This document shows positions 1-64,000 of a stretch of 64,000 nucleotides of DNA, one piece after another. The translations under genes and the position numbers were made by a program. This DNA comes from a virus (taxonomy: Duplodnaviria; Caudoviricetes). Under the pieces are notes generated by a model, which did not search any database, had not been told where the DNA came from, and was given only the letters and a program-made list of their open reading frames with translations. The stretch covers positions 2,469 through 66,468 of IMG/VR virus record IMGVR_UViG_3300033066_001827, one strand, 5' to 3'. Within the stretch, counting starts at the first letter, position 1. The number at the start of each line of letters is the position of its first letter.

Positions 1-345
1 ATGTACTACCGGCAACACCGCATCAGCTCACGGTATGAATCGATTCTGGTGACTATTGGCGGATTCATGCGACCAATGATCTACGACGCATTCCTGGCGG
101 AGTGCCAGGTGTCTGCTGTAGACCCACAGCTTCAGGTAGGCCAGTTCAGCATGAAGTTCGTCTACCCCATGCCAGAGAACATTGTGGAAGTGCCACCGGA
201 AGAACCTGTTGATCCTCCAGAAGATCCTGATGATCCTGGAGAGCCTTTACCGCCTCCTTCCCCAGGCCAAGAAGGTTTCTTACCTGTGGATTACCCGTAC
301 GCTATTACCAACCAGGTAGCGTTTGCAAACTCCTTGCTCCCGTAG
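1..345 (+). CDS. Hypothetical tail/baseplate-region protein, probably 5'-truncated
   Basis: ORF at the window edge; beta-rich first half and Pro/Glu/Asp-rich tail (PPEEPVDPPEDPDDPGEP); co-oriented with the baseplate operon. Confidence 0.5.
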   Translation: MYYRQHRISSRYESILVTIGGFMRPMIYDAFLAECQVSAVDPQLQVGQFSMKFVYPMPENIVEVPPEEPVDPPEDPDDPGEPLPPPSPGQEGFLPVDYPYAITNQVAFANSLLP

Positions 346-847
346 GTGTCCTTTGGTCAACCACGTCAGAACTTTGCTGGCTAACCTGCCACCTCTGGCC
401 GGTATCGAGGATGGGGATGAGTACATTCCTTCTGCATTCGTTCCTGTGCCAGAGAACAGCATGTCTGTTGAACTGCGAAGAGTGCGACGGACTCTGTTTG
501 GCACTAATCCCTCCAGAGACTCCGTGAATGTCCGAGTAGCTGCTTTGTTGGCGATAGTTCACGCCGGGCCATTGTCGGCGTATTTGACTGCCACTGATCC
601 GCGTATCACCTACGAACCAGATGGTTCCGCTGTGTACGGCTCGGCGATCGCGGAAGCTGACAAGCTGTTTGACTTACCTGCCACGTTAGCTGCGCTTGGT
701 TTTTTAGGGGCGAACCAAAGCCGGTTTTTCACTAACTCGGTATACCGAGATGCGTGGTCAGACCCTGAGGACCTGTTCCGACAGACTGCGGCTATCGTAT
801 TGATGACTGCCCAGCACATGGAAACGGCAGGGGCTACTGCACAATGA
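323..847 (+). CDS. Hypothetical protein in the baseplate operon (true start probably slightly downstream)
   Basis: 174-aa ORF; ATGA stop/start overlap with the next gene. Confidence 0.55.
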   Translation: MQTPCSRRCPLVNHVRTLLANLPPLAGIEDGDEYIPSAFVPVPENSMSVELRRVRRTLFGTNPSRDSVNVRVAALLAIVHAGPLSAYLTATDPRITYEPDGSAVYGSAIAEADKLFDLPATLAALGFLGANQSRFFTNSVYRDAWSDPEDLFRQTAAIVLMTAQHMETAGATAQ

Positions 848-2622
848 CCAAGTATGACAAGCTACGAATTAACGTGCGACTGAAAGTCGAAGTAGGGGCG
901 CACCTGGGCGTACCGGAAGAGATTACTATTCCCGTGCAATCTGTGCGTTGTAACAGCGAAGAGAACGCCATTCCTTTTTGTTCGGTTAGCGTGGCAACAG
1001 GCCGAGACGTCGTCTACCCGGCTTCCTTCGATGGCCTGTCTCCAATTCACGTCAAAGGAAGACTGCTACGTCTGCCATCCCGCGCACAAGTAGACCTGAA
1101 GATCAAGCGAGAAGACAGCAAAGGCACCACTGTCCACGATTGGCCGGAGGATTGGTTCACAGTGTTTGAAGGTTGGATCTCCAACATCTCCCCAGATGTA
1201 GCGAGAGGCTCCAATTCCGTGCACCTGCAGCTTACACACTGGTTGTCAGACCTCGACTTCAGCAGTCCTTATAGCGAAGCAGTCCACCCCACAACCCCTG
1301 CCGACTTCTTGTTCAACGCTGCCATCACTAGCGGCACACGGGAAGACAGAGTCGTTGTTGGCGGCACTGCAGTTAACAAGGCTCTGGCATTTCTTGACTC
1401 GAACAGCCTGGCTCAAGACTTGTGGGATAACGAAGGATTATCCGGCTTGCGGCCATTCCTGGAGGCAATCTCTTCCGAGCGATTGTTCAACTGGCAACAG
1501 ATACAACGGTTTGTCGGGAGCGACCAGCAACCAAGCAAAGAGAAGCGCACCAATGAGCTGATGCAGAGAGCACTGGCTAAGTTTGAACCAATCTTTGACG
1601 AAGACTTAGGGTTTTCGTTCTACGAGTTGGGGCAACAGCTGAAGCTGAGGTCTGATCTGATCGCTTATCCGCAGATCCTTCAACGGTTTCGCAGTCAGTT
1701 TGCCATGGCTGCTTACAGCCCTTCTTTCCTGGGCGGCACGATGTGGGAGAAGCTCGTAGCCGGCTGGGCGGCTCAGTTCATGTTTTCCATTATTCCATTG
1801 GCGGACAGAGCCCTGACGGTCCCCTACATCCCGTGGAATAGTCGAAGCTGGACGATCATTCAAGAAGATGAATTTGACTCCATGCCGCAGACGTTTCAGT
1901 CTCGCCGGCCTATCCGTGCTGTAGCTGTTATTGGGACTTTCGGCACCTTGACTGGGATGGACGCTAAGAAACAGCCAGGTGCCCCTCAGAACAGCAAACG
2001 ACAGGTGATGGGCTATTACGAGCCGAAAGCCTCAGCCACGAATGCTTCACTGGAAGGCATGACGATATACGTTGAGGCTCCGGCCTGGATAAATGACCCC
2101 ATTCTACAAGGCATGTCCGGGCAGACTGCCCGTAAAGACGGAAAGGTACCGCTAGCTCAAAACCCAAAAGGGCCAAAGCTCAAGGAAGGGGAAGAGCCAG
2201 TAGCAAAGACAGTTGAGGATAAGGCCAAGTCTGCTGTGGCCCTGGCGAACGCCTTGGCGAAGGCTACCTACCTTCAGGAAGCCACCCGATGGCGGCAAGG
2301 AGTCATTTCCACAGCGCTACGATTCGACATCTGCCCGGGTTCTTCCATCCGCATCCACTCTTCTCCAGACAAGCTGGTAGCGGCTTTGCTTGAGTCTCGA
2401 GGCGAGGATCGAGCCGAAGGCTATATCGCGCGTGTCGCCCGGGTGAGCTGGGAAATTGATATCAGCGGCAGCCAGCCTATGGCTCAAACCGTCTTTCACC
2501 TTGCTTACCTTCGGTCGTTTCAGGAAAATGACGACGAAGCCTTTGCCGATGACGAACACCCGTTGTGGGAAAATACATGGACCGGAGCCCCCTTGATCAA
2601 TCTGCCGGAGTTTCGCCAGTAA
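844..2622 (+). CDS. Putative baseplate hub protein (gp27/gpD/Mu gp44-like)
   Basis: 592 aa; beta-rich N-terminus and C-terminal ...GVISTALRFDICPGSSIRI...RVARVSWEI... pattern typical of hub proteins; upstream of gp25-like and baseplate-J genes. Confidence 0.55.
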   Translation: MTKYDKLRINVRLKVEVGAHLGVPEEITIPVQSVRCNSEENAIPFCSVSVATGRDVVYPASFDGLSPIHVKGRLLRLPSRAQVDLKIKREDSKGTTVHDWPEDWFTVFEGWISNISPDVARGSNSVHLQLTHWLSDLDFSSPYSEAVHPTTPADFLFNAAITSGTREDRVVVGGTAVNKALAFLDSNSLAQDLWDNEGLSGLRPFLEAISSERLFNWQQIQRFVGSDQQPSKEKRTNELMQRALAKFEPIFDEDLGFSFYELGQQLKLRSDLIAYPQILQRFRSQFAMAAYSPSFLGGTMWEKLVAGWAAQFMFSIIPLADRALTVPYIPWNSRSWTIIQEDEFDSMPQTFQSRRPIRAVAVIGTFGTLTGMDAKKQPGAPQNSKRQVMGYYEPKASATNASLEGMTIYVEAPAWINDPILQGMSGQTARKDGKVPLAQNPKGPKLKEGEEPVAKTVEDKAKSAVALANALAKATYLQEATRWRQGVISTALRFDICPGSSIRIHSSPDKLVAALLESRGEDRAEGYIARVARVSWEIDISGSQPMAQTVFHLAYLRSFQENDDEAFADDEHPLWENTWTGAPLINLPEFRQ

Positions 2623-3332
2623 GTCTGGCGGATGTGCATAAAACCTGGCTGAGAGATCCAAATCTCGACAACACGTCGACTCTGCTCAATCGCCTTCGCC
2701 CGACCATTCAAAAGGGCATAGCTGCTCACGTAGGGCATAACGCCTCACCAACGATCGTCAGTCGTGCCAAGATGTTGGCATTAGACCATGCTCGCTCCTA
2801 CGACCCCAGCTCCGGGGCTTCTCTTCCTACCCACGTCTTTAACGGCATGCAGGGGCTCAAGCGATACGCGAGCCGGGAAGGGATGGTGATCTCTATGCCT
2901 GAGAGGTTGCTGCTGCAGAAGAAGCAGCTGGACCGGGCACACAATAATTTCCGATCGGAGAACGGGCGAGATCCTTCCGATGACGAGCTTCGCCAACACT
3001 CAGGGCTAGCTACGCGAGATATTGAACGCATCCGTAGGCTGCCCAATACCATCAACGAAGGGCGTTTCTACCAGGACCTGGGCGAGGATTCTCCAGGGCT
3101 GCCTGCGGTAGAGCAGGGCAGAGAGGCTGTCGATGCTTGGCGGGACATGATTTACCACAGTGCCTCTGAGCCCGACAAAGTCATCCTTGAACATACACTA
3201 GGCCTCGCAGGTAAGCCGGTGCTGGACAACACAGGCATCGCCGCTCGACTAAAGATCTCGCCTTCAGCTGTGAGCCAGCGTAAAGCGGCACTCCAGCAAC
3301 AGTTGGATTCGTACTACAGCTTGAGGACATGA
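2565..3332 (+). CDS. Sigma-70-family RNA polymerase sigma factor (phage-encoded, probably late)
   Basis: Region 2 YDPSSGASLPTHV, region 3 GRDPSDDELRQHSG, region 4 HTH IAARLKISPSAVSQR; true start probably ~2630. Confidence 0.85.
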   Translation: MGKYMDRSPLDQSAGVSPVSLADVHKTWLRDPNLDNTSTLLNRLRPTIQKGIAAHVGHNASPTIVSRAKMLALDHARSYDPSSGASLPTHVFNGMQGLKRYASREGMVISMPERLLLQKKQLDRAHNNFRSENGRDPSDDELRQHSGLATRDIERIRRLPNTINEGRFYQDLGEDSPGLPAVEQGREAVDAWRDMIYHSASEPDKVILEHTLGLAGKPVLDNTGIAARLKISPSAVSQRKAALQQQLDSYYSLRT

Positions 3333-3847
3333 TGATAGACGCGCTGGACCCTATTTTTATTGACAATCTGAAGAGCCTGACTGATGTCAGTCGCGAAATG
3401 TACCAGCAGCACAAGACTGGTCGCGGCGGGATATGGTCGTTGCCGCCAATCCCTGAGACCGGCTGGCAGGGTGACCTTTTCGATTTCACGACTATGGCGG
3501 ATGCCTTTTCCCGGGCCGACCTGGAGAAAGATTACGTCGATGTTATCGCCAATGCAATCCTAGACGACCCCGACAGTGAGGAACCTCCCGCTGATGACGT
3601 TCCTCCGGAAGAACTTCTCGAAGAAGCTAAACGAGGAACAATGGCCCAGTTGGCCGCGATCAAAACTCAGGCTGCCTGGCTTTCTCAACGGGAGAGAGCC
3701 TTTCGGGCTAGGCATGCGACTCCGATCATGGCAGAGTGCTTCGCCGCGGCTCGCCGGAAAGGGCATGGCCTGGACGATGAGAACTCGTCTGGCATATTCG
3801 GAGTAGTCTTAAACTACACCAGCCAAATACTCAATTACGGGAAGTAA
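3329..3847 (+). CDS. Hypothetical protein, baseplate operon
   Basis: 172-aa ORF with ATGA overlap to the sigma gene. Confidence 0.55.
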   Translation: MMIDALDPIFIDNLKSLTDVSREMYQQHKTGRGGIWSLPPIPETGWQGDLFDFTTMADAFSRADLEKDYVDVIANAILDDPDSEEPPADDVPPEELLEEAKRGTMAQLAAIKTQAAWLSQRERAFRARHATPIMAECFAAARRKGHGLDDENSSGIFGVVLNYTSQILNYGK

Positions 3848-3848
3848 T

Positions 3849-4244
3849 GTGGCCAAAGATATCCTCATACTCCCTGACACCGTGTCGTATAACGGCCTCG
3901 TCTCCGGGGATGACGCCATCGTTCAGGATTTCTTGTTGGCCCTGCTGAATTACGGTACGCAGGCACCTTACACGCCAAAATCCCCCAACCTACCCATCAC
4001 CAGGCTACTGTCTTCCGGGTCCAACACTCCCAGCAATAGCGAGGTAGCCCAGGCGTTCAACATGTCCCGACCTGGCCTAAGAACCATCATGTCGGGAGTG
4101 AATAGTCGTTACCGAGATGCTAGTTTAATGGGAGTCAGTCGGACTTCTACACCAGGTGAAGTGATCCTGACGATCCAGATACAAACGAACTCGCAACCAG
4201 TCTACCTGCAGCGCACCTTTACTTTCGGACTCAACGATGGTTGA
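3849..4244 (+). CDS. Baseplate wedge gp25/gpW-like protein
   Basis: 131 aa; IVQDFLLALL helix and C-terminal beta strands; immediately upstream of baseplate J. Confidence 0.55.
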   Translation: MAKDILILPDTVSYNGLVSGDDAIVQDFLLALLNYGTQAPYTPKSPNLPITRLLSSGSNTPSNSEVAQAFNMSRPGLRTIMSGVNSRYRDASLMGVSRTSTPGEVILTIQIQTNSQPVYLQRTFTFGLNDG

Positions 4245-5889
4245 TCTTTACCAACTGCCGAGCCTGAAGAACCTTTCTCAGGATGAAGTCGATCAGTCGG
4301 TCGACCTCTTGACTGAGCGGGTGACAGAGTTCGCTCCTGACATTGATTTCAATGCCCAGGCTGCTCGCCGGCTGATTCCTTATCTGCATGGCTTGCTGTT
4401 TGCGGGGACTATTAAGAACCTGACTACTGACCTGGCAACAGCGACATTGGCTGCTGTCCAGGCTGGTACCGCCAGCGATGAGCAGGTTGACCAGGTTGCG
4501 GCAAGATTCGGTGTTACTCGTCGGGCAGCTGTAGCCAACCAGATCAGCGTTTTGTTCATCATGAACAGCTCAGTCCCTTTCGGCCTGGCTACCAGTGATG
4601 TTTTCTCTTTCAACGGTGTCACGTTCTCCGTTGCTTCGTCTATCAGTGTCAGATCCTCCAGTGCCACCACGTCCAGCCCCAATGACTACGTTCTGACTCA
4701 GATTGGTAACGGCAAATGGGGTGTAGTTGTTCCAATGACAGCTCGCCTGACCGGAGCTGCTGGAAATGTGTTCCCCAACTCCACACTGTCGGCGTCTAAG
4801 ACGATCACAGGGTTAAACAGAGTCTCCGTGCTGTCCTCGACTGGAGTTGGGGCAGACGCAGAAACCAGTGCTCAAGTAGCTGCTCGCATCCTGGCTGCCA
4901 GCTCAATTGTGACTTGGGCCAGTCGCTCTTCGTTTGAGGCGATCGCTCGCAAGAATGCAACTTACAGTAGTCTGGTGGCGGTGTCGGTGGCCGGGTACGG
5001 AGACACTGAACAACGACGAGATCGCAGAGGAGTACTACCTGTCTCCTATGGCGGTAAAACTGACGTTTACTGCAAGTTTCGCCCAAGTCTCTACTCTGCT
5101 CAAGTACCAGTTACTGCGGTATTGACCGGTAAGACTGGCACTGTCGGGACATGGAGCTTCACGCTAAATGGCCAGACTTACCCGGGTGTTTACCGGGTGG
5201 AGAGCATAGTTCCTGAAGATGACCAGTCTGGCAATACGTTTGCTCCTAACTCTGAAACAACCAGCCTGGGCGTGCCTGCTGCAGTAGTCATCCCTCGTAA
5301 CCAGACAGACCGGTATGTCCCAGACGTGGTGACAGCTGATGAGGCTGCCTATTCTGCGTATGCCAATGTCACTGTGTTGTTTGACGACACGAATTTCGAT
5401 GCCACCTCGACAACGGTAGGCACCTCCAGGAACTACTTGGCCACGATTTACTATGAGCCATTGGTGGACTCCTTCCAGCAGCTGCTCGGAGGATTGGCTG
5501 CCTCCAACCCGGCCGGGGATGTGCTGGTGAAAGCTGCCATTCCTTGTGAAGTGGTGTTGAGCTTGCGAGTTGCGGTTTACAAGGGCAGCACAGCCCCGTC
5601 GGCCTCAGCTATCCGATCTGCCGCAATAAACTTTGTTGCTAGCCTTGGCTTCGTGGGCGGTATTAGCGCTTCGGACATCTCCACTGCTATTGGCAAGGCT
5701 TTGGCTGTACAGGGCACGATCTCAGTACTGGCCCTGTCAGGTCGCATTAAGAAGCCAGATGGCTCGTACCTGGCGATCGACTCGATAGACGGCACACTCA
5801 CGCTGCCGGACTTAGCTGAGGAGATGGTCAGTGGCAACACGGTGGCGTTTTACACAGACACCAACCACACGAGCGTGACTATCGTATGA
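4237..5889 (+). CDS. Baseplate J / gp47-like wedge protein
   Basis: VDQVAARFGVTRRAA, GADAETSAQVAARI and VSVAGYGDTEQRRD...GGKTDVY patterns; 550 aa. Confidence 0.85.
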   Translation: MVDLYQLPSLKNLSQDEVDQSVDLLTERVTEFAPDIDFNAQAARRLIPYLHGLLFAGTIKNLTTDLATATLAAVQAGTASDEQVDQVAARFGVTRRAAVANQISVLFIMNSSVPFGLATSDVFSFNGVTFSVASSISVRSSSATTSSPNDYVLTQIGNGKWGVVVPMTARLTGAAGNVFPNSTLSASKTITGLNRVSVLSSTGVGADAETSAQVAARILAASSIVTWASRSSFEAIARKNATYSSLVAVSVAGYGDTEQRRDRRGVLPVSYGGKTDVYCKFRPSLYSAQVPVTAVLTGKTGTVGTWSFTLNGQTYPGVYRVESIVPEDDQSGNTFAPNSETTSLGVPAAVVIPRNQTDRYVPDVVTADEAAYSAYANVTVLFDDTNFDATSTTVGTSRNYLATIYYEPLVDSFQQLLGGLAASNPAGDVLVKAAIPCEVVLSLRVAVYKGSTAPSASAIRSAAINFVASLGFVGGISASDISTAIGKALAVQGTISVLALSGRIKKPDGSYLAIDSIDGTLTLPDLAEEMVSGNTVAFYTDTNHTSVTIV

Positions 5890-7340
5890 CGACCAAATAT
5901 CGAAGTGATGAGATATCTGAACGCGATTACGCCAGACCATTGGTCCCGGCGTTGGGTACTTATTTCGCCACGTTGGCCGAGGACAAGCAGTACTACGAGG
6001 GGCTGTGCCGTGGACTTGTTGCTGGGTTTGTAGAACCTTGGCGATTGATTGAGTCGTCCAAGCAATCAGCCGATCCCAACCAGGCTGATGTCGAATTTCA
6101 GTGGCAGCGAAGACTGGCTAAGCTCAGCCAGGCGGATAAAGTCCGTTGGTTTGACAACACTATTCGTTTCCCCATGCCTGCTGATGTGACTTCCGCACAG
6201 TTTATTGGTTCCTCGGCGTCATTAAGGGAAGCGCTTTTCTTCAGGGGGATCGATTTCGAAATAGTACAGCAGAGCGATAGTTTCTGGCTGTCTTTCGCCC
6301 AAGATCCGTTTTTGGACAGCAGATTTACTGTCGAGAGTGAATTGGCAGAAGACAACACGATCTCGAACAGTGTCATCCGGCTATGGCTCGCAGAGGCCGG
6401 CTCTGGCATTTACCCTCTTGAACAGAACTGGGCAGCTGCCTTCGGTATGCAGGCACGTTCGGAAGCAGACAGGGCTTTCCTGCAACAGTTGTTTCTTGGG
6501 CTTGGTAGCGGTCCTGCAGCTTCTTTTATGCAGATCGGGGCTGGCAGAGCCTTCGGTCATCCTGTTTGCGAGATAGATGGTGAGATCGTAGAAGACGTTG
6601 CGCACGATCGCCGTGGCTGGCTTGTAGTCACAGATCAGTCGGCATACCGATACCCTGAAGAAGCTGAAATCATCGTAGCGACAGGAGACACTCTTCGCCT
6701 GGGGCAACCTCTAAGCTCAGCTGTTCGCTGGTACGACTTAGCCAGAGGGGCTGTACCCGACCTACCAGGGCTAGCTGTCAGTAGCCACGATCTAGGAGCT
6801 GGCTACCACGGTGGGCTTGTTTTCCCTAACGAGCGCAAAGAGCTATTGGTCACATCCCAAGCCGACCGAACTAAGGTATCTGTTGAGCTAGGCGGTAGCG
6901 AAGAAGATCAAACCTTGTTCTGGGATGAAGTGCATACACGAGGGGTAGCCGGTGGCGTGACCCTGGCAAACTATCTGGATGTCCGGCCCAACCCGGTGGG
7001 CGAACCCACAGCTTACAACTTGCCAACAGAGCTGAACCCCTACGAGTTTTTTGTCTCGGAAGTCCTGCGTTACCACACAGTACTTGTGGACTTAGATTAC
7101 TCGCAGGAACTCAGTTATCAGGGAGCTGTGTTCCTCAGCCGTTGGCGTCACGCCATGCCGGCTCATCAGGCCATCCACTCTTTCAGTCGAATGTCCGTTG
7201 ACGACCATGTTGTTGACGTCATTCTGGAAGCAGACACAGAACCAATGCTGGGATTGGCTATGTCGGTCGAAGGTGGCTATTATGCTCTAGGTACCCAGAC
7301 GTCCGCGGGCGGCAGTCCTGTCATCGCACAAGAGGCTTAG
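5886..7340 (+). CDS. Putative baseplate wedge subunit (tail protein I/gp48-like position)
   Basis: 484 aa directly after baseplate J with ATGA overlap; call rests on synteny. Confidence 0.5.
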   Translation: MTTKYRSDEISERDYARPLVPALGTYFATLAEDKQYYEGLCRGLVAGFVEPWRLIESSKQSADPNQADVEFQWQRRLAKLSQADKVRWFDNTIRFPMPADVTSAQFIGSSASLREALFFRGIDFEIVQQSDSFWLSFAQDPFLDSRFTVESELAEDNTISNSVIRLWLAEAGSGIYPLEQNWAAAFGMQARSEADRAFLQQLFLGLGSGPAASFMQIGAGRAFGHPVCEIDGEIVEDVAHDRRGWLVVTDQSAYRYPEEAEIIVATGDTLRLGQPLSSAVRWYDLARGAVPDLPGLAVSSHDLGAGYHGGLVFPNERKELLVTSQADRTKVSVELGGSEEDQTLFWDEVHTRGVAGGVTLANYLDVRPNPVGEPTAYNLPTELNPYEFFVSEVLRYHTVLVDLDYSQELSYQGAVFLSRWRHAMPAHQAIHSFSRMSVDDHVVDVILEADTEPMLGLAMSVEGGYYALGTQTSAGGSPVIAQEA

Positions 7341-7341
7341 A

Positions 7342-7866
7342 ATGTCAGCTACCTATGTGAAATCGGTTCGATCTGGGCTGGCCTTGGCCAAGCAAATGCG
7401 AGGTGACAACACCTATCGCATTAATTGCGTCTACATCGAATACCAAAATCTGGCGTTACCTGGGGACACGGCAGTCCTTCCTGCCAGCAGCACCTTCGAT
7501 GGCCTCGAATACTTCAACAACCTAGCCTCGGATTACGACTTTATCCGCGCTCCACTAATCGGAGAACCAGCTCTACGAATTGCCTCTGGCTACACCCCCT
7601 ACTACGGGGAAGGCGAAGGTAACACTTTGGACTTTGTCGCAGCTTCTGCTGCCATACTGGGAGAGCTAGGTCGCCCATTCACGAATGCAGACAACTCCAA
7701 AGTTTACGGTGTTGCGTTGGTAGCAGCTCCTGACTGGACTGACCGCTCTCGCGACATCATCATTGAACGAGCATACTTCTCTGATGTAGGCGAGCAGATC
7801 CTTCGGCCTGAGACTGGCACTTTCTTCGTCGCTTACCCGATTACGTTTGGAGATGGAAGTGTATAG
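7342..7866 (+). CDS. Hypothetical baseplate/fibre-attachment protein
   Basis: 174-aa ORF between the wedge and fibre genes. Confidence 0.5.
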   Translation: MSATYVKSVRSGLALAKQMRGDNTYRINCVYIEYQNLALPGDTAVLPASSTFDGLEYFNNLASDYDFIRAPLIGEPALRIASGYTPYYGEGEGNTLDFVAASAAILGELGRPFTNADNSKVYGVALVAAPDWTDRSRDIIIERAYFSDVGEQILRPETGTFFVAYPITFGDGSV

Positions 7867-8968
7867 CACCATCCGCTATCTGACCGCACAGGACGTGTCC
7901 CCACTCCAGCACTCGGTTCTTAACCGGCCGCTGACCGATTTGGCGCGCAACCTCGAGCACATCAAAAACGTCGTAGACGCCCTGGTGGCTTCTGACAATT
8001 TGCTGGAAGGGAAGGCATGCTCCAGCACAGTAGCTGTCGGCGTTCCGGTGGGCTGGAATGCTGCTTCCAGCCGATTTGAGCCGGCCTTGGCGGGAACACG
8101 CACATCTTTGGGCGTGTGCGTTAGTAAGGATAGCGACACGCTATGTTCCATAAGAATCCTGGGCTACGATCAGATCGACCTGACTGCCTCGACCGGCTCC
8201 GCAGCCCCTTCTGCCGGGCTCTACTACCTGTCTCAGACAGTAGCTGGCACGTTGACCACTGTTCGGCCTGACTCAGGCGTGCAACAGCCTGTACTCTACG
8301 CAGATGGCCAAGGCGGTGTTTACCTGCTGTATGGCGAATACATGCCTCTGCCCGGCCCGGTTGGCTCCACAGGGGCTACAGGTGCCGTCGGGGCCACCGG
8401 AGCAACAGGAGCGCAAGGTCCGACCGGTCCAGCAGCCTTGCCCTCTTTTGCCAGTGGCCAATGGTATGCCGGGCCGCTCAACTTCGCTGCCGGCGGAAAT
8501 AACCACAACTACGCAGCTAACAAGATCATCGCTGTACCGTTCGCAGCTCCTGGCGGTGCAGTCCTTTCCGATCTGGCTGTTCACGTCATGGGCGCCGGCA
8601 ACCCGGGGGATGAGGGGCGACTTGGCATCTATGTCGACAATGGCAATTACCCAGGTGCTCTGCTCACAGCTGCCAATGGCGTCTACAACGCAGCCAGCGC
8701 AGGAGCCAAGGTGGTATCGATCAACAACACCACGATCCGACCAGGTCAGCTGGTGTGGTTGGTGACGTTGATTAATTCCGGAGCCTTTGGCCTGCGCTCC
8801 ACGACTTGCACGCAGGCCTGGGCCTTTAAGGGCTGGGAAAATGGCCTGAGAGAGCCGACCATCGGTTACATGGCCGACAAGGCTTATGGCTCGTTACCGG
8901 GATCGTTTCCCCTCAACGCAGACGAGATCATTGACCTTATCCCTACGATATTCGCCAAGGTGAATTAA
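7847..8968 (+). CDS. Tail fibre protein with a collagen-like Gly-X-Y segment
   Basis: GPVGSTGATGAVGATGATGAQGPTGP (about 9 triplets) between an N-terminal anchor and a beta-sandwich-like C-terminal domain. Confidence 0.7.
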   Translation: MEMEVYSTIRYLTAQDVSPLQHSVLNRPLTDLARNLEHIKNVVDALVASDNLLEGKACSSTVAVGVPVGWNAASSRFEPALAGTRTSLGVCVSKDSDTLCSIRILGYDQIDLTASTGSAAPSAGLYYLSQTVAGTLTTVRPDSGVQQPVLYADGQGGVYLLYGEYMPLPGPVGSTGATGAVGATGATGAQGPTGPAALPSFASGQWYAGPLNFAAGGNNHNYAANKIIAVPFAAPGGAVLSDLAVHVMGAGNPGDEGRLGIYVDNGNYPGALLTAANGVYNAASAGAKVVSINNTTIRPGQLVWLVTLINSGAFGLRSTTCTQAWAFKGWENGLREPTIGYMADKAYGSLPGSFPLNADEIIDLIPTIFAKVN

Positions 8969-9700
8969 GTGGCTGACAAGATGTCGTTGATTTACTCGCT
9001 GGACATCCCAGTCGATTTCACTTGCCGACCAGGTGGTGGAATCGATGTTCATTACATGCGCGTCGAGTTTCCTGCTGGGGTTAAACTGGAATCACTTCCT
9101 CCTCGAGCACTAGAGTGTTGGCCCAAACTCCCGACCACAATCATGGTCACCGAACTACACAGGTTGGTTGACCAGGCCGACGCCGATGTACCAGAGTTCT
9201 CAACCCCAGGCCCGGACACTCCTACTGGTGAGGTCTTAGGCTACGTCAAAGCAGAGTATCAGGAATCTCTTTACCAGGCTCGCTACGAACCTTATAGCGA
9301 AGACAGGTCCACCACTGAATACGTCGAAGCCACCACCAGGGTTGCACGACTGGTGTGTGAAGACGGTAATCCCCCTATTGCAGTGGCGGACCCATTTGGC
9401 GGCATCACCCACGTTTGTCGGAATGGGGGCACACCTTTCATTCAAGAAACAGACGAACTTGATACTAATGGGCCGTTGAACCTTCCACACTACAACCCTG
9501 TTGATATTTCCCGACCAGTTGACGTTTATCGCGTAGTCGTGTCTTCTCAAGAGCGGTACCTCAATATCCCATTGCCAGCCATTGGCTGTTGCGATGGAGA
9601 TTCCAGCACTACTGTTGATCCTTCGTCTACAACTACAACAACGACAACTACTTCATACGAGCCCAGCACCGCAACAACTGAAGAAACTCTACCTCCTTAG
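8969..9700 (+). CDS. Hypothetical virion protein with a Ser/Thr-rich C-terminus
   Basis: Ends SSTTVDPSSTTTTTTTTSYEPSTATTEETLPP; abuts the fibre gene. Confidence 0.6.
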   Translation: MADKMSLIYSLDIPVDFTCRPGGGIDVHYMRVEFPAGVKLESLPPRALECWPKLPTTIMVTELHRLVDQADADVPEFSTPGPDTPTGEVLGYVKAEYQESLYQARYEPYSEDRSTTEYVEATTRVARLVCEDGNPPIAVADPFGGITHVCRNGGTPFIQETDELDTNGPLNLPHYNPVDISRPVDVYRVVVSSQERYLNIPLPAIGCCDGDSSTTVDPSSTTTTTTTTSYEPSTATTEETLPP

Positions 9701-9710
9701 GGTTGATGGC

Positions 9711-10679
9711 GTGCCAGTACTAACAGACAGGGAAAAGCGAGCTCACTGCACGACTAGAACGGCCATCAGCGGGTTTGGTGGGGTTGCTAACAAACCAGCG
9801 TGCGAGCCTGGTGAGCCTACTGGTGACCCGTACAGGGTGCGCTGCCGTTATCCGCTTCCTCGTTACATTGTGGTGTCGTGGTCCACTTCTGAGGACAGAC
9901 CATCGTGGCTGCCTCCAGAAGCTATTCCTCCTGACCCGTTCAACCCCTCTGCAGACATCATCACGACCACTGTGACGCCTTCTGGTGAGGACCCCTCGGT
10001 CCTTTCTTTGTCGTTTCGGTTGAACGACGCGATCGCCAATGAGTATTACGACTACGTCAAAGTCAGCTCGCCCGCGACAGCTGACCCTTTGCTAATCAGC
10101 ATGCAGCCAGATCTTTATAGCCTGGAGAACGCGATCTTTGGTAAGACCTTGAATGTGACAACGACCACTGTGAAACGAGTGGTTTACAACGGAGGTCCAT
10201 TCTTTGGCTTTCCTCCGGAAATAGGCACTGTGTTGTGCCAGGAAACATTGACGGATACCTGTCAGCTTCGCCAGGTGATTACTGGGGCTATCTCCGTACG
10301 GTGCAATCGTTTTTACTACAAACCTAACGGAGACCCGGACTTTCCTGTGTCTGGTTTCGACTCTCCCAATATGCTCCTGGAAGTCAATGGGGTTATAGCG
10401 GCAGGCTTGGCGACAGCTGATATCACGATGAACCCTAAAGACCCGCTAGTCCGTCACATGTTCCTGGCTGGATTGCTCCCTTACAACGGGACCCCGGCCA
10501 GTTGCATAATCCCTGGCCCGCCCAATCTAGGCATAGGTTGGCCGCGCTATGGAAGAGGCGAATTTACTGGTAAATTGATGATTAACGGGCAAAGCCAGAA
10601 TGTCACCGGATCGGCTCTGCATGGGTTTCACCCGAACATGGGCGGGGCGACGGTCAATTTCAGCCTCGGCTTCGCCTAG
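9711..10679 (+). CDS. Hypothetical Cys/Pro-rich virion-region protein
   Basis: ORF 9582-10679; GTG at 9711 chosen to avoid overlap with the upstream gene. Confidence 0.55.
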   Translation: MPVLTDREKRAHCTTRTAISGFGGVANKPACEPGEPTGDPYRVRCRYPLPRYIVVSWSTSEDRPSWLPPEAIPPDPFNPSADIITTTVTPSGEDPSVLSLSFRLNDAIANEYYDYVKVSSPATADPLLISMQPDLYSLENAIFGKTLNVTTTTVKRVVYNGGPFFGFPPEIGTVLCQETLTDTCQLRQVITGAISVRCNRFYYKPNGDPDFPVSGFDSPNMLLEVNGVIAAGLATADITMNPKDPLVRHMFLAGLLPYNGTPASCIIPGPPNLGIGWPRYGRGEFTGKLMINGQSQNVTGSALHGFHPNMGGATVNFSLGFA

Positions 10680-10732
10680 CAGATGTGTTTTTGCTTTGTT
10701 AAAGTGTCGTAGCTCTTCAACCCAGGTGCGGC

Positions 10733-12412
10733 ATGGCCAAGATTACCGACCCAGACTTGCTCGACGACTCAGCAGCAGATGACGGCTCTCAGGAAGTCTA
10801 CATCAACACGACAACTAAGACGATCAAGCTGGTCGTTGTCGGCAATTTGTCGAACACTGGTGTGCAAGACACCAATGGTGTTACGCTTAAGTCGCTGTAC
10901 TCATTCCTGAAAGAGGAATGGAGACTAGACCCGAACAGCAAGAACTTGGCAGCCTTTCCATTCCCCATGGTACCTATCACCGACGAACAGTTCGAGTTCG
11001 TGGACGGCTGGGACCTTCTCAATGACACTGCACGATATCTCATTCGTGACGCAGGCTGGGCTGTAAAAAACACCAGTGGTAACACCACGCAAATGTGGGC
11101 CGGTATTATTGGCCTGGGCGCTATCGAAACAAATGATCAATTGTATTACCAGCAATCAACTGGTGGGTCTGCTGTTAATGTGCAGTTGACTGGCCAGATC
11201 AACCAGGCTGTCCAGATCCTTCGCGATGACGATGGCGACGGTAATTATGCAGAAGGATCGGATTACGACCGACGAACGTTCTTCTCACTATTCTGCCGTG
11301 AATACAACCAGCTCTATGGTAAGTCCAAACTGTCGGACATCGGCGTAACCTCGATGACCTATCAGGCTTATCGCTTCCCTATCAGCACAGGCTCCGACCT
11401 CAAGATCGAAGATACCGATGGCAACGTAGCGGCAAACGCTCCATTTACTTCGATCGTTATCCGTTATTTTGACCAAGCCTTTAGCATTGATGTAGACAGC
11501 ACCACGAACCGCAGTTACGGCATTGTGGTGGACGTAGGTACTCACTCTGGTGTGGACGGCTCAGCCCCCGGTGCCGGCTCTGTGCTGACCACCGCAGAAG
11601 GTGGGATGACTGTCAATGCCTTCGCTGGTGGTGTTCTTCGCATGCACGAAGGCACCAATGAAAACACTGAGTACCCGATTGTCTCAAATACAGCCACAAC
11701 TATTACGGTCACCGGGACGTTGGCTGTCGGGTCGAACATGTCGTTCACAGCCCGGCCGTCTTCGGCGGTAGTGGCCACTGCAGAAGAGATTTACACGAAG
11801 GTTCAATACCTTCTTCGGCAGAACTCCGATATCGATGCAACGGATCAGTCTGTCACAGGTAAGACCGCTGACCAGTTGATGTACTTTGTTGGTGATACGC
11901 TTGTTTGTGGTCGCTCTGCCGCAGGTGTGGCTCCTACAAACCCCAACGGCGGCGGTTCTGGCGTTATTATTGAAGGCTTCAGTGCTTCTGACACGAATCG
12001 CCTGACTTTCTACGATAACTCAGACACAGCCCGAACTTATCCGTTTGTTGCTACCTTGACCATCAACTTCGGAGCAAACTTACAGGCGGATGGGTCGGCT
12101 AAGTACTGGGTGTATTTCACCACACTGCCTGGTGCTGGCAATGACTTTGGCGAATCGGGAGCTGTGCTGGTGGACACTTTTGCCGGCGCAGACATGGCTG
12201 GCAATGTTTCTGGCTCGCCCAGCATCACTCTTCAGTTCGACTACGACAACAATGCTCAGGGCGGGCGGACGCCAGCCACAGACGCCGGTATAACTGTCGT
12301 AGGTATCGGGTTGGCCACTGGGCAGTATGTGCGTACCACTGGTACAATAGCCCGATCGACAACTAACTCGGTTAGCTTGGCCAGTGCTCTGGAACGCAAC
12401 TACGCTACGTAA
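10733..12412 (+). CDS. Putative virion structural protein (fibre-associated)
   Basis: 559 aa, Thr/Gly/Asp-rich; GVTLKSLYSFLKEEW...FPFPMVPITDEQFEF motif that I recall from phage tail regions (unverified). Confidence 0.65.
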   Translation: MAKITDPDLLDDSAADDGSQEVYINTTTKTIKLVVVGNLSNTGVQDTNGVTLKSLYSFLKEEWRLDPNSKNLAAFPFPMVPITDEQFEFVDGWDLLNDTARYLIRDAGWAVKNTSGNTTQMWAGIIGLGAIETNDQLYYQQSTGGSAVNVQLTGQINQAVQILRDDDGDGNYAEGSDYDRRTFFSLFCREYNQLYGKSKLSDIGVTSMTYQAYRFPISTGSDLKIEDTDGNVAANAPFTSIVIRYFDQAFSIDVDSTTNRSYGIVVDVGTHSGVDGSAPGAGSVLTTAEGGMTVNAFAGGVLRMHEGTNENTEYPIVSNTATTITVTGTLAVGSNMSFTARPSSAVVATAEEIYTKVQYLLRQNSDIDATDQSVTGKTADQLMYFVGDTLVCGRSAAGVAPTNPNGGGSGVIIEGFSASDTNRLTFYDNSDTARTYPFVATLTINFGANLQADGSAKYWVYFTTLPGAGNDFGESGAVLVDTFAGADMAGNVSGSPSITLQFDYDNNAQGGRTPATDAGITVVGIGLATGQYVRTTGTIARSTTNSVSLASALERNYAT

Positions 12413-12420
12413 AGGCCCTT

Positions 12421-15400
12421 GTGAGCTCATTTGCTGTCACTACCAGTGTCAATGTCGACACGCTTACTCGTCTGGGTAGTGTGGCTGGTCTTGCTTGGAC
12501 TCGTGTTACCACCACTGCGACTATCACGCAGAACAATCACGGCATGGTTACTGGTGACTTAATCAATGTCACCGTGACGTCCGACGTCACAGCTATTACC
12601 ACTGGCGTTAAGACCATTACATTCATTAATGCCAATAGCTATTCTTTCACTTGTCTTAACGCTGGTGCAGCCTCTGGTACTATCACTGCTGCCCATATCG
12701 ATAACTTTCTGATCAACGGTGGCACGTTGACTGTTGATCAGGACTCCAGGTACGGGACAAACAGCAATACCAGCGGAGCGATGGGCAATATCGCCATGTC
12801 GGCCACCCTGGGTGGTGTTATTGAGTTCAATGCCACGTTGGTCAGGCTTATCCCGTACAACACTGGCACAGGCAATGTTCCTGCCAGTAACACGACAATC
12901 TCTCAAGGCAGCGCCAGCGGCAAGTTGATTGGTGTGTATTCAGCATTGAATGTGGCCCCTACTGCTGCCGGGGCGGCAATGCCGGCGTCGGGCTATGTTA
13001 AGATTAAACAATGGAACAGCGTGGCATTTGCCGCAGGGGCTTTGACTGGTATCGGGGCTACTGCCACAGGTGCCGATGTCGTTGGCTGGATAGAGATTGT
13101 TGGGGCTGACTCTCGAACAGCAACTGTAAACCGGTTGAATACTTTTCGAGTCCGAGGTGAGTGGTATCTTGTTGGAACAACAGACGGTACGCGAGCCACC
13201 ACTTACCAGATACCCTCCAACGGCTCGTCGGTGGTCTACTTGCCTGGTGTCTGGGTGGAGACCGGCTCCAGCACTAATGTGTACGAATTTTACCCTATGG
13301 CTGGGGTACAGACAGCATTACTAGCAAACGTCGGCACAGAAGCCGGTCGCGGCAAGTTCTGCTGGATAACCACCGCTGGTGTCTTGCGATTTGGTCACGA
13401 CGGTTCCAACAGTACAGGCGGGTACATACCTCCCACTGGGCGTCGTATTCGCATCCCCAACATCTTCTTTGTCTGCTGCACGCAGGCAGCCTTGACGGTC
13501 AATGTGCTGCCCAACGCCACTCTGGCCACTCGCTACGACTTTACCACGACAGGTGGCGGGCAGATCGATATCGATAGAGCTTCGATGTGCTGGTACCTGA
13601 GCTGCACTCAGGCCTATAGCGTCACGTTGGCTAATTCGGCTTTCCTCACTCAGATCCTTGTCGCTGAAATTGCTTCAGCGATGACCTGGAGCCAGGTAGG
13701 AGTCGGGTTAGAGGCTACCACTGCCAATCCGCAGTTTGCCTTGTCCATGTCACTATGCTTTGCCGGTGGTACGTTCTCTAACTGCGTGTTCGCTACAGCT
13801 TCTTTGGCTGCTTCTGGCCGTTATGTCATCAGCATAACGGACATTTCAGGGTTCACCTTCACCAGCATCACCACGGTTTCGCTCACGCCAGCTCGAGGTA
13901 ATGCGACCACTGGTGCTATCACCGCGACACGTATGTCCAGTTGTACTTGGACCGGCCTGGGGCTTGGGAGCGGGAGGCTGTTGCTGATCACTTGTGCTAC
14001 ATGCACTTTCACTGGAACAATCTATTACGACGCTGTGGCAGGAACTACTCCTACTACGAATCCGATGTACGCTTTTGACATCAACACCAAGTGCGACACG
14101 ATTAAATTTGACGGGTTGACCTTCCCAGTCACCATGGTTCAACCTTACAGCGGCGTGCTCAACATCGGTGCCGCTGGTTGCAACCTGATTAAGCTTCGGA
14201 ATCTTGGGTCTGCCGCAACTCCGTTGGATATGGGGGACACTCGGCAGGATGGCGCGGCCTGGTCTAGAACTACCACAACAGCTACGGTCACAAAGACAGC
14301 GCATGGGCTGAAGGCCAATGACATCATCTATGTGATCATCTCTTCAGACGTAGCGGCAATCACTGTAGCAGCAAAGACTGTGGCTTCAGCTCCTACAGCA
14401 GACACGTTCACTTTCACTTGTCTTAATGCAGGTGCCGCCTCTGGGACACTGTCTTATTATCCGACAATGACAGCTAACCTCTTCGTGCTGGCTGCAGGTG
14501 CTGCTGCCAGCAATATCGAAGTTAAGCGATGTTACACAACGCACACCAGGACTGGTTTGCAGACTTCCGATAACTCTAGTAAGGGCATTTTGCTAGAGAA
14601 TGTCGGGGTAGACTATGTGTTGAACGCTTCGCTATTGCCCTGGCTCAACGGCAAGCAAAAAGGCTTATTCGCTTTACCGACTCTAGCTGCCCAGACGGCT
14701 TGCTACGGTACACACTGGGCTGATTTTTTCATGGCCGACTTGGCCAGCACCACCGCGGGTGTATCGTGGTCGAGAACCACTACTACTGCCACAGTCACCA
14801 ACACAGATCACAAATTGAAGACAGGCGACACGATTTTGGTCACTGTCAGTAGCAGCACCGCGGCCATCATTTTGGGGCTCAAGACAGTAACAGCCCTGAC
14901 GAAAGACACCTTCACCTTTACTTGTTTGAACGCAGGTAGCGCGTCGGGCACGCTGACTTACCAGCCGTTGATGTCCCGCATTGCTCTCGTGATGAATGAG
15001 GCAACTTCCGACACGACTGACCAGTACACAGGCCTGACAGGCACAGCTCAGTTCACATCCGCCGGTGGGCTCTACATGCCGGCCGTCAACGACGAAATTA
15101 CTTTCGTCATGCCGTACTACATGATCGGCCACACCGGGTTTCCGATTATGGAAGCTGTCATGGCTGGCGGCACGTTGACCAATTACGACATAACTTACGC
15201 CATCGATCAGAACGACGGTAATGGCTATTCCTCGTTTAAGAACTTGTCCTACCCGCGAGCTGGTGGAGGCGGGTCTAACGGTTCAACCAATGTTACGATG
15301 ACCGACACTACTGGAGTGGCTGTTAACGATTATGTCTGGGGTACCAACATAGCGCCCAACGCCAAGGTGCAGTCGATTACTAATAGCACAACCATTGTGG

Positions 15401-15864
15401 TAGATAACGCCAACGTGGGGGCTGTGTCTGGCATACTCAGGTTCAGCCAGCTACCCTTCCAAACTGTCACGAGCGCCCAACTGGGCTTTAAGCTGAAGAT
15501 CAAGATAAAGACCACCACAGTTAATGTGACGGCTATCACATCGTTTTACTTCTGGACTCTGTCGACTACTACTTCCCGGGGCTACCAGTATCCGCTGGAC
15601 CTAGCCACGTTGTCGCTTACCGGGCTGAAGAACCCATCAGAAGTTCGCGTCTACAACACAGGGACGACTACTGAGCTGGCCGGCCAAGAAACGATAACAA
15701 GTGGAACGTTCTCCACGCAAATCGATATTGCGCTGTATCCTACTGTCGACATCTCGGTGTTGGCTCTAAGTTATCAGAACATCCGGTTGCTGTCTCAGAA
15801 CCTCGGTACAGGCCTCTCGATACCTGTTTCACAGGTTGTTGACCGGCAATACCTCAACCCGTAA
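12421..15864 (+). CDS. Large tail fibre/adhesin-like protein with three internal ~65-aa repeats
   Basis: 1147 aa, Thr/Ala/Gly-rich; three copies of W[ST]RxTTTAT[IV]T...H..(K/V)xxD.I.V...F[ST]FTCLNAG[AS]ASGT. Confidence 0.75.
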   Translation: MSSFAVTTSVNVDTLTRLGSVAGLAWTRVTTTATITQNNHGMVTGDLINVTVTSDVTAITTGVKTITFINANSYSFTCLNAGAASGTITAAHIDNFLINGGTLTVDQDSRYGTNSNTSGAMGNIAMSATLGGVIEFNATLVRLIPYNTGTGNVPASNTTISQGSASGKLIGVYSALNVAPTAAGAAMPASGYVKIKQWNSVAFAAGALTGIGATATGADVVGWIEIVGADSRTATVNRLNTFRVRGEWYLVGTTDGTRATTYQIPSNGSSVVYLPGVWVETGSSTNVYEFYPMAGVQTALLANVGTEAGRGKFCWITTAGVLRFGHDGSNSTGGYIPPTGRRIRIPNIFFVCCTQAALTVNVLPNATLATRYDFTTTGGGQIDIDRASMCWYLSCTQAYSVTLANSAFLTQILVAEIASAMTWSQVGVGLEATTANPQFALSMSLCFAGGTFSNCVFATASLAASGRYVISITDISGFTFTSITTVSLTPARGNATTGAITATRMSSCTWTGLGLGSGRLLLITCATCTFTGTIYYDAVAGTTPTTNPMYAFDINTKCDTIKFDGLTFPVTMVQPYSGVLNIGAAGCNLIKLRNLGSAATPLDMGDTRQDGAAWSRTTTTATVTKTAHGLKANDIIYVIISSDVAAITVAAKTVASAPTADTFTFTCLNAGAASGTLSYYPTMTANLFVLAAGAAASNIEVKRCYTTHTRTGLQTSDNSSKGILLENVGVDYVLNASLLPWLNGKQKGLFALPTLAAQTACYGTHWADFFMADLASTTAGVSWSRTTTTATVTNTDHKLKTGDTILVTVSSSTAAIILGLKTVTALTKDTFTFTCLNAGSASGTLTYQPLMSRIALVMNEATSDTTDQYTGLTGTAQFTSAGGLYMPAVNDEITFVMPYYMIGHTGFPIMEAVMAGGTLTNYDITYAIDQNDGNGYSSFKNLSYPRAGGGGSNGSTNVTMTDTTGVAVNDYVWGTNIAPNAKVQSITNSTTIVVDNANVGAVSGILRFSQLPFQTVTSAQLGFKLKIKIKTTTVNVTAITSFYFWTLSTTTSRGYQYPLDLATLSLTGLKNPSEVRVYNTGTTTELAGQETITSGTFSTQIDIALYPTVDISVLALSYQNIRLLSQNLGTGLSIPVSQVVDRQYLNP

Positions 15865-15873
15865 AGGTGATGC

Positions 15874-16482
15874 ATGGCCTACACCTTTGACGGTCCTAAC
15901 AAACTGATCATTTTGAGTTCTGGCACCACGTCCTTTTCTGTCGTTGACCTGTATTCCAGATGGAAAGATTGGATGTTGTTGTCGGACAACTCCAAGTATC
16001 TTGAGGCCATCTCAGGCATTGGTGGTGACCCTCTACCAGGCGGAAATTTCCTTGGCCAAACCTTCTTCCTGGAGAATGACTGGAAGATACGCCCGCAGGA
16101 AGCAAATCACGTCCTGGTCGTCACAGGCAACCTGTACGATCGAGCCGGAGGCAGCCCGTTTGTTAATACAACCGGTGCCTACAATGTCCGCATCGAATCT
16201 CGAGTCAGCAACATTGTTGACCTGATAGCTACTGGCGGCAGTACTATTGACCCAGATGACGTTGCGGACGCCGTGCTAACCAAAGCGGATTCGATATTCC
16301 CTGGTTGGCACTTAGCCCGCAGTGTCCGTTACATGTTGTCAGAGGCGATGGGAGATGTGTCCGGAGCGGTAGACACTGGCACTTCGAACCTGCAATTGTT
16401 TGACCCACAAAACAATTTGATTGCCACTGCTGACGTCGACCAGCTTGGTAATCGACAAATCACTTCCTACGTGCAATCATGA
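15874..16482 (+). CDS. Hypothetical virion-region protein
   Basis: 202 aa; DLYSRWKDW...FFLENDWKIRP pattern; follows the large fibre gene. Confidence 0.65.
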   Translation: MAYTFDGPNKLIILSSGTTSFSVVDLYSRWKDWMLLSDNSKYLEAISGIGGDPLPGGNFLGQTFFLENDWKIRPQEANHVLVVTGNLYDRAGGSPFVNTTGAYNVRIESRVSNIVDLIATGGSTIDPDDVADAVLTKADSIFPGWHLARSVRYMLSEAMGDVSGAVDTGTSNLQLFDPQNNLIATADVDQLGNRQITSYVQS

Positions 16483-17345
16483 GTTGGTCTACCTGGTGGT
16501 CAGCCTGGTCTAGCTGGTGGGAAGGGTCAAGACATCACCCGTCTTCGACTACCGAAGAACCTACAACAGAAGAGCCTGCTCAGACCCCTGCGCCTCCTTC
16601 CGAGTGGCCTGCGAAGGACGGCTCGTCGTTTAGCCCATTTGGGCCAGCGTGGACTGCTGCTCTAGCTGATCCTCGGTGTGTTCAGCCTGAACGCATTTCA
16701 ATCCCAGCACCCTCCGTCATAGCTGTCGATTGCGGAGCTGCCGGCGCTCCGCCAGACCCACCTGACCCTCCCAACTCGTCTGTGCCTATTCGAATTTACG
16801 AGCGAGGCCCGAAGAAGATACTCAAGCCCCTTTTGTCTTCGAATTACGACGGCTCAGAAAACTGGTACTTCTTGTCTGGCATCTGGACAGATCTGCCCTA
16901 TGGAGAAAAGCAGCTCATTCGCAGTTTCCATTCAATCCACTTATATAACACAGGTCGCAGCCCTGTTCTCTTCCCGGTGGCGAGCTTCGTCCGTGGTTAC
17001 ATGATGATTGAGTTGTTGATTGGGACAAGAGATGGTCCGCATAACCGAGCCCCCAAAGGCAGAATGGCCCATTTGCCTGGCAACAGTGCTTACATGCGAA
17101 TCCCGGGCATGTGGCATAGTTACGCTTCACCGTTGAACATCGAAAGCTACCGACCTTTCCGTGCCTCGGTGTGCCTCACCAACGTGATCCCCGGTTTGCT
17201 GCCATTCAGCCAAGCCCAGTCTCCTATCGATGGAGGCGACCCATTCTTCAATAACCTGCCATTCGCTAATGGTTGGTCAACGGCCGGAGACGTGCTAGCC
17301 GGCATGACTGTCGAGCTGGTGATTGAGGAGTTTCAACCGCAGTAG
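16479..17345 (+). CDS. Hypothetical protein with a Trp-rich N-terminus and Ser/Thr/Pro linker
   Basis: MSWSTWWSAWSSWW then PSSTTEEPTTEEPAQTPAPP; ATGA overlap. Confidence 0.6.
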   Translation: MSWSTWWSAWSSWWEGSRHHPSSTTEEPTTEEPAQTPAPPSEWPAKDGSSFSPFGPAWTAALADPRCVQPERISIPAPSVIAVDCGAAGAPPDPPDPPNSSVPIRIYERGPKKILKPLLSSNYDGSENWYFLSGIWTDLPYGEKQLIRSFHSIHLYNTGRSPVLFPVASFVRGYMMIELLIGTRDGPHNRAPKGRMAHLPGNSAYMRIPGMWHSYASPLNIESYRPFRASVCLTNVIPGLLPFSQAQSPIDGGDPFFNNLPFANGWSTAGDVLAGMTVELVIEEFQPQ

Positions 17346-17359
17346 CTTGGAGGCTACCT

Positions 17360-18100
17360 GTGAAAGTGTGTGCTGTATCTTCGAGGATCTATGTGCCCGG
17401 GGCAGAGCCTGGGCCTGACTGTTCGTCGGTGTTGCCCAGCACAACCACGCCCCAGCCCGGCAGTACGACAGAAGACCCAGGCGGAGGTGGCGGAGGCTGC
17501 ATTGGCCAGATCATCGACAGAGCCTGCCGTTTGGCTGATTTACGCGACTCCACGATGCATTGGACTCTCCAGGTCCTGTTGCCTCAGTATGGCGGGAGAC
17601 TCAATCAACCGTTTGACACGAGCAACTACGCTGGGTTTCTGCCTTCTGTGCAAGGAGCCTTCCCAAGCTGGTGCGGAGTCCCGGCTAACTTCCCGGTCAT
17701 TGGCCTTGGGCCTACTGGTATCGTCTACCAGGCTGGCGGCACGGTCCAAGAGAAAGTAGGAGTAAGTATCGTCAGAGAAGCACTTGGCTTTGGTAATTGT
17801 GCATGGAGATTTGGGCGTGGTTACATCGCCTATGTGTTGCCAGCACCTCCTGGCGGGCCATTAGGGCAGCCTTTCAGTGCTATTGGGGCTGCGCACCTGG
17901 AGAACATCGTACCGCAGATTCAATGTCCTGAAACCGGTACTGGTCCGGTTCAAATCGATATAACGGCAAACATGGTGCCACTGATGGTGGGTGGGTCAGA
18001 CGTCTGGCACGGTTTCCCTTTCTATAACTTCCAAACCAACTGCCCCATTGCCCAGTTCATGTTGTCTGGTCCTTTTCATCTTCGAATAACTGGAGGTTAG
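17360..18100 (+). CDS. Hypothetical protein with a Ser/Thr/Pro linker
   Basis: PSTTTPQPGSTTEDPGGGGGG; GGAGG RBS upstream of the GTG. Confidence 0.6.
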   Translation: MKVCAVSSRIYVPGAEPGPDCSSVLPSTTTPQPGSTTEDPGGGGGGCIGQIIDRACRLADLRDSTMHWTLQVLLPQYGGRLNQPFDTSNYAGFLPSVQGAFPSWCGVPANFPVIGLGPTGIVYQAGGTVQEKVGVSIVREALGFGNCAWRFGRGYIAYVLPAPPGGPLGQPFSAIGAAHLENIVPQIQCPETGTGPVQIDITANMVPLMVGGSDVWHGFPFYNFQTNCPIAQFMLSGPFHLRITGG

Positions 18101-18982
18101 ATGCCGCTGCTGACAATTGCGATTCCAACATTTGACGACTACCGTGGCCTCAGCATGACGCTTCAATCGCTGAACATGCACCACCGAGGCCTGGGGTTTG
18201 ACCTGTTGGTATTCGACAACTTCAACAAGTGCGAGAGAAGCAAGAAGGCAGCCAAAAACGCCAAAGCCAGGCTGATTTCTGACGACTCCATCCAAGGGAC
18301 CTGCTATTCCAAATCACGCTGCGTCCAAGAGGCTCTGGGGAAATTTGTTCTTGTCATCGATAGCCATGTCATGTTGGACGTGGGCAGCATCTTCAAGCTG
18401 CTGAACTACCTGGAGAGCAACACTAAGTCTGCCAGGGGTAATATCTACCACGGCCCGCTAGTGTCCAATGCCGGCGAGATCTACGCCACAGAGCTCAGGC
18501 CTACGTGGGGCAGCAACGCCTGGGGTAAGTGGCACAACCGGATTACAAAAGATCACCCACTCCCCGATCAGCCCTTCGATATCTGGGGCCATGGGTGCGG
18601 GGCTTTTTGTGTCAGTAAGGAAGCCTGGCCGGGCTATCACCCCCGTTGCCGTGGCTTTGGCGGGGAAGAGGGCATCATCCAGGAGCATTACCGAGCCAGA
18701 GGAGGTAAAGCCATTTGTCTGCCTTTCCTGCAGTGGACACACAGCTTCAACGATGGAGCCCCAGTCACCCACACCGTGAGCGTGGACGACAAGTTCCGGA
18801 ACAACATGCTGGGGATTACCGGCCTGCCCAACGAAGAACAGCTGTGGGCAGACTGCATCGGCCACTTCTCCCAGTCGTTGCCGATGAACAAAATCGTCGA
18901 GCTCTGCAAGGTATGCCTACCCGGAAAGTACGTCATCGATACCAAGGTGGCTCTTTCCCTTCCAACCACGGTAAACGCATGA
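18101..18982 (+). CDS. GT-A glycosyltransferase resembling polypeptide GalNAc-transferase (GT27/GT2-like)
   Basis: TIAIPTF, LLVFDN, VIDSH (DxH), GCGAFCVSK, FGGEE, WTHSF, FRNN motifs. Confidence 0.8.
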   Translation: MPLLTIAIPTFDDYRGLSMTLQSLNMHHRGLGFDLLVFDNFNKCERSKKAAKNAKARLISDDSIQGTCYSKSRCVQEALGKFVLVIDSHVMLDVGSIFKLLNYLESNTKSARGNIYHGPLVSNAGEIYATELRPTWGSNAWGKWHNRITKDHPLPDQPFDIWGHGCGAFCVSKEAWPGYHPRCRGFGGEEGIIQEHYRARGGKAICLPFLQWTHSFNDGAPVTHTVSVDDKFRNNMLGITGLPNEEQLWADCIGHFSQSLPMNKIVELCKVCLPGKYVIDTKVALSLPTTVNA

Positions 18983-19740
18983 AGATCAGCTGCATTTGCC
19001 TGACTTACAACCGGTTCCCGGTCCGTGGTTACTTGCTCGAGGAAGCGGTCAACAGTTTCCTGCAGCAGGACTATCAGGACAAAGAGCTTGTGGTCATCAA
19101 TGACTGCCCGCAACAACAGCTAGTGTTTAACCATCCTCAAGTATTGATCGTTAATCTGCCTCGGCGTTGTCAGACCTTGGGCGAGAAATACAACCTGGCT
19201 GTCGCCCTGGCCTCTGGTGATCACATAGCCCCTTGGGATGACGACGACATATCCTGCCCTAAGAGGCTCAGTTTCGCCGCAGAGTTGCTCGCCAAGACTG
19301 GCTCTCACTACTACAAGGCCTTTGGGCAATGGTGCCTGACTAAGAAAGGTCTGGTCAAAAGCACCAACTTCGTGGGCCACAACAGCTCTGTCTACTCGCG
19401 GAAAGCTTTCGCCAAGACCGGTGGCTACCCTATCACCAGCTGGGGGCCGGATACGGAGATGGATAGGCGATTAAAGCTGCTTGGTGCACCTGTGTCTGGA
19501 GAGACAAGCGCCCTGGATTACCAGTACATTTACCGGTGGGGCGTGTCCGATCTACACCTTTCTGCACTCGGTGGAGATGACCCTGAACGGGCTTGGGTAT
19601 TGGCAGGAGAGAAGCCAGTTGTCGCCGGGGAGTTCGTCCTAGAGCCTCGCTGGCTATACCCGTACTCCCAGCTGGCTCTGGTTGCCGCCAAGTCAGGCTT
19701 ACAGATACTTCCCACCCCTGACCTAGAGTTCTGGCCATAG
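18979..19740 (+). CDS. Glycosyltransferase family 2
   Basis: ISCICLTYNR, ELVVIND, LGEKYNLAV, WDDDD motifs; ATG at 18979 overlaps the upstream TGA. Confidence 0.9.
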   Translation: MKISCICLTYNRFPVRGYLLEEAVNSFLQQDYQDKELVVINDCPQQQLVFNHPQVLIVNLPRRCQTLGEKYNLAVALASGDHIAPWDDDDISCPKRLSFAAELLAKTGSHYYKAFGQWCLTKKGLVKSTNFVGHNSSVYSRKAFAKTGGYPITSWGPDTEMDRRLKLLGAPVSGETSALDYQYIYRWGVSDLHLSALGGDDPERAWVLAGEKPVVAGEFVLEPRWLYPYSQLALVAAKSGLQILPTPDLEFWP

Positions 19741-19783
19741 AACAGGTACCATGGGCTAGTTCGCCTTTACGGGAGATCCTTCG

Positions 19784-20206
19784 TTGGGGCCATTTAGCGT
19801 ACAAATGCGGATTATCGTCACACCCTCCTCGGTGACGGTTCCCTATTATGTCTTGGAAATGACAGCCCTGGCTGCCGTCAACCTGTCAAAAAAGGTGTTT
19901 GTCTACCGTCGCACAGACGCAGGTACCGACGTCTTTGATGGCATAGCCAGCCCCACAGACCTGTTGTTGATCCCCGAGGACGCCCCCGACGAGGGAAGCG
20001 CTTTTCCTACCAAGTTCCGATCAGCCTCCTACACGAAGATGGACGCCCAGCCATCTGTCATTGAAACTACTAAAAATGACCTGCAGGACTCGATCGACGA
20101 ACTCACCGCGGCCCTGCAGACAGCCTGGGACTTCAGCCAGTCCCAGATTGTCTTCTCGGGCGTGTGGGGAGCTGGGCACAGCACCAGCTGCGTTCTGTCG
20201 GCGTAA
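19784..20206 (+). CDS. Hypothetical protein
   Basis: 140-aa ORF; exact start uncertain. Confidence 0.55.
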   Translation: MGPFSVQMRIIVTPSSVTVPYYVLEMTALAAVNLSKKVFVYRRTDAGTDVFDGIASPTDLLLIPEDAPDEGSAFPTKFRSASYTKMDAQPSVIETTKNDLQDSIDELTAALQTAWDFSQSQIVFSGVWGAGHSTSCVLSA

Positions 20207-20217
20207 GGAGAGCTGGA

Positions 20218-20547
20218 ATGGCGTCGTTGGATTACGCAACTATCAATGTGATACTTTCTGATAGTAGATTCTTAGCGGCTTTCCCGGAGTTAATGGCGAC
20301 TAAGCGCAGAGTGGCTGAAATCTCTCAGAAAGATACCGCCAGTGGTGGTTGTTGTGGTGGTGGGGCCGTAGCAACAGACCCCACAGAGGTCCTTCGGCCT
20401 ATTCTCAGTGATTTGAAGCGGACAGTGGCTACCTGGCCAAAAGCTAGGACTGACGAATTTCTTCGTCTGCTTAATCAGAAGTCATTACAGGTTACATACC
20501 GCGACTCAAACATGTCCGCGGTCAAGACAGTCGTTATTACGCGATAG
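20218..20547 (+). CDS. Hypothetical protein with a GGCCGGG motif
   Basis: AAGGAG RBS before ATG 20218; last gene of the + operon. Confidence 0.6.
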   Translation: MASLDYATINVILSDSRFLAAFPELMATKRRVAEISQKDTASGGCCGGGAVATDPTEVLRPILSDLKRTVATWPKARTDEFLRLLNQKSLQVTYRDSNMSAVKTVVITR

Positions 20548-22399
20548 GCTGGCCAGCTGCTAATTGCTGATTGACGGCCTGTGTGCCGGCAGACTGCTTT
20601 TTCTGTCGCATCAACCCCATGATGATCATGTGCATAGTCGGGTCTTTAGCCCGGATGTCCTGCAGGTACTGCAGGTACATCTGCCTGTTCGTTTGACCAA
20701 TTGGCATCAACCAGCTAGCCCAGGCGTCAGCGATCGACACCTGATCTTCAGGAGTAACGGGGGCCTGAGGGTTAGCCTGGATCGGCGGCGGCATGCCTTG
20801 CTGAGGTGGTTGGCCCTGAGCCTGTCCAGGTGCGCCTTGAGCCTGGCCTTGTTGCTGTTGGCCAGGGGCTGCTGGTGCCATGCCCTGATTGAGCATGTCC
20901 GTAATGCCTTCCCGCTCGATTTGCTTCTGACTATCCTGCTGGGCCTTGGCCTTCTGCACCATGTTGTAGTTGATACGGGTGAGTTCTTCCTTGTTATCGA
21001 GGCCGATGGAGTCGAGACCAGTTTCTTCGCTGACCAGGCCAGCCTGCATGAGGTTGAGGCGAGCCATGGTGCGGTTGATATCGTCGGTGTCGATGGGCTT
21101 GGCCAAAACAGCTTTAGCGGGTTCGATCTGAAGAATCTTGCTGGAGTTCTTCATGACGAACTGCAGTAAGCGGTTGAGATCGTCAACCAGGCTGGAGTAG
21201 GAGCTCTGGATGGTACGTAAGGCCATTGGGGCCACCTGGGTACTGAAGGTGGCCTTGTAGAAGTCGACAGGAATGCCTGCTGCGTTCAGCAGCGCGTCTG
21301 TGTTCTGGTCAATGACTTCCGTGGGAACCAGTTGCTTGATGTCGCCACCGAGCTGCTGGTAATTGAAGCTGTACGGGGACACAAAGATGCCGTGTGGGTC
21401 AGACCGTCTGGCATTCAGCATGTAAGCGATGGCGCCTACGAATTGCGGCCCCATCGACATAGTTAGCGAGGGGTCATTCAGGTTAGGGGTGCCGGGCATA
21501 CCCAGCTTGCCGGTAGGCTGCGGTGAGATCACCTTGATAGGCACGACACTTTCGTGAATCAGGCCTTCATTGTGTCGCAGGCAGTATTGCAGCTGGTAGA
21601 GCAGAGGCTTCAGGTGCAGGGCGTCAGGGATGCCCCAACCACCAGTTCTCCAGCCGGCTGGTGGCTTGTCGAACAGGTGCAACATCTTGCCATTGGTGAA
21701 CTTGAGCCAGGTGCCGGTCTTAACGCACTCAATCTCAACCCAAGGGGTTACGCGCAGGTAATCTTCGTCACCTCGGTTGATTTGCTGTTTGACGACTTCG
21801 CTGGGCTTCCAGAAGTAGATGCGATCGTCGGTGGTCTCGATGTGCTTGATTTCGATTTCATGTGGCGACCAGCGACGTACCTTGAGTCGCTGCTGGTCGT
21901 GATTGTAGATCTCGTATCTCTTCCATTCTCCACGCCGGCTGCAACCTGTGCACTTGGCGAAGAACTTGAAATCGTCGAACTTGAAATCGACTTTATCGAT
22001 AGGGGCCTGCCGAGCCTTGCAGGCGTTACACATCAGGTAGCGAGTGAAGGGGGCCTGCATCGTGCAGAATGAGTTGCCGGTCGACATGCGATCGAAGGCA
22101 GCAGCCTGCAGAACAGAAATGATACCAATCTGGTTGTCGAGGAAGTCTCCGTACTTGTCTTTCTCTTCGTCAGAGCAGTCGGAGACGTTGACCTTAGTGA
22201 CCAGGAATGCGATTACCCGTTTGTAAGCGCGAGTCAGGATAGGATTGTGACGGAGGAGTCGCTCAGCCATCCGGAGCAAGTGGACGATGCTCATCGGATC
22301 AGTAACGCTGCTCATTGTCCCCCAGGGATCGGGGTACAATGAGCCAGCACTACGTTGAATGCCGCCAGCAGAAAGGAAACTGTTTCGGGTAGCCGCCAT
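20537..22399 (-). CDS. Putative portal protein
   Basis: 620 aa; helical N-terminus, GNSF motif, WSPHEI strand, WGIP motif, Gln/Pro-rich C-terminus; near the terminase. Confidence 0.65.
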   Translation of the reverse strand: MAATRNSFLSAGGIQRSAGSLYPDPWGTMSSVTDPMSIVHLLRMAERLLRHNPILTRAYKRVIAFLVTKVNVSDCSDEEKDKYGDFLDNQIGIISVLQAAAFDRMSTGNSFCTMQAPFTRYLMCNACKARQAPIDKVDFKFDDFKFFAKCTGCSRRGEWKRYEIYNHDQQRLKVRRWSPHEIEIKHIETTDDRIYFWKPSEVVKQQINRGDEDYLRVTPWVEIECVKTGTWLKFTNGKMLHLFDKPPAGWRTGGWGIPDALHLKPLLYQLQYCLRHNEGLIHESVVPIKVISPQPTGKLGMPGTPNLNDPSLTMSMGPQFVGAIAYMLNARRSDPHGIFVSPYSFNYQQLGGDIKQLVPTEVIDQNTDALLNAAGIPVDFYKATFSTQVAPMALRTIQSSYSSLVDDLNRLLQFVMKNSSKILQIEPAKAVLAKPIDTDDINRTMARLNLMQAGLVSEETGLDSIGLDNKEELTRINYNMVQKAKAQQDSQKQIEREGITDMLNQGMAPAAPGQQQQGQAQGAPGQAQGQPPQQGMPPPIQANPQAPVTPEDQVSIADAWASWLMPIGQTNRQMYLQYLQDIRAKDPTMHMIIMGLMRQKKQSAGTQAVNQQLAAGQPIA

Positions 22400-22462
22400 A
22401 TCTTGTTACCGCGGTTAGAATGTCCGGCTAGTCTACCTTAATGCTGGGATTTACCGCAAGAC

Positions 22463-23635
22463 TTAGCCAGGGGTTAACTCGGCGTCCAGGTCCTGCGACA
22501 GCATGGTTTCCACGTCAACTGGCACGGCTACGGGAGCGGTAGGGAAGGGTTCAGCCATACCGTCGTAGTTGCTCTCTGCTGCAGCGTTAGCCTGGATTAC
22601 AGGCTCTGAAGCTTCAGGGGCTACCGGAGTGTTCGGATGCAGCAACAATAGGTAGTGAACTGCGTGGCCTACCTTGTAGTTGGCTAGCACGCTGTGGATA
22701 AACCTGGTCGTTCCATCGGCAAAGCTAATACCAATTGCGGCCCCGGCAGCTGGCGTCTTGGGGGCGAAAGTGTCAGCACCCGGCGCAAGGCCGTTTCGGA
22801 TCAGCACAAGCAGGTCGATTGCGGTCTCGCCTTGTGGGGTGGCTAGGCTGCCCTCCAACATCATAAGCTTGTGCCATTTGGTCGTAATTTCGATACCGGC
22901 CAGGTGGAAGACAAGAAGTTCCTTAGGCTCTGGTAGCTGCGCCGGCGTAACCATGGCTGGCTGTCCTTGCAAGGGTTGGCCGTGCGGGCCTGTCCGTGGG
23001 ACGTGCACAGTATTTTTCATCGCTACAGAATGCCCGCCTGGGAAAGTACCTGGCATAGCAGTAGTTTGGGCAGGGAAGCCGGGCATAACGGTAGGAGGGG
23101 TAGTAGCAGGGAAGGATGGGTGGTGCATGGCGGAGCCTTTCTTGGCTGTGGAAGGGTTCTTCTTGTTAAGTTGGTAACGAGCTGGCGGCAGTACGACCTT
23201 GCGCCGAAAAGGATCTGCACCGCCACTGACCCACACATTCATGGTGTCGATCACAGAGCCGTCGGGTTTCTGCACCGCCAGGCTCTCTTGAAGGGCTATA
23301 CGGATAGCCTTTCCTGCGTCATTGCCATACTGAGGCATTAATTCGAGTGCACGTTTGTTGACCCGTTCAGCTATTTCCGGTGGCAAGTTGGTGGTGTCGC
23401 AGGAGACAAAAGGTTTGTGGTGTTTGTCCTGCAGAATTACCAGAGGCTTGTTGGGGTCGAATCCGGCAGAACCGCCGTGAGCTAGCGAGCCGACTGCAGA
23501 AGGTATTTTGACGACAGGATAGTTGAAGCCGTCTTGTCCCGCTCCCTGTTGTGCTTCGTCATCAGACAGTTCGTAGCGATCGCGAACATTTGGGTTTGAC
23601 ACGGTCTCGTCAAACACTCCAGACCGTTCGGTCAT
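22463..23635 (-). CDS. Hypothetical protein with a central Pro/Met/Thr-rich linker
   Basis: ORF 22463-23725; GGAG RBS supports a start at 23635 (MTERSG). Confidence 0.6.
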   Translation of the reverse strand: MTERSGVFDETVSNPNVRDRYELSDDEAQQGAGQDGFNYPVVKIPSAVGSLAHGGSAGFDPNKPLVILQDKHHKPFVSCDTTNLPPEIAERVNKRALELMPQYGNDAGKAIRIALQESLAVQKPDGSVIDTMNVWVSGGADPFRRKVVLPPARYQLNKKNPSTAKKGSAMHHPSFPATTPPTVMPGFPAQTTAMPGTFPGGHSVAMKNTVHVPRTGPHGQPLQGQPAMVTPAQLPEPKELLVFHLAGIEITTKWHKLMMLEGSLATPQGETAIDLLVLIRNGLAPGADTFAPKTPAAGAAIGISFADGTTRFIHSVLANYKVGHAVHYLLLLHPNTPVAPEASEPVIQANAAAESNYDGMAEPFPTAPVAVPVDVETMLSQDLDAELTPG

Positions 23636-23781
23636 GTTTCCTCCAACGCCTAGAGAGTCTTTTGCTTCAGTAGTAGTATAAAGAGGATTGCGCAAGTTGC
23701 AACAAACTGGTGTAGCTAAATTCAAGGCAGATTTGCGTCATAATCTTCCTGAGATGACTTTAGCTATCGGAGAACCCGCCT

Positions 23782-24069
23782 ATGGTAGTCAGTAGTATTA
23801 TCCAAGACGTCGGTGGCGTGCACGTGTACATGGACGCAGTCGACGAGACAGATGTGGCCTTAATGGCTCACAGCGGTAAAGTTGAAGCTATGCGAGCGGC
23901 CCAACAGGCTGGGCATCAAGTGAACGCTCCCACCAACATCCGCGGCCCCTTCCATGTGGACAAGACCGACAATCGAATCCTCGGCTCCCAAGAGGAAATA
24001 ACGGCTTGTAAGGAAGCGGGCAATCTTGTCTACCGTATGTCCTACTCCTTCACTTTTGCTGGAGCCTAG
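23782..24069 (+). CDS. Hypothetical protein
   Basis: 95 aa; GGAG RBS; divergent from the upstream - gene. Confidence 0.6.
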   Translation: MVVSSIIQDVGGVHVYMDAVDETDVALMAHSGKVEAMRAAQQAGHQVNAPTNIRGPFHVDKTDNRILGSQEEITACKEAGNLVYRMSYSFTFAGA

Positions 24070-24071
24070 TT

Positions 24072-24557
24072 ATGCCTAAGGGCGTCCCACCTATTCAGTA
24101 TTCGAGTTTTTCAGCTTCCTTGTCGGCCTTCCTGCGTAACCACTTCAAGTCGGTTATGGACGAGGCAGCCAAGAATACTCATCCTGACGCAGCCCCGTTG
24201 GTGGACGCCACTTTGTCCCTGCTCTCCCGAGTAGGGGTCAACCAGGATATCGACCGAGACGCTATCCTGGGGTTTTTCACCGCCCAGGCCAAACCCTTGC
24301 TGGAAGCGGCTAACCAGATCTGTGAAGCGCACGCGACAAATGGTAAGATGCTGAAGGCTCAGGTGCTGGTGATCGATGTGAGATTTATCACATTGGCCCC
24401 ACCAGCAGCTACCTTTTACGACATTCTTACCAACACGGAGACGGCTATCGGCCCCTCTTTCATGCCGATGGAAACCGTCGCCTATTCGCTCGGTGCTGTC
24501 TATGCTGCCATCATCAAGGAACGTAAAGACCGAGCTAGCCGCCCTGTTGTCCGATGA
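24072..24557 (+). CDS. Hypothetical protein
   Basis: 161-aa ORF, tightly packed. Confidence 0.55.
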   Translation: MPKGVPPIQYSSFSASLSAFLRNHFKSVMDEAAKNTHPDAAPLVDATLSLLSRVGVNQDIDRDAILGFFTAQAKPLLEAANQICEAHATNGKMLKAQVLVIDVRFITLAPPAATFYDILTNTETAIGPSFMPMETVAYSLGAVYAAIIKERKDRASRPVVR

Positions 24558-25224
24558 GGGCACGTTTGCCACAACGTTGTTCATCATCGTGCTACAGCAC
24601 TATGGTCCGGAGTTCTTAACCTGGACTCCGGAAACCATCTTGAAGGAAGTAGAAGACGACTTCGGCGTCAATCTCCCGCAAAGCTGTTTTGATCGGCTCA
24701 TGGCTGCGGTCGTGATCGCCACGACTGATGTGTTCCAGAATGATCTGCCGACGTTTATCCACTTGTGCAACGTTTTGTCCGGGTCGCCTGTTGCGGAAGA
24801 GTTTGACCCAGCGACAGTACTTGAGATGTGTTGGGCAATCACAGAAGCCCACCTGATGGAGCTGGACGGCACTCCCAATCAGTTCTCAGATGAGATCCTC
24901 TACTACATCTACGAGATGTGCAAAAGCGAAGGCTTAGTCTCGCCTCCTCCGCCACTCGGGGAGTTATTGGGTAATGTGCTGATCGCCCCTACGACTGATT
25001 TCAGCGACGCACCGGAACTGCACCAGGCTGTCTGGTACAACCAACAGTCGTCAATCATTGCAATTCAATCCACCGTGCAGAGCAACATGTGGAAGCTGTA
25101 TCAACAGTTGATGAAACTCGACTTCATGCCTGATAACAAAGCAAAACTGGCCGCACTGCAGAAGCAAGTAGCGGCCAGGTTACAGGAACTTCGTCAACAA
25201 GAGGCTGACCTACTCGCCAGCTAA
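24493..25224 (+). CDS. Hypothetical acidic helical protein
   Basis: 243 aa; start uncertain (overlap). Confidence 0.6.
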   Translation: MLSMLPSSRNVKTELAALLSDEGTFATTLFIIVLQHYGPEFLTWTPETILKEVEDDFGVNLPQSCFDRLMAAVVIATTDVFQNDLPTFIHLCNVLSGSPVAEEFDPATVLEMCWAITEAHLMELDGTPNQFSDEILYYIYEMCKSEGLVSPPPPLGELLGNVLIAPTTDFSDAPELHQAVWYNQQSSIIAIQSTVQSNMWKLYQQLMKLDFMPDNKAKLAALQKQVAARLQELRQQEADLLAS

Positions 25225-26361
25225 CACTTTCCAGTCTTGTTCAGATATCAGCTCTTCGCCGCCCACCCTCACTGCAGGCTGAACCCCTGCTCGTTTGAGG
25301 AGATGGGCCACTTTCTTGGACTGAAGCCTGTTGAAGCTGTCGGCGGCTTCTGCCACCTTGGCCGGGTCAAGGAACAACCCCAGAGAGTCTGACAGCTTAA
25401 CACCTGCTGATTTCTCGATCTCACCGAGCACTGACACAGGCAGCTTGGCGATATCGCTTGACCGGTAGACTTCACCAGTGCCGGCTAGCACAACTTTGGT
25501 GTCCGCTGCCCATTTGCAGACAAAGCCTCGAGGGTAGCGATTGATGGGTCTGCACCCTGCAGTCTTGCCTACTTCAGAGTTGTCGAACTTCTCGAACACC
25601 GACACCACCGAAGCAGACAAGTCTTCCGGAAGTAGCCCCTCGAAATCCCTCATGTCCTGGGCCAGCTTGGCAAACCCGGCTGATTCAGTGTCGAGTTTGT
25701 ACAGCCGGGCCACGTTGGAACGGTCTGTTGCAGCCTTGACCACGTCATCTGCGATCAATGTGAATCGCCCAGCATCCAGCTCCAAGTCGTACTTGTCCTT
25801 GTCGGGCAAGTTCAAGTTGAGCGAGGCAAACCGATCAATCAAGTTGGCAGAGGCCTGCTTGAGGGAGTCAGCGTCGAAGGAAGCGCGGTGCTCGGCCAGG
25901 TAGACTTTAGCTACTTTGGCTTCAGCCTCGTTGCGAACTGGTAAAAGCCTTCTTCCGTGCTTTTCCACCAGGTAAGCTTCCGCTGGTATCTCTTCCACAG
26001 GACTCTGTCGTTCCGGCCATTCCAGTTGGAACACGCCCATGGCGTCACGAATACGCGCTTTGGCTTGCTTGACCTCAAATTCACTGTAACCATCCTGGCA
26101 GTTGTCGAGGTACATCGCACTGAGCCACACAGCCGCTTTGGTGTGGAGTGGCAGTGCCTGCTTGCTGGGAAGGGCATAAGAATGACTGCTGACCCGTTCA
26201 GGAGCGCCGAGCTCATCCGGGCTGGCATGCCGAACAAAGTCAGGCACGGAGTAGTCGCTAGCCAGCTTGGCGAAGGTCGCCATCATAGGGTCGTTAAGGT
26301 GGTCGATCGCTTTCATACCCGTCTCCGCAAGGGACGCCTGTTCGAGGAAAATCAATGTCAC
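25210..26361 (-). CDS. Hypothetical head-region protein rich in K-x-A motifs
   Basis: 383 aa; two similar units (YALPSKQALPLHTKAAV / YLVEKHGRRLLPVRNEAEA); lies between the terminase and portal. Confidence 0.6.
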   Translation of the reverse strand: MTLIFLEQASLAETGMKAIDHLNDPMMATFAKLASDYSVPDFVRHASPDELGAPERVSSHSYALPSKQALPLHTKAAVWLSAMYLDNCQDGYSEFEVKQAKARIRDAMGVFQLEWPERQSPVEEIPAEAYLVEKHGRRLLPVRNEAEAKVAKVYLAEHRASFDADSLKQASANLIDRFASLNLNLPDKDKYDLELDAGRFTLIADDVVKAATDRSNVARLYKLDTESAGFAKLAQDMRDFEGLLPEDLSASVVSVFEKFDNSEVGKTAGCRPINRYPRGFVCKWAADTKVVLAGTGEVYRSSDIAKLPVSVLGEIEKSAGVKLSDSLGLFLDPAKVAEAADSFNRLQSKKVAHLLKRAGVQPAVRVGGEELISEQDWKVLAGE

Positions 26362-27719
26362 TGTCCCCAGAGCTTACCGAATACGGGCTGACAATAGAAG
26401 ATCAGCACCTCAAATCTACCGCCTGTGGCTGTGGTAGGGCGATGAAGGCAGTCCCCGGGAAAGACTGGCTTTTCTGCCGTTTTTGCCGCAAAGGCTGCTC
26501 CCGTGTCGTGGTTGCCTCCCCTGAATGGGCCAGCAGACAACCTATTGCCATCCAGGGAAAGCTGCAGATTTACTATCAAACTACAGTGCAGCAAACCATC
26601 TACGCAGAAGCTGCCTGGGGCAAGTTGATAACAGGGGCCGACGCGGATAAATTTCTCCCTCACCTGTCCTTGTTAAAAGACCATGTTCGAGTCGCTACTG
26701 ATCTAGGCATGCTCAGACTGCTCAACCAACGCGCTATCGGCGAGACCTGCAGCTTTGATCCGCCTGTCTTCGTTTTCAGGCTGGAAGACACCCTTGGCCG
26801 AATAACCGGGTTTGCCATGCTCTCTGATGCCAAACCCGGGGCCGAGATTCAAGTGCTCAGCTACGCTCGGCAGGGGCCTCAGGTGGCTTTCCTGCATGAC
26901 ACCCCTGAGCCACTGGTTAACCTGACGGACCTGGGCCTACTGCTTCGACTGCAGTGTCGCAACCTGGCCATGGCGTCTGTCATGGCACCTTTGGCCTTTG
27001 CCAACATGAAAAGCCAGGACTGGTGCCCTGTCGTTGAAGGTGGTTACATCGTGCAAGACGACCGCCTGGACGACAAGCTGCTCAGGTTGTTGGCCACCAG
27101 CAACTGCCTTTTAAGGTTGCGAGAGCTGTCTTCCCGCAAAGAGACCAAGCTGCTGCCTACCACCAGCAAGCAGTGGTACAACCTGGTGTGCAAGGAAGCA
27201 GCAGACTGGCCGGTAACTGCTGCCAACTACTTCACAAGCGTCAGCCCAGACATCGCGGCTGTGATGATTCATTCGGCAGGGCTTTCTGAGCTGACTATCG
27301 CTCGACTGCTCAGCAAGTGCCGACCAGACACAGCTAACAGGTTGAAAGTGGCGATCAAACGACAACCCGCCACGTATCGGTTCTCCAGCGACATCACTGT
27401 CTTTGACGATGGGGTGAAGTGGACGAATCACCTGGGCGAGACTGTGTGCTCGGGCAGCCTGCGGGTGGATACCGTCACCGAGGAAAACGGCAAGCCCATC
27501 TACCACTGTACGCTCATGACAGAGCAAGGCCCCTTTACCTTCACCTGCGGCAAGGAATTGGAGCGAGATGGCCTGACCGTAGCCATGCGTAAATGCCTTC
27601 TGCAAGGATTGTCGCTGACTTACCTGCAAAGCTACAGCCGTCACGCTCTGCAGATAGCCATTGGCCTTCGTCCCATCCGCAAGCTCTCAGTCGCGGATAG
27701 TGCCCTGAATCTCGCGTAG
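26355..27719 (+). CDS. Zn-finger protein with weak primase-like features
   Basis: N-terminal CxC...CxxC; FVFRLEDTLGRITGF resembles the DnaG core; no clear TOPRIM acidic motifs. Confidence 0.5.
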   Translation: MSLSPELTEYGLTIEDQHLKSTACGCGRAMKAVPGKDWLFCRFCRKGCSRVVVASPEWASRQPIAIQGKLQIYYQTTVQQTIYAEAAWGKLITGADADKFLPHLSLLKDHVRVATDLGMLRLLNQRAIGETCSFDPPVFVFRLEDTLGRITGFAMLSDAKPGAEIQVLSYARQGPQVAFLHDTPEPLVNLTDLGLLLRLQCRNLAMASVMAPLAFANMKSQDWCPVVEGGYIVQDDRLDDKLLRLLATSNCLLRLRELSSRKETKLLPTTSKQWYNLVCKEAADWPVTAANYFTSVSPDIAAVMIHSAGLSELTIARLLSKCRPDTANRLKVAIKRQPATYRFSSDITVFDDGVKWTNHLGETVCSGSLRVDTVTEENGKPIYHCTLMTEQGPFTFTCGKELERDGLTVAMRKCLLQGLSLTYLQSYSRHALQIAIGLRPIRKLSVADSALNLA

Positions 27720-29537
27720 CACTTCTTCGTACTGCTGGGCGTCCAGAGCCAGGTTGGTATCGGAGTCGAACACGTCCAGGTCAAACTGCGGCCAGGCCTG
27801 CAGCATGTGCCAGATGCCTGTGGCGCCCATCGTAACAGCCATGGCAAAATCGTCGCTCTTCTTGGGGTCTCGCCGAATGGTGTAAGTCTCGCCGGCCCGC
27901 ATGGTCTGGATCTTGTATTCCACCAATGCCCTGAAATCAGCAATGATTCCGGGGTTTTCCAGATCAACGAAATCATTCTTGAAGAACAACAGTTTTCGAG
28001 ATTTGATAGCGGCACAGGCCAGCTGGATCACACGAGGCTTATCCACCTGCCAGATAACTCGTGCTAGATTCTGATTGCCGTGAAGAACCTTCACAGCTGG
28101 ACCTTTCGTTGCGAGCACAAATCGCACAGGCCAGAGCTTATTTGGGTCCAGACCCAGGTTGATCAGGATCTGCTCGCGTTGAGCACCGGCGCCCGTGTAG
28201 TCATGGATGAACTTGTCGCACTGGAACTCCTTGTACAGGTCTAGGAGGAACCTAGCCTCACTAAAGTTGTCCTGGCTGATAATCAACTTACCGCCATAGA
28301 TAGTCTCGATCGTGCCGGTATCGACGCGATAGCCCATGACTGCGAAAGCTGTCATGGAGAAGACTTCTTCTTTAGTGAAGCTTCCGCCACCACTCCAATC
28401 CACAGACAGCACGATCATCTCGTACTGGTCAATGGAATTGAGGGCAGATTCCTTGTTCTTGCCATCCCAGGGGATGACGGAGGCATTGGCCAAATCTTCC
28501 TGGGTCACCAGGCTATTGCTGCGATCGAAGGCTAACCCCAAGACTTCGTTCTTGAACCTGGCTTCTGTGAAACCCTGCTGGCCTTCAAACTTCCGCAACA
28601 GGCTCTTCCACTTCTTGGGAATCGCGTAGTGCATCGGCATGATGATCTGCGGGATGTGGTAACCTGGGCGCATGAACCGCCTGGTGGGGAAGGCATGTTC
28701 CCACCAGCCGTGATGCGGAATGATGAACTTGCGGCAGCGAGCACAGACAACACCAGGGCAGGCTTCAGAAATGAAATCGTGGTAACCGCCCAACATGGCA
28801 ATGAGATGATCTTCGTCACAACGGTTGATGTAGCCACAACCTCCGTGGTGGCACGGTATCATCCAGCGAGCCTGACTCGACAAATCCCAGGCGTGCTGCA
28901 GCGCCGTGTTCATTGTCTTGTGCGTGCCTGTGTAGGCCACGGACTCCCAAGCCTCGGACGCGGACATGGTTTCATTAACAACGGAAATCAGAGAAGGATC
29001 GATGTCCTGGGCTTCGTCATAGTTGATAACATCGATCGACTTACCACGAATACGATCGGCACTGGTGCCGGCGTACGAGAAGTACAGATTTGAGCCATTA
29101 GCAAAAGATCGCTGCAGGACGTTCCTGAGCGATCGCGGATTGAGCCACCTGGCCTGGAAAGGAGATTCATCTATGAAACGAGCCACGACGTTGGAGCTGA
29201 TGTTGCGAATCTGCTCAAACAGTGGCGTTACCGTCAAGAAATCTAAATTTGGTGTGCTGGTCGCGATAGCGATCTGACGCGCTGAAATCACCGTTGTTTT
29301 GGATACTTGTCGCCCGCTGGCAATCACCAGCATTTCGGGCAACGGAGTCATGAACATAGGCTCCATTGCGAAATGCCGCGATAAGTTGTAAGGTTTCCCG
29401 TTCAGCCGGAACAGGTGTGGAAGATGATGGCAATAGGTCTTAGGTGCATAGGCATCCACTATAGCCGGATGATAGACTGTTCCGCGACTGTCAGAAGGGA
29501 TCTCTTGGAAGGAAGTCGTTACCATGCTTGACACCAT
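27687..29537 (-). CDS. terL: Terminase large subunit (GpA-like)
   Basis: Walker A SGRQVSKTT, DRIRGKSID, Walker B INYDEAQD, coupling TGT, Cys-rich insert, nuclease LSVDWSGGG and C-terminal DDFAMA. Confidence 0.9.
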   Translation of the reverse strand: MVSSMVTTSFQEIPSDSRGTVYHPAIVDAYAPKTYCHHLPHLFRLNGKPYNLSRHFAMEPMFMTPLPEMLVIASGRQVSKTTVISARQIAIATSTPNLDFLTVTPLFEQIRNISSNVVARFIDESPFQARWLNPRSLRNVLQRSFANGSNLYFSYAGTSADRIRGKSIDVINYDEAQDIDPSLISVVNETMSASEAWESVAYTGTHKTMNTALQHAWDLSSQARWMIPCHHGGCGYINRCDEDHLIAMLGGYHDFISEACPGVVCARCRKFIIPHHGWWEHAFPTRRFMRPGYHIPQIIMPMHYAIPKKWKSLLRKFEGQQGFTEARFKNEVLGLAFDRSNSLVTQEDLANASVIPWDGKNKESALNSIDQYEMIVLSVDWSGGGSFTKEEVFSMTAFAVMGYRVDTGTIETIYGGKLIISQDNFSEARFLLDLYKEFQCDKFIHDYTGAGAQREQILINLGLDPNKLWPVRFVLATKGPAVKVLHGNQNLARVIWQVDKPRVIQLACAAIKSRKLLFFKNDFVDLENPGIIADFRALVEYKIQTMRAGETYTIRRDPKKSDDFAMAVTMGATGIWHMLQAWPQFDLDVFDSDTNLALDAQQYEEVLREIQGTIRD

Positions 29538-29745
29538 GCTGATGGGTATCGTCGGACGCGCTATTGATGGCTACGAAAAGTGGGCCAACAAGCCAACGAC
29601 GAAAGCTAGTTTACCGGTTCAGACGAACATCAAAAAGAATACCAATCGCAGCAAGGCTAGATCGCTGCAACAAAGTCCGTTAGTGCCTTCGGTTCACTAC
29701 CACCAACACGTTGCGAACCATATACACTACCACCAGCACAGATAA
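29524..29745 (+). CDS. Possible small protein with a His-rich C-terminus
   Basis: 73 aa ending VHYHQHVANHIHYHQHR; overlaps the terL start head-to-head. Confidence 0.3.
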   Translation: MLDTMLMGIVGRAIDGYEKWANKPTTKASLPVQTNIKKNTNRSKARSLQQSPLVPSVHYHQHVANHIHYHQHR

Positions 29746-29766
29746 CTGTTAAGTTTCTGCTCAAGG

Positions 29767-30090
29767 ATGCTGGTCATGGAGCAAGTGTACTGGGTGGTGT
29801 TTCTCAGCTGGCTAATCTCCACAGCCTGCCTGGGCCTCATCTACTTCTGGAAGTTTGCTCAACCGTTCTCAGGCCTTCGCGGCTACCTCGAAGAGCTGCG
29901 AAGTCCCTGGAACTTGCTTGTCTGCGGGGAATGTCTTGGTACTTTTCTGTGCAGCAGCCTATGGTTGTTTGTGGTTGCGAGTGATATGGTACAACTAACT
30001 TTATTCAAATTGCTGGGTTGGTTAAGTTCGTTAGGTATTTATTATCTGGGCTGGAACCTCGCCAGCTCGATGCGGAGGCCCCTGAGTTGA
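29767..30090 (+). CDS. Small membrane protein, DUF1360-like
   Basis: Hydrophobic helices plus LR...LLVCGECLGTF (CxxC) pattern. Confidence 0.55.
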   Translation: MLVMEQVYWVVFLSWLISTACLGLIYFWKFAQPFSGLRGYLEELRSPWNLLVCGECLGTFLCSSLWLFVVASDMVQLTLFKLLGWLSSLGIYYLGWNLASSMRRPLS

Positions 30091-30596
30091 CAGCGACTAT
30101 CCAGTCGACAGCTCGTAAGACTGCCCGGACATCGGCTTCTCCTGTACACCACGGCCTCTATCACTTCACTAAGAAGTTGGTAGCTAGCAAGGTTCACGAA
30201 CAGGTTAAACCCATTACGGATTTCCGCGAATCGATGGTTGATCTCCACGCGATGTGGTACGACATCGAGCAGCACTGGCAGTCTTTTCTCAGCTCAGTCC
30301 GCAAAGGCCGCGAAGGGCATCAAGCCCAGGCCGGGATGCTTGCTGATCGTTTAATGAATGTAGCAGCTGCATTATTCACTACCGCGGTGTGTTGTGCCCA
30401 GCGACCTGGGAGCAAGCAAATGGCTGTTCATGAGGGCGGTATCAATGCGCTTCTCACCTACGGCAACTGCCCAGCCTGCGACGCCCAGGGCGATATCGAG
30501 TCTGTCATGCCTGGGATTCACGGAGCCAAGTGGAAGCTCCGGTGCCCCGCCTGCCACTACAGCTGGTTGGCAGAACCTGAAGATCGCCAGTCGTAG
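30018..30596 (+). CDS. Hypothetical protein with a C-terminal zinc ribbon
   Basis: CPAC...CPAC pair; start uncertain. Confidence 0.55.
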   Translation: MVKFVRYLLSGLEPRQLDAEAPELTATIQSTARKTARTSASPVHHGLYHFTKKLVASKVHEQVKPITDFRESMVDLHAMWYDIEQHWQSFLSSVRKGREGHQAQAGMLADRLMNVAAALFTTAVCCAQRPGSKQMAVHEGGINALLTYGNCPACDAQGDIESVMPGIHGAKWKLRCPACHYSWLAEPEDRQS

Positions 30597-30599
30597 ACC

Positions 30600-31040
30600 C
30601 TCAGACACGAATCTTAAAACCTCCAGGAACGGCTCTGGCTTCGAGCCAGTGCCACGATCTCGGCTTTCGTCGACACTCAGGGCGTCGAGGCCGTCAGCCG
30701 GGCCGCAGGGAGGCTGGTCAGGGTTGGTGGTTTTAGGGTTTCATTCACACCTCAAACCCTAAAAACAGGGTATTATGAGCATTTCTATGAGATTGAATGG
30801 TTTTCGTTGGATTGTATTTTGCCTTACGTATGGAGCTGTCGCTCCAACGACAAAATCAAATTTTATTAGTATCCAGGCTTAGAATACAACCAACTGAAAT
30901 CACTCTCTGAGCACTGAAGTCAATCACTGACACCACTGTTATAAAAAATCTTCGTTTTTACCACTTGTCTGCCTGTTTGTTCAACCTTACAATCAAGCTT
31001 GTGCGTCGCACAAGCTTGCGGTGAAAAAAGGAGCCGCTTG
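30600..31040. promoter_or_regulatory. AT-rich intergenic region with inverted repeats; candidate promoter/replication origin
   Basis: Perfect 12-bp arms CAAGCTTGTGCG-T-CGCACAAGCTTG (30994-31018); 11-bp stem TTTTAGGGTTT/AAACCCTAAAA (30731-30764); boundary between packaging and replication modules. Confidence 0.5.
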
Positions 31041-31042
31041 CT

Positions 31043-32104
31043 GTGCAAAGGATTAAGTTTGTTTTCGTCCCTGATCGAGACCCGTCTCAGTTCCCGAACA
31101 AGATCAAGCCTGCTTTCATCAGTCGAATCTTCCCGTTTGTTGCTGGTATGGCTGCCTCCAGACTTGGATGGATAAAGTACTACAGAGAAAAACGGAACTA
31201 CGGCTCGGTACAACTCGCTGCACACATTCTCCAGCGGTTGTCTCGAAGGTTTCTCCGTCAGAACGCCTCGGTGGTGCTTTCCATCGATTCGCCAGAAACA
31301 CCGGAACCTCTAAACACCATTGGTAACGGCTATCGGCACGCGATCTGTTACAACTGCCCGCCATCGTTCTGCAGCTTCTATTTCCCAGACGGTGGGAAAC
31401 GAAAGCTTCGGCGCTGTGGCCAACGTACTTGTCCTTTTTGCCACTATCTCCGGGCCTACCGGTTACTTCTCCGGCTCAAGGAAGAAATTCCGGCCGTTCT
31501 TGATGCCTGGCCTAGCACCTTTCTTCACTGCTATGAGGCTAGGTTCGACTCGGGTGTCACTGCAGACGAAGTGCGGACGAAGATCACAACTCTTGTAAGA
31601 AAACTAGGCAGGCGCCGCAATGTCGTAGGTCTTGTCTGGTACTTTCGCCCGTTGTACCTCAAGAAAACCCACGACGTCATCTGGCGGGCTCGACTGATGG
31701 TACTTGCTTCTGCTGATTTCTATGTGCGAGAAGAAGAGAAGAGGCAGAGCGGATTTGAAATGATCAAAGCGACACAGCTCAGCACTAAGAGTCTGGTCAA
31801 GGCAATCGGCTGGCTCATGTCCTGGGGCAAGTACCCCTTCTGGTTCAACGAGGAAATACTTGCTGCCTGGAATCAGGTCCTCACTATCGGTAGGACCTAC
31901 AACTGTTCAGGTATCGCCAGGAGGAACTACGACAGATCTGTGCTCGACCACTTTTATCGCCTTGCCGCCAAAGCCAGAGCTAAGGTGCTGAAGAGATCGA
32001 AAAGGATTTTGCGTAAAGACGGTAGCATCAAACCACAGGTGCCCGTATCATTACTGCGTGCGAGTCAGCAGTCCTTCCTGGCTTCCACACCACCCCCACC
32101 CTAA
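31043..32104 (+). CDS. Rolling-circle Rep_1-like protein with a degenerate HUH motif
   Basis: CGQRTCPFC Zn-finger, VVGLVWYFRP...WRARLMVL at the HUH position, GKYP, GRTYNCSG; AAGGAG RBS. Confidence 0.5.
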   Translation: MQRIKFVFVPDRDPSQFPNKIKPAFISRIFPFVAGMAASRLGWIKYYREKRNYGSVQLAAHILQRLSRRFLRQNASVVLSIDSPETPEPLNTIGNGYRHAICYNCPPSFCSFYFPDGGKRKLRRCGQRTCPFCHYLRAYRLLLRLKEEIPAVLDAWPSTFLHCYEARFDSGVTADEVRTKITTLVRKLGRRRNVVGLVWYFRPLYLKKTHDVIWRARLMVLASADFYVREEEKRQSGFEMIKATQLSTKSLVKAIGWLMSWGKYPFWFNEEILAAWNQVLTIGRTYNCSGIARRNYDRSVLDHFYRLAAKARAKVLKRSKRILRKDGSIKPQVPVSLLRASQQSFLASTPPPP

Positions 32105-32141
32105 ACGAGAGCGGATTTCCCCCCGCTCTCGTTTTCTTTTT
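32103..32141 (+). terminator. Rho-independent terminator
   Basis: AAACGAGAGCGG/CCGCTCTCGTTT stem followed by a T-rich tail. Confidence 0.8.
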
Positions 32142-32152
32142 GAAAGGCACAC

Positions 32153-32761
32153 ATGTCCAGCAATCCCCTGTCCGACCAGGTCGAGCAGTTCAAACGAGAT
32201 TTGCAGTTACGTAACGGCACGGTCGAACAAGGCTTAATCATTCTCTTTGCCTATGCCACGGAGGTCAGCCCACAACGACCGGGCCTGCAGGTCTATTTGG
32301 ACACCATGCTTGGTCCACCTAAACAGATGGAGCATATAGGCAAGCTGGACTACAAGCTGTTGGAACTGAAGCGGACGCCTTCTGGGATGCTACATGCCCG
32401 TGTAGGGTTGAGTGCCGAGCAGGTTCGAGTAGTCGATTCTGTCCTGGCTGGCACACACCCGCTAGGAGTCATTCAACCTGACGATAAGTTCGACTTCTCC
32501 ACCGGTAAAGAGATCTGCTATCTGAGCTTCCATTTCGAGGATGGGAGCGTCATGACTGTCGATGTTGAGCGGCAGTTGAACTTCATCGGTGTTGGTTGCT
32601 ACCTCAGCCTAGACATCAACCTGATCGACAGCTTGCCGCCTATTGGCAGCCAGAAAACCATTCTCGGCGATTACTTCCTCAGTGTCACAGATGAGTCCGA
32701 GCTGCCTGAAGGAGCTCCCCGCCCGCATACGCACGCAATAACTATCGAACAACTTCCCTGA
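32153..32761 (+). CDS. Hypothetical protein
   Basis: 202-aa ORF, AAAGG RBS. Confidence 0.6.
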   Translation: MSSNPLSDQVEQFKRDLQLRNGTVEQGLIILFAYATEVSPQRPGLQVYLDTMLGPPKQMEHIGKLDYKLLELKRTPSGMLHARVGLSAEQVRVVDSVLAGTHPLGVIQPDDKFDFSTGKEICYLSFHFEDGSVMTVDVERQLNFIGVGCYLSLDINLIDSLPPIGSQKTILGDYFLSVTDESELPEGAPRPHTHAITIEQLP

Positions 32762-32774
32762 CATAGGAGCTACT

Positions 32775-33947
32775 GTGCTCAAGTTAACGCCTATTGACGC
32801 CCGCTTTATCGTGATCACCTCGGATGAGCACGCCCCTCCTGTTCTGGAGCGAGGAGCTTGGGGTAGTCGCCCGGAGATTCGAGGAGACTTTGAAGCCGCC
32901 GCGGAGGCCGTTACAGACTGGTGCGAAGCTAACCATCAATACGGCATCGTACGCATTTCCGCTGGGGACACTCTCGACAGCTCAGAGCCTTCTCCTGATC
33001 GCCTGCGCTGGCTGGCTGAATACTTCGAACAACACCTCCAGTTCTGCAAGGCCTATTACTACATCCAAGGCCAGCACGATATGGCTGTTCGCTGCCCGCA
33101 AGTGTCCTGGTTGTCTGTGGTGTGCCGCAACCCCAAGATGCAGTATGTAAACCAAGGAGTGGCCAGCATTTCAGGCAGGAAGTTCTTGTTTCACGACCAC
33201 ACGACGGCAGCTACGTTGTTTGGGTTCATTGAGCAGGTTCTGGAGTCTGAGGCTACGGCAGAGGATGAGAAGGTCACGCTGATCGCCCATCAACTCTGGT
33301 ACCCCTGGCTACCGGCTAGCCGAATGTACCCCAGCCTAAAAGCCCTCCCTGTTGAAGTGACTTCAGTGTTCAGCGGTGATTACCACGTTCAAAAGGACGA
33401 GGTGATAACTACCAACTTCGGACACAATGTTCGTTGTGTCTCAGTGGGGCCATTCAACATCCAGGACATTTCGGAGCCACCAGAAGGCCGATTTATCGTC
33501 ATCGATACGTCTGACTGGAGTGTTCAGTCTGTCCCCCTCCCTCGCCGACCGGTAATCCGAGTCGACCTACACACTGAGGACGACTTGGCGAAGTTTGTAC
33601 ACTACGCAGCTTCGTTGCCAAATTGTGCTTTACATGCTTTTGAGCGACCCATCATTCGTGTTGCTTATCGCACAGCGATTGAGAACGTCGTAAAGACTCT
33701 CATAGAAGTGTGCGAGCACAAAGCTCACCTGTTTTCTGTGCCCATCGCAGCAGTGGAAGGCGTTAATCTTCTACAGGTTTACCGTCGGGGTAATCATGAC
33801 GATGTCGTGCAATGTGTCGAGGCCTCTGGCATGGCACCACAAGGTACTCGTGTACGTGACATCGTGGATACTGTGCTGGAAATCAAAGACAGGAAGGTTC
33901 TGATGGACAGGCTTAATGAGCTGCGTCTGACTTCTGCAAAATCCTAG
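32775..33947 (+). CDS. sbcD: SbcD/Mre11/gp47-like metallophosphoesterase nuclease
   Basis: SDEH, AGD, GQHD, AHQ, GDYH motifs; adjacent to the SbcC-like gene. Confidence 0.8.
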   Translation: MLKLTPIDARFIVITSDEHAPPVLERGAWGSRPEIRGDFEAAAEAVTDWCEANHQYGIVRISAGDTLDSSEPSPDRLRWLAEYFEQHLQFCKAYYYIQGQHDMAVRCPQVSWLSVVCRNPKMQYVNQGVASISGRKFLFHDHTTAATLFGFIEQVLESEATAEDEKVTLIAHQLWYPWLPASRMYPSLKALPVEVTSVFSGDYHVQKDEVITTNFGHNVRCVSVGPFNIQDISEPPEGRFIVIDTSDWSVQSVPLPRRPVIRVDLHTEDDLAKFVHYAASLPNCALHAFERPIIRVAYRTAIENVVKTLIEVCEHKAHLFSVPIAAVEGVNLLQVYRRGNHDDVVQCVEASGMAPQGTRVRDIVDTVLEIKDRKVLMDRLNELRLTSAKS

Positions 33948-33957
33948 AAAGGTTCAC

Positions 33958-36081
33958 ATGTACATAGAGAGGCTTTTGCTGCAGAGATTCTGCCAGCACG
34001 GAGAGCGGGAGATCTCGTTTTGCCCCGGGCTCAACGTCATTGTCGGTCCGATTGGTTCAGGTAAGTCAAACATCCTGAAAGCCATTCGGTTGATCTTTAC
34101 TAACTACAGTGGTAACGAAGGCAATAAGGATGCGGACATCCAGGCCGGGGCTGACCCTAGCCTGATATCAGCTGTAACCTTGACAGGTGTTCATCGCGAT
34201 CAACGGTTCTTTGCCACGCGCAAACTTCGGCCTTCTTCCCGAGAGTTCTATTGGGAAGGCAGCGACACCAAGCTGCGTGCCGAAAAGGCGATTGCCGATG
34301 AGCTTCAGACCCGTATGGGTGTTGATGTTAACATGTTTGATGAGTTTGTGATTGTGCCTCAGGGCGAGATCGCCAACATTATCGATATGGATGACGCCAA
34401 GCGCACTGAAGCCATGCACAACCTGGTTGGGCTTAACCGGTACTCCAAACTCTATGCCTGGTTATCCGACTATTTGTCGACAGTTGTTGTGCCTGTGATA
34501 CCCGAAAACGATGAGGAGATCAGTAAGCAGCTGGCTAAGCACAGGGAAGCCAAGTTCCAGCTGGAAGCCTCGGTAAAGACTTACCAAGAGGCCCTGAACT
34601 CTGTGGGTGACTTGGGCAAAGCGCAACAGGTTATACAGAACCAGGCACTGGTCACTTCGCTTACCAGTAGCATTGCTACTAACGACACGAGTCGCAAAAC
34701 TGCTCAAGAATCCATGAATGCCTGGCAAACACATATGCAAGGCATTCAGGCTAAAGTGGATTTGATGACGGTTAAGCATGACGGGTATAAGGCTGAAGAA
34801 ACCTCTATTCTCGCCTCGCTGGAAGCGGCGAGAACCTGGGAGCTGTATGATTCTTACGCAGCCCGTATGTCCGCGATGGAGAATATGTGTGTTGAACCGC
34901 CAAAGCCTGCGGACTACTTGGCAGTAGACGCGGAGTCGCTCAAGGTCAAGCAGTCAGTTCTTTCTGAGTTGTCTGTTCTTCAGCACATCAAGCGGTTGGT
35001 GGACTCTGGTAATCCTTCTTGTCCTACCTGTCTTCGACCTGTCGAGCAGGACATGCGGGCAGGCCTGGATAAGCTACCAGTCCTGGCTCAGCAGTTAGCT
35101 GAAATCGAAAGGCGAGAGCAACTTTCTCGTCAGTACGATTTAGCCTTTTCGAACTGGCAGAACGCCAAAGTTGCTGCAGATAAGGCTTTGCCGGCGCTTC
35201 GAGAAAGCCAGGCCTCCTTAGGGCTGACAGTTGAGTCAGTTCGTCCGGCTATTAATTCAGCGACACTAGCTGTCGGCCTGGCGACAACAAGGAAGCATAT
35301 CGAATCAGCTGCTTCGTCTTTAACGCTCTTGAAGACAGACCTGGAGAACGCAAAAGCCTCTGTAACAGCTTTCGCTGCGCAGCTCCAGACACTGGAGACT
35401 GAGGCGACGACTCTGGGGCAGCAACTGGCAGCACTGCCTGGCATTGACGATGCTTCGTATCAGGCTGCTTTACTGGCTACAACACAGGCTACGCAGCTTA
35501 AAGAGGCAGTGGCCACACGAGTTGGTGAGTTGAATGCTACTAACTCGCACATAGCAGGGCTGGAGGCCAGGCTGACGAAGGCTGTGGAAGCAAAGAAAGA
35601 GGCCGAGGCTGTAGCCCGTTGGCGTGTTGACGTCGAGACCAGTCGGGCCTTGTTCCACCGGGATAAGCTACCTTTCGAGCTAGCTAAGAACGGCATGCTA
35701 GCGCTGGCTGCCAGGATGAATGAGGTACTGACTGCTTTTGGAGCAGGCTATCGTGTTCATGCGGGTAATGGCTCCAGTTTCAAGGCCAGTTTCTACAACC
35801 AGCCCGGTAAGGGAGTGCAGCCTGACAACCGACTTTCTGGCGGTGAACGAGCACAGTACGGCTTGGCTCTGCGTGTGGCAGCTCATTCGCTGTGGGCACA
35901 GGAGCTGGGGTTTTTGGCCATGGACGAGCCCACCTATGGTTTTGGCCAAAATGACATAGGATGTGTTCGCGTAGCGATTGAGGAGCTACGACGGCTTTCT
36001 AACGAACAAGGGTTGCAAGTGATTGTCGTGACTCACGAGCGGTCTCTGTTACCTTTGTTTGATCACGTTATCGAGGTATAG
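33958..36081 (+). CDS. sbcC: SbcC/Rad50/gp46-like SMC ATPase
   Basis: GPIGSGKS, coiled coil with CPTC zinc hook, LSGGE, MDEPT, VTH. Confidence 0.92.
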   Translation: MYIERLLLQRFCQHGEREISFCPGLNVIVGPIGSGKSNILKAIRLIFTNYSGNEGNKDADIQAGADPSLISAVTLTGVHRDQRFFATRKLRPSSREFYWEGSDTKLRAEKAIADELQTRMGVDVNMFDEFVIVPQGEIANIIDMDDAKRTEAMHNLVGLNRYSKLYAWLSDYLSTVVVPVIPENDEEISKQLAKHREAKFQLEASVKTYQEALNSVGDLGKAQQVIQNQALVTSLTSSIATNDTSRKTAQESMNAWQTHMQGIQAKVDLMTVKHDGYKAEETSILASLEAARTWELYDSYAARMSAMENMCVEPPKPADYLAVDAESLKVKQSVLSELSVLQHIKRLVDSGNPSCPTCLRPVEQDMRAGLDKLPVLAQQLAEIERREQLSRQYDLAFSNWQNAKVAADKALPALRESQASLGLTVESVRPAINSATLAVGLATTRKHIESAASSLTLLKTDLENAKASVTAFAAQLQTLETEATTLGQQLAALPGIDDASYQAALLATTQATQLKEAVATRVGELNATNSHIAGLEARLTKAVEAKKEAEAVARWRVDVETSRALFHRDKLPFELAKNGMLALAARMNEVLTAFGAGYRVHAGNGSSFKASFYNQPGKGVQPDNRLSGGERAQYGLALRVAAHSLWAQELGFLAMDEPTYGFGQNDIGCVRVAIEELRRLSNEQGLQVIVVTHERSLLPLFDHVIEV

Positions 36082-36083
36082 AG

Positions 36084-37571
36084 ATGAAGATTCTCTGCAA
36101 TAGCCGGGCGTGCTTACTCCCGGCTTTGCCCGTTCATGTCATGGATGCGTTCACAAAGGCCTTCACTTACCGTCATCGCAAGTGGATTACGGGAAAAGAC
36201 GCCTGGGAGAGGTTTGGCAAAAGCAGCGGGAATGAATTTACCACCAAGACATTCATTTGCCCGTCTGCCAATGGCAGTGGCTTCGCCCTACCTGGTGGGG
36301 CTGTGGAAGATGCTTGCGATATTCTTCGCTTGCATGGCTACCAGCCGGAGATTGAGTATCGCGACTTTTATGACCTCCGGCCGGATTGGACGAGACTCAA
36401 AGCTAAAGTGCAATTCCGGCCATCCCAAGAAGAAACGTTGCAAACACTCACTAGCAACTACTTCGGGGGCTTGCATGCGTCACCAGGTTACGGAAAGAGC
36501 TACCTCATCTACTGCCTGACTGAGCTTTACCCCAACAGCACGTTTGACATCGTGGCGGACTCAACTGTGGTGTGCCGGCAGTTGTTCGACTATCTGGAGC
36601 CCTACATTCCCGACCTTGGCCTCTACGGAGACGGCTCGAGAAAGAAAGGTCGTGTAACGATCTACACGATCGACTCTCTGCATAACTCAGACGGAGAAGC
36701 TCATTTTCTGCTGGTCGACGAAGTGCATTCGGCGGTCACAGAAAAGGCTTCCGCTAAGTATGGCAAATACCGGCGAGCACGACGGTACTGGTTTTCAGCT
36801 ACGCCGGAAGGCAGAGCTGACAACTCAGACTGTCGAGTGCCAGTGCTGTTTGGTCGTACTAGAGCCAAGTTCAGCTATCAGGACTGCGTGCGACTAGGGC
36901 TGGTGGTCAACATTCAGGTGAACTGGTTGACTATGGATATGCCGCACAACCCAGCAGAGGGGGAGTCTGATCGCACAGTCATGGGTCGGATTGCTATCTG
37001 GCGTAATGAACGTCGGCACCGCATGTTGGCTGATGTAATTAACGCTATCCCTGAGGATCAACAGGTACTCGTGCTCACTTCTCGAGTTGAGCATTTGTGT
37101 CATTTGGCCCCTTATCTTAAAGGGTTCCAGATTGGATTTGGCCACAGCAAGAACTCCATAGCTGAGGCTGCTTCCTGGGTACCATACAACAAGATCTCCT
37201 CTGATGTTTTGGAGGATCGAAAACGCAAGAATCAAGAGCTACGCAAGGCTTTTGGTCGTGGCGATGTGAAAAGGATGCTGGTCACCAGCATCTGGGACAC
37301 TGGCGCCAATTTTCCTTATCTTCAAAACATTTTTCGTACAGACCCGTTTGATGGCGGGGAAATCAAGGACATTCAGGCCCCAGGGCGAGCTAGTCGACTT
37401 GGCGATGGGGACAAAGGTGTTGGGATGCTCTATGACACCATTGACCGTTACGACGCCAAGCTATACGATATCGCTCGCAACAAGCGCTCGGTCTACAGGT
37501 CTCAGGGGTGGGACGAAGTAGGCTGGGTTCAGAAGGATGACCCACCATGTCAGTTCATTCCGACGAACTAA
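36084..37571 (+). CDS. Superfamily 2 helicase (UvsW-like)
   Basis: ASPGYGKS, VDEVH, SAT, DTGANFP, QAPGRASR. Confidence 0.85.
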   Translation: MKILCNSRACLLPALPVHVMDAFTKAFTYRHRKWITGKDAWERFGKSSGNEFTTKTFICPSANGSGFALPGGAVEDACDILRLHGYQPEIEYRDFYDLRPDWTRLKAKVQFRPSQEETLQTLTSNYFGGLHASPGYGKSYLIYCLTELYPNSTFDIVADSTVVCRQLFDYLEPYIPDLGLYGDGSRKKGRVTIYTIDSLHNSDGEAHFLLVDEVHSAVTEKASAKYGKYRRARRYWFSATPEGRADNSDCRVPVLFGRTRAKFSYQDCVRLGLVVNIQVNWLTMDMPHNPAEGESDRTVMGRIAIWRNERRHRMLADVINAIPEDQQVLVLTSRVEHLCHLAPYLKGFQIGFGHSKNSIAEAASWVPYNKISSDVLEDRKRKNQELRKAFGRGDVKRMLVTSIWDTGANFPYLQNIFRTDPFDGGEIKDIQAPGRASRLGDGDKGVGMLYDTIDRYDAKLYDIARNKRSVYRSQGWDEVGWVQKDDPPCQFIPTN

Positions 37572-38194
37572 CTCCTGGAGAGGAGTCAGTTCGTTCTATC
37601 TATCGAACTGCCTACCATAAGTTCATTCAGACTAAGGCGGGCAGCAAACCAGTTTCTCCAAGGTATGTAGAAGACAAAACCGCTAGTCTTGACAAGAAAA
37701 CTGGCCCGGAAAGAACCAGTTTTTGGACTAAGCTTGACCACTATTGCTTGAGTCGCAGTCTCGAACCTACGAGATTGGCTCAGGCTTTTTTCACGCAGAA
37801 ACAAGCAGCTAGTAACTACATGCTTATCCGGCATGAAGACATTTTCAAAGATGGCGTGTTGTCTACTTACAACCAACTCAAGCCCAGCTTGGAAATGTTC
37901 AAAGACCAGTTGCGAATGCAGCACCAGCAATTGGAAGTTATCTCAAGATCTCAGGCCCTTGTGCACGGCATACCTCCAGCCGAATCCATGCCTGCTGCTG
38001 TTCAGATGATGACAAACCAGTTCTGCCCTTTGTTTCGTTATTGCGTGCTGCGGGGGGCTAATGATGAAGCCGCGAAGAAATGGTTCTTTGCGGCTTTTGC
38101 TCAATACAAGCCAGATCGTGAGATCTACGATCAAGGCTGGGGAGACTTCATCCCTGCTGACCTGAAGCAAGCTGTGACGGAGGGAGCCCGATGA
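37547..38194 (+). CDS. Hypothetical protein (possible helicase loader by position)
   Basis: 215 aa between the SF2 and DnaB-like helicases. Confidence 0.5.
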   Translation: MSVHSDELTPGEESVRSIYRTAYHKFIQTKAGSKPVSPRYVEDKTASLDKKTGPERTSFWTKLDHYCLSRSLEPTRLAQAFFTQKQAASNYMLIRHEDIFKDGVLSTYNQLKPSLEMFKDQLRMQHQQLEVISRSQALVHGIPPAESMPAAVQMMTNQFCPLFRYCVLRGANDEAAKKWFFAAFAQYKPDREIYDQGWGDFIPADLKQAVTEGAR

Positions 38195-39822
38195 GCTTTA
38201 ACAACCAGCCACAAGCCCGACCGATTCAATCACTGGTCAAGCAGCAGCTCGACTACATGGTTGCGGCGGTCATGTGGATTCCCGATCTATTTGCTTCTGC
38301 AAAAGGACGGCTTCTCCCAGAGTATTTCGATCGTCCTGGTGAAGCTCAGTATGCTGTTGTCCTGCGTGCCCTCTACGCTTTGGCCGAGGACCATTCAGGC
38401 AGGTTGCCGTTGGAGGCGTTAGCTAACACGGTTTACCTTCGCATCATGACCATGGCGGAAAATGAGATTAAAGGCTCGGCCCCAGGGGTCTACTCCGATC
38501 TGATGACTGCAGGTAACGTCTTCCACCTAGCGACTTCTGCTTACAACAACACGAATCTCAATCGTAGTGAAGCGTTTGCGCTTATGCAGGCGTTTCTCAA
38601 CGAGAGAAGAGTATTACGCAAGTTGGGCAGTATTCTCGCCCAGGGCTGCACGACTCAGACACAGGCTCAACTCCACGAGCTGTATCACGATGCTTCCCGT
38701 ATCCAAGCCATCGGCTCTACTGCTGTTCTGCCGGCCACACACATCCGGACTCCTACTGTTGGTATTCAGCTACAGCCGACAGGGTTGCCCTACATCGATT
38801 ACCGCATCGGTGGTGGCGTCAGCAAAGGCAAGATCTACAGCTTGATCGGCCCGACAGGTGTTGGTAAGACCCTCAACATGGTGGCCATCATGTGTTCCTC
38901 TGCTATTCAAGAGCAGGTGCGACACGTCACTATGACTGAGCAGTTCGGGGCTGCGTCTTCACAGCTGGGTAACTACTACTACTTCTGTTACGAAGGTGAC
39001 CGAGCTGAAATTGTCCGACGCTGCATTGCCTATCTGGCGCACATACCTCTACGACGAATCGAAAGGTTCGAGACCGAGGAAGGCTACAGCTTGTGTGGTC
39101 CTACTGAACCGCTCCCGGATTACGAAGTAAACCTGTTTCCTGACAGGGTAGGCCCCGAAGGGGAGCCGTTGTTGTCCGAGATCGAGAGGTACTACAACGC
39201 CAATGCTGTCCTAGCAAGGAATGTCTTTGTCATCGAGATGATACCCAGCCCGCAAGACCCCAAGCGTGGCTCCGGGTATGTGCAGGAAATCCAGAATGTC
39301 TTGTTAGCGCAACAGGAAGACGGCCATCCGGTTGTTGGTTACTACATCGACTACGCCAAGGTGGCAGCCAGGAACCACTGCGGCAACAAGCTGGATAACC
39401 TTCGCCACCTCATTGGCGGTATGCCCAACGAATGCATTCGCAGTCTGAATAACTACCTCCCTCGTGCTCACGGGTGGATAGCCAATCAGGTGAACACGGA
39501 AGCAAATCGTCGAGCAGCTACCTGGGTTCCTCACCACTCCTATGCGTCTGAAGCAGGAGATTTTGGCGATAATTGCCATTACGCTCTGTGCCTCGGTACT
39601 CGCAGTGAGAGCGACAACTGTTGCTTGATCAATTGTTCGAAACATCGTGGCTTTCAGCCCACGCCTCCTTCTGTGCTTTACATCCACGGTGCCTTAAACC
39701 GCATGGTGTGTATGGATCAGCTCATCGATTTGGATACCTCCACCGGGCAGTTCCTGCACCGGCAGAACTTCACTCGAGACGAGAAGGGGGTCATGGTTGT
39801 GCCTTTCAAGAAGGGAGCTTAA
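38191..39822 (+). CDS. DnaB-like replicative helicase
   Basis: GPTGVGKT, YYIDY, WIANQVN, SEA..., SKHR arginine-finger region. Confidence 0.85.
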   Translation: MSFNNQPQARPIQSLVKQQLDYMVAAVMWIPDLFASAKGRLLPEYFDRPGEAQYAVVLRALYALAEDHSGRLPLEALANTVYLRIMTMAENEIKGSAPGVYSDLMTAGNVFHLATSAYNNTNLNRSEAFALMQAFLNERRVLRKLGSILAQGCTTQTQAQLHELYHDASRIQAIGSTAVLPATHIRTPTVGIQLQPTGLPYIDYRIGGGVSKGKIYSLIGPTGVGKTLNMVAIMCSSAIQEQVRHVTMTEQFGAASSQLGNYYYFCYEGDRAEIVRRCIAYLAHIPLRRIERFETEEGYSLCGPTEPLPDYEVNLFPDRVGPEGEPLLSEIERYYNANAVLARNVFVIEMIPSPQDPKRGSGYVQEIQNVLLAQQEDGHPVVGYYIDYAKVAARNHCGNKLDNLRHLIGGMPNECIRSLNNYLPRAHGWIANQVNTEANRRAATWVPHHSYASEAGDFGDNCHYALCLGTRSESDNCCLINCSKHRGFQPTPPSVLYIHGALNRMVCMDQLIDLDTSTGQFLHRQNFTRDEKGVMVVPFKKGA

Positions 39823-39825
39823 CCA

Positions 39826-40923
39826 ATGGCTCTCAACGAGGTTCTTTACCAGCGACTTATTCAGAAGTTTGGCAGAGACAGGGTAGCGATCAAGAGACCT
39901 GGAGTTATCTACAACCCAACGTGGGTTACTGACCCGATCACAGGTCGCATGCACCGAGACTTCAACGGTAACAACTCGGAAGCTTACCAGCTGTCATGCC
40001 CATTTTGCGGCGATAAGAAAGGTCGCCTCTACGTCAGTTACTACTGGATGCAGTGGGACAACGACTCCTTAAGACACGCTGACGATATGGTCAAGTGTCT
40101 GAATGAGACTCGCTGCATGGACAAACCAGACAATCGCAGCAAACTGTTTCAGTTTCTGTTCGCTGGGTGCAACCCTGGCGATGTCTCCATGCCCATCACC
40201 ATGGCGGAGGCTAAGGAAACAAAGGAAGTCATTCCCACACCTCCAGGGAAGATTATTCCTCTTCGCAACTTAAGTTTGCAGCAATCCATCTGCTACTACC
40301 TGACCAACAGGCGATACGACCTGGGTGTCCTCAACGACAACTATGGCGTGGGTTATGTTGCTTCGGTAGATGCTGGCCACCCTAAAGGGTGTATTGATCG
40401 CATCTACATCCCCATGTTCTTCCACGGCAAACTGGTTGGCTATCAGTGTCGTTTTGTGGGAGATCGGGAATGGACGACTGACGTTCCCAAGTCTATCACC
40501 ATGCCTGGGATGTCTCGCGGCAAGTACATCTACAACTACGATATTGCCAAGCGAAGCAGGGTGCTGGTTCTGGTGGAAGGCCCTACGAGTAATTGGCGAA
40601 TTGGGTTTCGAGCTGGGGCTTTGTGGGGGAACTCCCTCACAGGAACTCAGGCACAACTGATCAACGACACGTGGGGAGAAGATTGCTTGATTGCGGTGAT
40701 GCTGGATGGCAAGGCTGTCATGGAAGCTGCCAAGGTAACCGCCAAGCTTCAAGGAAATTGTCACGCAAAAGTTGTACGTGTTCAGCTGCCGTCCAGTGCT
40801 GATCCTGATACTTATGGTGACACGGCTTCCTGGCAATTAATTGATAGAGCTTGCGCAGAGCGGGGCTTGCGTTTAAGCGATTATCTGGAAGGAGAGAATC
40901 ATGCAGCCACTCATGTTGGCTAG
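39826..40923 (+). CDS. DNA primase (Zn finger + TOPRIM)
   Basis: CPFCGD, RIYIPMFFHGKLVGYQCR, LVEG, MLDG, DPD. Confidence 0.88.
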   Translation: MALNEVLYQRLIQKFGRDRVAIKRPGVIYNPTWVTDPITGRMHRDFNGNNSEAYQLSCPFCGDKKGRLYVSYYWMQWDNDSLRHADDMVKCLNETRCMDKPDNRSKLFQFLFAGCNPGDVSMPITMAEAKETKEVIPTPPGKIIPLRNLSLQQSICYYLTNRRYDLGVLNDNYGVGYVASVDAGHPKGCIDRIYIPMFFHGKLVGYQCRFVGDREWTTDVPKSITMPGMSRGKYIYNYDIAKRSRVLVLVEGPTSNWRIGFRAGALWGNSLTGTQAQLINDTWGEDCLIAVMLDGKAVMEAAKVTAKLQGNCHAKVVRVQLPSSADPDTYGDTASWQLIDRACAERGLRLSDYLEGENHAATHVG

Positions 40924-43900
40924 CCAACCGTGGATTGTCCCCGAGTTTTATACAGGGGAAAAGAATCCTTTCTTCGAGGCTGCTGTTCGAAGTGCCGCTG
41001 CTGCTCAACAAATAGAGCTGCCGCCGGATGAAGTGGGGCCTAAGCCCAAGAAGAAGAAAGGGGAAGTGGTTCAGCCGGTTGTTGAAGATCCTCGTATTGC
41101 GGACATCCGCCGACAGCTTTATGGCTTTGCCTTGTATCACACGCAGTTCTCCATGCCTGTGACCTGCAAAGGCAGCCCGTTTTCTGCCAGGTTTGTTCCT
41201 GGGCATTTGTGGGGCGGATCGATCGCAGGCCCTCAGCCGGCTAAAGTCATGGTGGTCAGCAAGATGCCAGGCCGGGAAGAGGTCAACAAGGGCAGAAGCT
41301 TTATCGGGGCAGCTGGTGCCCTGCTACGGGATCAGTTGTCTTTGATGAATGTGGATACCAGCCAATGGTATGTCACTCAGCTGATTAAGTTTGCAGCGCC
41401 AGAGACCTTCCAAGGTGCCATCCCGGCGGCTTGGATTGAGATGTGTCTCCCCTTGTTAAAGATGGAAATGGCGATTGTCCAACCGGACTTCATCTTGTGC
41501 CTGGGCAGCGAGGCCTCCAAGGCTTTGCTGGAAATCACTGTTGATCGTGCCTACGGCCTTTCTTTTGACCTCAGCTACAATCTGGACGCTGTTGGTATCC
41601 AACAAAAGACCGCTAAAGCTGTCGTCAGCATCAATCCAGCTGCTATCGTCCGCAAGGCTGATCGTATCAATCAGTTGCAAGTCTCTCTCAGACAGTTCAG
41701 AGACCTGACACAAGGGCAGGCTCCTAACCTGGTGGAAGAAGGACTTAACCACTTCCTGGTCAACACACAGGAAGAGCTTCGGGCTCTTGTAGCTTCGGTC
41801 AAAGTAAGTAAGCCAAAAATGCTGTCTGTCGATGCTGAATGGTTTGGCAGACGGAGAGAAGAGCCTGGTGCGTATTTGCGGTGCTTTCAGTTCAGCTGGG
41901 CACACAAACACGCTGCTGTAGTAGCTCTGACAGACGAAACAGGTAAGCCTTCGTTCCAAGGCGATCCCTGGCTCGAGTTTGCTGAGTTGTTCAAAGCTGA
42001 TCCTAGTGGCGAGTACACCGTTCCCAGGTTAGTTGGCCATAACACCAAGGCTGACGTTCTGTGGTTGAAAGACCCGCTCAAACCTTACGGGGTGGACTTG
42101 GAGGAGCTTATGCTGCCTCTACAGTCTGGAGATATTGCAGGGCCTGCTGACACCCGTTGGGCAGGCGGCTTTGACACGATGCTGGCCATGCACAGCATTA
42201 AGGAAACCGGCCCTTACGAGTTGGAATCCTTAGCTGTGCTGATGTTGGGTGTTCCCCGTTACGATCGAGGCGTGCAGGAACAACTCGACAAAGGTGTGCC
42301 ACACGGTAAGCAGCCAGGTGCGATTCTCTACCCCTACGGTGCTTATGATGCGGACGTGACTTGGCGACTGGCGAATCTGTTCAATGGCGAATGGAACGGC
42401 CCGAATCCGCACGACTGTGTAAAGCCTGGCCTATTGGACGCCGATCCTCAGTTCGGGCTCAATGGTCGCACTCACTTCTTTATCAAGATGCTTGCCTCAC
42501 CTTCTTTCATGGAAATGGAAGAAACCGGTATCGTATTCGACACCGTAGGCTGCCGGGAAATGCGTAAAGATTTCCTGGAGACGAAAGCTGCAGTGCTTTT
42601 GGACCTCCAGACTGAGATCAAGTGGCCGAACTTTAACCCCAACAGCTTGCAACAAAAGCGGGAGTTGTTGTTCGGCGAAGCTATGAATGGCAAGAAGGTA
42701 GCAGAAGGCCAGTCGCCACGCATTCGACCTGAAGAGGCTATCACACTGGGTCTTACTCCACTCAAGACCACAGGCAAGCCTCCAAAGACCTGGACTCGTG
42801 TAGTAATGGATGGCCAGACACACTTGTACACTCCATCCATGGCCAAGGACACTCTTGGCGTCTATGCCCACACCAACAAGACAGTGGGCAAGATCATGGA
42901 TTTGTCGTTTCTCGGCCAAGCTCTCAACACGGCTTTGCGAGACGCCTCTGAGCAGTCTCTACTAGGGCTAGCTGCAGCTCCGACTGCTGCTGAGGCTCTG
43001 GAAGATGATGAGGCTGAAGAAAGCGACTACAAGCAGAAGGGGTTCATGGACTTTGTCTGCGCTGACATGGCCATTCGCCCTATCTTCTTCCAGACCAAGG
43101 AAACCGGTAGAGCGAGTGCTGCGCGCCCCAACCTTATGGCTGCAGCCAAGCGACGCGACAAAGACTACAAGCGATTGCTCAAGGAGAAGTTCCGACCTCT
43201 CCGCTCCATGTTCATGGCTCGACCAGGTAAGCTGTTAGTCGAGGCTGATTTCATCGGTGCCGAGCTGGCTGTTATGGCCTGGCTGTGCGGTAGTAAGTTG
43301 ATGATGGAGCATGTTCGCCGTAGCGGTCTACCTGAGAATCATCCTGATTATTTCGACATCCACAGCAGTTTTGCAGTCGAGATCTTCCGGTTGAATCTTC
43401 CTCCCAAGAAGAGCGAGCTGCAGAAAGCTGGCAAGGGTCCTTATCGAGACGCAGTCAAAACGATTGTGTTTGGTATCCCCTACGGTCGAGGCCTCGAAGC
43501 TGTCATCATGGCGGTGAAAGAGGAAAGCGGTATCGAGCTTAGCCTGGCGGAAGCTACGGCTATTCGCGAGAGTATTTTCCAGCGTTATCCAGAACTGACT
43601 ATGTTTCTGGAAAGCTCCAAAATACGAGCTATTCGTCCAGGCTGGCTGCGTGAGCCTAATGGCGGTATTCGTCGTTTCCAAGTCATGGAAGATGACAACA
43701 AGTCAGTGGAAGATGCTAAACGTGAAGCCTGTAATTGCAGGATTCAGGGTTGTGTTGCTTCGGTCATGTCTAAAGGCCTTTACTACCTCAGAGCCTACCG
43801 TCGCAGCATTGCTCAGCACATGGACTATCGTCTGGTTAACACTATTCACGATGCGGCTATCTCCGAAGTCGCAGCCAAGGATGTGCCAGAGTACGTCGAC

Positions 43901-44101
43901 AAGGTATTGCCGATCTGTTTGTCCCACGCTGTGGCCTTTAAGCCGGTGGACGACGAGGGTCGCCTGATTAACGACATGGAGTGCAAGTTCGACTTGGACA
44001 TTCATGTCTACGAGAAATGGGGCCAGGATTTGTCCCATGCTGATTGTGATCGTTTAGGGCTAGACCGCAGGTTTGGTAAAGCTCCTAAGAAAGCAGCTTA
44101 G
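40901..44101 (+). CDS. polA: Family A DNA polymerase with an N-terminal UDG-like domain and 3'-5' exonuclease
   Basis: UDG4-like SKMPG..E...GRSFIGAAG; Exo DAE, GHNTKAD, YGAYDAD; Pol motifs ADFIGAEL, RDAVKTIVFGIPYG, IHDA. Confidence 0.95.
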   Translation: MQPLMLASQPWIVPEFYTGEKNPFFEAAVRSAAAAQQIELPPDEVGPKPKKKKGEVVQPVVEDPRIADIRRQLYGFALYHTQFSMPVTCKGSPFSARFVPGHLWGGSIAGPQPAKVMVVSKMPGREEVNKGRSFIGAAGALLRDQLSLMNVDTSQWYVTQLIKFAAPETFQGAIPAAWIEMCLPLLKMEMAIVQPDFILCLGSEASKALLEITVDRAYGLSFDLSYNLDAVGIQQKTAKAVVSINPAAIVRKADRINQLQVSLRQFRDLTQGQAPNLVEEGLNHFLVNTQEELRALVASVKVSKPKMLSVDAEWFGRRREEPGAYLRCFQFSWAHKHAAVVALTDETGKPSFQGDPWLEFAELFKADPSGEYTVPRLVGHNTKADVLWLKDPLKPYGVDLEELMLPLQSGDIAGPADTRWAGGFDTMLAMHSIKETGPYELESLAVLMLGVPRYDRGVQEQLDKGVPHGKQPGAILYPYGAYDADVTWRLANLFNGEWNGPNPHDCVKPGLLDADPQFGLNGRTHFFIKMLASPSFMEMEETGIVFDTVGCREMRKDFLETKAAVLLDLQTEIKWPNFNPNSLQQKRELLFGEAMNGKKVAEGQSPRIRPEEAITLGLTPLKTTGKPPKTWTRVVMDGQTHLYTPSMAKDTLGVYAHTNKTVGKIMDLSFLGQALNTALRDASEQSLLGLAAAPTAAEALEDDEAEESDYKQKGFMDFVCADMAIRPIFFQTKETGRASAARPNLMAAAKRRDKDYKRLLKEKFRPLRSMFMARPGKLLVEADFIGAELAVMAWLCGSKLMMEHVRRSGLPENHPDYFDIHSSFAVEIFRLNLPPKKSELQKAGKGPYRDAVKTIVFGIPYGRGLEAVIMAVKEESGIELSLAEATAIRESIFQRYPELTMFLESSKIRAIRPGWLREPNGGIRRFQVMEDDNKSVEDAKREACNCRIQGCVASVMSKGLYYLRAYRRSIAQHMDYRLVNTIHDAAISEVAAKDVPEYVDKVLPICLSHAVAFKPVDDEGRLINDMECKFDLDIHVYEKWGQDLSHADCDRLGLDRRFGKAPKKAA

Positions 44102-44106
44102 TTCGA

Positions 44107-44136
44107 GGTCCGGTCAATTGACCGGACCCTTTTTAT
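44107..44136 (+). terminator. Terminator-like perfect palindrome after polA
   Basis: GGTCCGGTCAATTGACCGGACC followed by CTTTTTAT. Confidence 0.7.
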
Positions 44137-44150
44137 CCGAAGGAGTCTGT

Positions 44151-45998
44151 ATGTCTGCTACTGCTGGGTTTGATCAGTTTTTCACACACGAAGCCGATGT
44201 TGGTGCCAATCAAGGTGGATTCGCAAGCAAGGGCGATCTTATCCTCGACCCTGCGTACAACGCGACTTACTACACCCCCACGTGGGACGGCAAGGTCACC
44301 ATCGTTCGTATCCTGCCGTTCTTCACTGACCGGCCGGAGGGACGACTGGAGGTTCCATATCGCGGTGGCCCAGGGTACACCAAGTTCTCGAACTGGATTC
44401 GTACCTACCCGGCTTTTCGCTCCATCGGGCAAAAGAGCAAGGCCACAATCCTGCTCAACGACCCGTACGCTGTCCCGATCTGGGATCAAAACTCTAACCC
44501 TGTTTGCATCTTCGTGCGCGAGATTCGCAACGCTATCGCGCACGCCAAGAAGGCCAATCTGATGCTGCCACCAGGGCGTCGGATGCCAAATGGCGCAACT
44601 CAAATGCCTCCGTACTGGATCAGCATGATTGAAGGATCTGCTGGCAAGGGTGCTGATATCCCCAACATCAGCTCGGTCGCTTTGTTTGAGTGTCTGATTT
44701 ATCAGCACACGAGCAAGAAAGACGGGATTGGTGGGCTGCCTATCGGTCTGCGACCTGATGATGGTCCTATCGTGTTTGAGCTCTCTGGCCCCACCTGGCT
44801 GCAGTCGCTCAAGCCGCTCATCGACGAGGTAAATCCTGCCTACCAGGCAACCACGCTGGATACCTACAACTTTGAGCACGCCTACATCAATGGCGATCCG
44901 ATTTCGTTGTCGCATGGTCGTTTCCTTCACATCTTCCGGGAAGGAGAAGACCCACGACAAGGGGCATCTGCAGCTGCTGCTGTCAGTCCTACCGCCATGT
45001 ACTCACAAGGTGGTCAGCAACAGCAGACACAGGGTTTCCAGAAGAAGGGCTATGGCTGCTTCTTCACTCGCACTCTGCCTGGCTATCCTGTGGACAACAG
45101 CAACATGGTAGCCAAGCTGTCGTGGCCAGAAACTCCCGATGCCGCTTGGGTGGAAAACACGATCAAGAATCGCTGGGTTCCTCTCGACAAGCTCATTCGC
45201 GTGCCGACACCCGAAGAGCAGGCTCGCGTGCTGCAGAATCTGTTCCCAGCCGAAATGCTCATGTATGCCTGGGAAGGCTGTCCTCAGTTCATCACTCCTG
45301 AACTGCGAGCTGCCGCCGCTGCTGTGGATCTCAGTGCTGCTGTTCATCAGCCGAACAACACAGTGCCCACAGTCACGCCGATGACTACACCTCCGTCATT
45401 CAGCAACCCAGCGGTGCCCACTCCTCCTGCAGCTGCACCCTGGCCAGTCCAAGGGGCACCCGCAGGGCAGTTCGCTATGCCTACTGCTATGCCTCCCACA
45501 ATGCCTACGGCCTTGCCTCCCACAGCACCCGCAGCTCATCCTGTGGCATTACCTCCTACTATGCCAACCGCGATGCAGCCAGCAGCTCCGGCGGCAGCGG
45601 CACCTGCGATGTTTACCACACCTCCGATGGTACATCCGGTCACCACGCCTTCGACGACTCAACCGCCGGCAGTGGACCCTGCAGCAGCAGCGGCACAGCA
45701 TGCTGCCTCTGACTTCGGGGTCGCTGCCCCAGCTCCGGCTCCTGTAATGCCAACGGCTCCGATGATGCCGACGGCTCCAGCAATGCCGACAGCTCCGGTA
45801 ATGCCCACAGCTCCTGCTATGGTAATGCCGACTGCCCCTGCGGTGCCTGTCTATCAACCAGGACAGCCCACAGGATTGCCAGCAGCCCCGGGAGCAGTAG
45901 CTCCAGCGCAGCCGGCTGCCCTGCCTCAACCTCCAGGCCTCAGTAATCTGGCCCACCTGCAGAACCTGGCTCAGCAACCCAAGCCGCCAGGCACTTAA
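44151..45998 (+). CDS. gp32-like single-stranded DNA-binding protein with a long Pro/Ala/Met/Thr tail
   Basis: TIVRILPF motif; position between polA and recA-like; AAGGAG RBS before 44151. Confidence 0.6.
   Translation: MSATAGFDQFFTHEADVGANQGGFASKGDLILDPAYNATYYTPTWDGKVTIVRILPFFTDRPEGRLEVPYRGGPGYTKFSNWIRTYPAFRSIGQKSKATILLNDPYAVPIWDQNSNPVCIFVREIRNAIAHAKKANLMLPPGRRMPNGATQMPPYWISMIEGSAGKGADIPNISSVALFECLIYQHTSKKDGIGGLPIGLRPDDGPIVFELSGPTWLQSLKPLIDEVNPAYQATTLDTYNFEHAYINGDPISLSHGRFLHIFREGEDPRQGASAAAAVSPTAMYSQGGQQQQTQGFQKKGYGCFFTRTLPGYPVDNSNMVAKLSWPETPDAAWVENTIKNRWVPLDKLIRVPTPEEQARVLQNLFPAEMLMYAWEGCPQFITPELRAAAAAVDLSAAVHQPNNTVPTVTPMTTPPSFSNPAVPTPPAAAPWPVQGAPAGQFAMPTAMPPTMPTALPPTAPAAHPVALPPTMPTAMQPAAPAAAAPAMFTTPPMVHPVTTPSTTQPPAVDPAAAAAQHAASDFGVAAPAPAPVMPTAPMMPTAPAMPTAPVMPTAPAMVMPTAPAVPVYQPGQPTGLPAAPGAVAPAQPAALPQPPGLSNLAHLQNLAQQPKPPGT
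45745..45845 (+). repeat. Coding tandem repeat (MPTAP-x) in the SSB tail
   Basis: Five MPTAP units, about 18-nt period with synonymous variation. Confidence 0.8.
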
Positions 45999-46022
45999 TC
46001 CTGTTGGTGGCTAGTTAGTTTC

Positions 46023-46052
46023 AGCCCGGTCACACGTGGCCGGGCTTTCTTT
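46023..46052 (+). terminator. Rho-independent terminator
   Basis: AGCCCGGTCAC/GTGGCCGGGCT stem plus TTCTTT. Confidence 0.7.
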
Positions 46053-46062
46053 GGAGGTTAGC

Positions 46063-47304
46063 ATGGCTCGTAAAGCAAAAGCAGCACCGACGTTCGGCCT
46101 GGCAGAACTGGATGCAGCTATGGATGGCGTTGTCAGTCAATCGATCATGGAACACGGCTCTCGCACAATTGCCGCTGATTTCAGCAACCACACCCTGGTC
46201 ATTCCCGTCCCCAACCTGTGTTGGGAATACCTGTTGGGTATCAATGGTTATCCATTGAGTCGCAGTACAGTCCTGGCTGCTGAAAATCACGTCGGCAAGA
46301 CGGCGATGATCGCAGAAATGACCTACTGGCACAGACGCATGGCTGGCCGAGGTGTTGTTGGCTGTACGGAGGGCGATAAGGATTCTCCTGTCCTGCGTCA
46401 GAGCATCATGAAGTACGACACCAAAGCTTTGGTCTACCAGCCCAAGACTACGCTGGAGGCCTGGCAGTCTTACTTGTGGTTCAACGCCAAGAACGTCATC
46501 AACCATTTTGCCAAGCATCCTGAGCACACTGTCCCCTTCCTCACTGGGGTGGACTCTATGGTCGGGGTGTTGTGCAGGTCAAAGGTGGAGGAGATGAAGC
46601 GGACAGGCCACGCCAAAGCCGACTTCGCTACCGAAGCCAAACTGATCGGTGACTGGATCAAGACTTACTCTTCGGAGATGCTTGCAGGCCAGCCTCTCAG
46701 CTTTGTTGGAACGTCTCACATCTATCTTGAGAACTCCAGCATGCAGGGAATGCCGCCCAAGATTGTAGTGTCTGGTGGGCGAAAGATCCTCTACATGTCT
46801 GCCATCACGATCCTGATGCGATATGTGAGAAAGCTGGACTCGGTCACGCGCAAGGGCCAGTTGATTAACTTCTCTCTCCTCAAGAACACTCTTTCTGGCA
46901 CACGGCACTTCGCCAAGTTCGATGCAGCCATGTACTGGGAGATGGACCCTGTCACTGGGAGACAAAACACCTGGTGGGATTGGGATGAGGCCACTGTCTG
47001 GCTGTTAGCCGACAGAGAGATGTTCCCCGCCCGTGGGGAAGTAGGCAAAGAGCTTGTCGCTGTGTGCAACATTCAAGGTGGCACCAACAACAAGTACTAC
47101 TGTGCGCAGCTTGGTGTCCCCGAGGCTAAGGCTCTACCTGCTTCCGAGCTGGGTGCTCTGCTTGCTACCAACGAGCCCATCAAGCAGGCCATCCGCAAAG
47201 TCTTGAAGATTCATTGTCACCCACAGTTCCAAAGCTTCGTGCAGTATGCACCTCAAGCGCTGGAAGTTGAGAAGGTGGGGCCAGAGGAAGTCGGTAATGA
47301 CTGA
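46063..47304 (+). CDS. RecA/UvsX-like recombinase
   Basis: GYPLSRSTVLAAENHVGKT, GVDSM, SGGRKILYMSA, LLKN; GGAGG RBS. Confidence 0.82.
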   Translation: MARKAKAAPTFGLAELDAAMDGVVSQSIMEHGSRTIAADFSNHTLVIPVPNLCWEYLLGINGYPLSRSTVLAAENHVGKTAMIAEMTYWHRRMAGRGVVGCTEGDKDSPVLRQSIMKYDTKALVYQPKTTLEAWQSYLWFNAKNVINHFAKHPEHTVPFLTGVDSMVGVLCRSKVEEMKRTGHAKADFATEAKLIGDWIKTYSSEMLAGQPLSFVGTSHIYLENSSMQGMPPKIVVSGGRKILYMSAITILMRYVRKLDSVTRKGQLINFSLLKNTLSGTRHFAKFDAAMYWEMDPVTGRQNTWWDWDEATVWLLADREMFPARGEVGKELVAVCNIQGGTNNKYYCAQLGVPEAKALPASELGALLATNEPIKQAIRKVLKIHCHPQFQSFVQYAPQALEVEKVGPEEVGND

Positions 47305-47812
47305 TAGCCCTCTTGATAACATGGAGCTTGGCGACGAGTTCTTACGGGGAGAAGCGTCTGAGCAAATCGCCAAGCTCTATGCTAATTCTGTGCTGGAGCT
47401 TATCTTGCAGCACTTCAATGTGCCCAAGAAAGCCGCTTATCGCTGGTGCCAGCAACGGTTCGGCAAGCCTGACTTACACGAGGCTTGCCTGCCGGAGTTA
47501 GTACCCAGTCTTCGTCATCGCTTTGTAGTGTGTAACATCAAGTTTCACTTAAAGCGGTTGTCATCTTTGACGTTTGAGGCTGTGCGTACCTCGGCTATCG
47601 GTGAAACGGTGGCGATGTACGAGGCAGACGACTCAGGAGTGTGGCTGGTCACCAACCTGCCTTTTCTCTCTGGACCGTGTGTCGTGGGTAAACGAAGTTT
47701 TCCCCTCACAACTTCGTTCACAGGTTACGTTGTGGCCAATCAGGAAGATGAATCATGCTACGTCATTTCTCCCCTCCGCCACTTCTTAACCAGCAGCTAC
47801 TTGAAGGAGTGA
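47297..47812 (+). CDS. Hypothetical protein
   Basis: ATG overlapping the end of the recA-like gene. Confidence 0.55.
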   Translation: MTDSPLDNMELGDEFLRGEASEQIAKLYANSVLELILQHFNVPKKAAYRWCQQRFGKPDLHEACLPELVPSLRHRFVVCNIKFHLKRLSSLTFEAVRTSAIGETVAMYEADDSGVWLVTNLPFLSGPCVVGKRSFPLTTSFTGYVVANQEDESCYVISPLRHFLTSSYLKE

Positions 47813-48408
47813 TTCAGGAAGAAGCCGGTTACGAGTTGATTAAGTTCGATTCGGTGTCGCAACTGGCTCTTCGTAATCCTCGCTCTATGGCAGGCAAGCT
47901 GCATTGGCCTGACGCCACGTTGCTCGCGTTAGCTGGCCTTGTTATGCCTCCTCTTCCAAGGCTCTTCGCTAGGTTGCCGCTGGATAACTTCATTACTTGC
48001 TTGGATGCCTGTATCCAAGCAATAAATCCTCGAAGCCTACACCGTGGGAAGATCTCCGCGGTGGTCTGTGACGGGCAGGTTAAAGGTTTAGCCGGGTTCC
48101 GGGCACTTCAAGTAAAACCCAGTTCTCTGTTAAAACTATTGCTTGCTCAACCAGAAGGCGTTACAGATATAAGTTACCTCGAGCGCACCCTGGAAGTGCA
48201 GTTCGCTTCTACCAACGAGAACAACCTTAACGCTGTTGCCCTTCGTGTGGATATCAGTCGTGGTTGGACTTTGGAGCGAGCTATCGGCAAGTTTCCTCAC
48301 TTATACGGTGAACCGAAATTAGGTCGATTTGCGAGGTATGTTGTGGATGACCTTGCTTCAGCGTTGTTTAAGATTCATACGATGTTGGAGATAGGGATTA
48401 TCCGCTAA
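47809..48408 (+). CDS. Hypothetical protein
   Basis: GTGA overlap with the upstream stop. Confidence 0.55.
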   Translation: MIQEEAGYELIKFDSVSQLALRNPRSMAGKLHWPDATLLALAGLVMPPLPRLFARLPLDNFITCLDACIQAINPRSLHRGKISAVVCDGQVKGLAGFRALQVKPSSLLKLLLAQPEGVTDISYLERTLEVQFASTNENNLNAVALRVDISRGWTLERAIGKFPHLYGEPKLGRFARYVVDDLASALFKIHTMLEIGIIR

Positions 48409-48427
48409 CGCCATATGGAGGCTTCTC

Positions 48428-49201
48428 ATGGCGAAATCCAGGACACCGGAAGTTGTGGAAGAGACTCTACCTGAAACAGAGCCTGAATCCACAGAGCCAG
48501 AAGAGAAGGAAGAGCCAGAGAATAAGCAGGAAGTAGCGATCGATGCACTCTGCAAGGAGATCGAGCAGAAGCTGTCTCAGGCTGATGTCTCCGAGCTAGA
48601 TGTGTTGCACGAAGTTGGCACTGACATCATCAATGTGCGCGGTGAAGCGCTGTATGGCCCTAACATCACTAAAGAAGTGGCCAGTCGACTTAACACCTAC
48701 CGACAAAAGATCCAATTTTCTGTTCGATTAGCCGAGTCTTTCGACGAGGCTGGTCTAGATGAACTTCGTTCCATGCGAACGAAGGAAGACAAGGTCTATG
48801 TCTGGTCTGCTACACATGTTCGCTTTCTGCTTCGGGTTAAAAACACCTCGGAAAGAATGGCATTGGCCAAGGAGTGTGCCACGAATGACTGGACCTGCCG
48901 CAAGCTGCAGGTCGAAGTGCAACCTTCCTCTTCAGCGACCAAAGCCACTAAAGGTCCTGGTGCGGATTTAACCAGTTCCGCCAAATCCCTTCTGCAGTTC
49001 TTCCAGCAGTGGTCGGATTTTGTTAACCAGCAAAGTTCTCCCGGCACTAACTTGCGGGATAAAGTGCAAGCTCTTGGGGAGGCTAAGCTGACAGAGAAGC
49101 AGCGAAGCCTTATCAGCAGCGTTGCTTCCCTGGCTGTCCCGTTCGCAGAGAAAGTTGTTCAAATGAACGACTATATCTCTGCTATCAAGCTCCCCTCGTA
49201 G
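48428..49201 (+). CDS. DUF1016 N-terminal (YhcG-N)-like helical DNA-binding protein
   Basis: HEVGTDI...YGPNITKEVA...WSATHVRFLLRV...ER......WTCRKL pattern. Confidence 0.55.
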   Translation: MAKSRTPEVVEETLPETEPESTEPEEKEEPENKQEVAIDALCKEIEQKLSQADVSELDVLHEVGTDIINVRGEALYGPNITKEVASRLNTYRQKIQFSVRLAESFDEAGLDELRSMRTKEDKVYVWSATHVRFLLRVKNTSERMALAKECATNDWTCRKLQVEVQPSSSATKATKGPGADLTSSAKSLLQFFQQWSDFVNQQSSPGTNLRDKVQALGEAKLTEKQRSLISSVASLAVPFAEKVVQMNDYISAIKLPS

Positions 49202-49213
49202 GCCTAGAGACGC

Positions 49214-49717
49214 ATGTCAGAACCATCCCCACACACTATCGTGTTGGTGTTTGATAACCCAGAGGCTACCGCGACATTACGACAGGTGATTGTCACGCAC
49301 GAGTCTCTGGATGTTCATGCCGCTTACGTCAGCGACATCAAGCCACCTCAGCAGTTGTCGCCCATCGTCAGCAAACAGATGGTGGCGACTAAGTTGGGGC
49401 GACGAGCAAAAGCGGCAGAGTCACTGCTGGCCAAACTTGCCGAGAGGTTTGGTCACGGTGGCCCAGTGGCGTTCACTACCGAGGAGGTTGCATCATTCTT
49501 GGCGGAAGCAGCAGAAGAAGCTCCTGCCCCAATCGTACTTGATCTACAGCCACCAGTTGGCCCGGTCGGAGGCTTTGTTTATGAAGACCCACTATCGGTC
49601 GCAGAAGCCAGTGAAGCTTCCGCTCCCGATACTGTCTCTGCAGTTAGTGAGGGAAAATCAGATTTCAGCGGAGCGATTACTCTCGCTGTGGTTAGCGGAG
49701 AGGAAGACGCGGCCTGA
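49214..49717 (+). CDS. Hypothetical protein
   Basis: 167 aa with an acidic C-terminus. Confidence 0.55.
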   Translation: MSEPSPHTIVLVFDNPEATATLRQVIVTHESLDVHAAYVSDIKPPQQLSPIVSKQMVATKLGRRAKAAESLLAKLAERFGHGGPVAFTTEEVASFLAEAAEEAPAPIVLDLQPPVGPVGGFVYEDPLSVAEASEASAPDTVSAVSEGKSDFSGAITLAVVSGEEDAA

Positions 49718-50369
49718 TGGCTGGTTTACGGAAGCAGAGCTACAGGTTGTCGTTAATCAGACCTGCCAGTTCGTTGTTCATCTCTCCGCCCCGCAGTGCC
49801 CCAAGCAAGCTCTTGCGATTTACACTATCCTCAAGCCGTTGACGGTGCACGACACCAAACTCCCCTGTCCAGACCTGGCGAGACAACTTGCCTATCAGAT
49901 TGTGCAGCGCAAGTCTATTGTTCGGGATGGCGGCCTAGTCAGCCCTTGGGTAGGGTCCTTGAACCACGAGTGGACTATTCAACAGGTCCTGTCCACTGAA
50001 GTCGTCGATTCAACGTTGCCTCTGGCTGTGCAGATCTACAAGGTTAAAACACTGGTTTTGACTGGCACAGCTGCTGGCTGCGTTGTTGAGAAACAGTTTG
50101 CCAAGCGTGTGTTGGTCTTTCTGTCGCCTAAGTTGGGTTTCGGTAAACGACCTAACGAACGTCACGGCGATCGCATGCCACCCAAGCATCCGAGGCTGTT
50201 GGATGCTGCAGATATCATCGGTCTGGTCTGGTACGCCATGCTCCAGCCAGGTAACGAATATCCTCCCAGGTACTTTGAGTTACGGTGCACGCCGTCTATG
50301 ATTAAACACAACCGTGAGATCATCAAGGACCGAAGGAGTAAGTCGAATGGACCTGCGACCAGGTGGTAG
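49581..50369 (+). CDS. Hypothetical protein (start uncertain)
   Basis: 3' part of ORF 49290-50369 fills the gap between neighbours. Confidence 0.5.
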   Translation: MKTHYRSQKPVKLPLPILSLQLVRENQISAERLLSLWLAERKTRPDGWFTEAELQVVVNQTCQFVVHLSAPQCPKQALAIYTILKPLTVHDTKLPCPDLARQLAYQIVQRKSIVRDGGLVSPWVGSLNHEWTIQQVLSTEVVDSTLPLAVQIYKVKTLVLTGTAAGCVVEKQFAKRVLVFLSPKLGFGKRPNERHGDRMPPKHPRLLDAADIIGLVWYAMLQPGNEYPPRYFELRCTPSMIKHNREIIKDRRSKSNGPATRW

Positions 50370-50868
50370 TGGGCACTGGTATAACCCTGAAAGGGATATC
50401 GCTGCATTGGTGCCTAAGATATTCCGGCATGCCTGTGGATTTCTGACAACCGAATATGCAGCTGGCAACAACGCCTTCAACGAAGTTATTTCCAGTTACA
50501 GCCTGTCCACCCAAGACTTCGAGAGAGCCGCCGAGTCGCTTGCTCGTTTCATACTTATCGCTTCCGAGGCCACCTATTCGGGTGGCCCTATCCAAGCTGT
50601 GCAAGATTCTGGCATTTCCACCCTTCCCCAGAGAGTACAGCTTGTTGTGTTCGCGTTGATCAGCCAGGGCCTGTTAGCCACCTATTGGCAGGTCTTGCGG
50701 GGCTCTGCTTTACCTGAGCTGGTCTCTCCCCAATTCTCCAAAGAAGGTTTGGTTGATCAGGCCGCAATGCTTCAGCGGTTCTTCAGTAAAACCAACCTGA
50801 TGAGCAAGGAGAATCTTCAGAAGGAAATTGAACGATGCGCAAATCTGCCGGCGCAAAAACCTTTGTAG
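50347..50868 (+). CDS. Hypothetical protein
   Basis: AAGGAG RBS before ATG 50347. Confidence 0.55.
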   Translation: MDLRPGGSGHWYNPERDIAALVPKIFRHACGFLTTEYAAGNNAFNEVISSYSLSTQDFERAAESLARFILIASEATYSGGPIQAVQDSGISTLPQRVQLVVFALISQGLLATYWQVLRGSALPELVSPQFSKEGLVDQAAMLQRFFSKTNLMSKENLQKEIERCANLPAQKPL

Positions 50869-51662
50869 CCCCTACGCCGGGGCTACCCGTTGAGGATATC
50901 ATCCGTCGCTGCTCTATGCTCAAGAATCGGTTTTTCCCCAAAGAGCAGCCGACGGCTATTGTCATTATCGACATCGAAACCACCGGGCTCAAAGCAGAAG
51001 ACAACTGGCCGATCGAGCTAGCTGCTTTGTTCGTTTCTGGCTGCAATGGTCAGTACGATGTTGTCCAGGCATTCCACTCCTACCTGGACTGGACAGGGTC
51101 GAAATTAGCTGACCCTCACCAGTTCAGCAAACAGCTGGATCAGACCAACGCTGCCATGTTGGAACGTGATCCTACGCTTCGTCGCTTCAACACCGTGGAG
51201 CTAGAAGCCCTGGGCAAACACCCTGCAGAAGTGCTGGCTGGCTTTGCTGAGTTGGTCAATGCGTTCTACGCCAAGAACTCACCGACTTTCATGCCTACTG
51301 TGTGTGGGCATAACGCCCTTTTCTTTGATGCCAATTTCCTGCACCACACCTACAGCAGGTTGGGCATGCAGTCGCCTATCATTGGCAACATCATCGACAC
51401 TGGCTTGATTGTCAAAGCAGCTCAACTGACAGACCCTCGCACGGAAGTCAACTTTAACACCTCTTTGACAGAGTGGTTGGCCACGGTTCGCAGCATCCGT
51501 GCTCGCGTCAAGTGGTCTCTCCACGAGTTCTGTTACAACAACTTTGCCCTGCACCGGTTTATTCCAGACTTCGTGTTTGAGAGTAAACACACAGCTCTGA
51601 CTGACTGTTGGACTGTCTACAGCATGCTTAAGTTGTTTGATCTTAGTCAGGAGGGACGATGA
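50835..51662 (+). CDS. DEDDh 3'-5' exonuclease (DnaQ-like)
   Basis: IDIETTG, GHNALFFD, HTALTD. Confidence 0.9.
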   Translation: MRKSAGAKTFVAPTPGLPVEDIIRRCSMLKNRFFPKEQPTAIVIIDIETTGLKAEDNWPIELAALFVSGCNGQYDVVQAFHSYLDWTGSKLADPHQFSKQLDQTNAAMLERDPTLRRFNTVELEALGKHPAEVLAGFAELVNAFYAKNSPTFMPTVCGHNALFFDANFLHHTYSRLGMQSPIIGNIIDTGLIVKAAQLTDPRTEVNFNTSLTEWLATVRSIRARVKWSLHEFCYNNFALHRFIPDFVFESKHTALTDCWTVYSMLKLFDLSQEGR

Positions 51663-52330
51663 CAACCTGGGTTCTTGGAATTGATCCTGGCACCAGCGGA
51701 GCATTTGCTTTGTTGAATCCAGCGGGGGCTATTATCCGATTGGAGAAAGTGCCCTTGTTGAATGAGATTAAAGACACGGTAGACAAGAAGACCGGCAAAG
51801 CAAAACAGAGAAAACGATCACGGCTTAATCTGTTTGAGCTCAAGAGAGAGCTGCAGTCAATTATCACTCTGGTATCTGCCCACAATCAGCGTCTTGTGGT
51901 CTACCTCGAACAGGTTGGTGCCAATCCTACAGATGGTGCTATCAGTGCTTTTGCTTTTGGTAGGGGTTTTGGACATTGGGAAGGACTACTCACAGCTCTT
52001 GATCTCCCGATCATGTTGGCACATCCCACAGCCTGGAAGGCTGTGATGGTCCCTCTTAAGATCAAATCACCCAAACTGAGCAAGGATGCCAGTAAGACCG
52101 AGAAAGGCCGAGCCCGACGAGCCAGAGGCAAAGTGAAAAAAGATGCAGCCAAGAACCGGGCTATGCAGCTGTTTCCTGCAAACTCCCTAAAGTTTGCAGG
52201 CAAGGAAGACGACGGCCCAGCGGAGGCAGCGCTTCTGGCTGAGTATGGTCGTCGCATTGAAAACATGCAGAAGGTGGAGAAGTCTCCTAAGGTAGAAGTT
52301 GACCTAACTCCTCCACCTCCGCCTGTGTAA
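51659..52330 (+). CDS. ruvC: RuvC-like Holliday junction resolvase
   Basis: LGIDPGTSGA, YLEQV, AFAFGRGFG, DDGPAEAALLA. Confidence 0.88.
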   Translation: MTTWVLGIDPGTSGAFALLNPAGAIIRLEKVPLLNEIKDTVDKKTGKAKQRKRSRLNLFELKRELQSIITLVSAHNQRLVVYLEQVGANPTDGAISAFAFGRGFGHWEGLLTALDLPIMLAHPTAWKAVMVPLKIKSPKLSKDASKTEKGRARRARGKVKKDAAKNRAMQLFPANSLKFAGKEDDGPAEAALLAEYGRRIENMQKVEKSPKVEVDLTPPPPPV

Positions 52331-52345
52331 CTTTGGGAAAGCAGC

Positions 52346-53050
52346 ATGGAAATCTCTCAAGTCAATCCTGCATTTGGTGTGGTTCAACCCCGCACTGAGG
52401 ATCAGGTCAAGCCTCAGCGAGAGGTGGGGCCGGACCAGACTTATAAAGGTTTCCTCACACTCAATCAGCCTGGCATCACTGACCCCACACAGGTGCCAGG
52501 CGATTTCATTGTCAGGCCTGCTTTCCCTTCGCAGAGGCCACGGTCACCAGCCGATCTGGCCTCCATGACGCAGGATTATTTCCTGTTTACTCATGCCCCC
52601 TGGCTGACCTGGGGAGGAATGACCGTCGATCCTCTCTTGGAGTTTCATATTCGGGATGGGGAATCCCGCAAATGCGTCAGCATCGTCCCCTTAACCCGGA
52701 AACTGTTCTACGGAGTGGCAAGGCGTGCAGAAGAGATCATGACGGAGAGATCTATTTTCGCCATTCCACGTGATCGGATGAGAGACTTGTTGTGGTGGAT
52801 GAGCGGTGTTGCTGTAACCAGCAACGGTAAGCTGCAGTGGCGAGCATCCCTGCAGTATCTGCCGCTCGATGTGAAGCAGGTTGGTCAGCTCCAGGAGGGA
52901 GATCCTCGCCTGATCGGCCTGTTCGGCTGTGCGTACCCTACTCAGCATCTGCTTTGGTATTGCCGAGAGGATTTCGGTTACGGACTGGGTATGCGGAAGG
53001 TGCCGGCGCTGCCGCCACTGGAGGAAAAGCCGAAGCTTATCATGCCCTGA
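52346..53050 (+). CDS. Hypothetical protein
   Basis: 234-aa ORF. Confidence 0.6.
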   Translation: MEISQVNPAFGVVQPRTEDQVKPQREVGPDQTYKGFLTLNQPGITDPTQVPGDFIVRPAFPSQRPRSPADLASMTQDYFLFTHAPWLTWGGMTVDPLLEFHIRDGESRKCVSIVPLTRKLFYGVARRAEEIMTERSIFAIPRDRMRDLLWWMSGVAVTSNGKLQWRASLQYLPLDVKQVGQLQEGDPRLIGLFGCAYPTQHLLWYCREDFGYGLGMRKVPALPPLEEKPKLIMP

Positions 53051-53097
53051 AAGACTGCTTAATTCAGGCCCTGATGTGCGTCACAATATCTTGAGAA

Positions 53098-53150
53098 GGG
53101 ATAATTATCCCAACATCAGCCCAGGCTACTTCGGCCTGGGCTTGTTTCGT
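53098..53150 (+). terminator. 14-bp palindrome followed by a terminator-like hairpin
   Basis: GGGATAATTATCCC (53098-53111); AGCCCAGGC/GCCTGGGCT stem plus TGTTT. Confidence 0.6.
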
Positions 53151-53175
53151 TCACAGTATTCGAAGGGGAAATCGA

Positions 53176-53391
53176 ATGTCTGCTAACGCTCGCAGTGCTC
53201 TCGTGGACCATCTTGTCAATGTCCGGATGAAGAAGGAGTATCAGTCCACATTCCCTCCCGCCGGCAGCGAGTTTGCCGAAGAGGTCGCAGGTATGCTGCT
53301 GCGACTGCACCGGAGTGAAGCTGAGCAGAATGTCATGCAAGCCCTGAACGAGCCCGCTCCCGGGTTGCGAAGCCGAATCCGGCACACCTAA
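53176..53391 (+). CDS. Hypothetical protein
   Basis: 71 aa, AAGGGG RBS. Confidence 0.55.
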   Translation: MSANARSALVDHLVNVRMKKEYQSTFPPAGSEFAEEVAGMLLRLHRSEAEQNVMQALNEPAPGLRSRIRHT

Positions 53392-53394
53392 TCC

Positions 53395-53640
53395 AAAGCC
53401 AAGGTCCTGCTTGGGCCTCAAGTCCTGACCGACGGGTTGGGACAAAGTGCTAACCTGTGGGTGGCGGGCATCATAAACCCAAACTACAGGATGTCTGTCG
53501 AACCTAACTCCATGGTTTAGGCAGGTCGCTCTGCGTGACGCCTCCGTGCTCGTAACACGGGGGGTGTCAGCTAACGCAGAGCGTTATGGGGTCGTCAAGG
53601 TTGACCTCGTGCTGGGTTCGATTCCCGGCGACCCTTTTAC
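53395..53640 (+). ncRNA. Candidate structured RNA ending in a tRNA-like acceptor/T-arm module
   Basis: T-arm CTGGG-TTCGATT-CCCGG; acceptor GGGGTCG/CGACCCT; upstream long hairpin capped by CTCGTAA; further hairpins in 53395-53520. Confidence 0.5.
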
Positions 53641-53659
53641 CCTCACTCAGGAGAAGATC

Positions 53660-53968
53660 ATGGCTCTGAAAGTTACGGTTGTTTTTATCCATCTCAAACA
53701 CCCGTTGATTGAGTTGGTGCGCTCAACCATACCCTGGCTGACTGACGGTGCTAGGGCGATCGGGTTTAATCTTGATAAGCCCGAAGACGCCGAGTATCTG
53801 GATAATTTGGCCGAGCAATTGACCGATTACCATAACGCCTTTACCGGCAAACCAGTTCGTAATTGCCTTGTGTTGAAAGCAGATGAGCAGGGCAACACAA
53901 TCAACATCCCCTTCAGTAACATCGCAGCCTTTGTCATCGGCAGAGAAGGCGAACCCAAACAGGAGTAG
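53660..53968 (+). CDS. Hypothetical protein
   Basis: AGGAG RBS before ATG 53660. Confidence 0.6.
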   Translation: MALKVTVVFIHLKHPLIELVRSTIPWLTDGARAIGFNLDKPEDAEYLDNLAEQLTDYHNAFTGKPVRNCLVLKADEQGNTINIPFSNIAAFVIGREGEPKQE

Positions 53969-53972
53969 TCCA

Positions 53973-54155
53973 GTGCTGCTTTTCGTTCTTGTTGGTATTG
54001 GGTTATTCATCTACTGGCACAGACCGAGCATTGATTTGATCGGTTGGCTCCACGAAGACATTGGCAGGTACTTCGTGGTATGCTTCCTTAGTTCCTCGAA
54101 CTCTAACCGGAGATTCCCATGTACGCAGTCCTTTTCGCTGTCGCCGCTCTTCTGA
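53973..54155 (+). CDS. Small membrane protein
   Basis: AGGAG RBS, GTG start, hydrophobic N-terminal helix. Confidence 0.4.
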   Translation: MLLFVLVGIGLFIYWHRPSIDLIGWLHEDIGRYFVVCFLSSSNSNRRFPCTQSFSLSPLF

Positions 54156-54355
54156 TCGGCTTCAAATTCTTTGCCTCGGTGTTCTCAGCCATCCTGAACA
54201 ACACCTTTGTGATTGTGGTTGTGCTCGTCGTGGTCGGCTTGTGTATCTACAAGAACGACCCCGAAGGCCAACGCAAGCAAGCCCAGGAACTTCGCCAACA
54301 AGTGGAGAAGGCCCTGGAGAAATACGACACTCGCAAGAGTGACTGGAGTTGGTAA
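54119..54355 (+). CDS. Small membrane protein (two hydrophobic helices)
   Basis: MYAVLFAVAALLIGF...FVIVVVLVVVGLCIY followed by a charged tail. Confidence 0.6.
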   Translation: MYAVLFAVAALLIGFKFFASVFSAILNNTFVIVVVLVVVGLCIYKNDPEGQRKQAQELRQQVEKALEKYDTRKSDWSW

Positions 54356-54356
54356 T

Positions 54357-54545
54357 ATGGCGTCCAATAAACGCCTGGCATGTTGGTCGAAAGACCGCAT
54401 TAGGAAAACCATTAGCGACACGACCAAGTGGATGCTTGCCTTCCACCTGCAGGTTCTGTCCGTCAAAATGCTTGCCCGTAGTGTCGAACTCAATCGGCAC
54501 GTGGAACAACTCAAGCAGCACCAGAAGGTTCTGCAAAGCTGGTAA
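54357..54545 (+). CDS. Hypothetical protein
   Basis: 62 aa ending just before a terminator. Confidence 0.4.
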   Translation: MASNKRLACWSKDRIRKTISDTTKWMLAFHLQVLSVKMLARSVELNRHVEQLKQHQKVLQSW

Positions 54546-54563
54546 ACCAGCGCAGTCCCTCAC

Positions 54564-54588
54564 AAAAGACCGATGTTCGGTCTTTTTT
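54564..54588 (+). terminator. Rho-independent terminator
   Basis: AAAAGACCGA-TGT-TCGGTCTTTTTT. Confidence 0.75.
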
Positions 54589-54625
54589 CGTTTCTATGTC
54601 TCAGTCCTTTTTCAAGGAGTCGCAC

Positions 54626-55102
54626 ATGTTCGCATTGCTTTCGCTCGTGCTCACCACCATCGGCGGTCAGTCTCTGTACTGTCAGGCAGCTATGGCCGCT
54701 CCCCGTGAACCACTGCCGATCATCCTGGCTGCCAGCGACGCCAAGTCCGCTGCCAAGGCTGAACGCTCTGCCGCCTGGCTGGCTCACATGCAGGCCACTG
54801 CCAAGTCCCACCAGGACAAGGTCGCCAGCGTCTGGTTCCGCAGCTGGCGGATGACTGCTGTCGCCAATCAGTACCTGGCTACAGCAGAGACGTTCGAAGA
54901 AATGGCTACTGAGATCGGCTACGAGGATCTGACTGATTGTCAGAACAAAGCCTCCCGGATTGCCGGTAACTATCGAGCGATCTCTGAAATGATGTTGCTG
55001 GGCGGTTCTGAAACAGTCAATGACGGCACTGGTCATTACACGGTCAAGATCGCCGAATTGATTGAACGGAATGCCAAGCTGATGCAGACACCTGCTAAGT
55101 AG
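54626..55102 (+). CDS. Putative exported helical protein
   Basis: AAGGAG RBS; N-terminal hydrophobic segment MFALLSLVLTTIGG. Confidence 0.6.
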   Translation: MFALLSLVLTTIGGQSLYCQAAMAAPREPLPIILAASDAKSAAKAERSAAWLAHMQATAKSHQDKVASVWFRSWRMTAVANQYLATAETFEEMATEIGYEDLTDCQNKASRIAGNYRAISEMMLLGGSETVNDGTGHYTVKIAELIERNAKLMQTPAK

Positions 55103-55126
55103 TTTCTGCTAGCTAAAGAAAAGACC

Positions 55127-55153
55127 AAGGCCCTGGGGAATCCCCAGGGCCTT
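55127..55153. promoter_or_regulatory. 13-bp inverted repeat (operator or hairpin)
   Basis: AAGGCCCTGGGGA-A-TCCCCAGGGCCTT in an intergenic gap, no U-tail. Confidence 0.5.
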
Positions 55154-55270
55154 CGCATATCGGCTTGCGCGCAGCTGCTTAATATCCCGGGGAAGTTCCG
55201 GGACGCGGTACTCCCCGCGGCCAACGTGAGCATCAGTCTTCCAACAGACACTTAATCTAGGAAACCCACG

Positions 55271-56371
55271 ATGAACGCTACTATCAACACCTCCGCTTCT
55301 TCCACTCGTGATCTGGTTGACATCACTCGCCCAGTAACTCACGAACAAATCCAGGCCAGTTTCCAGGCCTTCCGCGAACAGTGCCCACCTTCACGCCGTG
55401 CCAAGTATCTGGCTGCTGAATGGGTCCAGCTCAGCGGGCTGCCTTATGAACTGGAAAACGCCAAGCCTGTCAGCTCCTACGAGGAATTGCCTGCCAAGGT
55501 CATTCCCGCAGATGCTGTGCAGATTGTGCGCGTGGAAGAAGTGGATGGCTCCATCTTCGTCGATCACGGCAGTTCCGAAGAAGGCGTAACCCTGCACTAC
55601 GGAATGAGCCAGCTGATTGGCGGCGACGCCGACTTCTGCTTCCATTCCCGGCTGCGGACTGGCAATTCCCCCTGTTCCTTCGGCCTCCAGACCAAGGCTC
55701 GTGGCTTTGACAAGGAGGCGGAACTGATCCGTTGGGCCTTGGCTCAGCGTGCTCGCCGGCCGATCGAGTTCCATGAAACGATCTTCCTGGAGGACACTAA
55801 GAATGGTTCTTTCGAGGCCATTCTTGACGGCACTCCCCACTCAGTCCGTTTCTGGCTGACGGGTGAGTCCAATCAGCGTTGGGGTAGCAATACTCCCAAC
55901 ATGGATGCCGACCCCATGGAGACCTGTTTCTCGAACGTGGCCAACCGGCTGGCGATTGATCCTCGGATTGATTTTGCCAATCTCCGCAAAGGTGATATCG
56001 CCAAGCTGAACGAGCTGATCGCTAACTACCTGGGCTTGCTCCAGGTCAGCTATACTTCAGCCGAGGCCGCTGCCATCATGGACGCTGCCTGTGCTGTGGG
56101 CCAGTCTCGCCATGTCGTCCTTCCTGATGTGCAGCTCTTCCAGGAGTTTGCTCAGACGAAGGGTACGATTCGCGTGGCCATCCCTCGTATGGGCACCTGG
56201 TTCAAGAGCCAGTATCGCGAAGATCGGGTTTACTCAGCGTATGCACCTGTCGTGGTGGTGCACCCATCCAACTACTCCAAGGAGCTTAAGGCTCCTAAAG
56301 TACAGCAGCCGACTACAATCGGCTCGCTTGACTTCCTCTCTGAGGAAGACAATTCCGCAGGTAACGCCTAA
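55271..56371 (+). CDS. Hypothetical protein
   Basis: 366-aa ORF closed by a strong terminator. Confidence 0.65.
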   Translation: MNATINTSASSTRDLVDITRPVTHEQIQASFQAFREQCPPSRRAKYLAAEWVQLSGLPYELENAKPVSSYEELPAKVIPADAVQIVRVEEVDGSIFVDHGSSEEGVTLHYGMSQLIGGDADFCFHSRLRTGNSPCSFGLQTKARGFDKEAELIRWALAQRARRPIEFHETIFLEDTKNGSFEAILDGTPHSVRFWLTGESNQRWGSNTPNMDADPMETCFSNVANRLAIDPRIDFANLRKGDIAKLNELIANYLGLLQVSYTSAEAAAIMDAACAVGQSRHVVLPDVQLFQEFAQTKGTIRVAIPRMGTWFKSQYREDRVYSAYAPVVVVHPSNYSKELKAPKVQQPTTIGSLDFLSEEDNSAGNA

Positions 56372-56400
56372 TTCCCCAGTTACCTAAGGATTCAAAGCAT

Positions 56401-56439
56401 CAGGGGGAGCCTTCGGGCTCCCCCTGGTGTTTCTTTTTT
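56401..56439 (+). terminator. Rho-independent terminator
   Basis: CAGGGGGAGCC-TTCG-GGCTCCCCCTG followed by a T-rich tail. Confidence 0.9.
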
Positions 56440-56498
56440 AGCTCCCTCGGCCTCCGTACATTAAGGTTGGAGGGTCCATCAACCTCTAAGGAGATTCC

Positions 56499-56741
56499 AT
56501 GCAGATTCAAATACTTTCAGGAGCTCTCCCTCCCAGGCTTCGCATTACCCGGCGTACGTTCGCTTATCTGGAAGATACCGCTACCGGCAAGATTATCCCT
56601 GCCATTCTTCGCACGGAAACAGGTAAAGCCCCTTCGGATGACGAGATCTATGGCCATCTTCGCCAGTTAGGCTATCGCCCGCATTCTGAGGGTTTTGAAC
56701 TAGACCCCAACAACCCTTCGGTTGTACCATCCATCAACTGA
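56499..56741 (+). CDS. Hypothetical protein
   Basis: 80 aa, AAGGAG RBS. Confidence 0.6.
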   Translation: MQIQILSGALPPRLRITRRTFAYLEDTATGKIIPAILRTETGKAPSDDEIYGHLRQLGYRPHSEGFELDPNNPSVVPSIN

Positions 56742-56764
56742 GATTCTCCAGGGACACGACTTCC

Positions 56765-57253
56765 ATGCCTCTTGCCAGCAAAGCCCAATTCCGCAAGTTC
56801 AAGGTTCTGGAGCGCGAAGGCAAGGTTGCCCCAGGTACTGCCTCCGAATGGTACCATCACACCGACAACTTCGATTCCCTGCCCGAGCACAAGAAGGCGA
56901 TCGAATCACTTCATCAGCTTGCCAAGGAAGGTAATACCACAGCTCAGGCTGTTATTGCCACACTCAAGCAATCCGCCTCTGTGGGACGCAACGAGGGCTT
57001 CGGAGCCACGAACTCCATGGTAACAGCCGGTTCAAGCCTGATGAACCCTGCGAACCTCTCCAAGCCTCCAGAACCGATCCCAGGTCAGCCTGGTCAACCT
57101 CCAGTTCCCCTGGCGAAGAGACCGCCTCAGCTCGCTCCTGGTTTCGGCTCGATGGCGGGGCAGGCCATGCAGCAATTCAAGCCCGCTCCACCTGTCACCG
57201 GTGGGCCTCCCGTGACTGCCGGCAATCTCTCATCCCCGATAAAGATGCATTAA
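56765..57253 (+). CDS. Putative virion protein with an MP.xSKAQ.R-type N-terminal motif and Pro/Gly tail
   Basis: MPLASKAQFRKF...EW...T...LPE pattern that I recall from phage proteins (unverified). Confidence 0.55.
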   Translation: MPLASKAQFRKFKVLEREGKVAPGTASEWYHHTDNFDSLPEHKKAIESLHQLAKEGNTTAQAVIATLKQSASVGRNEGFGATNSMVTAGSSLMNPANLSKPPEPIPGQPGQPPVPLAKRPPQLAPGFGSMAGQAMQQFKPAPPVTGGPPVTAGNLSSPIKMH

Positions 57254-57312
57254 CGAACTTTTACGCCCCAGCAGTAAGTTCGTTCTGGCCTTAGAGTTAA
57301 GGTGTCTCAACA

Positions 57313-59814
57313 ATGGCTCAGCCTGTTACGAAGTCGGCTCAAGGACCTGCCAACGTGGTAGCAGCCCGGCCACTGGCATCAACGACTCCACCTACTGCAC
57401 CAACGTCCTCATCCCCGAATCTGTGGGATAGTGCAAAAGGCCACGTAAACAGTGCCATTTCTTCAATTAAGCCTGCAATTACACAGTTTGCTGGCAACAT
57501 CGGTGGACAATTCGGGAGGGCGAAGGCGCATTATGGTCTCTCTACTGCTGCAGGACAGAACCCTCTGCAGGCAGGATTAGGAGCCTTCGGTCAGCTCGAT
57601 CCGTCAACCCGAGGAGTAGCCGGCGGTGCTGCTGGTATGCTCGGAGCTGGGCTATTAGCTCCTAAGGGTACACGTAGATGGGCTATGCCGCTTATGACGG
57701 GACTGGGTGCAGCTGCAGCGCATGCGAATGGTCCAGATGGGTTTAAGCTTGAAAACATGCTGAAACCAGAGGCTTTGACTGCCGGCGCCCTCGGTGCTGG
57801 TGCAGGGGCTCTAGGTTCAATGCTATTAGGGGGAGATGATGACGAAGAAGAAGACGGAAAGACTGACCTCCTCGGAAATCCAGTTCGTCGATCCTCTGGT
57901 TCGGGATCTGGAATTGGAACTCTCGGGACGCTGGCCGGTCTCGGAGCGGGAGCGTATGGCCTCTATCGGGCGATGGGAAATGGGCAAGAGCCCGCCAACA
58001 CCGGAGGAGCAGCGACTCAACAACCTGCGGACGGGGCTCAAGGCACAGGACCTACTGGATTGGTGGGAGGAGGAAATGCTGTCGGGAATGGCAATGCCGT
58101 CAACCAACCCCCAGGGCTTCCAGGCGGGGTTCGGCCCGCGCCCCAACAGGCCGCAGCCTCTGGTAATCAACCGGCCGGACCTCCCGGGAACAGCCTGGGC
58201 GTCAATCCGTTGCCCCCTGTCGCTAACAACAGCGTCCCAGCGAGTGGGCAAGGAACAGTGGGACAAGCTACGCCTCCCCTGCCAACAACGCCTCCTGGAA
58301 CAGCTGTTCCCCGAGAGATCGTTGGGCCACCTGCCCCCACAACCTCCCCAGGAGCTATGCCCGGAACCAAGCCTGTCTCTGACGCGATGCGAGGATTTGT
58401 CGATAATCCCGCAGGAGTAAGGACTTACGCCCAGAACCCCAATCTCCTACCCAGTGACAAGCAGAACCTCACTAACCTGGTGAGTTCTTTCCATCACTCA
58501 GAAGTTCCCGGGCTGAATACCACTGGTTTTCCGAGGCTTTCTGACATTTACCGCCAGGCGTACTCCAATAACGATCCGGCATTGTTCGAGAAGGCCAAGA
58601 ACTACCAGGCTGCGTTGGACTCGGCCAGACAGGCTGCTGGTGCACCAGACTGGGCAAGCCTAAATCGATTGGAGTCTCTGCGGGAAGACCCGACCACAGG
58701 GGTGGCTACACCAGCCATGAAAGGCCTACATGCCCTCGGAGCGTTTGGGTTCCAAGACCTGGACGGACTGGCGAATGCTGCAGCCCAGGGCGATCCTCGG
58801 GCCATTCAAGCACTGCAGGTTGCCGGGCCGGAGTTCCGTCAACAGCTCCAAACAAGCCTCACTTCTGGTGGTTACCACAAATTTAGGCCTTTAGGAGCAA
58901 CTGAAGACAGCCACCTACCCGCGATCGCCTCGAATCCGCGGGCCGCGGCGCTGGGCGGCGCCTTGCAACACGCCAACCTGGCTAATCCCCTTGCACCTGC
59001 CCCATACGATCCCAAGGCTATGCTGGGAGGTGTGGATGCAATACGAAACTTACCGCCTGAACAGAAAGCACAGCTTCTGCAGGATATCGGTGGTGAGGGG
59101 TTCGGGGAGCGCTTTTCCTCATTTTCACCCGAGGAGCGGCAGGCTGTAGCTCGCAACCTGGCGGGCGCGCTCTCCAGGCAGGCCTATGGGAAGCTCCACC
59201 TCAACGCAGAGGCTGGAACTGACAACCTGGGCCAATACATGCCTACGAAGCTCCCGGGCTACCTGGATGAGCAGGCACAGAAGGCTGTGGCTGCCGCCGG
59301 TGGGGTTGAGGGATTCAAGCCTTTATCCATGGATGCCTGGCGAACACTCTCGAAAAGAGGCATAAACCCAGGCCATCTAGGGCCTTACGACCAATCAGGT
59401 CAGGTTTGGTCGCCTAAGGGGCTCTTGGCCGGCGGTCAGGTCGATCCTGCTGATATGGTGCTGAATCAAGGTAAGAACGTGGATGCCAAGCACCTGGCTG
59501 ACTGGCAGAAAGTACTCACCGGTCATGCTACGGGCGCGAATAAGCTCTCTCCGGAGCAGCTTGGTGCCCTCGGTGTGCAGATGCAGCACCTGGTGGAAGC
59601 CCGGCCCGATCTCTACGACTCGCTGGAGAAGGGGCTGAAACAGCAGTACCCCGAGGAAGATTGGCGACTTTCCGACTGGTGGAATGACAAGCAACTAGAC
59701 CAGACTGGTCGCAGGGTGGATGCTACTGGGGCAATTTTGCCGCCGAAGTCGTTTGTTAATCCCCAGGGTGCACGGGTCTTTGGCTCGACTTACAGCCCGA
59801 CATTCTACAACTAG
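57313..59814 (+). CDS. Large Gly/Ala/Pro-rich putative internal virion/ejection protein
   Basis: 833 aa; several GxxxG-rich hydrophobic segments and a long low-complexity Pro/Gly linker. Confidence 0.55.
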   Translation: MAQPVTKSAQGPANVVAARPLASTTPPTAPTSSSPNLWDSAKGHVNSAISSIKPAITQFAGNIGGQFGRAKAHYGLSTAAGQNPLQAGLGAFGQLDPSTRGVAGGAAGMLGAGLLAPKGTRRWAMPLMTGLGAAAAHANGPDGFKLENMLKPEALTAGALGAGAGALGSMLLGGDDDEEEDGKTDLLGNPVRRSSGSGSGIGTLGTLAGLGAGAYGLYRAMGNGQEPANTGGAATQQPADGAQGTGPTGLVGGGNAVGNGNAVNQPPGLPGGVRPAPQQAAASGNQPAGPPGNSLGVNPLPPVANNSVPASGQGTVGQATPPLPTTPPGTAVPREIVGPPAPTTSPGAMPGTKPVSDAMRGFVDNPAGVRTYAQNPNLLPSDKQNLTNLVSSFHHSEVPGLNTTGFPRLSDIYRQAYSNNDPALFEKAKNYQAALDSARQAAGAPDWASLNRLESLREDPTTGVATPAMKGLHALGAFGFQDLDGLANAAAQGDPRAIQALQVAGPEFRQQLQTSLTSGGYHKFRPLGATEDSHLPAIASNPRAAALGGALQHANLANPLAPAPYDPKAMLGGVDAIRNLPPEQKAQLLQDIGGEGFGERFSSFSPEERQAVARNLAGALSRQAYGKLHLNAEAGTDNLGQYMPTKLPGYLDEQAQKAVAAAGGVEGFKPLSMDAWRTLSKRGINPGHLGPYDQSGQVWSPKGLLAGGQVDPADMVLNQGKNVDAKHLADWQKVLTGHATGANKLSPEQLGALGVQMQHLVEARPDLYDSLEKGLKQQYPEEDWRLSDWWNDKQLDQTGRRVDATGAILPPKSFVNPQGARVFGSTYSPTFYN

Positions 59815-59824
59815 GAGCAATTCA

Positions 59825-60289
59825 ATGGTGGCAGAGCAGATGCAATGGTGGCACAAGTTTATCGAAGACTTCCCTTTCATGCGGAACAAGATCAAGATCG
59901 AAGCTTTTCCCTCGCACGGGGCTGAGGGCGGCACTTACTACGTGCTTACGGTAACAGACCCTAATTGCTCGCTGACCTTCCTCGCCGGGGTATTTGGCTT
60001 GGGTGCCGACGACAGGTATGCTCACTGGCCGAGCCAAGTGCGAGTCCGCAAAATGACGATGTTCCATAGCAAGACGTGGAAGCATCCGGCGATGTACTGT
60101 GAAGGCTGGGAGATCAGCCCTGCTAGTCTCAATGCAACCCAAACTACCGCTAGGTTTTTTGAGACGACCCACGTGGTATTGGATGATGGGCGACTGATGA
60201 TGCACCCCTCGCCTGAGTTCAACCTGCAAGTTGCTATCGAGCATGACCTGGCAAGCGATACAGCTAAGGTTGAGGTTTCTGCTGTGTAA
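59825..60289 (+). CDS. Hypothetical protein
   Basis: AGGAG RBS before ATG 59825. Confidence 0.6.
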   Translation: MVAEQMQWWHKFIEDFPFMRNKIKIEAFPSHGAEGGTYYVLTVTDPNCSLTFLAGVFGLGADDRYAHWPSQVRVRKMTMFHSKTWKHPAMYCEGWEISPASLNATQTTARFFETTHVVLDDGRLMMHPSPEFNLQVAIEHDLASDTAKVEVSAV

Positions 60290-60298
60290 GGAGTTTTT

Positions 60299-60385
60299 AT
60301 GGCCCGCGAGCAAGAACCATGGTGGGTATGGCTGGTTGTACTGGCCATCATCTTAATGTTTGTCCTGTGGATTAAGCCTTACTAG
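60299..60385 (+). CDS. 28-aa single-pass membrane peptide
   Basis: AAGGAG RBS; MAREQEPWWVWLVVLAIILMFVLWIKPY; below the ORF-track cutoff. Confidence 0.55.
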   Translation: MAREQEPWWVWLVVLAIILMFVLWIKPY

Positions 60386-60388
60386 CGT

Positions 60389-60431
60389 TTACGCAAAAAC
60401 GTGTCTATTATTAATGTCACTTTTTGCGTAA
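60389..60431. promoter_or_regulatory. Inverted repeat overlapping the RBS of the next gene
   Basis: TTACGCAAAAA...TTTTTGCGTAA around an AT-rich core; the 3' arm runs into AAGGAG. Confidence 0.5.
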
Positions 60432-60443
60432 GGAGTCTCAGCA

Positions 60444-60722
60444 ATGACCACTACAAAGCATTCAGGAACAACTGTTGTCGAAGCCAAGCCTAGATTACAC
60501 ACTCCGCAAGAGCACCTGGATTATTGCCAAAACCTCGTCAATGGCATCGAAAGTATGTTACAGGTGACCCGGGGTATGATTGCCAAAGGTTGGACAAACT
60601 ATGAGAATGCCTCGGATGGCCAGAATCTGCGGGAACGAGAGCGCGCCTTACTGAGATCGCTGTCAAACCGCAGTAGGTATCTGGAAGAAGCAAAAGCCAA
60701 GATGGCTGCGTTGAAGTCCTAA
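60444..60722 (+). CDS. Hypothetical coiled-coil protein
   Basis: 92 aa, AAGGAG RBS. Confidence 0.6.
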   Translation: MTTTKHSGTTVVEAKPRLHTPQEHLDYCQNLVNGIESMLQVTRGMIAKGWTNYENASDGQNLRERERALLRSLSNRSRYLEEAKAKMAALKS

Positions 60723-60898
60723 GTAAGGAGTTCTTCTCATGTACTACAGCAGGGTTAACCCGCACTCCTACCGAGGCTGCACTTTTTGCTTCATGAAGGG
60801 TGCATTTCTCACTGTCGGTCTGATGTTGTATCTTGCTACAATGGTTTGGGCCTGGTGGCAGCCATCTAAGCCAACCACCGGAATACCAGGAGATTCCC

Positions 60899-61432
60899 AT
60901 GATCCGTCGTAACTTCCTCACTGCTGCGATCACTGCCCTCACCGGCGCGATTACTGGTTTCTTTGGCTGGTTTTCTCCGGCCAAGGCTGCGATTGCTCCC
61001 AAGGCTGAGCCTTCGACAGGTTTTTGCCGGTCGATGGACCAGGGGCTGTTGGTGATACATGACTCTGCTGACATATATGTAGCGCGGTTCACTCAAGTGC
61101 TGCTGACTGGGCGTGGCGAACCTGTGCAACAACGACAACAAGTCACAGGGAGCATCGAAACACTGATATTCTCCAGCAAGGAAGAATGCCAGCGGGTTTT
61201 TGCGATTTTGGGTGATGCCACCAAGTGTGCTAAGGCTAAGCTGGATTTCTTCTTTGAAGTCGAGCCGGACGCAAATGGCAGGTGCGGCTTGCGCGTCACG
61301 GTCGGATGTCCCTTACTGACTTCGTTTGGTTCTTCTCTTGTGAAGGACGGAGTGGTATTTGTTCATAACTTGCCTTTTATGGGTGTTGGGCTCACGATTC
61401 GGCAATCACAGCTCCACTCTCAGCTGATTTAA
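60899..61432 (+). CDS. Protein with a twin-arginine (Tat)-like signal peptide
   Basis: AGGAG RBS; MIRRNFL, hydrophobic stretch, AKA cleavage-like site. Confidence 0.6.
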   Translation: MIRRNFLTAAITALTGAITGFFGWFSPAKAAIAPKAEPSTGFCRSMDQGLLVIHDSADIYVARFTQVLLTGRGEPVQQRQQVTGSIETLIFSSKEECQRVFAILGDATKCAKAKLDFFFEVEPDANGRCGLRVTVGCPLLTSFGSSLVKDGVVFVHNLPFMGVGLTIRQSQLHSQLI

Positions 61433-61439
61433 CAAGACC

Positions 61440-61728
61440 AAATGCTGACTACTGTCATAGGTCGTTATGGCGATTTATGACCGGAACTATGGACAGATAG
61501 TTCTGAGCGGCCAACTCTGACCCTCGGTACGACTGCCAGGGCTCTTAAACAGGCAGTCTTGAGTTTACCGCACACTCCGGTGAGCTCTATGGCCAAGTAG
61601 TAGATGTGCTGCCGAGTCTAGGGAGCTTTTGCCCGGTTACATTATGGGATGCGCCACACAGCATTGCTCCATCGGTGGAAGTGTGGATTTAACGACAGCA
61701 TACCTCTCCAGGTGTGCTGTTTTCTTTT
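61440..61728 (+). ncRNA. Candidate structured ncRNA or leader ending in an intrinsic terminator
   Basis: Gap of about 310 nt with at least five hairpins and the terminator ACAGCATACC/GGTGTGCTGT-TTTCTTTT. Confidence 0.4.
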
Positions 61729-61743
61729 CCAGGGGAGTTAGTC

Positions 61744-62490
61744 ATGCGACTGGTTATCTATTTAGAGTTGAACGATCAACCTACAGAAGACTCCAAATGG
61801 TTGGCTTATCCTTCACACGATCTGAAGGTAGTGCCCTTCAAGGTCTTCTGCGGTCCGACACCGGATCACGCTATCGGTAGGATGGTGACGTCGGACTGGA
61901 TGACTGATGTGTTCAAGAAGCATGGAGCCATCAAATTCGATGTTATCTGGGAAGATCAACGCCCACCTGAACAACCAGAAGCGACGGTAAAAAGAACGGT
62001 CAAATCGGAGTTCCCGGATTGGCCCGAACGCCTGCCTGCTGTCCCTTGCTACGAAGACAGCTCCTGGCACAATGATGTGTGTCCCACCATGGAGAGCGAA
62101 GGCCTGAAGACGCCTGTCAAGCTGTGGTTCGGCCATCCTGAACTAAGTAAACGAGAAAGCGACGGGCTGCAGTACTTCATCACACGAGGAGACGAGACTC
62201 TGCTCACTACCAGTGATCTGCAGGTTATGCTCCGCAATGCTGAGTATTTCCTCAGGTTCTTCACGTGGGTTGAGTCTGGCCGGGATGTAACCGACATAGG
62301 CAGTGCGATCAGAGATGACGCGCTGAAAGGCCTCGACGGGCGAGTCTATGGCGGTTACTGGATTGCCAGGCTGGGTAATGGCTCCTGGTGGACTCAGATA
62401 GGCAGGGATGAACCGTCTTCCACCAAGCTGCGAGAGATCGAGGCCATACTTTACCGATTCGTGGAGAAAGAACGATCTCACGACAATTAA
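61744..62490 (+). CDS. Hypothetical composite accessory protein
   Basis: GGGGAG RBS; contains a DSSWHNDVCP motif. Confidence 0.6.
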   Translation: MRLVIYLELNDQPTEDSKWLAYPSHDLKVVPFKVFCGPTPDHAIGRMVTSDWMTDVFKKHGAIKFDVIWEDQRPPEQPEATVKRTVKSEFPDWPERLPAVPCYEDSSWHNDVCPTMESEGLKTPVKLWFGHPELSKRESDGLQYFITRGDETLLTTSDLQVMLRNAEYFLRFFTWVESGRDVTDIGSAIRDDALKGLDGRVYGGYWIARLGNGSWWTQIGRDEPSSTKLREIEAILYRFVEKERSHDN

Positions 62491-62542
62491 AGCAACCAGT
62501 ACACTGATTGGGGTTTGTTAACCACACAAGGAGCACGACACG

Positions 62543-62797
62543 ATGAGTCTTTCAGAGGCAGTTGAAGAGTCACCCAGGCTCAGCAAGTTGACGGTAGATG
62601 TCTTGCCCACAGCTACTGGTTATCGAATCACTGTCCCTGGTCTGTTGTTTGAAGAGGGCGTAACCCCGGGCCATTGCCGAGCGTCTGTTGGCCGGTTGAA
62701 GGCTGTGGAGCTCCTTTTGGCTACTATTGATGCCTTACAAGGAACAAGCCATTTGACTGGACCGGTAGATGCTGACACGATCATCAGCCGAAGCTGA
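62543..62797 (+). CDS. Hypothetical protein
   Basis: AAGGAG RBS, 84 aa. Confidence 0.55.
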   Translation: MSLSEAVEESPRLSKLTVDVLPTATGYRITVPGLLFEEGVTPGHCRASVGRLKAVELLLATIDALQGTSHLTGPVDADTIISRS

Positions 62798-62809
62798 GGA
62801 GTATCAAGC

Positions 62810-63022
62810 ATGAAAATTGCCAAGTGCTACGGGTGTGAGCAGGAGAAGCTATGTGGTGATATGTGGCTATATCCACCAGGTAGCGAGACTCGCCATCTGA
62901 AGTATGTTTGTGAGGATTGCTGGGAAAAGCTTATTTCCACCCTCGGGACTGGAAAAACTAAAGCTGATGGTTACGCAGGTGGCGGTTATCGAGTAATCCG
63001 TGATTCAAAAAGTCTCTCTTAG
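62810..63022 (+). CDS. Small zinc-finger protein
   Basis: CYGC...C and CEDC; GAGGAG RBS. Confidence 0.6.
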   Translation: MKIAKCYGCEQEKLCGDMWLYPPGSETRHLKYVCEDCWEKLISTLGTGKTKADGYAGGGYRVIRDSKSLS

Positions 63023-63055
63023 GAGTTCACGTATCAACTACGACAAAGGAAAATC

Positions 63056-63544
63056 ATGAACACCCCCAAACTGTTTGATAACTTTGAGATCGAGCCTTGT
63101 GTCGGGCTCCCTGGCGGAGGCTATGAAGTCTGCGATCCAGAGGACGCGGATATCTGGACGCTTTACGGCCATCGGGATGGAGAAGGCGTACAGGCTATCG
63201 GTGACTTCGACACCAGAGAAGCTGCTGTAGCCATCTACTTCAGCATCACAGGTCGCCCCTTCAAAGATGACCCGCATTACGATATGCAGACAGTAGCTGC
63301 CATGCGGGTTGGGCTGAAGGCGCTTATCGAGCGTGAGGAAGCTGTCGCCAAGATCCATGCGCGGTTGACCGACATGTCTGCAGCTGTCGATGGTCGCCCA
63401 ACCCCCATGGTCGTAGCGATCTACAAGGTCTTTGGTGTGGATGTCACCATGAGCAGGTACATCGGTTTGGCTGGCGCTGACTCCAGAAACCTTGGTTTGA
63501 TCGCAGAGGAAATCCACAAACTGTTGCAGAAGGAGCCGGCATGA
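63056..63544 (+). CDS. Hypothetical protein
   Basis: AAAGGA RBS; WTLYGH...AIGDF pattern. Confidence 0.6.
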   Translation: MNTPKLFDNFEIEPCVGLPGGGYEVCDPEDADIWTLYGHRDGEGVQAIGDFDTREAAVAIYFSITGRPFKDDPHYDMQTVAAMRVGLKALIEREEAVAKIHARLTDMSAAVDGRPTPMVVAIYKVFGVDVTMSRYIGLAGADSRNLGLIAEEIHKLLQKEPA

Positions 63545-63757
63545 GAGGTTCAATCCTACGGCACAAGAGCAGGCTACGCAGCATTGTGCATCAACACTTC
63601 TATCCGCCGTTTTCCACTATGGTTCTGTTCCCTCTCCTGCCCTTCACCAAAGGCAGGGCTGGGGCAGCTCAGGTCCGGAAGAAGCTAGCAGACCTGCTTT
63701 GGCAGCTGCGACAAACAATCCCCAATCTCACCAAGCTGGTCGACAGAGGTCACTACA

Positions 63758-64000
63758 GTGTCCGCCATTGAGCTTTATACCACTAACTATCCGAGGCATG
63801 AGCCTCAGAAGTACATCTGGTTCGATGCAGCTGTCTACGGCACGACTCTACCTGATGCCGGCAACCTGCCTTCTGCGGTGTTTAACAAGCTCTGTGGCGG
63901 GCAGGTTGTAGGAGGCTACCGACAATATCCCTCCGAAGAGGAAGCTGTGGCAGACTTGCTACAGACTGGCTGTGTCAGGGAAACAACCAAGCCCAAGCCT
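63758..64000 (+). CDS. Hypothetical protein, 3'-truncated by the window
   Basis: Frame open to the window end: VSAIELYTTNYPRHEPQKYIWF...RQYPSEEEAVADL; start uncertain. Confidence 0.45.
   Translation, partial: MSAIELYTTNYPRHEPQKYIWFDAAVYGTTLPDAGNLPSAVFNKLCGGQVVGGYRQYPSEEEAVADLLQTGCVRETTKPKP

Follow-up and report, generated by a model that had tools for sequence, protein, structure and literature searches.

Polypeptide GalNAc-transferases (ppGalNAc-Ts; CAZy family GT27), among them human GalNAc-T1, T2, T7 and T10 and Toxoplasma GalNAc-T3 (TgGalNAc-T3), initiate mucin-type O-glycosylation. In bacteria, NCBIfam/TIGRFAMs lists an 'HPr-rel-A system' with an HprK-related kinase A (TIGR04352) and a PqqD-family peptide chaperone (TIGR04353). 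It is a predicted peptide-modification cassette, on which no paper was found in the literature. In phages, virion glycosylation is described for mycobacteriophages Che8 (gp110), Corndog (gp38) and Myrna, whose capsid and tail-tube proteins carry glycans (Freeman et al. 2023, as covered in PMC12363180). According to that coverage, their glycosyltransferases (GTs) lie among structural genes, several of the enzymes act in series, and the glycans sit on Ser/Thr-rich tails of virion proteins.

Here, we analysed a 64,000-nucleotide stretch (the window) of a record from a large uncultured phage. The record is about 33% complete (CheckV), with roughly two thirds of the genome lying outside it. Two glycosyltransferase genes, GT-1 and GT-2, are the last enzymes of a tightly packed, co-directional string of baseplate and fibre genes on the plus strand, which also contains a collagen-like ORF upstream of the pair (Table 1). 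The fibre-like ORF of this string matched the endosialidase beta-barrel of Pfam weakly (20.8 bits, below the cut-off of 35). The preliminary description had placed the pair inside the tail operon. The position in the string agrees with this, whereas promoter and terminator scans gave the same result as shuffled sequence and operon boundaries were not found.

Table 1. Features of the gene string and its surroundings, in window positions
Feature	Position	Strand	Basis or proposed role
Baseplate_J	4237-5889	+	Pfam; within the gene string that GT-1/GT-2 close
243-aa ORF, fibre region, mucin-like last ~35 residues	8969..9700	+	candidate acceptor; 10/10 S/T, window maximum
Fibre-like protein, 1147 aa, three internal repeats	12421..15864	+	same gene string, upstream of GT-1
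ORF-A, 288-aa ORFan: Trp-rich N-terminus, Pro/Thr/Glu linker, globular part	16479..17345	+	candidate acceptor
ORF-B, 246-aa ORFan: N-terminal P-x-TTT...TTE(D)P linker, then GGGGGC	17360..18100	+	candidate acceptor
GT-1, soluble 293-aa GT-A glycosyltransferase, GT27 (ppGalNAc-T)-like	18101..18982	+	motifs, Pfam GT2, predicted fold
GT-2, 253-aa ordinary GT2, from ATG at 18979	18979..19740	+	proposed second-sugar (extending) transferase
Two small ORFs downstream of GT-2 (140 and 127 aa)	19784..20547	+	same order kept in relative L370 at 50% identity
Large ORF converging on the gene string	20537-22399	-	portal-like by position only; Pfam scan without match

The start of GT-1 abuts the stop of ORF-B (TAGATG), with GGAGG 7 nt upstream of this start. 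The sole Pfam match of the protein is Glycos_transf_2 (PF00535; 25.2 bits, cut-off 23.3), which files it by sequence under GT2, unlike the GT27 enzymes. The motifs originally quoted for this ORF are all present and coincide with positions invariant in 45 homologues (D87-x-H89, G165, F186-G-G-E-E190, L207-P208, W212-x-H214 and N234); therefore, they are functional signatures and not chance matches. The D-x-H metal-binding motif is D87-S88-H89, in which D87 and H89 are the invariant residues. This motif, the putative G-G-E 'Gal/GalNAc-T' motif and the downstream His follow the order seen in GT27. In the alignment with human GalNAc-T7, FGGEE (residues 186-190) falls opposite WGGEN, with Glu in place of the Asn, and H214 opposite the metal-binding His. 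A profile of this half-domain matched the WGGEN...GH region of GalNAc-T7 weakly (E 0.11-0.14), and the full-length profile reached E 1.7e-5. In the full-length search, the C-terminal FGGEE...WxH half was aligned only by GT27 chains (T7, E 1.7e-5; T10, E 1.9e-5). Ordinary GT2 enzymes (SpsA, TarS/TarP, WrtF, K4CP and PglI-type AvpGT) match the nucleotide-binding half of GT-1 and have no sequence match to this acceptor half. For the N-terminal half, chondroitin synthase and TarP are better sequence matches than GT27, which places it nearer to the bacterial GT2s. Overall identity between GT-1 and GT27 is about 14-18%.

The AlphaFold2 model of GT-1 (pLDDT 94.5) was compared with solved structures. 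In Foldseek, the top 50 structures were all ppGalNAc-Ts (best E 4e-16, TM 0.70). An exhaustive VIA-align search, which is independent of Foldseek, placed mouse GalNAc-T1 (Z 21.0, 257 residues, rmsd 3.4) and TgGalNAc-T3 (Z 20.5) above the best GT2 (Z 18.4). GT-2 served as internal control in the same search and matched generic GT2s at Z ~18, while GT27 first appeared at rank 21 (Z 13.9); therefore, the GT27 signal is specific to GT-1. The earlier suggestion of a GT27-like enzyme is thus borne out in two fold searches, and by its predicted fold the catalytic domain of GT-1 is a GT27-type GT-A, with GT27 as the closest overall fold. At the same time, a short helical region closes GT-1, whose last residue is 293, and a ricin-type (CBM13) lectin domain is absent. 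Its first beta strand spans residues 4-10, and it has no hydrophobic N-terminal segment that could be a type II membrane anchor. GT27 enzymes possess both elements and are Golgi-lumenal, whereas GT-1 is predicted to be cytoplasmic. Because it has neither lectin domain nor anchor, GT-1 is GT27-like and not a GT27 member. The glycosylation proposed is called mucin-type-like here, not mucin-type in the strict GalNAc-alpha sense.

At 50% identity, the GT-1 family falls into at least 1,281 clusters, and its members occur on at least 467 viral contigs and in 373 bacterial species genomes; no published description of the family or system was found in the literature. When GT-1 and a central family member were searched by tblastn against 50,697 GenBank phage records, there was no match. 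This search thus detected no sequence homology between GT-1 and the mycobacteriophage GTs of the Che8 gp110 and Corndog gp38 type. In phages, relatives of GT-1 usually follow directly behind large genes of the structural module that encode long poly-Thr, mucin-like tracts, a pairing that recalls the Pro/Thr/Ser-rich tracts associated with GT27. An ORF with at least 12 Ser/Thr in 15 residues was found within 4 kb of the homologue in 19 of 39 dereplicated viral groups, mostly as the immediate upstream gene on the same strand, and the tracts reach 150 residues. Structural domains were recognisable in only a minority of the poly-Thr ORFs, so the label 'fibre' is given by position. In bacteria, a small poly-Thr/Ser protein is encoded directly upstream in 17 of 71 loci. 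Many of these poly-Thr proteins carry twin-arginine leaders, and the two tested (L205, L274) contain PqqD peptide-chaperone domains. At the threshold used, roughly every second phage group and three in four bacterial loci lack the Ser/Thr-rich neighbour.

The co-occurrence of the family with Thr-rich ORFs, proposed earlier as a check, was positive both in phages (21/348 near ORFs versus 3/319 far ORFs, p 2.4e-4) and in bacteria (18/379 versus 0/588, p 3.7e-8). The bacterial linkage comes from independent lineages and shows the same pairing as in phages. The presence of GT-1 and that of poly-Thr also co-vary in a set of related phage groups anchored on their primase (27 groups; 9/5/3/10, odds ratio 6, p 0.038), with three groups having poly-Thr fibres and no GT-1 nearby. 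All these association statistics are uncorrected for shared ancestry. Among 120 viral loci selected on the sole criterion of 14 consecutive ACN codons, 7 had a GT-1 homologue 0.1-3 kb downstream. Bacterial homologues are often fused to an HprK-related Ser kinase domain (L207, L235), and other fusions involve Stealth, LicD, sulfotransferase or further GT domains. The fusion to HprK-related kinase A and the vicinity of PqqD-domain proteins, poly-Thr proteins and a PF14907 nucleotidyltransferase resemble the HPr-rel-A system. In contrast, the GT-1 of the window is a bare catalytic domain, too short for a kinase, and has no NCBIfam match, and the neighbours tested gave no PqqD match. Because phage and bacterial relatives adjoin poly-Thr proteins, the acceptor of GT-1 is most likely a Ser/Thr-rich protein. 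The initial interpretation that GT-1 primes Thr/Ser on protein is supported by fold, sequence and co-occurrence. We consider it rather probable that GT-1 O-glycosylates Ser/Thr tracts of the phage's own tail and fibre-module proteins, with GT-2 extending the glycan.

The translational coupling of GT-1 to a GT2 gene, as described before, is real (ATGA at 18979-18982). GT-2 matches Pfam GT2 at 40.0 bits (cut-off 23.3), and its D88-D89-D90, a metal motif of D-x-D type, is invariant in seven GT-2 homologues. Its best solved relative by sequence is a PglI-type beta-1,3-glucosyltransferase (E 0.0015), its fold matches WrtF, CgT, SpsA and TarS tie at Z about 18, and the ordinary GT2s share its DDD motif. 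GT-1/GT-2 adjacency is kept in four relatives (L014, L073, L080 and L370), and coupling and downstream synteny persist at 50% identity in L370. From the coupling and conserved adjacency, we propose that GT-2 may extend the glycan begun by GT-1.

The nearest named relatives of GT-2 (PglI-type, WcaA, EpsE) are enzymes of polysaccharides or lipid-linked oligosaccharides. These relatives, the Pfam GT2 assignment of both proteins and the bacterial-GT2-like N-terminal half of GT-1 would fit a pair that builds or alters a host-envelope glycan (LPS, capsule or exopolysaccharide), as auxiliary or conversion genes at the module boundary that could, for example, block superinfection or change the surface. 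Published readings of aquatic-phage GTs likewise assume host-surface or DNA targets, and some family members are not close to fibres but sit between terminase and portal or beside RecA or a nuclease. We regard this explanation as unlikely. The whole-domain fold of GT-1, unlike that of GT-2, is nearest to the protein-modifying GT27, neither enzyme has a membrane segment, and no sugar-nucleotide, flippase or polymerase genes were present among the Pfam-scanned ORFs of the window, from which several smaller ORFs were left out. Moreover, a polysaccharide enzyme would not be expected to lie repeatedly, in phages as well as bacteria, beside poly-Thr proteins and PqqD chaperones or to be fused to Ser kinases.

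With the favoured targets being tail and fibre-module proteins, three ORFs of the window come into consideration. The best mucin-like acceptor candidate in the window is the C-terminal tail of ORF 8969-9700 (tract 9623-9697), which includes SSTTTTTTTTSYEP at 9623-9664 and has an S2-T8 run followed by STATTEETLPP and the stop; a C-terminal Ser/Thr tail is also a feature of the mycobacteriophage proteins. ORF-A, at whose start (16479) a second ATGA overlap lies, has no Pfam or PHROG match. Its linker TTEEPTTEEP (PSSTTEEPTTEEP region, 16539-16577) is invariant in the two orthologues found, both on contigs with GT-1 orthologues, while the flanks vary and the orthologues are Thr-richer around the motif. 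In ORF-B, STTTPQPGSTTEDP lies at 17438-17479, and three orthologues show no change at T28-T30 and T36. The orthologues that keep these ORF-A and ORF-B motifs also keep the GT pair. The pattern [ST]T[ED][ED] occurs four times in the three tail ORFs and once elsewhere, with about two occurrences expected by chance on a rough estimate. The preliminary description spoke of mucin-like virion proteins, which overstates the case for this window: its Ser/Thr tracts are short (10/10 Ser/Thr in one ORF, 6/10 in two), and we infer the virion presence of the three products. The window is a weaker example of the GT-1/Thr-rich pairing. Besides having short tracts, it holds a GT-1 of a jumbo-phage clade that stands apart on a long branch (1.29 substitutions per site) and shares only about 35% identity with the main family, the one for which poly-Thr linkage was assessed.

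These short tracts and the incompleteness of the record (~33%) leave some room for GT-1 glycosylating protein acceptors elsewhere, either phage proteins outside the record, such as capsid decoration proteins, or host proteins. One relative carries its mucin-like tract on an Ig/Hoc-like protein of head-decoration type, and the capsid and tail-tube acceptors of mycobacteriophages (Freeman et al. 2023, as covered in PMC12363180) also fit such targets, whereas those proposed for the GT-1 family are fibre-module proteins and long PTS domains. Nevertheless, we hold this to be quite unlikely, given that the Ser/Thr-rich gene is usually the immediate upstream neighbour in relatives and that the ORF-A and ORF-B motifs are invariant in orthologues keeping the GT pair. 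Glycosylation of modified bases of phage DNA against restriction, as in T-even and other phages, is a common role of phage GTs in what Pyle et al. 2024 present on the subject, and GT-1 lies near replication genes in T4-like relatives, though on the opposite strand, but it is highly improbable here, as the genes that GT-1 adjoins and shares its direction with are late structural and not replication genes, no hydroxymethylase or base-modification gene was detected among the replication-module ORFs tested, bacterial homologues occur in contexts resembling peptide modification, and the GT-1 fold is nearest to peptide GTs.

For the favoured O-glycosylation of tail and fibre-module proteins, GT-1 would act as a soluble, cytoplasmic, Mn2+-dependent GT-A enzyme with a catalytic domain built like that of a polypeptide GalNAc-transferase. 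It would be made late in infection from the tightly coupled gene string that also encodes tail-fibre proteins. GT-1 may then take a host nucleotide sugar and place the first sugar on Thr/Ser hydroxyls of short, unfolded Pro/Thr/Ser/Glu tracts, with the ORF 8969-9700 tail and the linkers near the N-termini of ORF-A and ORF-B as candidates, after which the coupled GT-2 with its DDD motif would add a further sugar. Tail or fibre components would thereby gain small mucin-like linkers covered in glycan, which would probably stiffen the linkers and guard them against proteases or unwanted sticking. The antibody-shielding role of mycobacteriophage glycans would be inapplicable to an environmental phage. 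Hosts differ as well: the records from IMG/VR and metagenomes name none and are taken as mostly environmental.

A wider and more tentative proposal is that the family is the sister group, in prokaryotes and viruses, of the eukaryotic ppGalNAc-transferases, or possibly their ancestor, and carries out a mucin-type-like O-glycosylation in the cytoplasm, on Pro/Thr/Ser tracts of phage fibres and of bacterial proteins exported by Tat. The jumbo-phage clade could then have exchanged long poly-Thr acceptors for a short acidic sequon, T-T-E-E/D-P, common to three otherwise unrelated tail-module proteins. If true, this would be a sequon-directed protein O-glycosylation encoded by a phage. Downstream of phage GT-1 homologues, extra GTs and methyltransferases are also found.

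The window spans 64,000 of the 66,468 bases of the IMG/VR record, whose completeness was estimated by CheckV at ~33%, so that it covers only part of a phage genome estimated at ~200 kb. The closest relative of GT-1, the GT27-like glycosyltransferase gene, lies on a 212-kb contig. Bases 844-20547 form a single co-directional, tightly packed string of plus-strand genes, in which GT-1 is found together with the GT2 gene GT-2 and two upstream ORFans, ORF-A and ORF-B. These four ORFs match the preliminary description, with coordinates and junctions confirmed, and the three peptides quoted there were located at 9623-9664, 16539-16577 and 17438-17479. A promoter and terminator scan of 8500-21000 gave results no better than shuffled sequence. 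Pfam gave no match for ORF-A, ORF-B, 15874-16482, 10733-12412 or ORF 20537-22399, PHROGs none for any of the ten window proteins searched, and blastn of 16000-20000 against GenBank phages none either. The pair had been proposed to act in mucin-type O-glycosylation beside mucin-like virion proteins. For the window, we consider it fairly probable that GT-1 and GT-2 O-glycosylate Ser/Thr residues of the neighbouring tail proteins, and our confidence in the same reading for the GT-1 family as a whole is higher.

Features of the plus-strand gene string and its surroundings
Feature	Coordinates	Strand	Remarks
Baseplate_J	4237-5889	+	in string
Collagen-like ORF	7847-8968	+	in string
ORF 8969-9700	8969-9700		candidate acceptor: C-terminal tail with two Ser, eight Thr, then STATTEETLPP and stop
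559-aa ORF		+	in string
1147-aa fibre-like ORF	12421-15864	+	in string
ORF-A	16479-17345	+	ATGA overlap at 16479; candidate acceptor: linker (TTEEPTTEEP)
ORF-B	17360-18100	+	stop/start junction with GT-1, TAGATG at 18098-18103; candidate acceptor: linker (TTT...T core)
GT-1	18101-18982	+	GGAGG seven bases upstream of the TAGATG junction
GT-2	18979-19740	+	ATGA overlap at 18979
Large ORF	20537-22399	-	string converges on it; portal-like by position only
Terminase large subunit	27687-29537		

Both enzymes match the Pfam model Glycos_transf_2, GT-1 with 25.2 bits and GT-2 with 40.0 bits. Since this model presumably also takes in GT27, the CAZy family of eukaryotic polypeptide GalNAc-transferases, the match does not decide between GT2 and GT27. 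Hundreds of GT-1 homologues were found. Forty-five were aligned, and the invariant positions, D87, H89, G165, F186-G-G-E-E190, L207-P208, W212, H214 and N234, are exactly the motifs that had been picked out from the sequence of GT-1. When the AlphaFold2 model built from this alignment (pLDDT 94.5, pTM 0.91) was compared with the PDB using Foldseek, the top 50 matches were all polypeptide GalNAc-transferases (best E 4e-16, TM 0.70-0.72). A second search, independent of Foldseek and covering 48,161 representative chains, ranked mouse GalNAc-T1 first (Z 21.0 over 257 residues, rmsd 3.4), ahead of Toxoplasma GalNAc-T3 (Z 20.5); chondroitin polymerase (Z 18.4), WrtF (17.0) and TarS (16.7) came next. 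The suggested resemblance to GT27 was thus borne out, with GT27 ranked ahead of GT2 in two fold searches. GT-2, an ordinary GT2 with a DDD motif, was used as an internal control; for its model (pLDDT 80.1), ordinary GT2 enzymes tie at Z ~18 and GT27 appears at rank 21 (Z 13.9).

The nucleotide-binding half of the GT-1 family profile is matched best by bacterial GT2s (chondroitin synthase, E 4e-10), while in the acceptor half only GT27 chains align (GalNAc-T7, E 1.7e-5; T10, E 1.9e-5). A profile of the C-terminal half alone retrieved only GalNAc-T7 (E 0.11), pairing FGGEE with WGGEN and H214 with the His of ...GH. With profiles limited to this half or to residues 61-240, GalNAc-T7 came up at no better than E 0.11-0.14, and sequence alone therefore ties GT-1 to GT27 only weakly. 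A phmmer search of GT-1 alone against PDB sequences yielded DPMS only (E 0.86). GT-1 possesses neither a lectin domain nor a membrane anchor. By its modelled fold and motif order GT-1 resembles GT27, yet it does not belong to that family.

The GT-1 family comprises at least 1,281 clusters at 50% identity (E up to 1e-30) and is encoded in 373 species-representative bacterial genomes. It is also encoded on at least 467 IMG/VR contigs, whereas tblastn of GT-1 and a central family member against 50,697 GenBank phage records gave no match, i.e., no homology to these deposited records was detected. The family appears to be confined to uncultured phages, or to have its near records among those left out of the GenBank search. 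In 80 viral loci, the GT-1 homologue is typically the last gene of a plus-strand structural block, with Mtd_N, tail-collar and Gp10_C domains among the upstream genes and convergent replication genes (gp32, exonuclease, DnaB, primase) downstream.

Dereplication of the viral loci at 70% identity left 39 groups, and ORFs with at least 12 of 15 residues being Ser/Thr were counted as S/T-rich. Such an ORF is present within 4 kb in 19 of the 39 groups and is nearly always the immediately upstream gene on the same strand. These neighbours are true mucin-like Pro/Thr/Ser-rich (PTS) domains, with runs of 15-25 Thr and repeats of the TTTTEAP or TTPKVTTS kind; the tracts reach 150 residues in length and frequently have Cys at their boundaries. 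Their frequency is 21 of 348 within 4 kb and 3 of 319 further off (one-sided Fisher p 2.4e-4). Because a search with one poly-Thr fibre (L050) returned no more than 9 close loci, a number that could not sustain a presence/absence test, this set was replaced by loci chosen via a neighbouring primase gene and not via GT-1. The 27 dereplicated primase-anchored groups comprise nine with GT-1 and poly-Thr, five with GT-1 only, three with poly-Thr only and ten with neither, so that the two features co-vary (odds ratio 6, p 0.038). Furthermore, 7 of 120 viral loci picked solely for 14 consecutive ACN codons carry a GT-1 homologue 0.1-3 kb downstream of the tract, where the background, given as a lower bound, is about 467 per 2.9 million contigs. 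The expected co-occurrence of the glycosyltransferases with Thr-rich ORFs in related phages is hence seen at the family level, but it is not universal, and the tracts in the window are short.

Some family members are situated between terminase and portal, or beside RecA or a nuclease, and have no S/T-rich neighbour. Further sugar-tailoring genes often follow the GT-1 homologue: a 923-aa GT2 + GT32 + two-methyltransferase protein in L007, GT4 and GT9 genes in L078, and a GT-2 homologue in L014, L073 and L080. A radical-SAM/SPASM gene precedes some homologues; such enzymes are common in peptide-maturation cassettes. In L013, L060 and L079, a gene of one cluster lies just upstream of the GT-1 homologue and overlaps it, and the L060 member, the only one scanned, is radical-SAM/SPASM. 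Ten poly-Thr ORFs compared with Pfam and PHROGs showed almost no structural domains. L039:12171-13931 (+), located just downstream of a fused GT-1 homologue, encodes mucin-like tracts together with an Ig domain of the Hoc-like head-decoration type, so that the protein glycosylated in some phages may be a decoration of the head and not of the tail. Three phage groups related to GT-1-bearing T4-like phages (L307 and L317, with minus-strand ORFs starting near 12565, and L363) possess poly-Thr fibre genes at the same position and no GT-1 homologue in 10 kb. Either these fibres are served by another enzyme or their tracts are unglycosylated.

Among 71 bacterial loci (Thermomicrobiales and other Chloroflexota, Hyphomicrobiales, Bryobacteraceae, Gemmataceae and others), 17 encode a small same-strand protein just upstream of the GT-1 domain gene, ending in a poly-Thr or poly-Ser tract. 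ORFs with S/T tracts number 18 of 379 within 2 kb and 0 of 588 further off (p 3.7e-8), and this linkage is evidence independent of phage genome architecture. Many of these neighbours start with a twin-arginine leader (SRRxFLK-like; judged by eye), and the two that were tested (L205, L274) contain a PqqD peptide-chaperone domain. Leader and poly-Thr tract occur together in L203, L204, L213, L215, L218, L231, L255 and L278. The bacterial enzymes usually have 600-1,000 residues, with GT-1 as one domain among several, the fusion partners being an HprK-related Ser kinase (TIGR04352), Stealth + LicD + cytidylyltransferase, sulfotransferase + GT25, or ATP-grasp. Kinase-GT fusions are found in L207 and L235. 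Ser kinase, peptide chaperone and poly-Thr protein point to a peptide acceptor; beside them, a non-protein host glycan as the acceptor of the window pair is unlikely, the chondroitin synthase match of the nucleotide-binding half notwithstanding. Modification that takes place in the cytoplasm, ahead of export, would be compatible with the twin-arginine leaders, and the loci suggest cytoplasmic O-glycosylation, perhaps with phosphorylation, of Tat-exported bacterial proteins.

In a FastTree phylogeny of 120 GT-1 domains, viral and bacterial sequences are largely apart, and the clade of the window (P0001-P0011) forms a well-supported, long separate branch of 1.29 substitutions per site. This clade is ~35% identical to the main family and retains all catalytic positions. 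The window GT-1 has no neighbours with long poly-Thr domains, and the transfer of the family-level reading to the window is the weak point. Each of ORF-A and ORF-B has just two orthologues, which share their contigs with the closest GT-1 orthologues, and the neighbours of the closest relatives (P0002-P0011) are known through these orthologues only. In them the TTEEPTTEEP core (ORF-A) and the TTT...T core (ORF-B) are invariant amid variable flanks, and the orthologues have more Thr surrounding the cores. The motif [ST]T[ED][ED] occurs four times in ORF-A, ORF-B and ORF 8969-9700 and once elsewhere in the window, against a rough chance expectation of ~2, which is suggestive only. Protein acceptors other than the neighbouring ORFs are also improbable: the conserved cores count against them, the shortness of the tracts in their favour.

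Returning to glycosylation of the neighbours by the pair, a metagenome scan for the clade found a single relative, on a 2.8-kb contig (L370). This relative is 50% identical and shows the same succession of GT-1, ATGA, GT-2, two small ORFs and a converging portal-like ORF; the GT-1/GT-2 pair is therefore a conserved unit of the lineage. A complex prediction of GT-1, Mn and ORF-A residues 11-60, run without controls, scored 0.00 and counts neither way, and ESM Atlas gave only low-confidence models of ORF-A and ORF-B (pLDDT 0.28 and 0.43) with no usable neighbours. We regard the window as a probable divergent, short-tract example of the family system.

In the proposed mechanism, GT-1 and GT-2 would be produced late, together with the fibre genes. 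GT-1 would bind a host nucleotide sugar via Mn2+ on D87, H89 and H214 and place the first sugar onto Thr/Ser of unfolded PTS-like tracts, GT-2 would add the next sugar, and the modified proteins would then be assembled into the tail. Glycosylation of DNA instead is very improbable, as no base-modification enzymes were found among the replication-module ORFs tested, at a coverage of ~1/3 of the genome.

To our knowledge, mucin-type O-glycosylation and its GT27 initiating enzymes have been treated as a eukaryotic invention, and phage virion glycosylation has been documented only in mycobacteriophages. This eukaryotic pathway is the nearest known mechanism; among phages, the closest known case is the glycosylation of mycobacteriophage virions (Freeman et al. 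2023, as cited in PMC12363180 and elsewhere). In bacteria, the relatives overlap with an uncharacterised NCBIfam cassette, 'HPr-rel-A'. In the literature searched, the pairing of a GT27-like enzyme with poly-Thr proteins was described for neither phages nor bacteria. We class the finding as probable O-glycosylation of protein Ser/Thr through a GT-A enzyme; the enzyme family is new, and so is the setting. If true, the mucin-type pathway would have a counterpart among prokaryotes or viruses and might have originated there. Many environmental phages would then be predicted to carry glycan-coated fibres, which would bear on adsorption, host range, particle stickiness and virion stability. The finding would also suggest bacterial cytoplasmic glycosylation of poly-Thr proteins ahead of Tat export, and could offer small soluble enzymes for mucin-like glycopeptide synthesis.

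Other features of the window were observed as well. A ~45-residue module starting W-(S/T)-R-(V/T)-T-T-T-A-T-(I/V)-T occurs three times in the 1147-aa fibre-like protein, which also shows a weak sub-threshold match to the endosialidase beta-barrel. Close to the C-terminus of ORF 20537-22399 lies a long low-complexity stretch of Gln/Gly/Pro/Ala, likewise present in the 50%-identity relative L370. At 40901-44101 (+), one 1066-aa ORF encodes a family A DNA polymerase with an N-terminal uracil-DNA-glycosylase-superfamily domain (residues 110-257).

Follow-up and report, generated by a model that had tools for sequence, protein, structure and literature searches.

What is a structure with the acceptor stem and the T-arm of a tRNA, and with no anticodon arm, doing between two genes of a phage? 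The element that raises this question lies in a 268-nt spacer between a 71-aa gene and a 102-aa ORF, within a 64-kb stretch of DNA (64,000 nt; called the window in the following, and all positions refer to it unless another contig is named) of a 66.5-kb IMG/VR virus record. The completeness of this record is about 33% (CheckV) and, judged by a related contig of 212 kb, the phage genome probably comprises about 200 kb. Phage tRNA genes are usually viewed as decoders or as replacements for tRNAs cleaved by the host. The initial annotation of the locus had proposed a novel tRNA-like RNA, serving as a nuclease decoy, a processing signal or a conformational switch for the downstream gene, or alternatively a decayed tRNA.

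Anatomy of the spacer

The features of the spacer and of its borders are given below, with the tRNA-like part treated as RNA.

53176..53391, plus strand: 71-aa gene, always located directly 5' of the element (ORF list)
53392..53526, plus strand: 5' domain of the long form; some four hairpins, the first directly behind the stop codon (fold)
53527..53583, plus strand: long hairpin (about 22 bp, 5-nt bulge), apex CCGUG-CUCGUAA-CACGG, loop 53549-53555
53584..53587, plus strand: spacer UUAU from the hairpin to the acceptor stem (sequence), 4 nt here and 4-8 nt in relatives, with the putative RNase P cut at 53587/53588
53586..53610, plus strand: rival hairpin 2, AUGGGGUCG-UCAAGGU-UGACCUCGU, which takes the 5' strand of the acceptor and so excludes the acceptor stem
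53588..53594, plus strand: 5' strand of the acceptor stem, GGGGUCG, pairing with 53629-53635
53595..53611, plus strand: 17-nt linker UCAAGGUUGACCUCGUG where a tRNA has its D and anticodon arms, with a stub hairpin at 53596-53609 (AGG-UUGA-CCU)
53612..53628, plus strand: canonical T-arm CUGGG-UUCGAUU-CCCGG (sequence)
53629..53635, plus strand: 3' strand of the acceptor stem, CGACCCU; pair 1-72 is G.U in the window
53636..53639, plus strand: tail UUUA with no encoded CCA; U73-U74 in 5/5 lineages
53650..53968, plus strand: ribosome-binding site GGAG (53650-53653) and 102-aa ORF with ATG at 53660 (ORF list); the downstream gene varies by lineage

The conserved unit comprises 48 nt (53588-53635) and consists of the 7-bp acceptor stem, the stub hairpin and the T-arm. 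The T-arm, the acceptor strands and their 17-nt connection had been recognized in the initial annotation, as had the missing CCA (UUUUA follows the acceptor stem), the hairpin at 53527-53583 with its apex and the further hairpins upstream; all of them were found again at the same positions, the last in the fold of the spacer. The 13-mer GGGTTCGATTCCC occurs only once in the 64-kb window, and for this reason the likeness to a tRNA is not a matter of chance. The whole 268-nt spacer folds with a z of -4.6 compared with shuffled versions, and the minimum-energy fold of 53520-53640 reaches -60.1 kcal/mol (z = -4.5). A model consistent with these data is a three-way junction built from the 7-bp acceptor, the small stub hairpin and the 5-bp T-arm, with neither a D-arm nor an anticodon arm.

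The element is present as a single copy in 66 kb. Weak model matches at 46019-46053 and 54562-54591 were considered as further copies and turned out on inspection to be ordinary terminators; another weak match lies at 26283-26318. Intrinsic terminators consisting of a GC-rich hairpin and a T run are located at other junctions of the window, namely at these two positions and at 53118-53150, the latter just ahead of the 71-aa gene.

Relatives, conservation and pairing

The 71-aa gene was used as the anchor in the search for homologous loci. It has no match in Pfam or PHROG and its function is unassigned; it closes a conserved block with an RNase T-like exonuclease and a Holliday-junction resolvase. 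Its homologues in the contigs L046, L047 and L048 show 58-86% identity, and its size ranges from 66 to 71 aa among the lineages. No relative was found in GenBank phages, and none in IMG/VR by protein search or DNA pattern. Two JGI contigs (L002 and L003) were retrieved with the 102-aa protein, L046, which is located on the 212-kb contig, and L047 with the 71-aa protein, and L048/L049 together with a more remote phage (L050/L051) with a 234-aa protein.

In this set the element was found in five lineages at the same position behind the 66-71-aa gene: the window, L002/L003, L047, L046 and L048/L049. What comes next depends on the lineage: the window and L002 have the 102-aa gene, L046 a NUDIX hydrolase, L047 a 163-aa gene and L048 one of 52 aa. 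The mini-tRNA is the sole part common to all five. The remote relatives L050-L056, including L050/L051, are devoid of the element. Relatives carry a 16-nt insertion (ATCCTGCTTGTCTCTC) after window position 54089.

L046 (4911-5223) and L047 (2030-2218) contain a second conserved non-coding element with two hairpins that include CGTTAAAC. It is placed between the inserted gene (NUDIX or 163-aa) and the homologue of the 102-aa gene of the window, ends in a TTTTACC...AGGAG leader as found after the mini-tRNA of the window, and is itself absent from the window.

A pattern scan of metagenomes yielded three doubtful look-alikes, none of which was counted as a homologue: L004 is part of a coding sequence, L005 neighbours a tRNA array and L006 forms the tip of a palindrome. 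On the sediment contig L005 (1012-1068, minus strand) a degenerate acceptor/T-arm element with one T-stem mismatch and a 5-6-bp acceptor stem, not called by ARAGORN, is positioned directly 5' of an array of eight tRNAs. The acceptor/T-arm minihelix of L006 (4019-4072) has 22 nt in common with the window, scores 32 bits on model R1 and caps a palindrome whose arms measure about 60 nt, on a 125-kb contig rich in AT.

The part upstream of the mini-tRNA exists in two forms. The long form, with an upstream part of about 195 nt, is found in the window, L046 and L047, which align over the whole spacer. Its 5' domain in L046 and L047 shows 67-88% identity with several pairs altered on both sides, and the long hairpin (63-77% identity among the three) retains its stem in L046 and L047 through one-sided and two-sided changes. 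In the short form of L002/L003 and L048/L049 the 5' domain is replaced, and the stretch from the stop codon to the acceptor stem is a single 8-bp hairpin, which in L002 and L048 occupies the position of the long hairpin and is unrelated to it in length. Every variant carries a strong hairpin ending only 4-8 nt 5' of the acceptor stem, which leaves no room for a separate promoter and would therefore place hairpin and mini-tRNA on one transcript.

The two forms are exchanged as modules. In L002/L003 and in wastewater contigs, 203 nt (53386-53588) are swapped for 46 nt ending at the first acceptor base, and in three wastewater RNA-library assemblies 53385 is joined to 53589 with 46 nt in between; the module is thus bounded by breakpoints at the stop codon and at the acceptor's first base. 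Since the short module of the near relative L002 is homologous to that of the far more distant L048, the upstream module has been exchanged by recombination. Three wastewater metatranscriptome runs contained the short form only; the assembled contigs, which may derive in part from DNA, extend across the element and are uninformative as to RNA ends and expression. Comparison of window 53386-53588 with L002:909-954 gives the picture of a clean module swap, with left flanks of 99% identity.

These comparisons also bear on two structures described in the initial annotation. The long hairpin had been regarded as an ideal anticodon arm of a tRNA-Thr(CGU), but its apical loop CUCGUAA reads CCAAGAA in L047 and CUGACA in L046, and the hairpin is absent from the short forms; we regard the anticodon-like loop as a chance feature of the window sequence. 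An alternative pairing of GGTCG (53524-53528) with CGACC does occur in the minimum-energy fold of 53520-53640, whereas the tRNA with an oversized variable region that was derived from it is unsupported: L046 and L047 have GGCCG, which creates a C.A mismatch, and the short forms lack the strand altogether.

No other stretch of the region is as conserved as the 48-nt core, which shows 94-96% identity between the window, L046 and L047. For the same trio the identity of the flanking 234-aa and 71-aa genes amounts to 73-83% over all positions and to 48-68% at their near-saturated third codon positions. At the third-position rate about 15-25 differences per 48 nt would be expected, and two or three were observed. 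As the differences in the core are so far below this expectation, a decaying pseudogene is excluded. The comparison indicates that the mini-tRNA core is under purifying selection. The window, L002, L046 and L047 agree at 16 of the 17 linker positions, and the homologous linker of L048 has an insertion of 9 nt. The conservation between the window and L002 was dropped as a sign of constraint; mismatch-free runs of at least 56 nt occur elsewhere in this pair.

Covariation among the homologues was examined as well, and both the acceptor and the T stem keep their pairing through changes on both sides. Pair 1-72 changes from G.U in the window to A-U in L002, L046 and L047, the T-stem pair 50-64 is U.G, C-G or U-A depending on the lineage (U.G to C-G in L046), and C53608, which is U in L047, completes there a 5-bp stub (CAAGG-UUGA-CCUUG). 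The sole change that breaks the fold is a C.A mismatch at acceptor pair 5-68 of L046. The L048 copy (acceptor GGGACGG/CCGUCUC, T-arm CUGGG-UUCGACU-CCCAG) keeps 12/12 pairs, with four acceptor pairs changed on both sides. In the model-fitted alignment of the five copies 59 of 60 cells were paired, a value matched by 1-2 of 500 shuffles, and registers slid by 1-3 columns gave 43-60% pairing; all two-sided changes in these counts come from L048 alone, whose alignment was fitted to the structure, and the other four sequences are close relatives. The position in the genome and the alignment of the whole short form support the homology of L048. A closing stem AAAG/CUUU in the consensus fold is invariant and hence uninformative.

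Thus the proposal of a tRNA-like RNA that does not code for protein held up, with a core nearly identical beside near-saturated third positions. A decayed tRNA does not agree with a conserved core in which pairing is held through two-sided changes.

Comparison with known tRNA-like RNAs

ARAGORN found no genes, neither tRNA nor tmRNA, and for tmRNA the result was also negative at a relaxed threshold. Rfam returned nothing at gathering scores and nothing at E <= 1 over the window, and the tRNA model RF00005 had no match at E <= 1 on the 66-kb record. As in a tRNA, a 7-bp acceptor stacks on a T-stem of 5 bp that is closed by a UUCRANY loop; in contrast to a tRNA, only 17 nt lie between the acceptor stem and the T-arm and there is no cloverleaf. 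The candidate anticodon loops UCAAGGU and CUCGUAA are without U33 or are not conserved. In its mitochondrial mode ARAGORN offered a 'D-loop tRNA-Thr(CGU)' from the long hairpin of the window only, and this candidate was discarded as the loop is not conserved.

The best sub-threshold Rfam match in the region was the mascRNA-menRNA family (RF01684) with 20.6 bits. The L048 copy matched this model end to end with 38.3 bits (E = 8.5e-5 over 17 kb and 1e-6 locally); both the window and the L048 copy stay below the gathering score of 42.5. The layout of these RNAs from MALAT1 and NEAT1, about 50-60 nt with a 7-bp acceptor, one or more reduced middle hairpins and a T-arm, recurs in the full-length alignment of L048 and, with the stub, in the other copies. 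Like them, the element would sit in a longer transcript directly behind a structure that would protect the 3' end. mascRNA is an RNase P/RNase Z handle, and in MALAT1 the RNase P cut behind the protective structure makes a stable 3' end of the upstream RNA (PMC8457004); in this family the cuts are followed by the addition of CCA. The differences are that the element resides in a phage and not in a vertebrate nuclear lncRNA, which makes common descent implausible, and that the upstream protector is a plain hairpin and not a triple helix as in MALAT1. The match to the mascRNA model is a likeness of shape without common descent.

With the tRNA-like domain of tmRNA, including the reduced form of jakobid mitochondria, the element shares the acceptor and T-arm and the missing anticodon arm (PMC3590771; PMC3929946), and also a GG-containing single-stranded stretch in the place of the D-arm. 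Unlike in tmRNA, where the acceptor joins the ends of a long RNA, carries the pair G3.U70 for alanine identity and is accompanied by a tag frame, the acceptor strands are local and 35 nt apart, pair 3-70 is G-C in 5/5 copies and a tag frame is missing; the 5' domain has a single short ORF, of 9 codons, and L046 does not keep it.

The YrlA of M. smegmatis has a 7-bp acceptor stem; RNase P cleaves this RNA and CCA is added to it (PMC4201824). The element resembles YrlA as a non-coding RNA with a tRNA-mimicking module. In contrast to YrlA, which mimics the D- and the T-arm, has a helix that binds Ro60 and lies beside the Ro60 gene, it has no D-arm mimic; no Ro60 (TROVE, PF05731) was matched on the 66-kb record, which represents about 33% of the genome, and no Rfam Y RNA was matched in the region at E <= 10.

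The t-elements of plant mitochondria are thought to be cis signals by which RNase P and RNase Z form the 5' and 3' ends of mRNAs (PMC1920247). As in t-elements and in the tRNA punctuation of organelles, a non-decoding tRNA-like structure is located between genes. However, t-elements are organellar, occur at many junctions per genome and are mostly degenerate full cloverleaves, whereas the phage has one highly conserved copy lacking the anticodon arm.

An intrinsic terminator, with a compact GC-rich hairpin and a run of at least 5 U, was considered too. Behind the acceptor stem stands UUUU, UUCUCUU or UUUCUUCUC, and a terminator scan made no call because the enclosed loop is too large. The genuine terminators at other junctions of the window have 6-7 U. 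Taken together, the element is not a tRNA, tmRNA, Y RNA or pseudogene; it is a conserved RNA that mimics the upper half of a tRNA and is preceded by either of two modules.

Possible functions of the element

The stacked 7-bp acceptor stem and T-arm are what RNase P measures, and the preferred substrates of RNase Z are CCA-less bacterial tRNA precursors with a U after the discriminator base, a preference that the conserved U73-U74 fits. Among the functions considered in the initial annotation a processing signal suits the modelled anatomy best, with decoy and switch as further candidates. Our preferred, still tentative reading is that the tRNA top-half mimic is cut by RNase P and RNase Z and leaves the upstream RNA with a protective hairpin at its end. 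One transcript running from the 71-aa gene into the variable downstream genes would carry the element, and the tRNA-maturing enzymes of the host would recognise the helix in which its acceptor and T-arm are stacked. The RNase P cut would fall at 53587/53588, and a second one, by RNase Z or another 3' nuclease, directly behind U73. The conserved replication-module transcript would in this way be parted from the variable downstream genes, and a small mini-tRNA would be set free. The upstream RNA would then end in a hairpin that shields it from 3' exonucleases and that belongs, in the long form, to a structured tail of 195 nt with a presumed stabilising role.

This handle is favoured because hairpin and mini-tRNA would share one transcript, because the helix is of the type measured by RNase P and because YrlA, MALAT1 and the t-elements provide parallels. 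The junction is also built differently from others of the window, which are served by ordinary intrinsic terminators. Several observations speak against it. One copy in 66 kb means that the element is not a general punctuation system of this phage, and L050/L051 manage without it. In the long forms the mini-tRNA fold lies 1.8-7.7 kcal/mol above the minimum (nearest-neighbour energy), and hairpin 2 is equal to it or better in the window and L046, although worse in L047 and in both short forms. To this is added the C.A mismatch in the acceptor of L046. Finally, the near-total conservation of the linker exceeds the need of a simple shape signal.

It is this excess of conservation beyond the needs of pairing, in the linker and in the core as a whole, that suggests a specific binding partner and hence a role in trans, which we consider possible, if unlikely. 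The freed mini-tRNA would act as a decoy or sponge for factors that read acceptor and T-arm, or as a handle recruiting such a factor; possible targets are defence nucleases, toxins modifying acceptor ends, the CCA-adding enzyme, EF-Tu and RNase P itself. Y-RNA tRNA mimics handled by tRNA enzymes exist in bacteria and phages (PMC4201824), and a role in trans is compatible with the same processing as proposed for the handle. Against a single sequence-specific partner across the group, L048 differs at nearly all positions outside the T-loop and has a longer linker. Moreover, a linked partner gene was not found: neither Ro60 nor a CCA-adding enzyme is present on the record, which covers about one third of the genome. 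In a wider version the element would be a member of a widespread, undescribed class of phage RNAs that consist of the acceptor/T-arm half only, are excised and CCA-tailed by the host and act in trans by soaking up defence enzymes that hit the acceptor ends or elbows of tRNAs or by gating RNase P, with hairpin 2 timing their release; we think this doubtful.

Hairpin 2 also gives rise to the idea of a two-state RNA switch, in which GGGGUCG would pair either with UGACCUC in hairpin 2 or with CGACCCU in the acceptor, which is followed by a short U run. We judge such a switch improbable, and it is just as hard to believe that its state would set cutting or termination versus read-through into the variable genes. 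Hairpin 2 belongs to the minimum-energy fold of the window and to the consensus fold of the three long forms, in which the two states differ by only 1.4-3.5 kcal/mol, and a double pairing duty would account for the high conservation of the strand. However, in both short forms the mini-tRNA state is better by 4.3-4.4 kcal/mol, and among the relatives L046 shows two mismatches in hairpin 2 and L048 lacks a clear equivalent of it. The one change of hairpin 2 from G-C to A-U, in L047, would be in favour of the switch but is explained equally well by the stub hairpin. The U run has only 3-4 residues and was not called by the terminator scan, and neither a ligand nor a sensor is evident.

The element lies exactly at the breakpoints of the mosaic, where 203 nt were swapped for 46 nt up to the first acceptor base, and the genes downstream vary between the lineages. 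It might thus be a recombination or attachment site at the DNA level, derived from a tRNA gene and located at a cassette-exchange junction, with the RNA shape as a leftover; we give this little credence. The 20-mer GGGTTCGATTCCCGGCGACC is the 3' end of the tRNA-Gly(UCC) of Opitutaceae, and some Opitutaceae genomes contain duplicated 3' fragments of this tRNA, as integrating elements leave them. Yet the match to the host tRNA stops before the last bases (...GCACCA), so that integration would break the tRNA, and a search of 185,579 species genomes for the 23-mer that extends into the acceptor end of the phage itself gave no match. The record contains no match to the tyrosine or the serine recombinase family (PF00589, PF00239). 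A DNA site needs no complementary 5' acceptor strand, yet this strand co-varies in L048.

The 20-mer had 39 matches in total (genome contigs L007-L045), mostly in Opitutaceae and other Verrucomicrobia, and may be taken as a weak hint to a host from this group. On two contigs (L015 and L038; L025 and L035) a full tRNA-Gly is accompanied by a second 3' fragment.

A functionless remnant of a decaying phage tRNA, or a chance look-alike, is very hard to reconcile with the data: it is true that no tRNA program accepts the element and that ARAGORN, when relaxed, makes a poor 'tRNA-Leu(AAG)' from L047 with hairpin 2 as the anticodon arm, but this call arises in one sequence only, with a mismatched acceptor stem and a C at position 33, and the same truncated layout recurs in five lineages as the most conserved stretch of the region, its pairing held by two-sided changes.

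The public 131-aa gene call (protein P0001, L002:939-1334) begins at a TTG in the short-form hairpin and runs through the mini-tRNA. That the element is accordingly the N-terminal coding part of the downstream gene is almost certainly wrong: in the window and L002 no stop interrupts the 102-aa ORF's frame within the element, and the substitutions between these two at 53644 and 53647 are synonymous in this frame, but other genes follow in L046, L047 and L048, where the downstream frames are closed by stops inside or after the element, which is therefore non-coding. In addition, a strong GGAG site is placed 6 nt ahead of the ATG at 53660. Most likely the 131-aa call is over-extended and the real start is the ATG matching window position 53660.

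A strongly conserved, non-decoding half of a tRNA points to a borrowing of the tRNA maturation of the host, either for shaping a transcript or for making a small RNA. If the proposed cuts are confirmed, the phage element would be the counterpart, in a bacterial virus, of the mechanisms of MALAT1-mascRNA and of the t-elements of plant mitochondria. It would then also show why gene callers and tRNA finders misread spacers of this kind, as in the case of the public gene call that runs through the element. Finally, the element marks a hot spot of cassette swapping between related phages and is useful for the annotation of uncultured large phage genomes.
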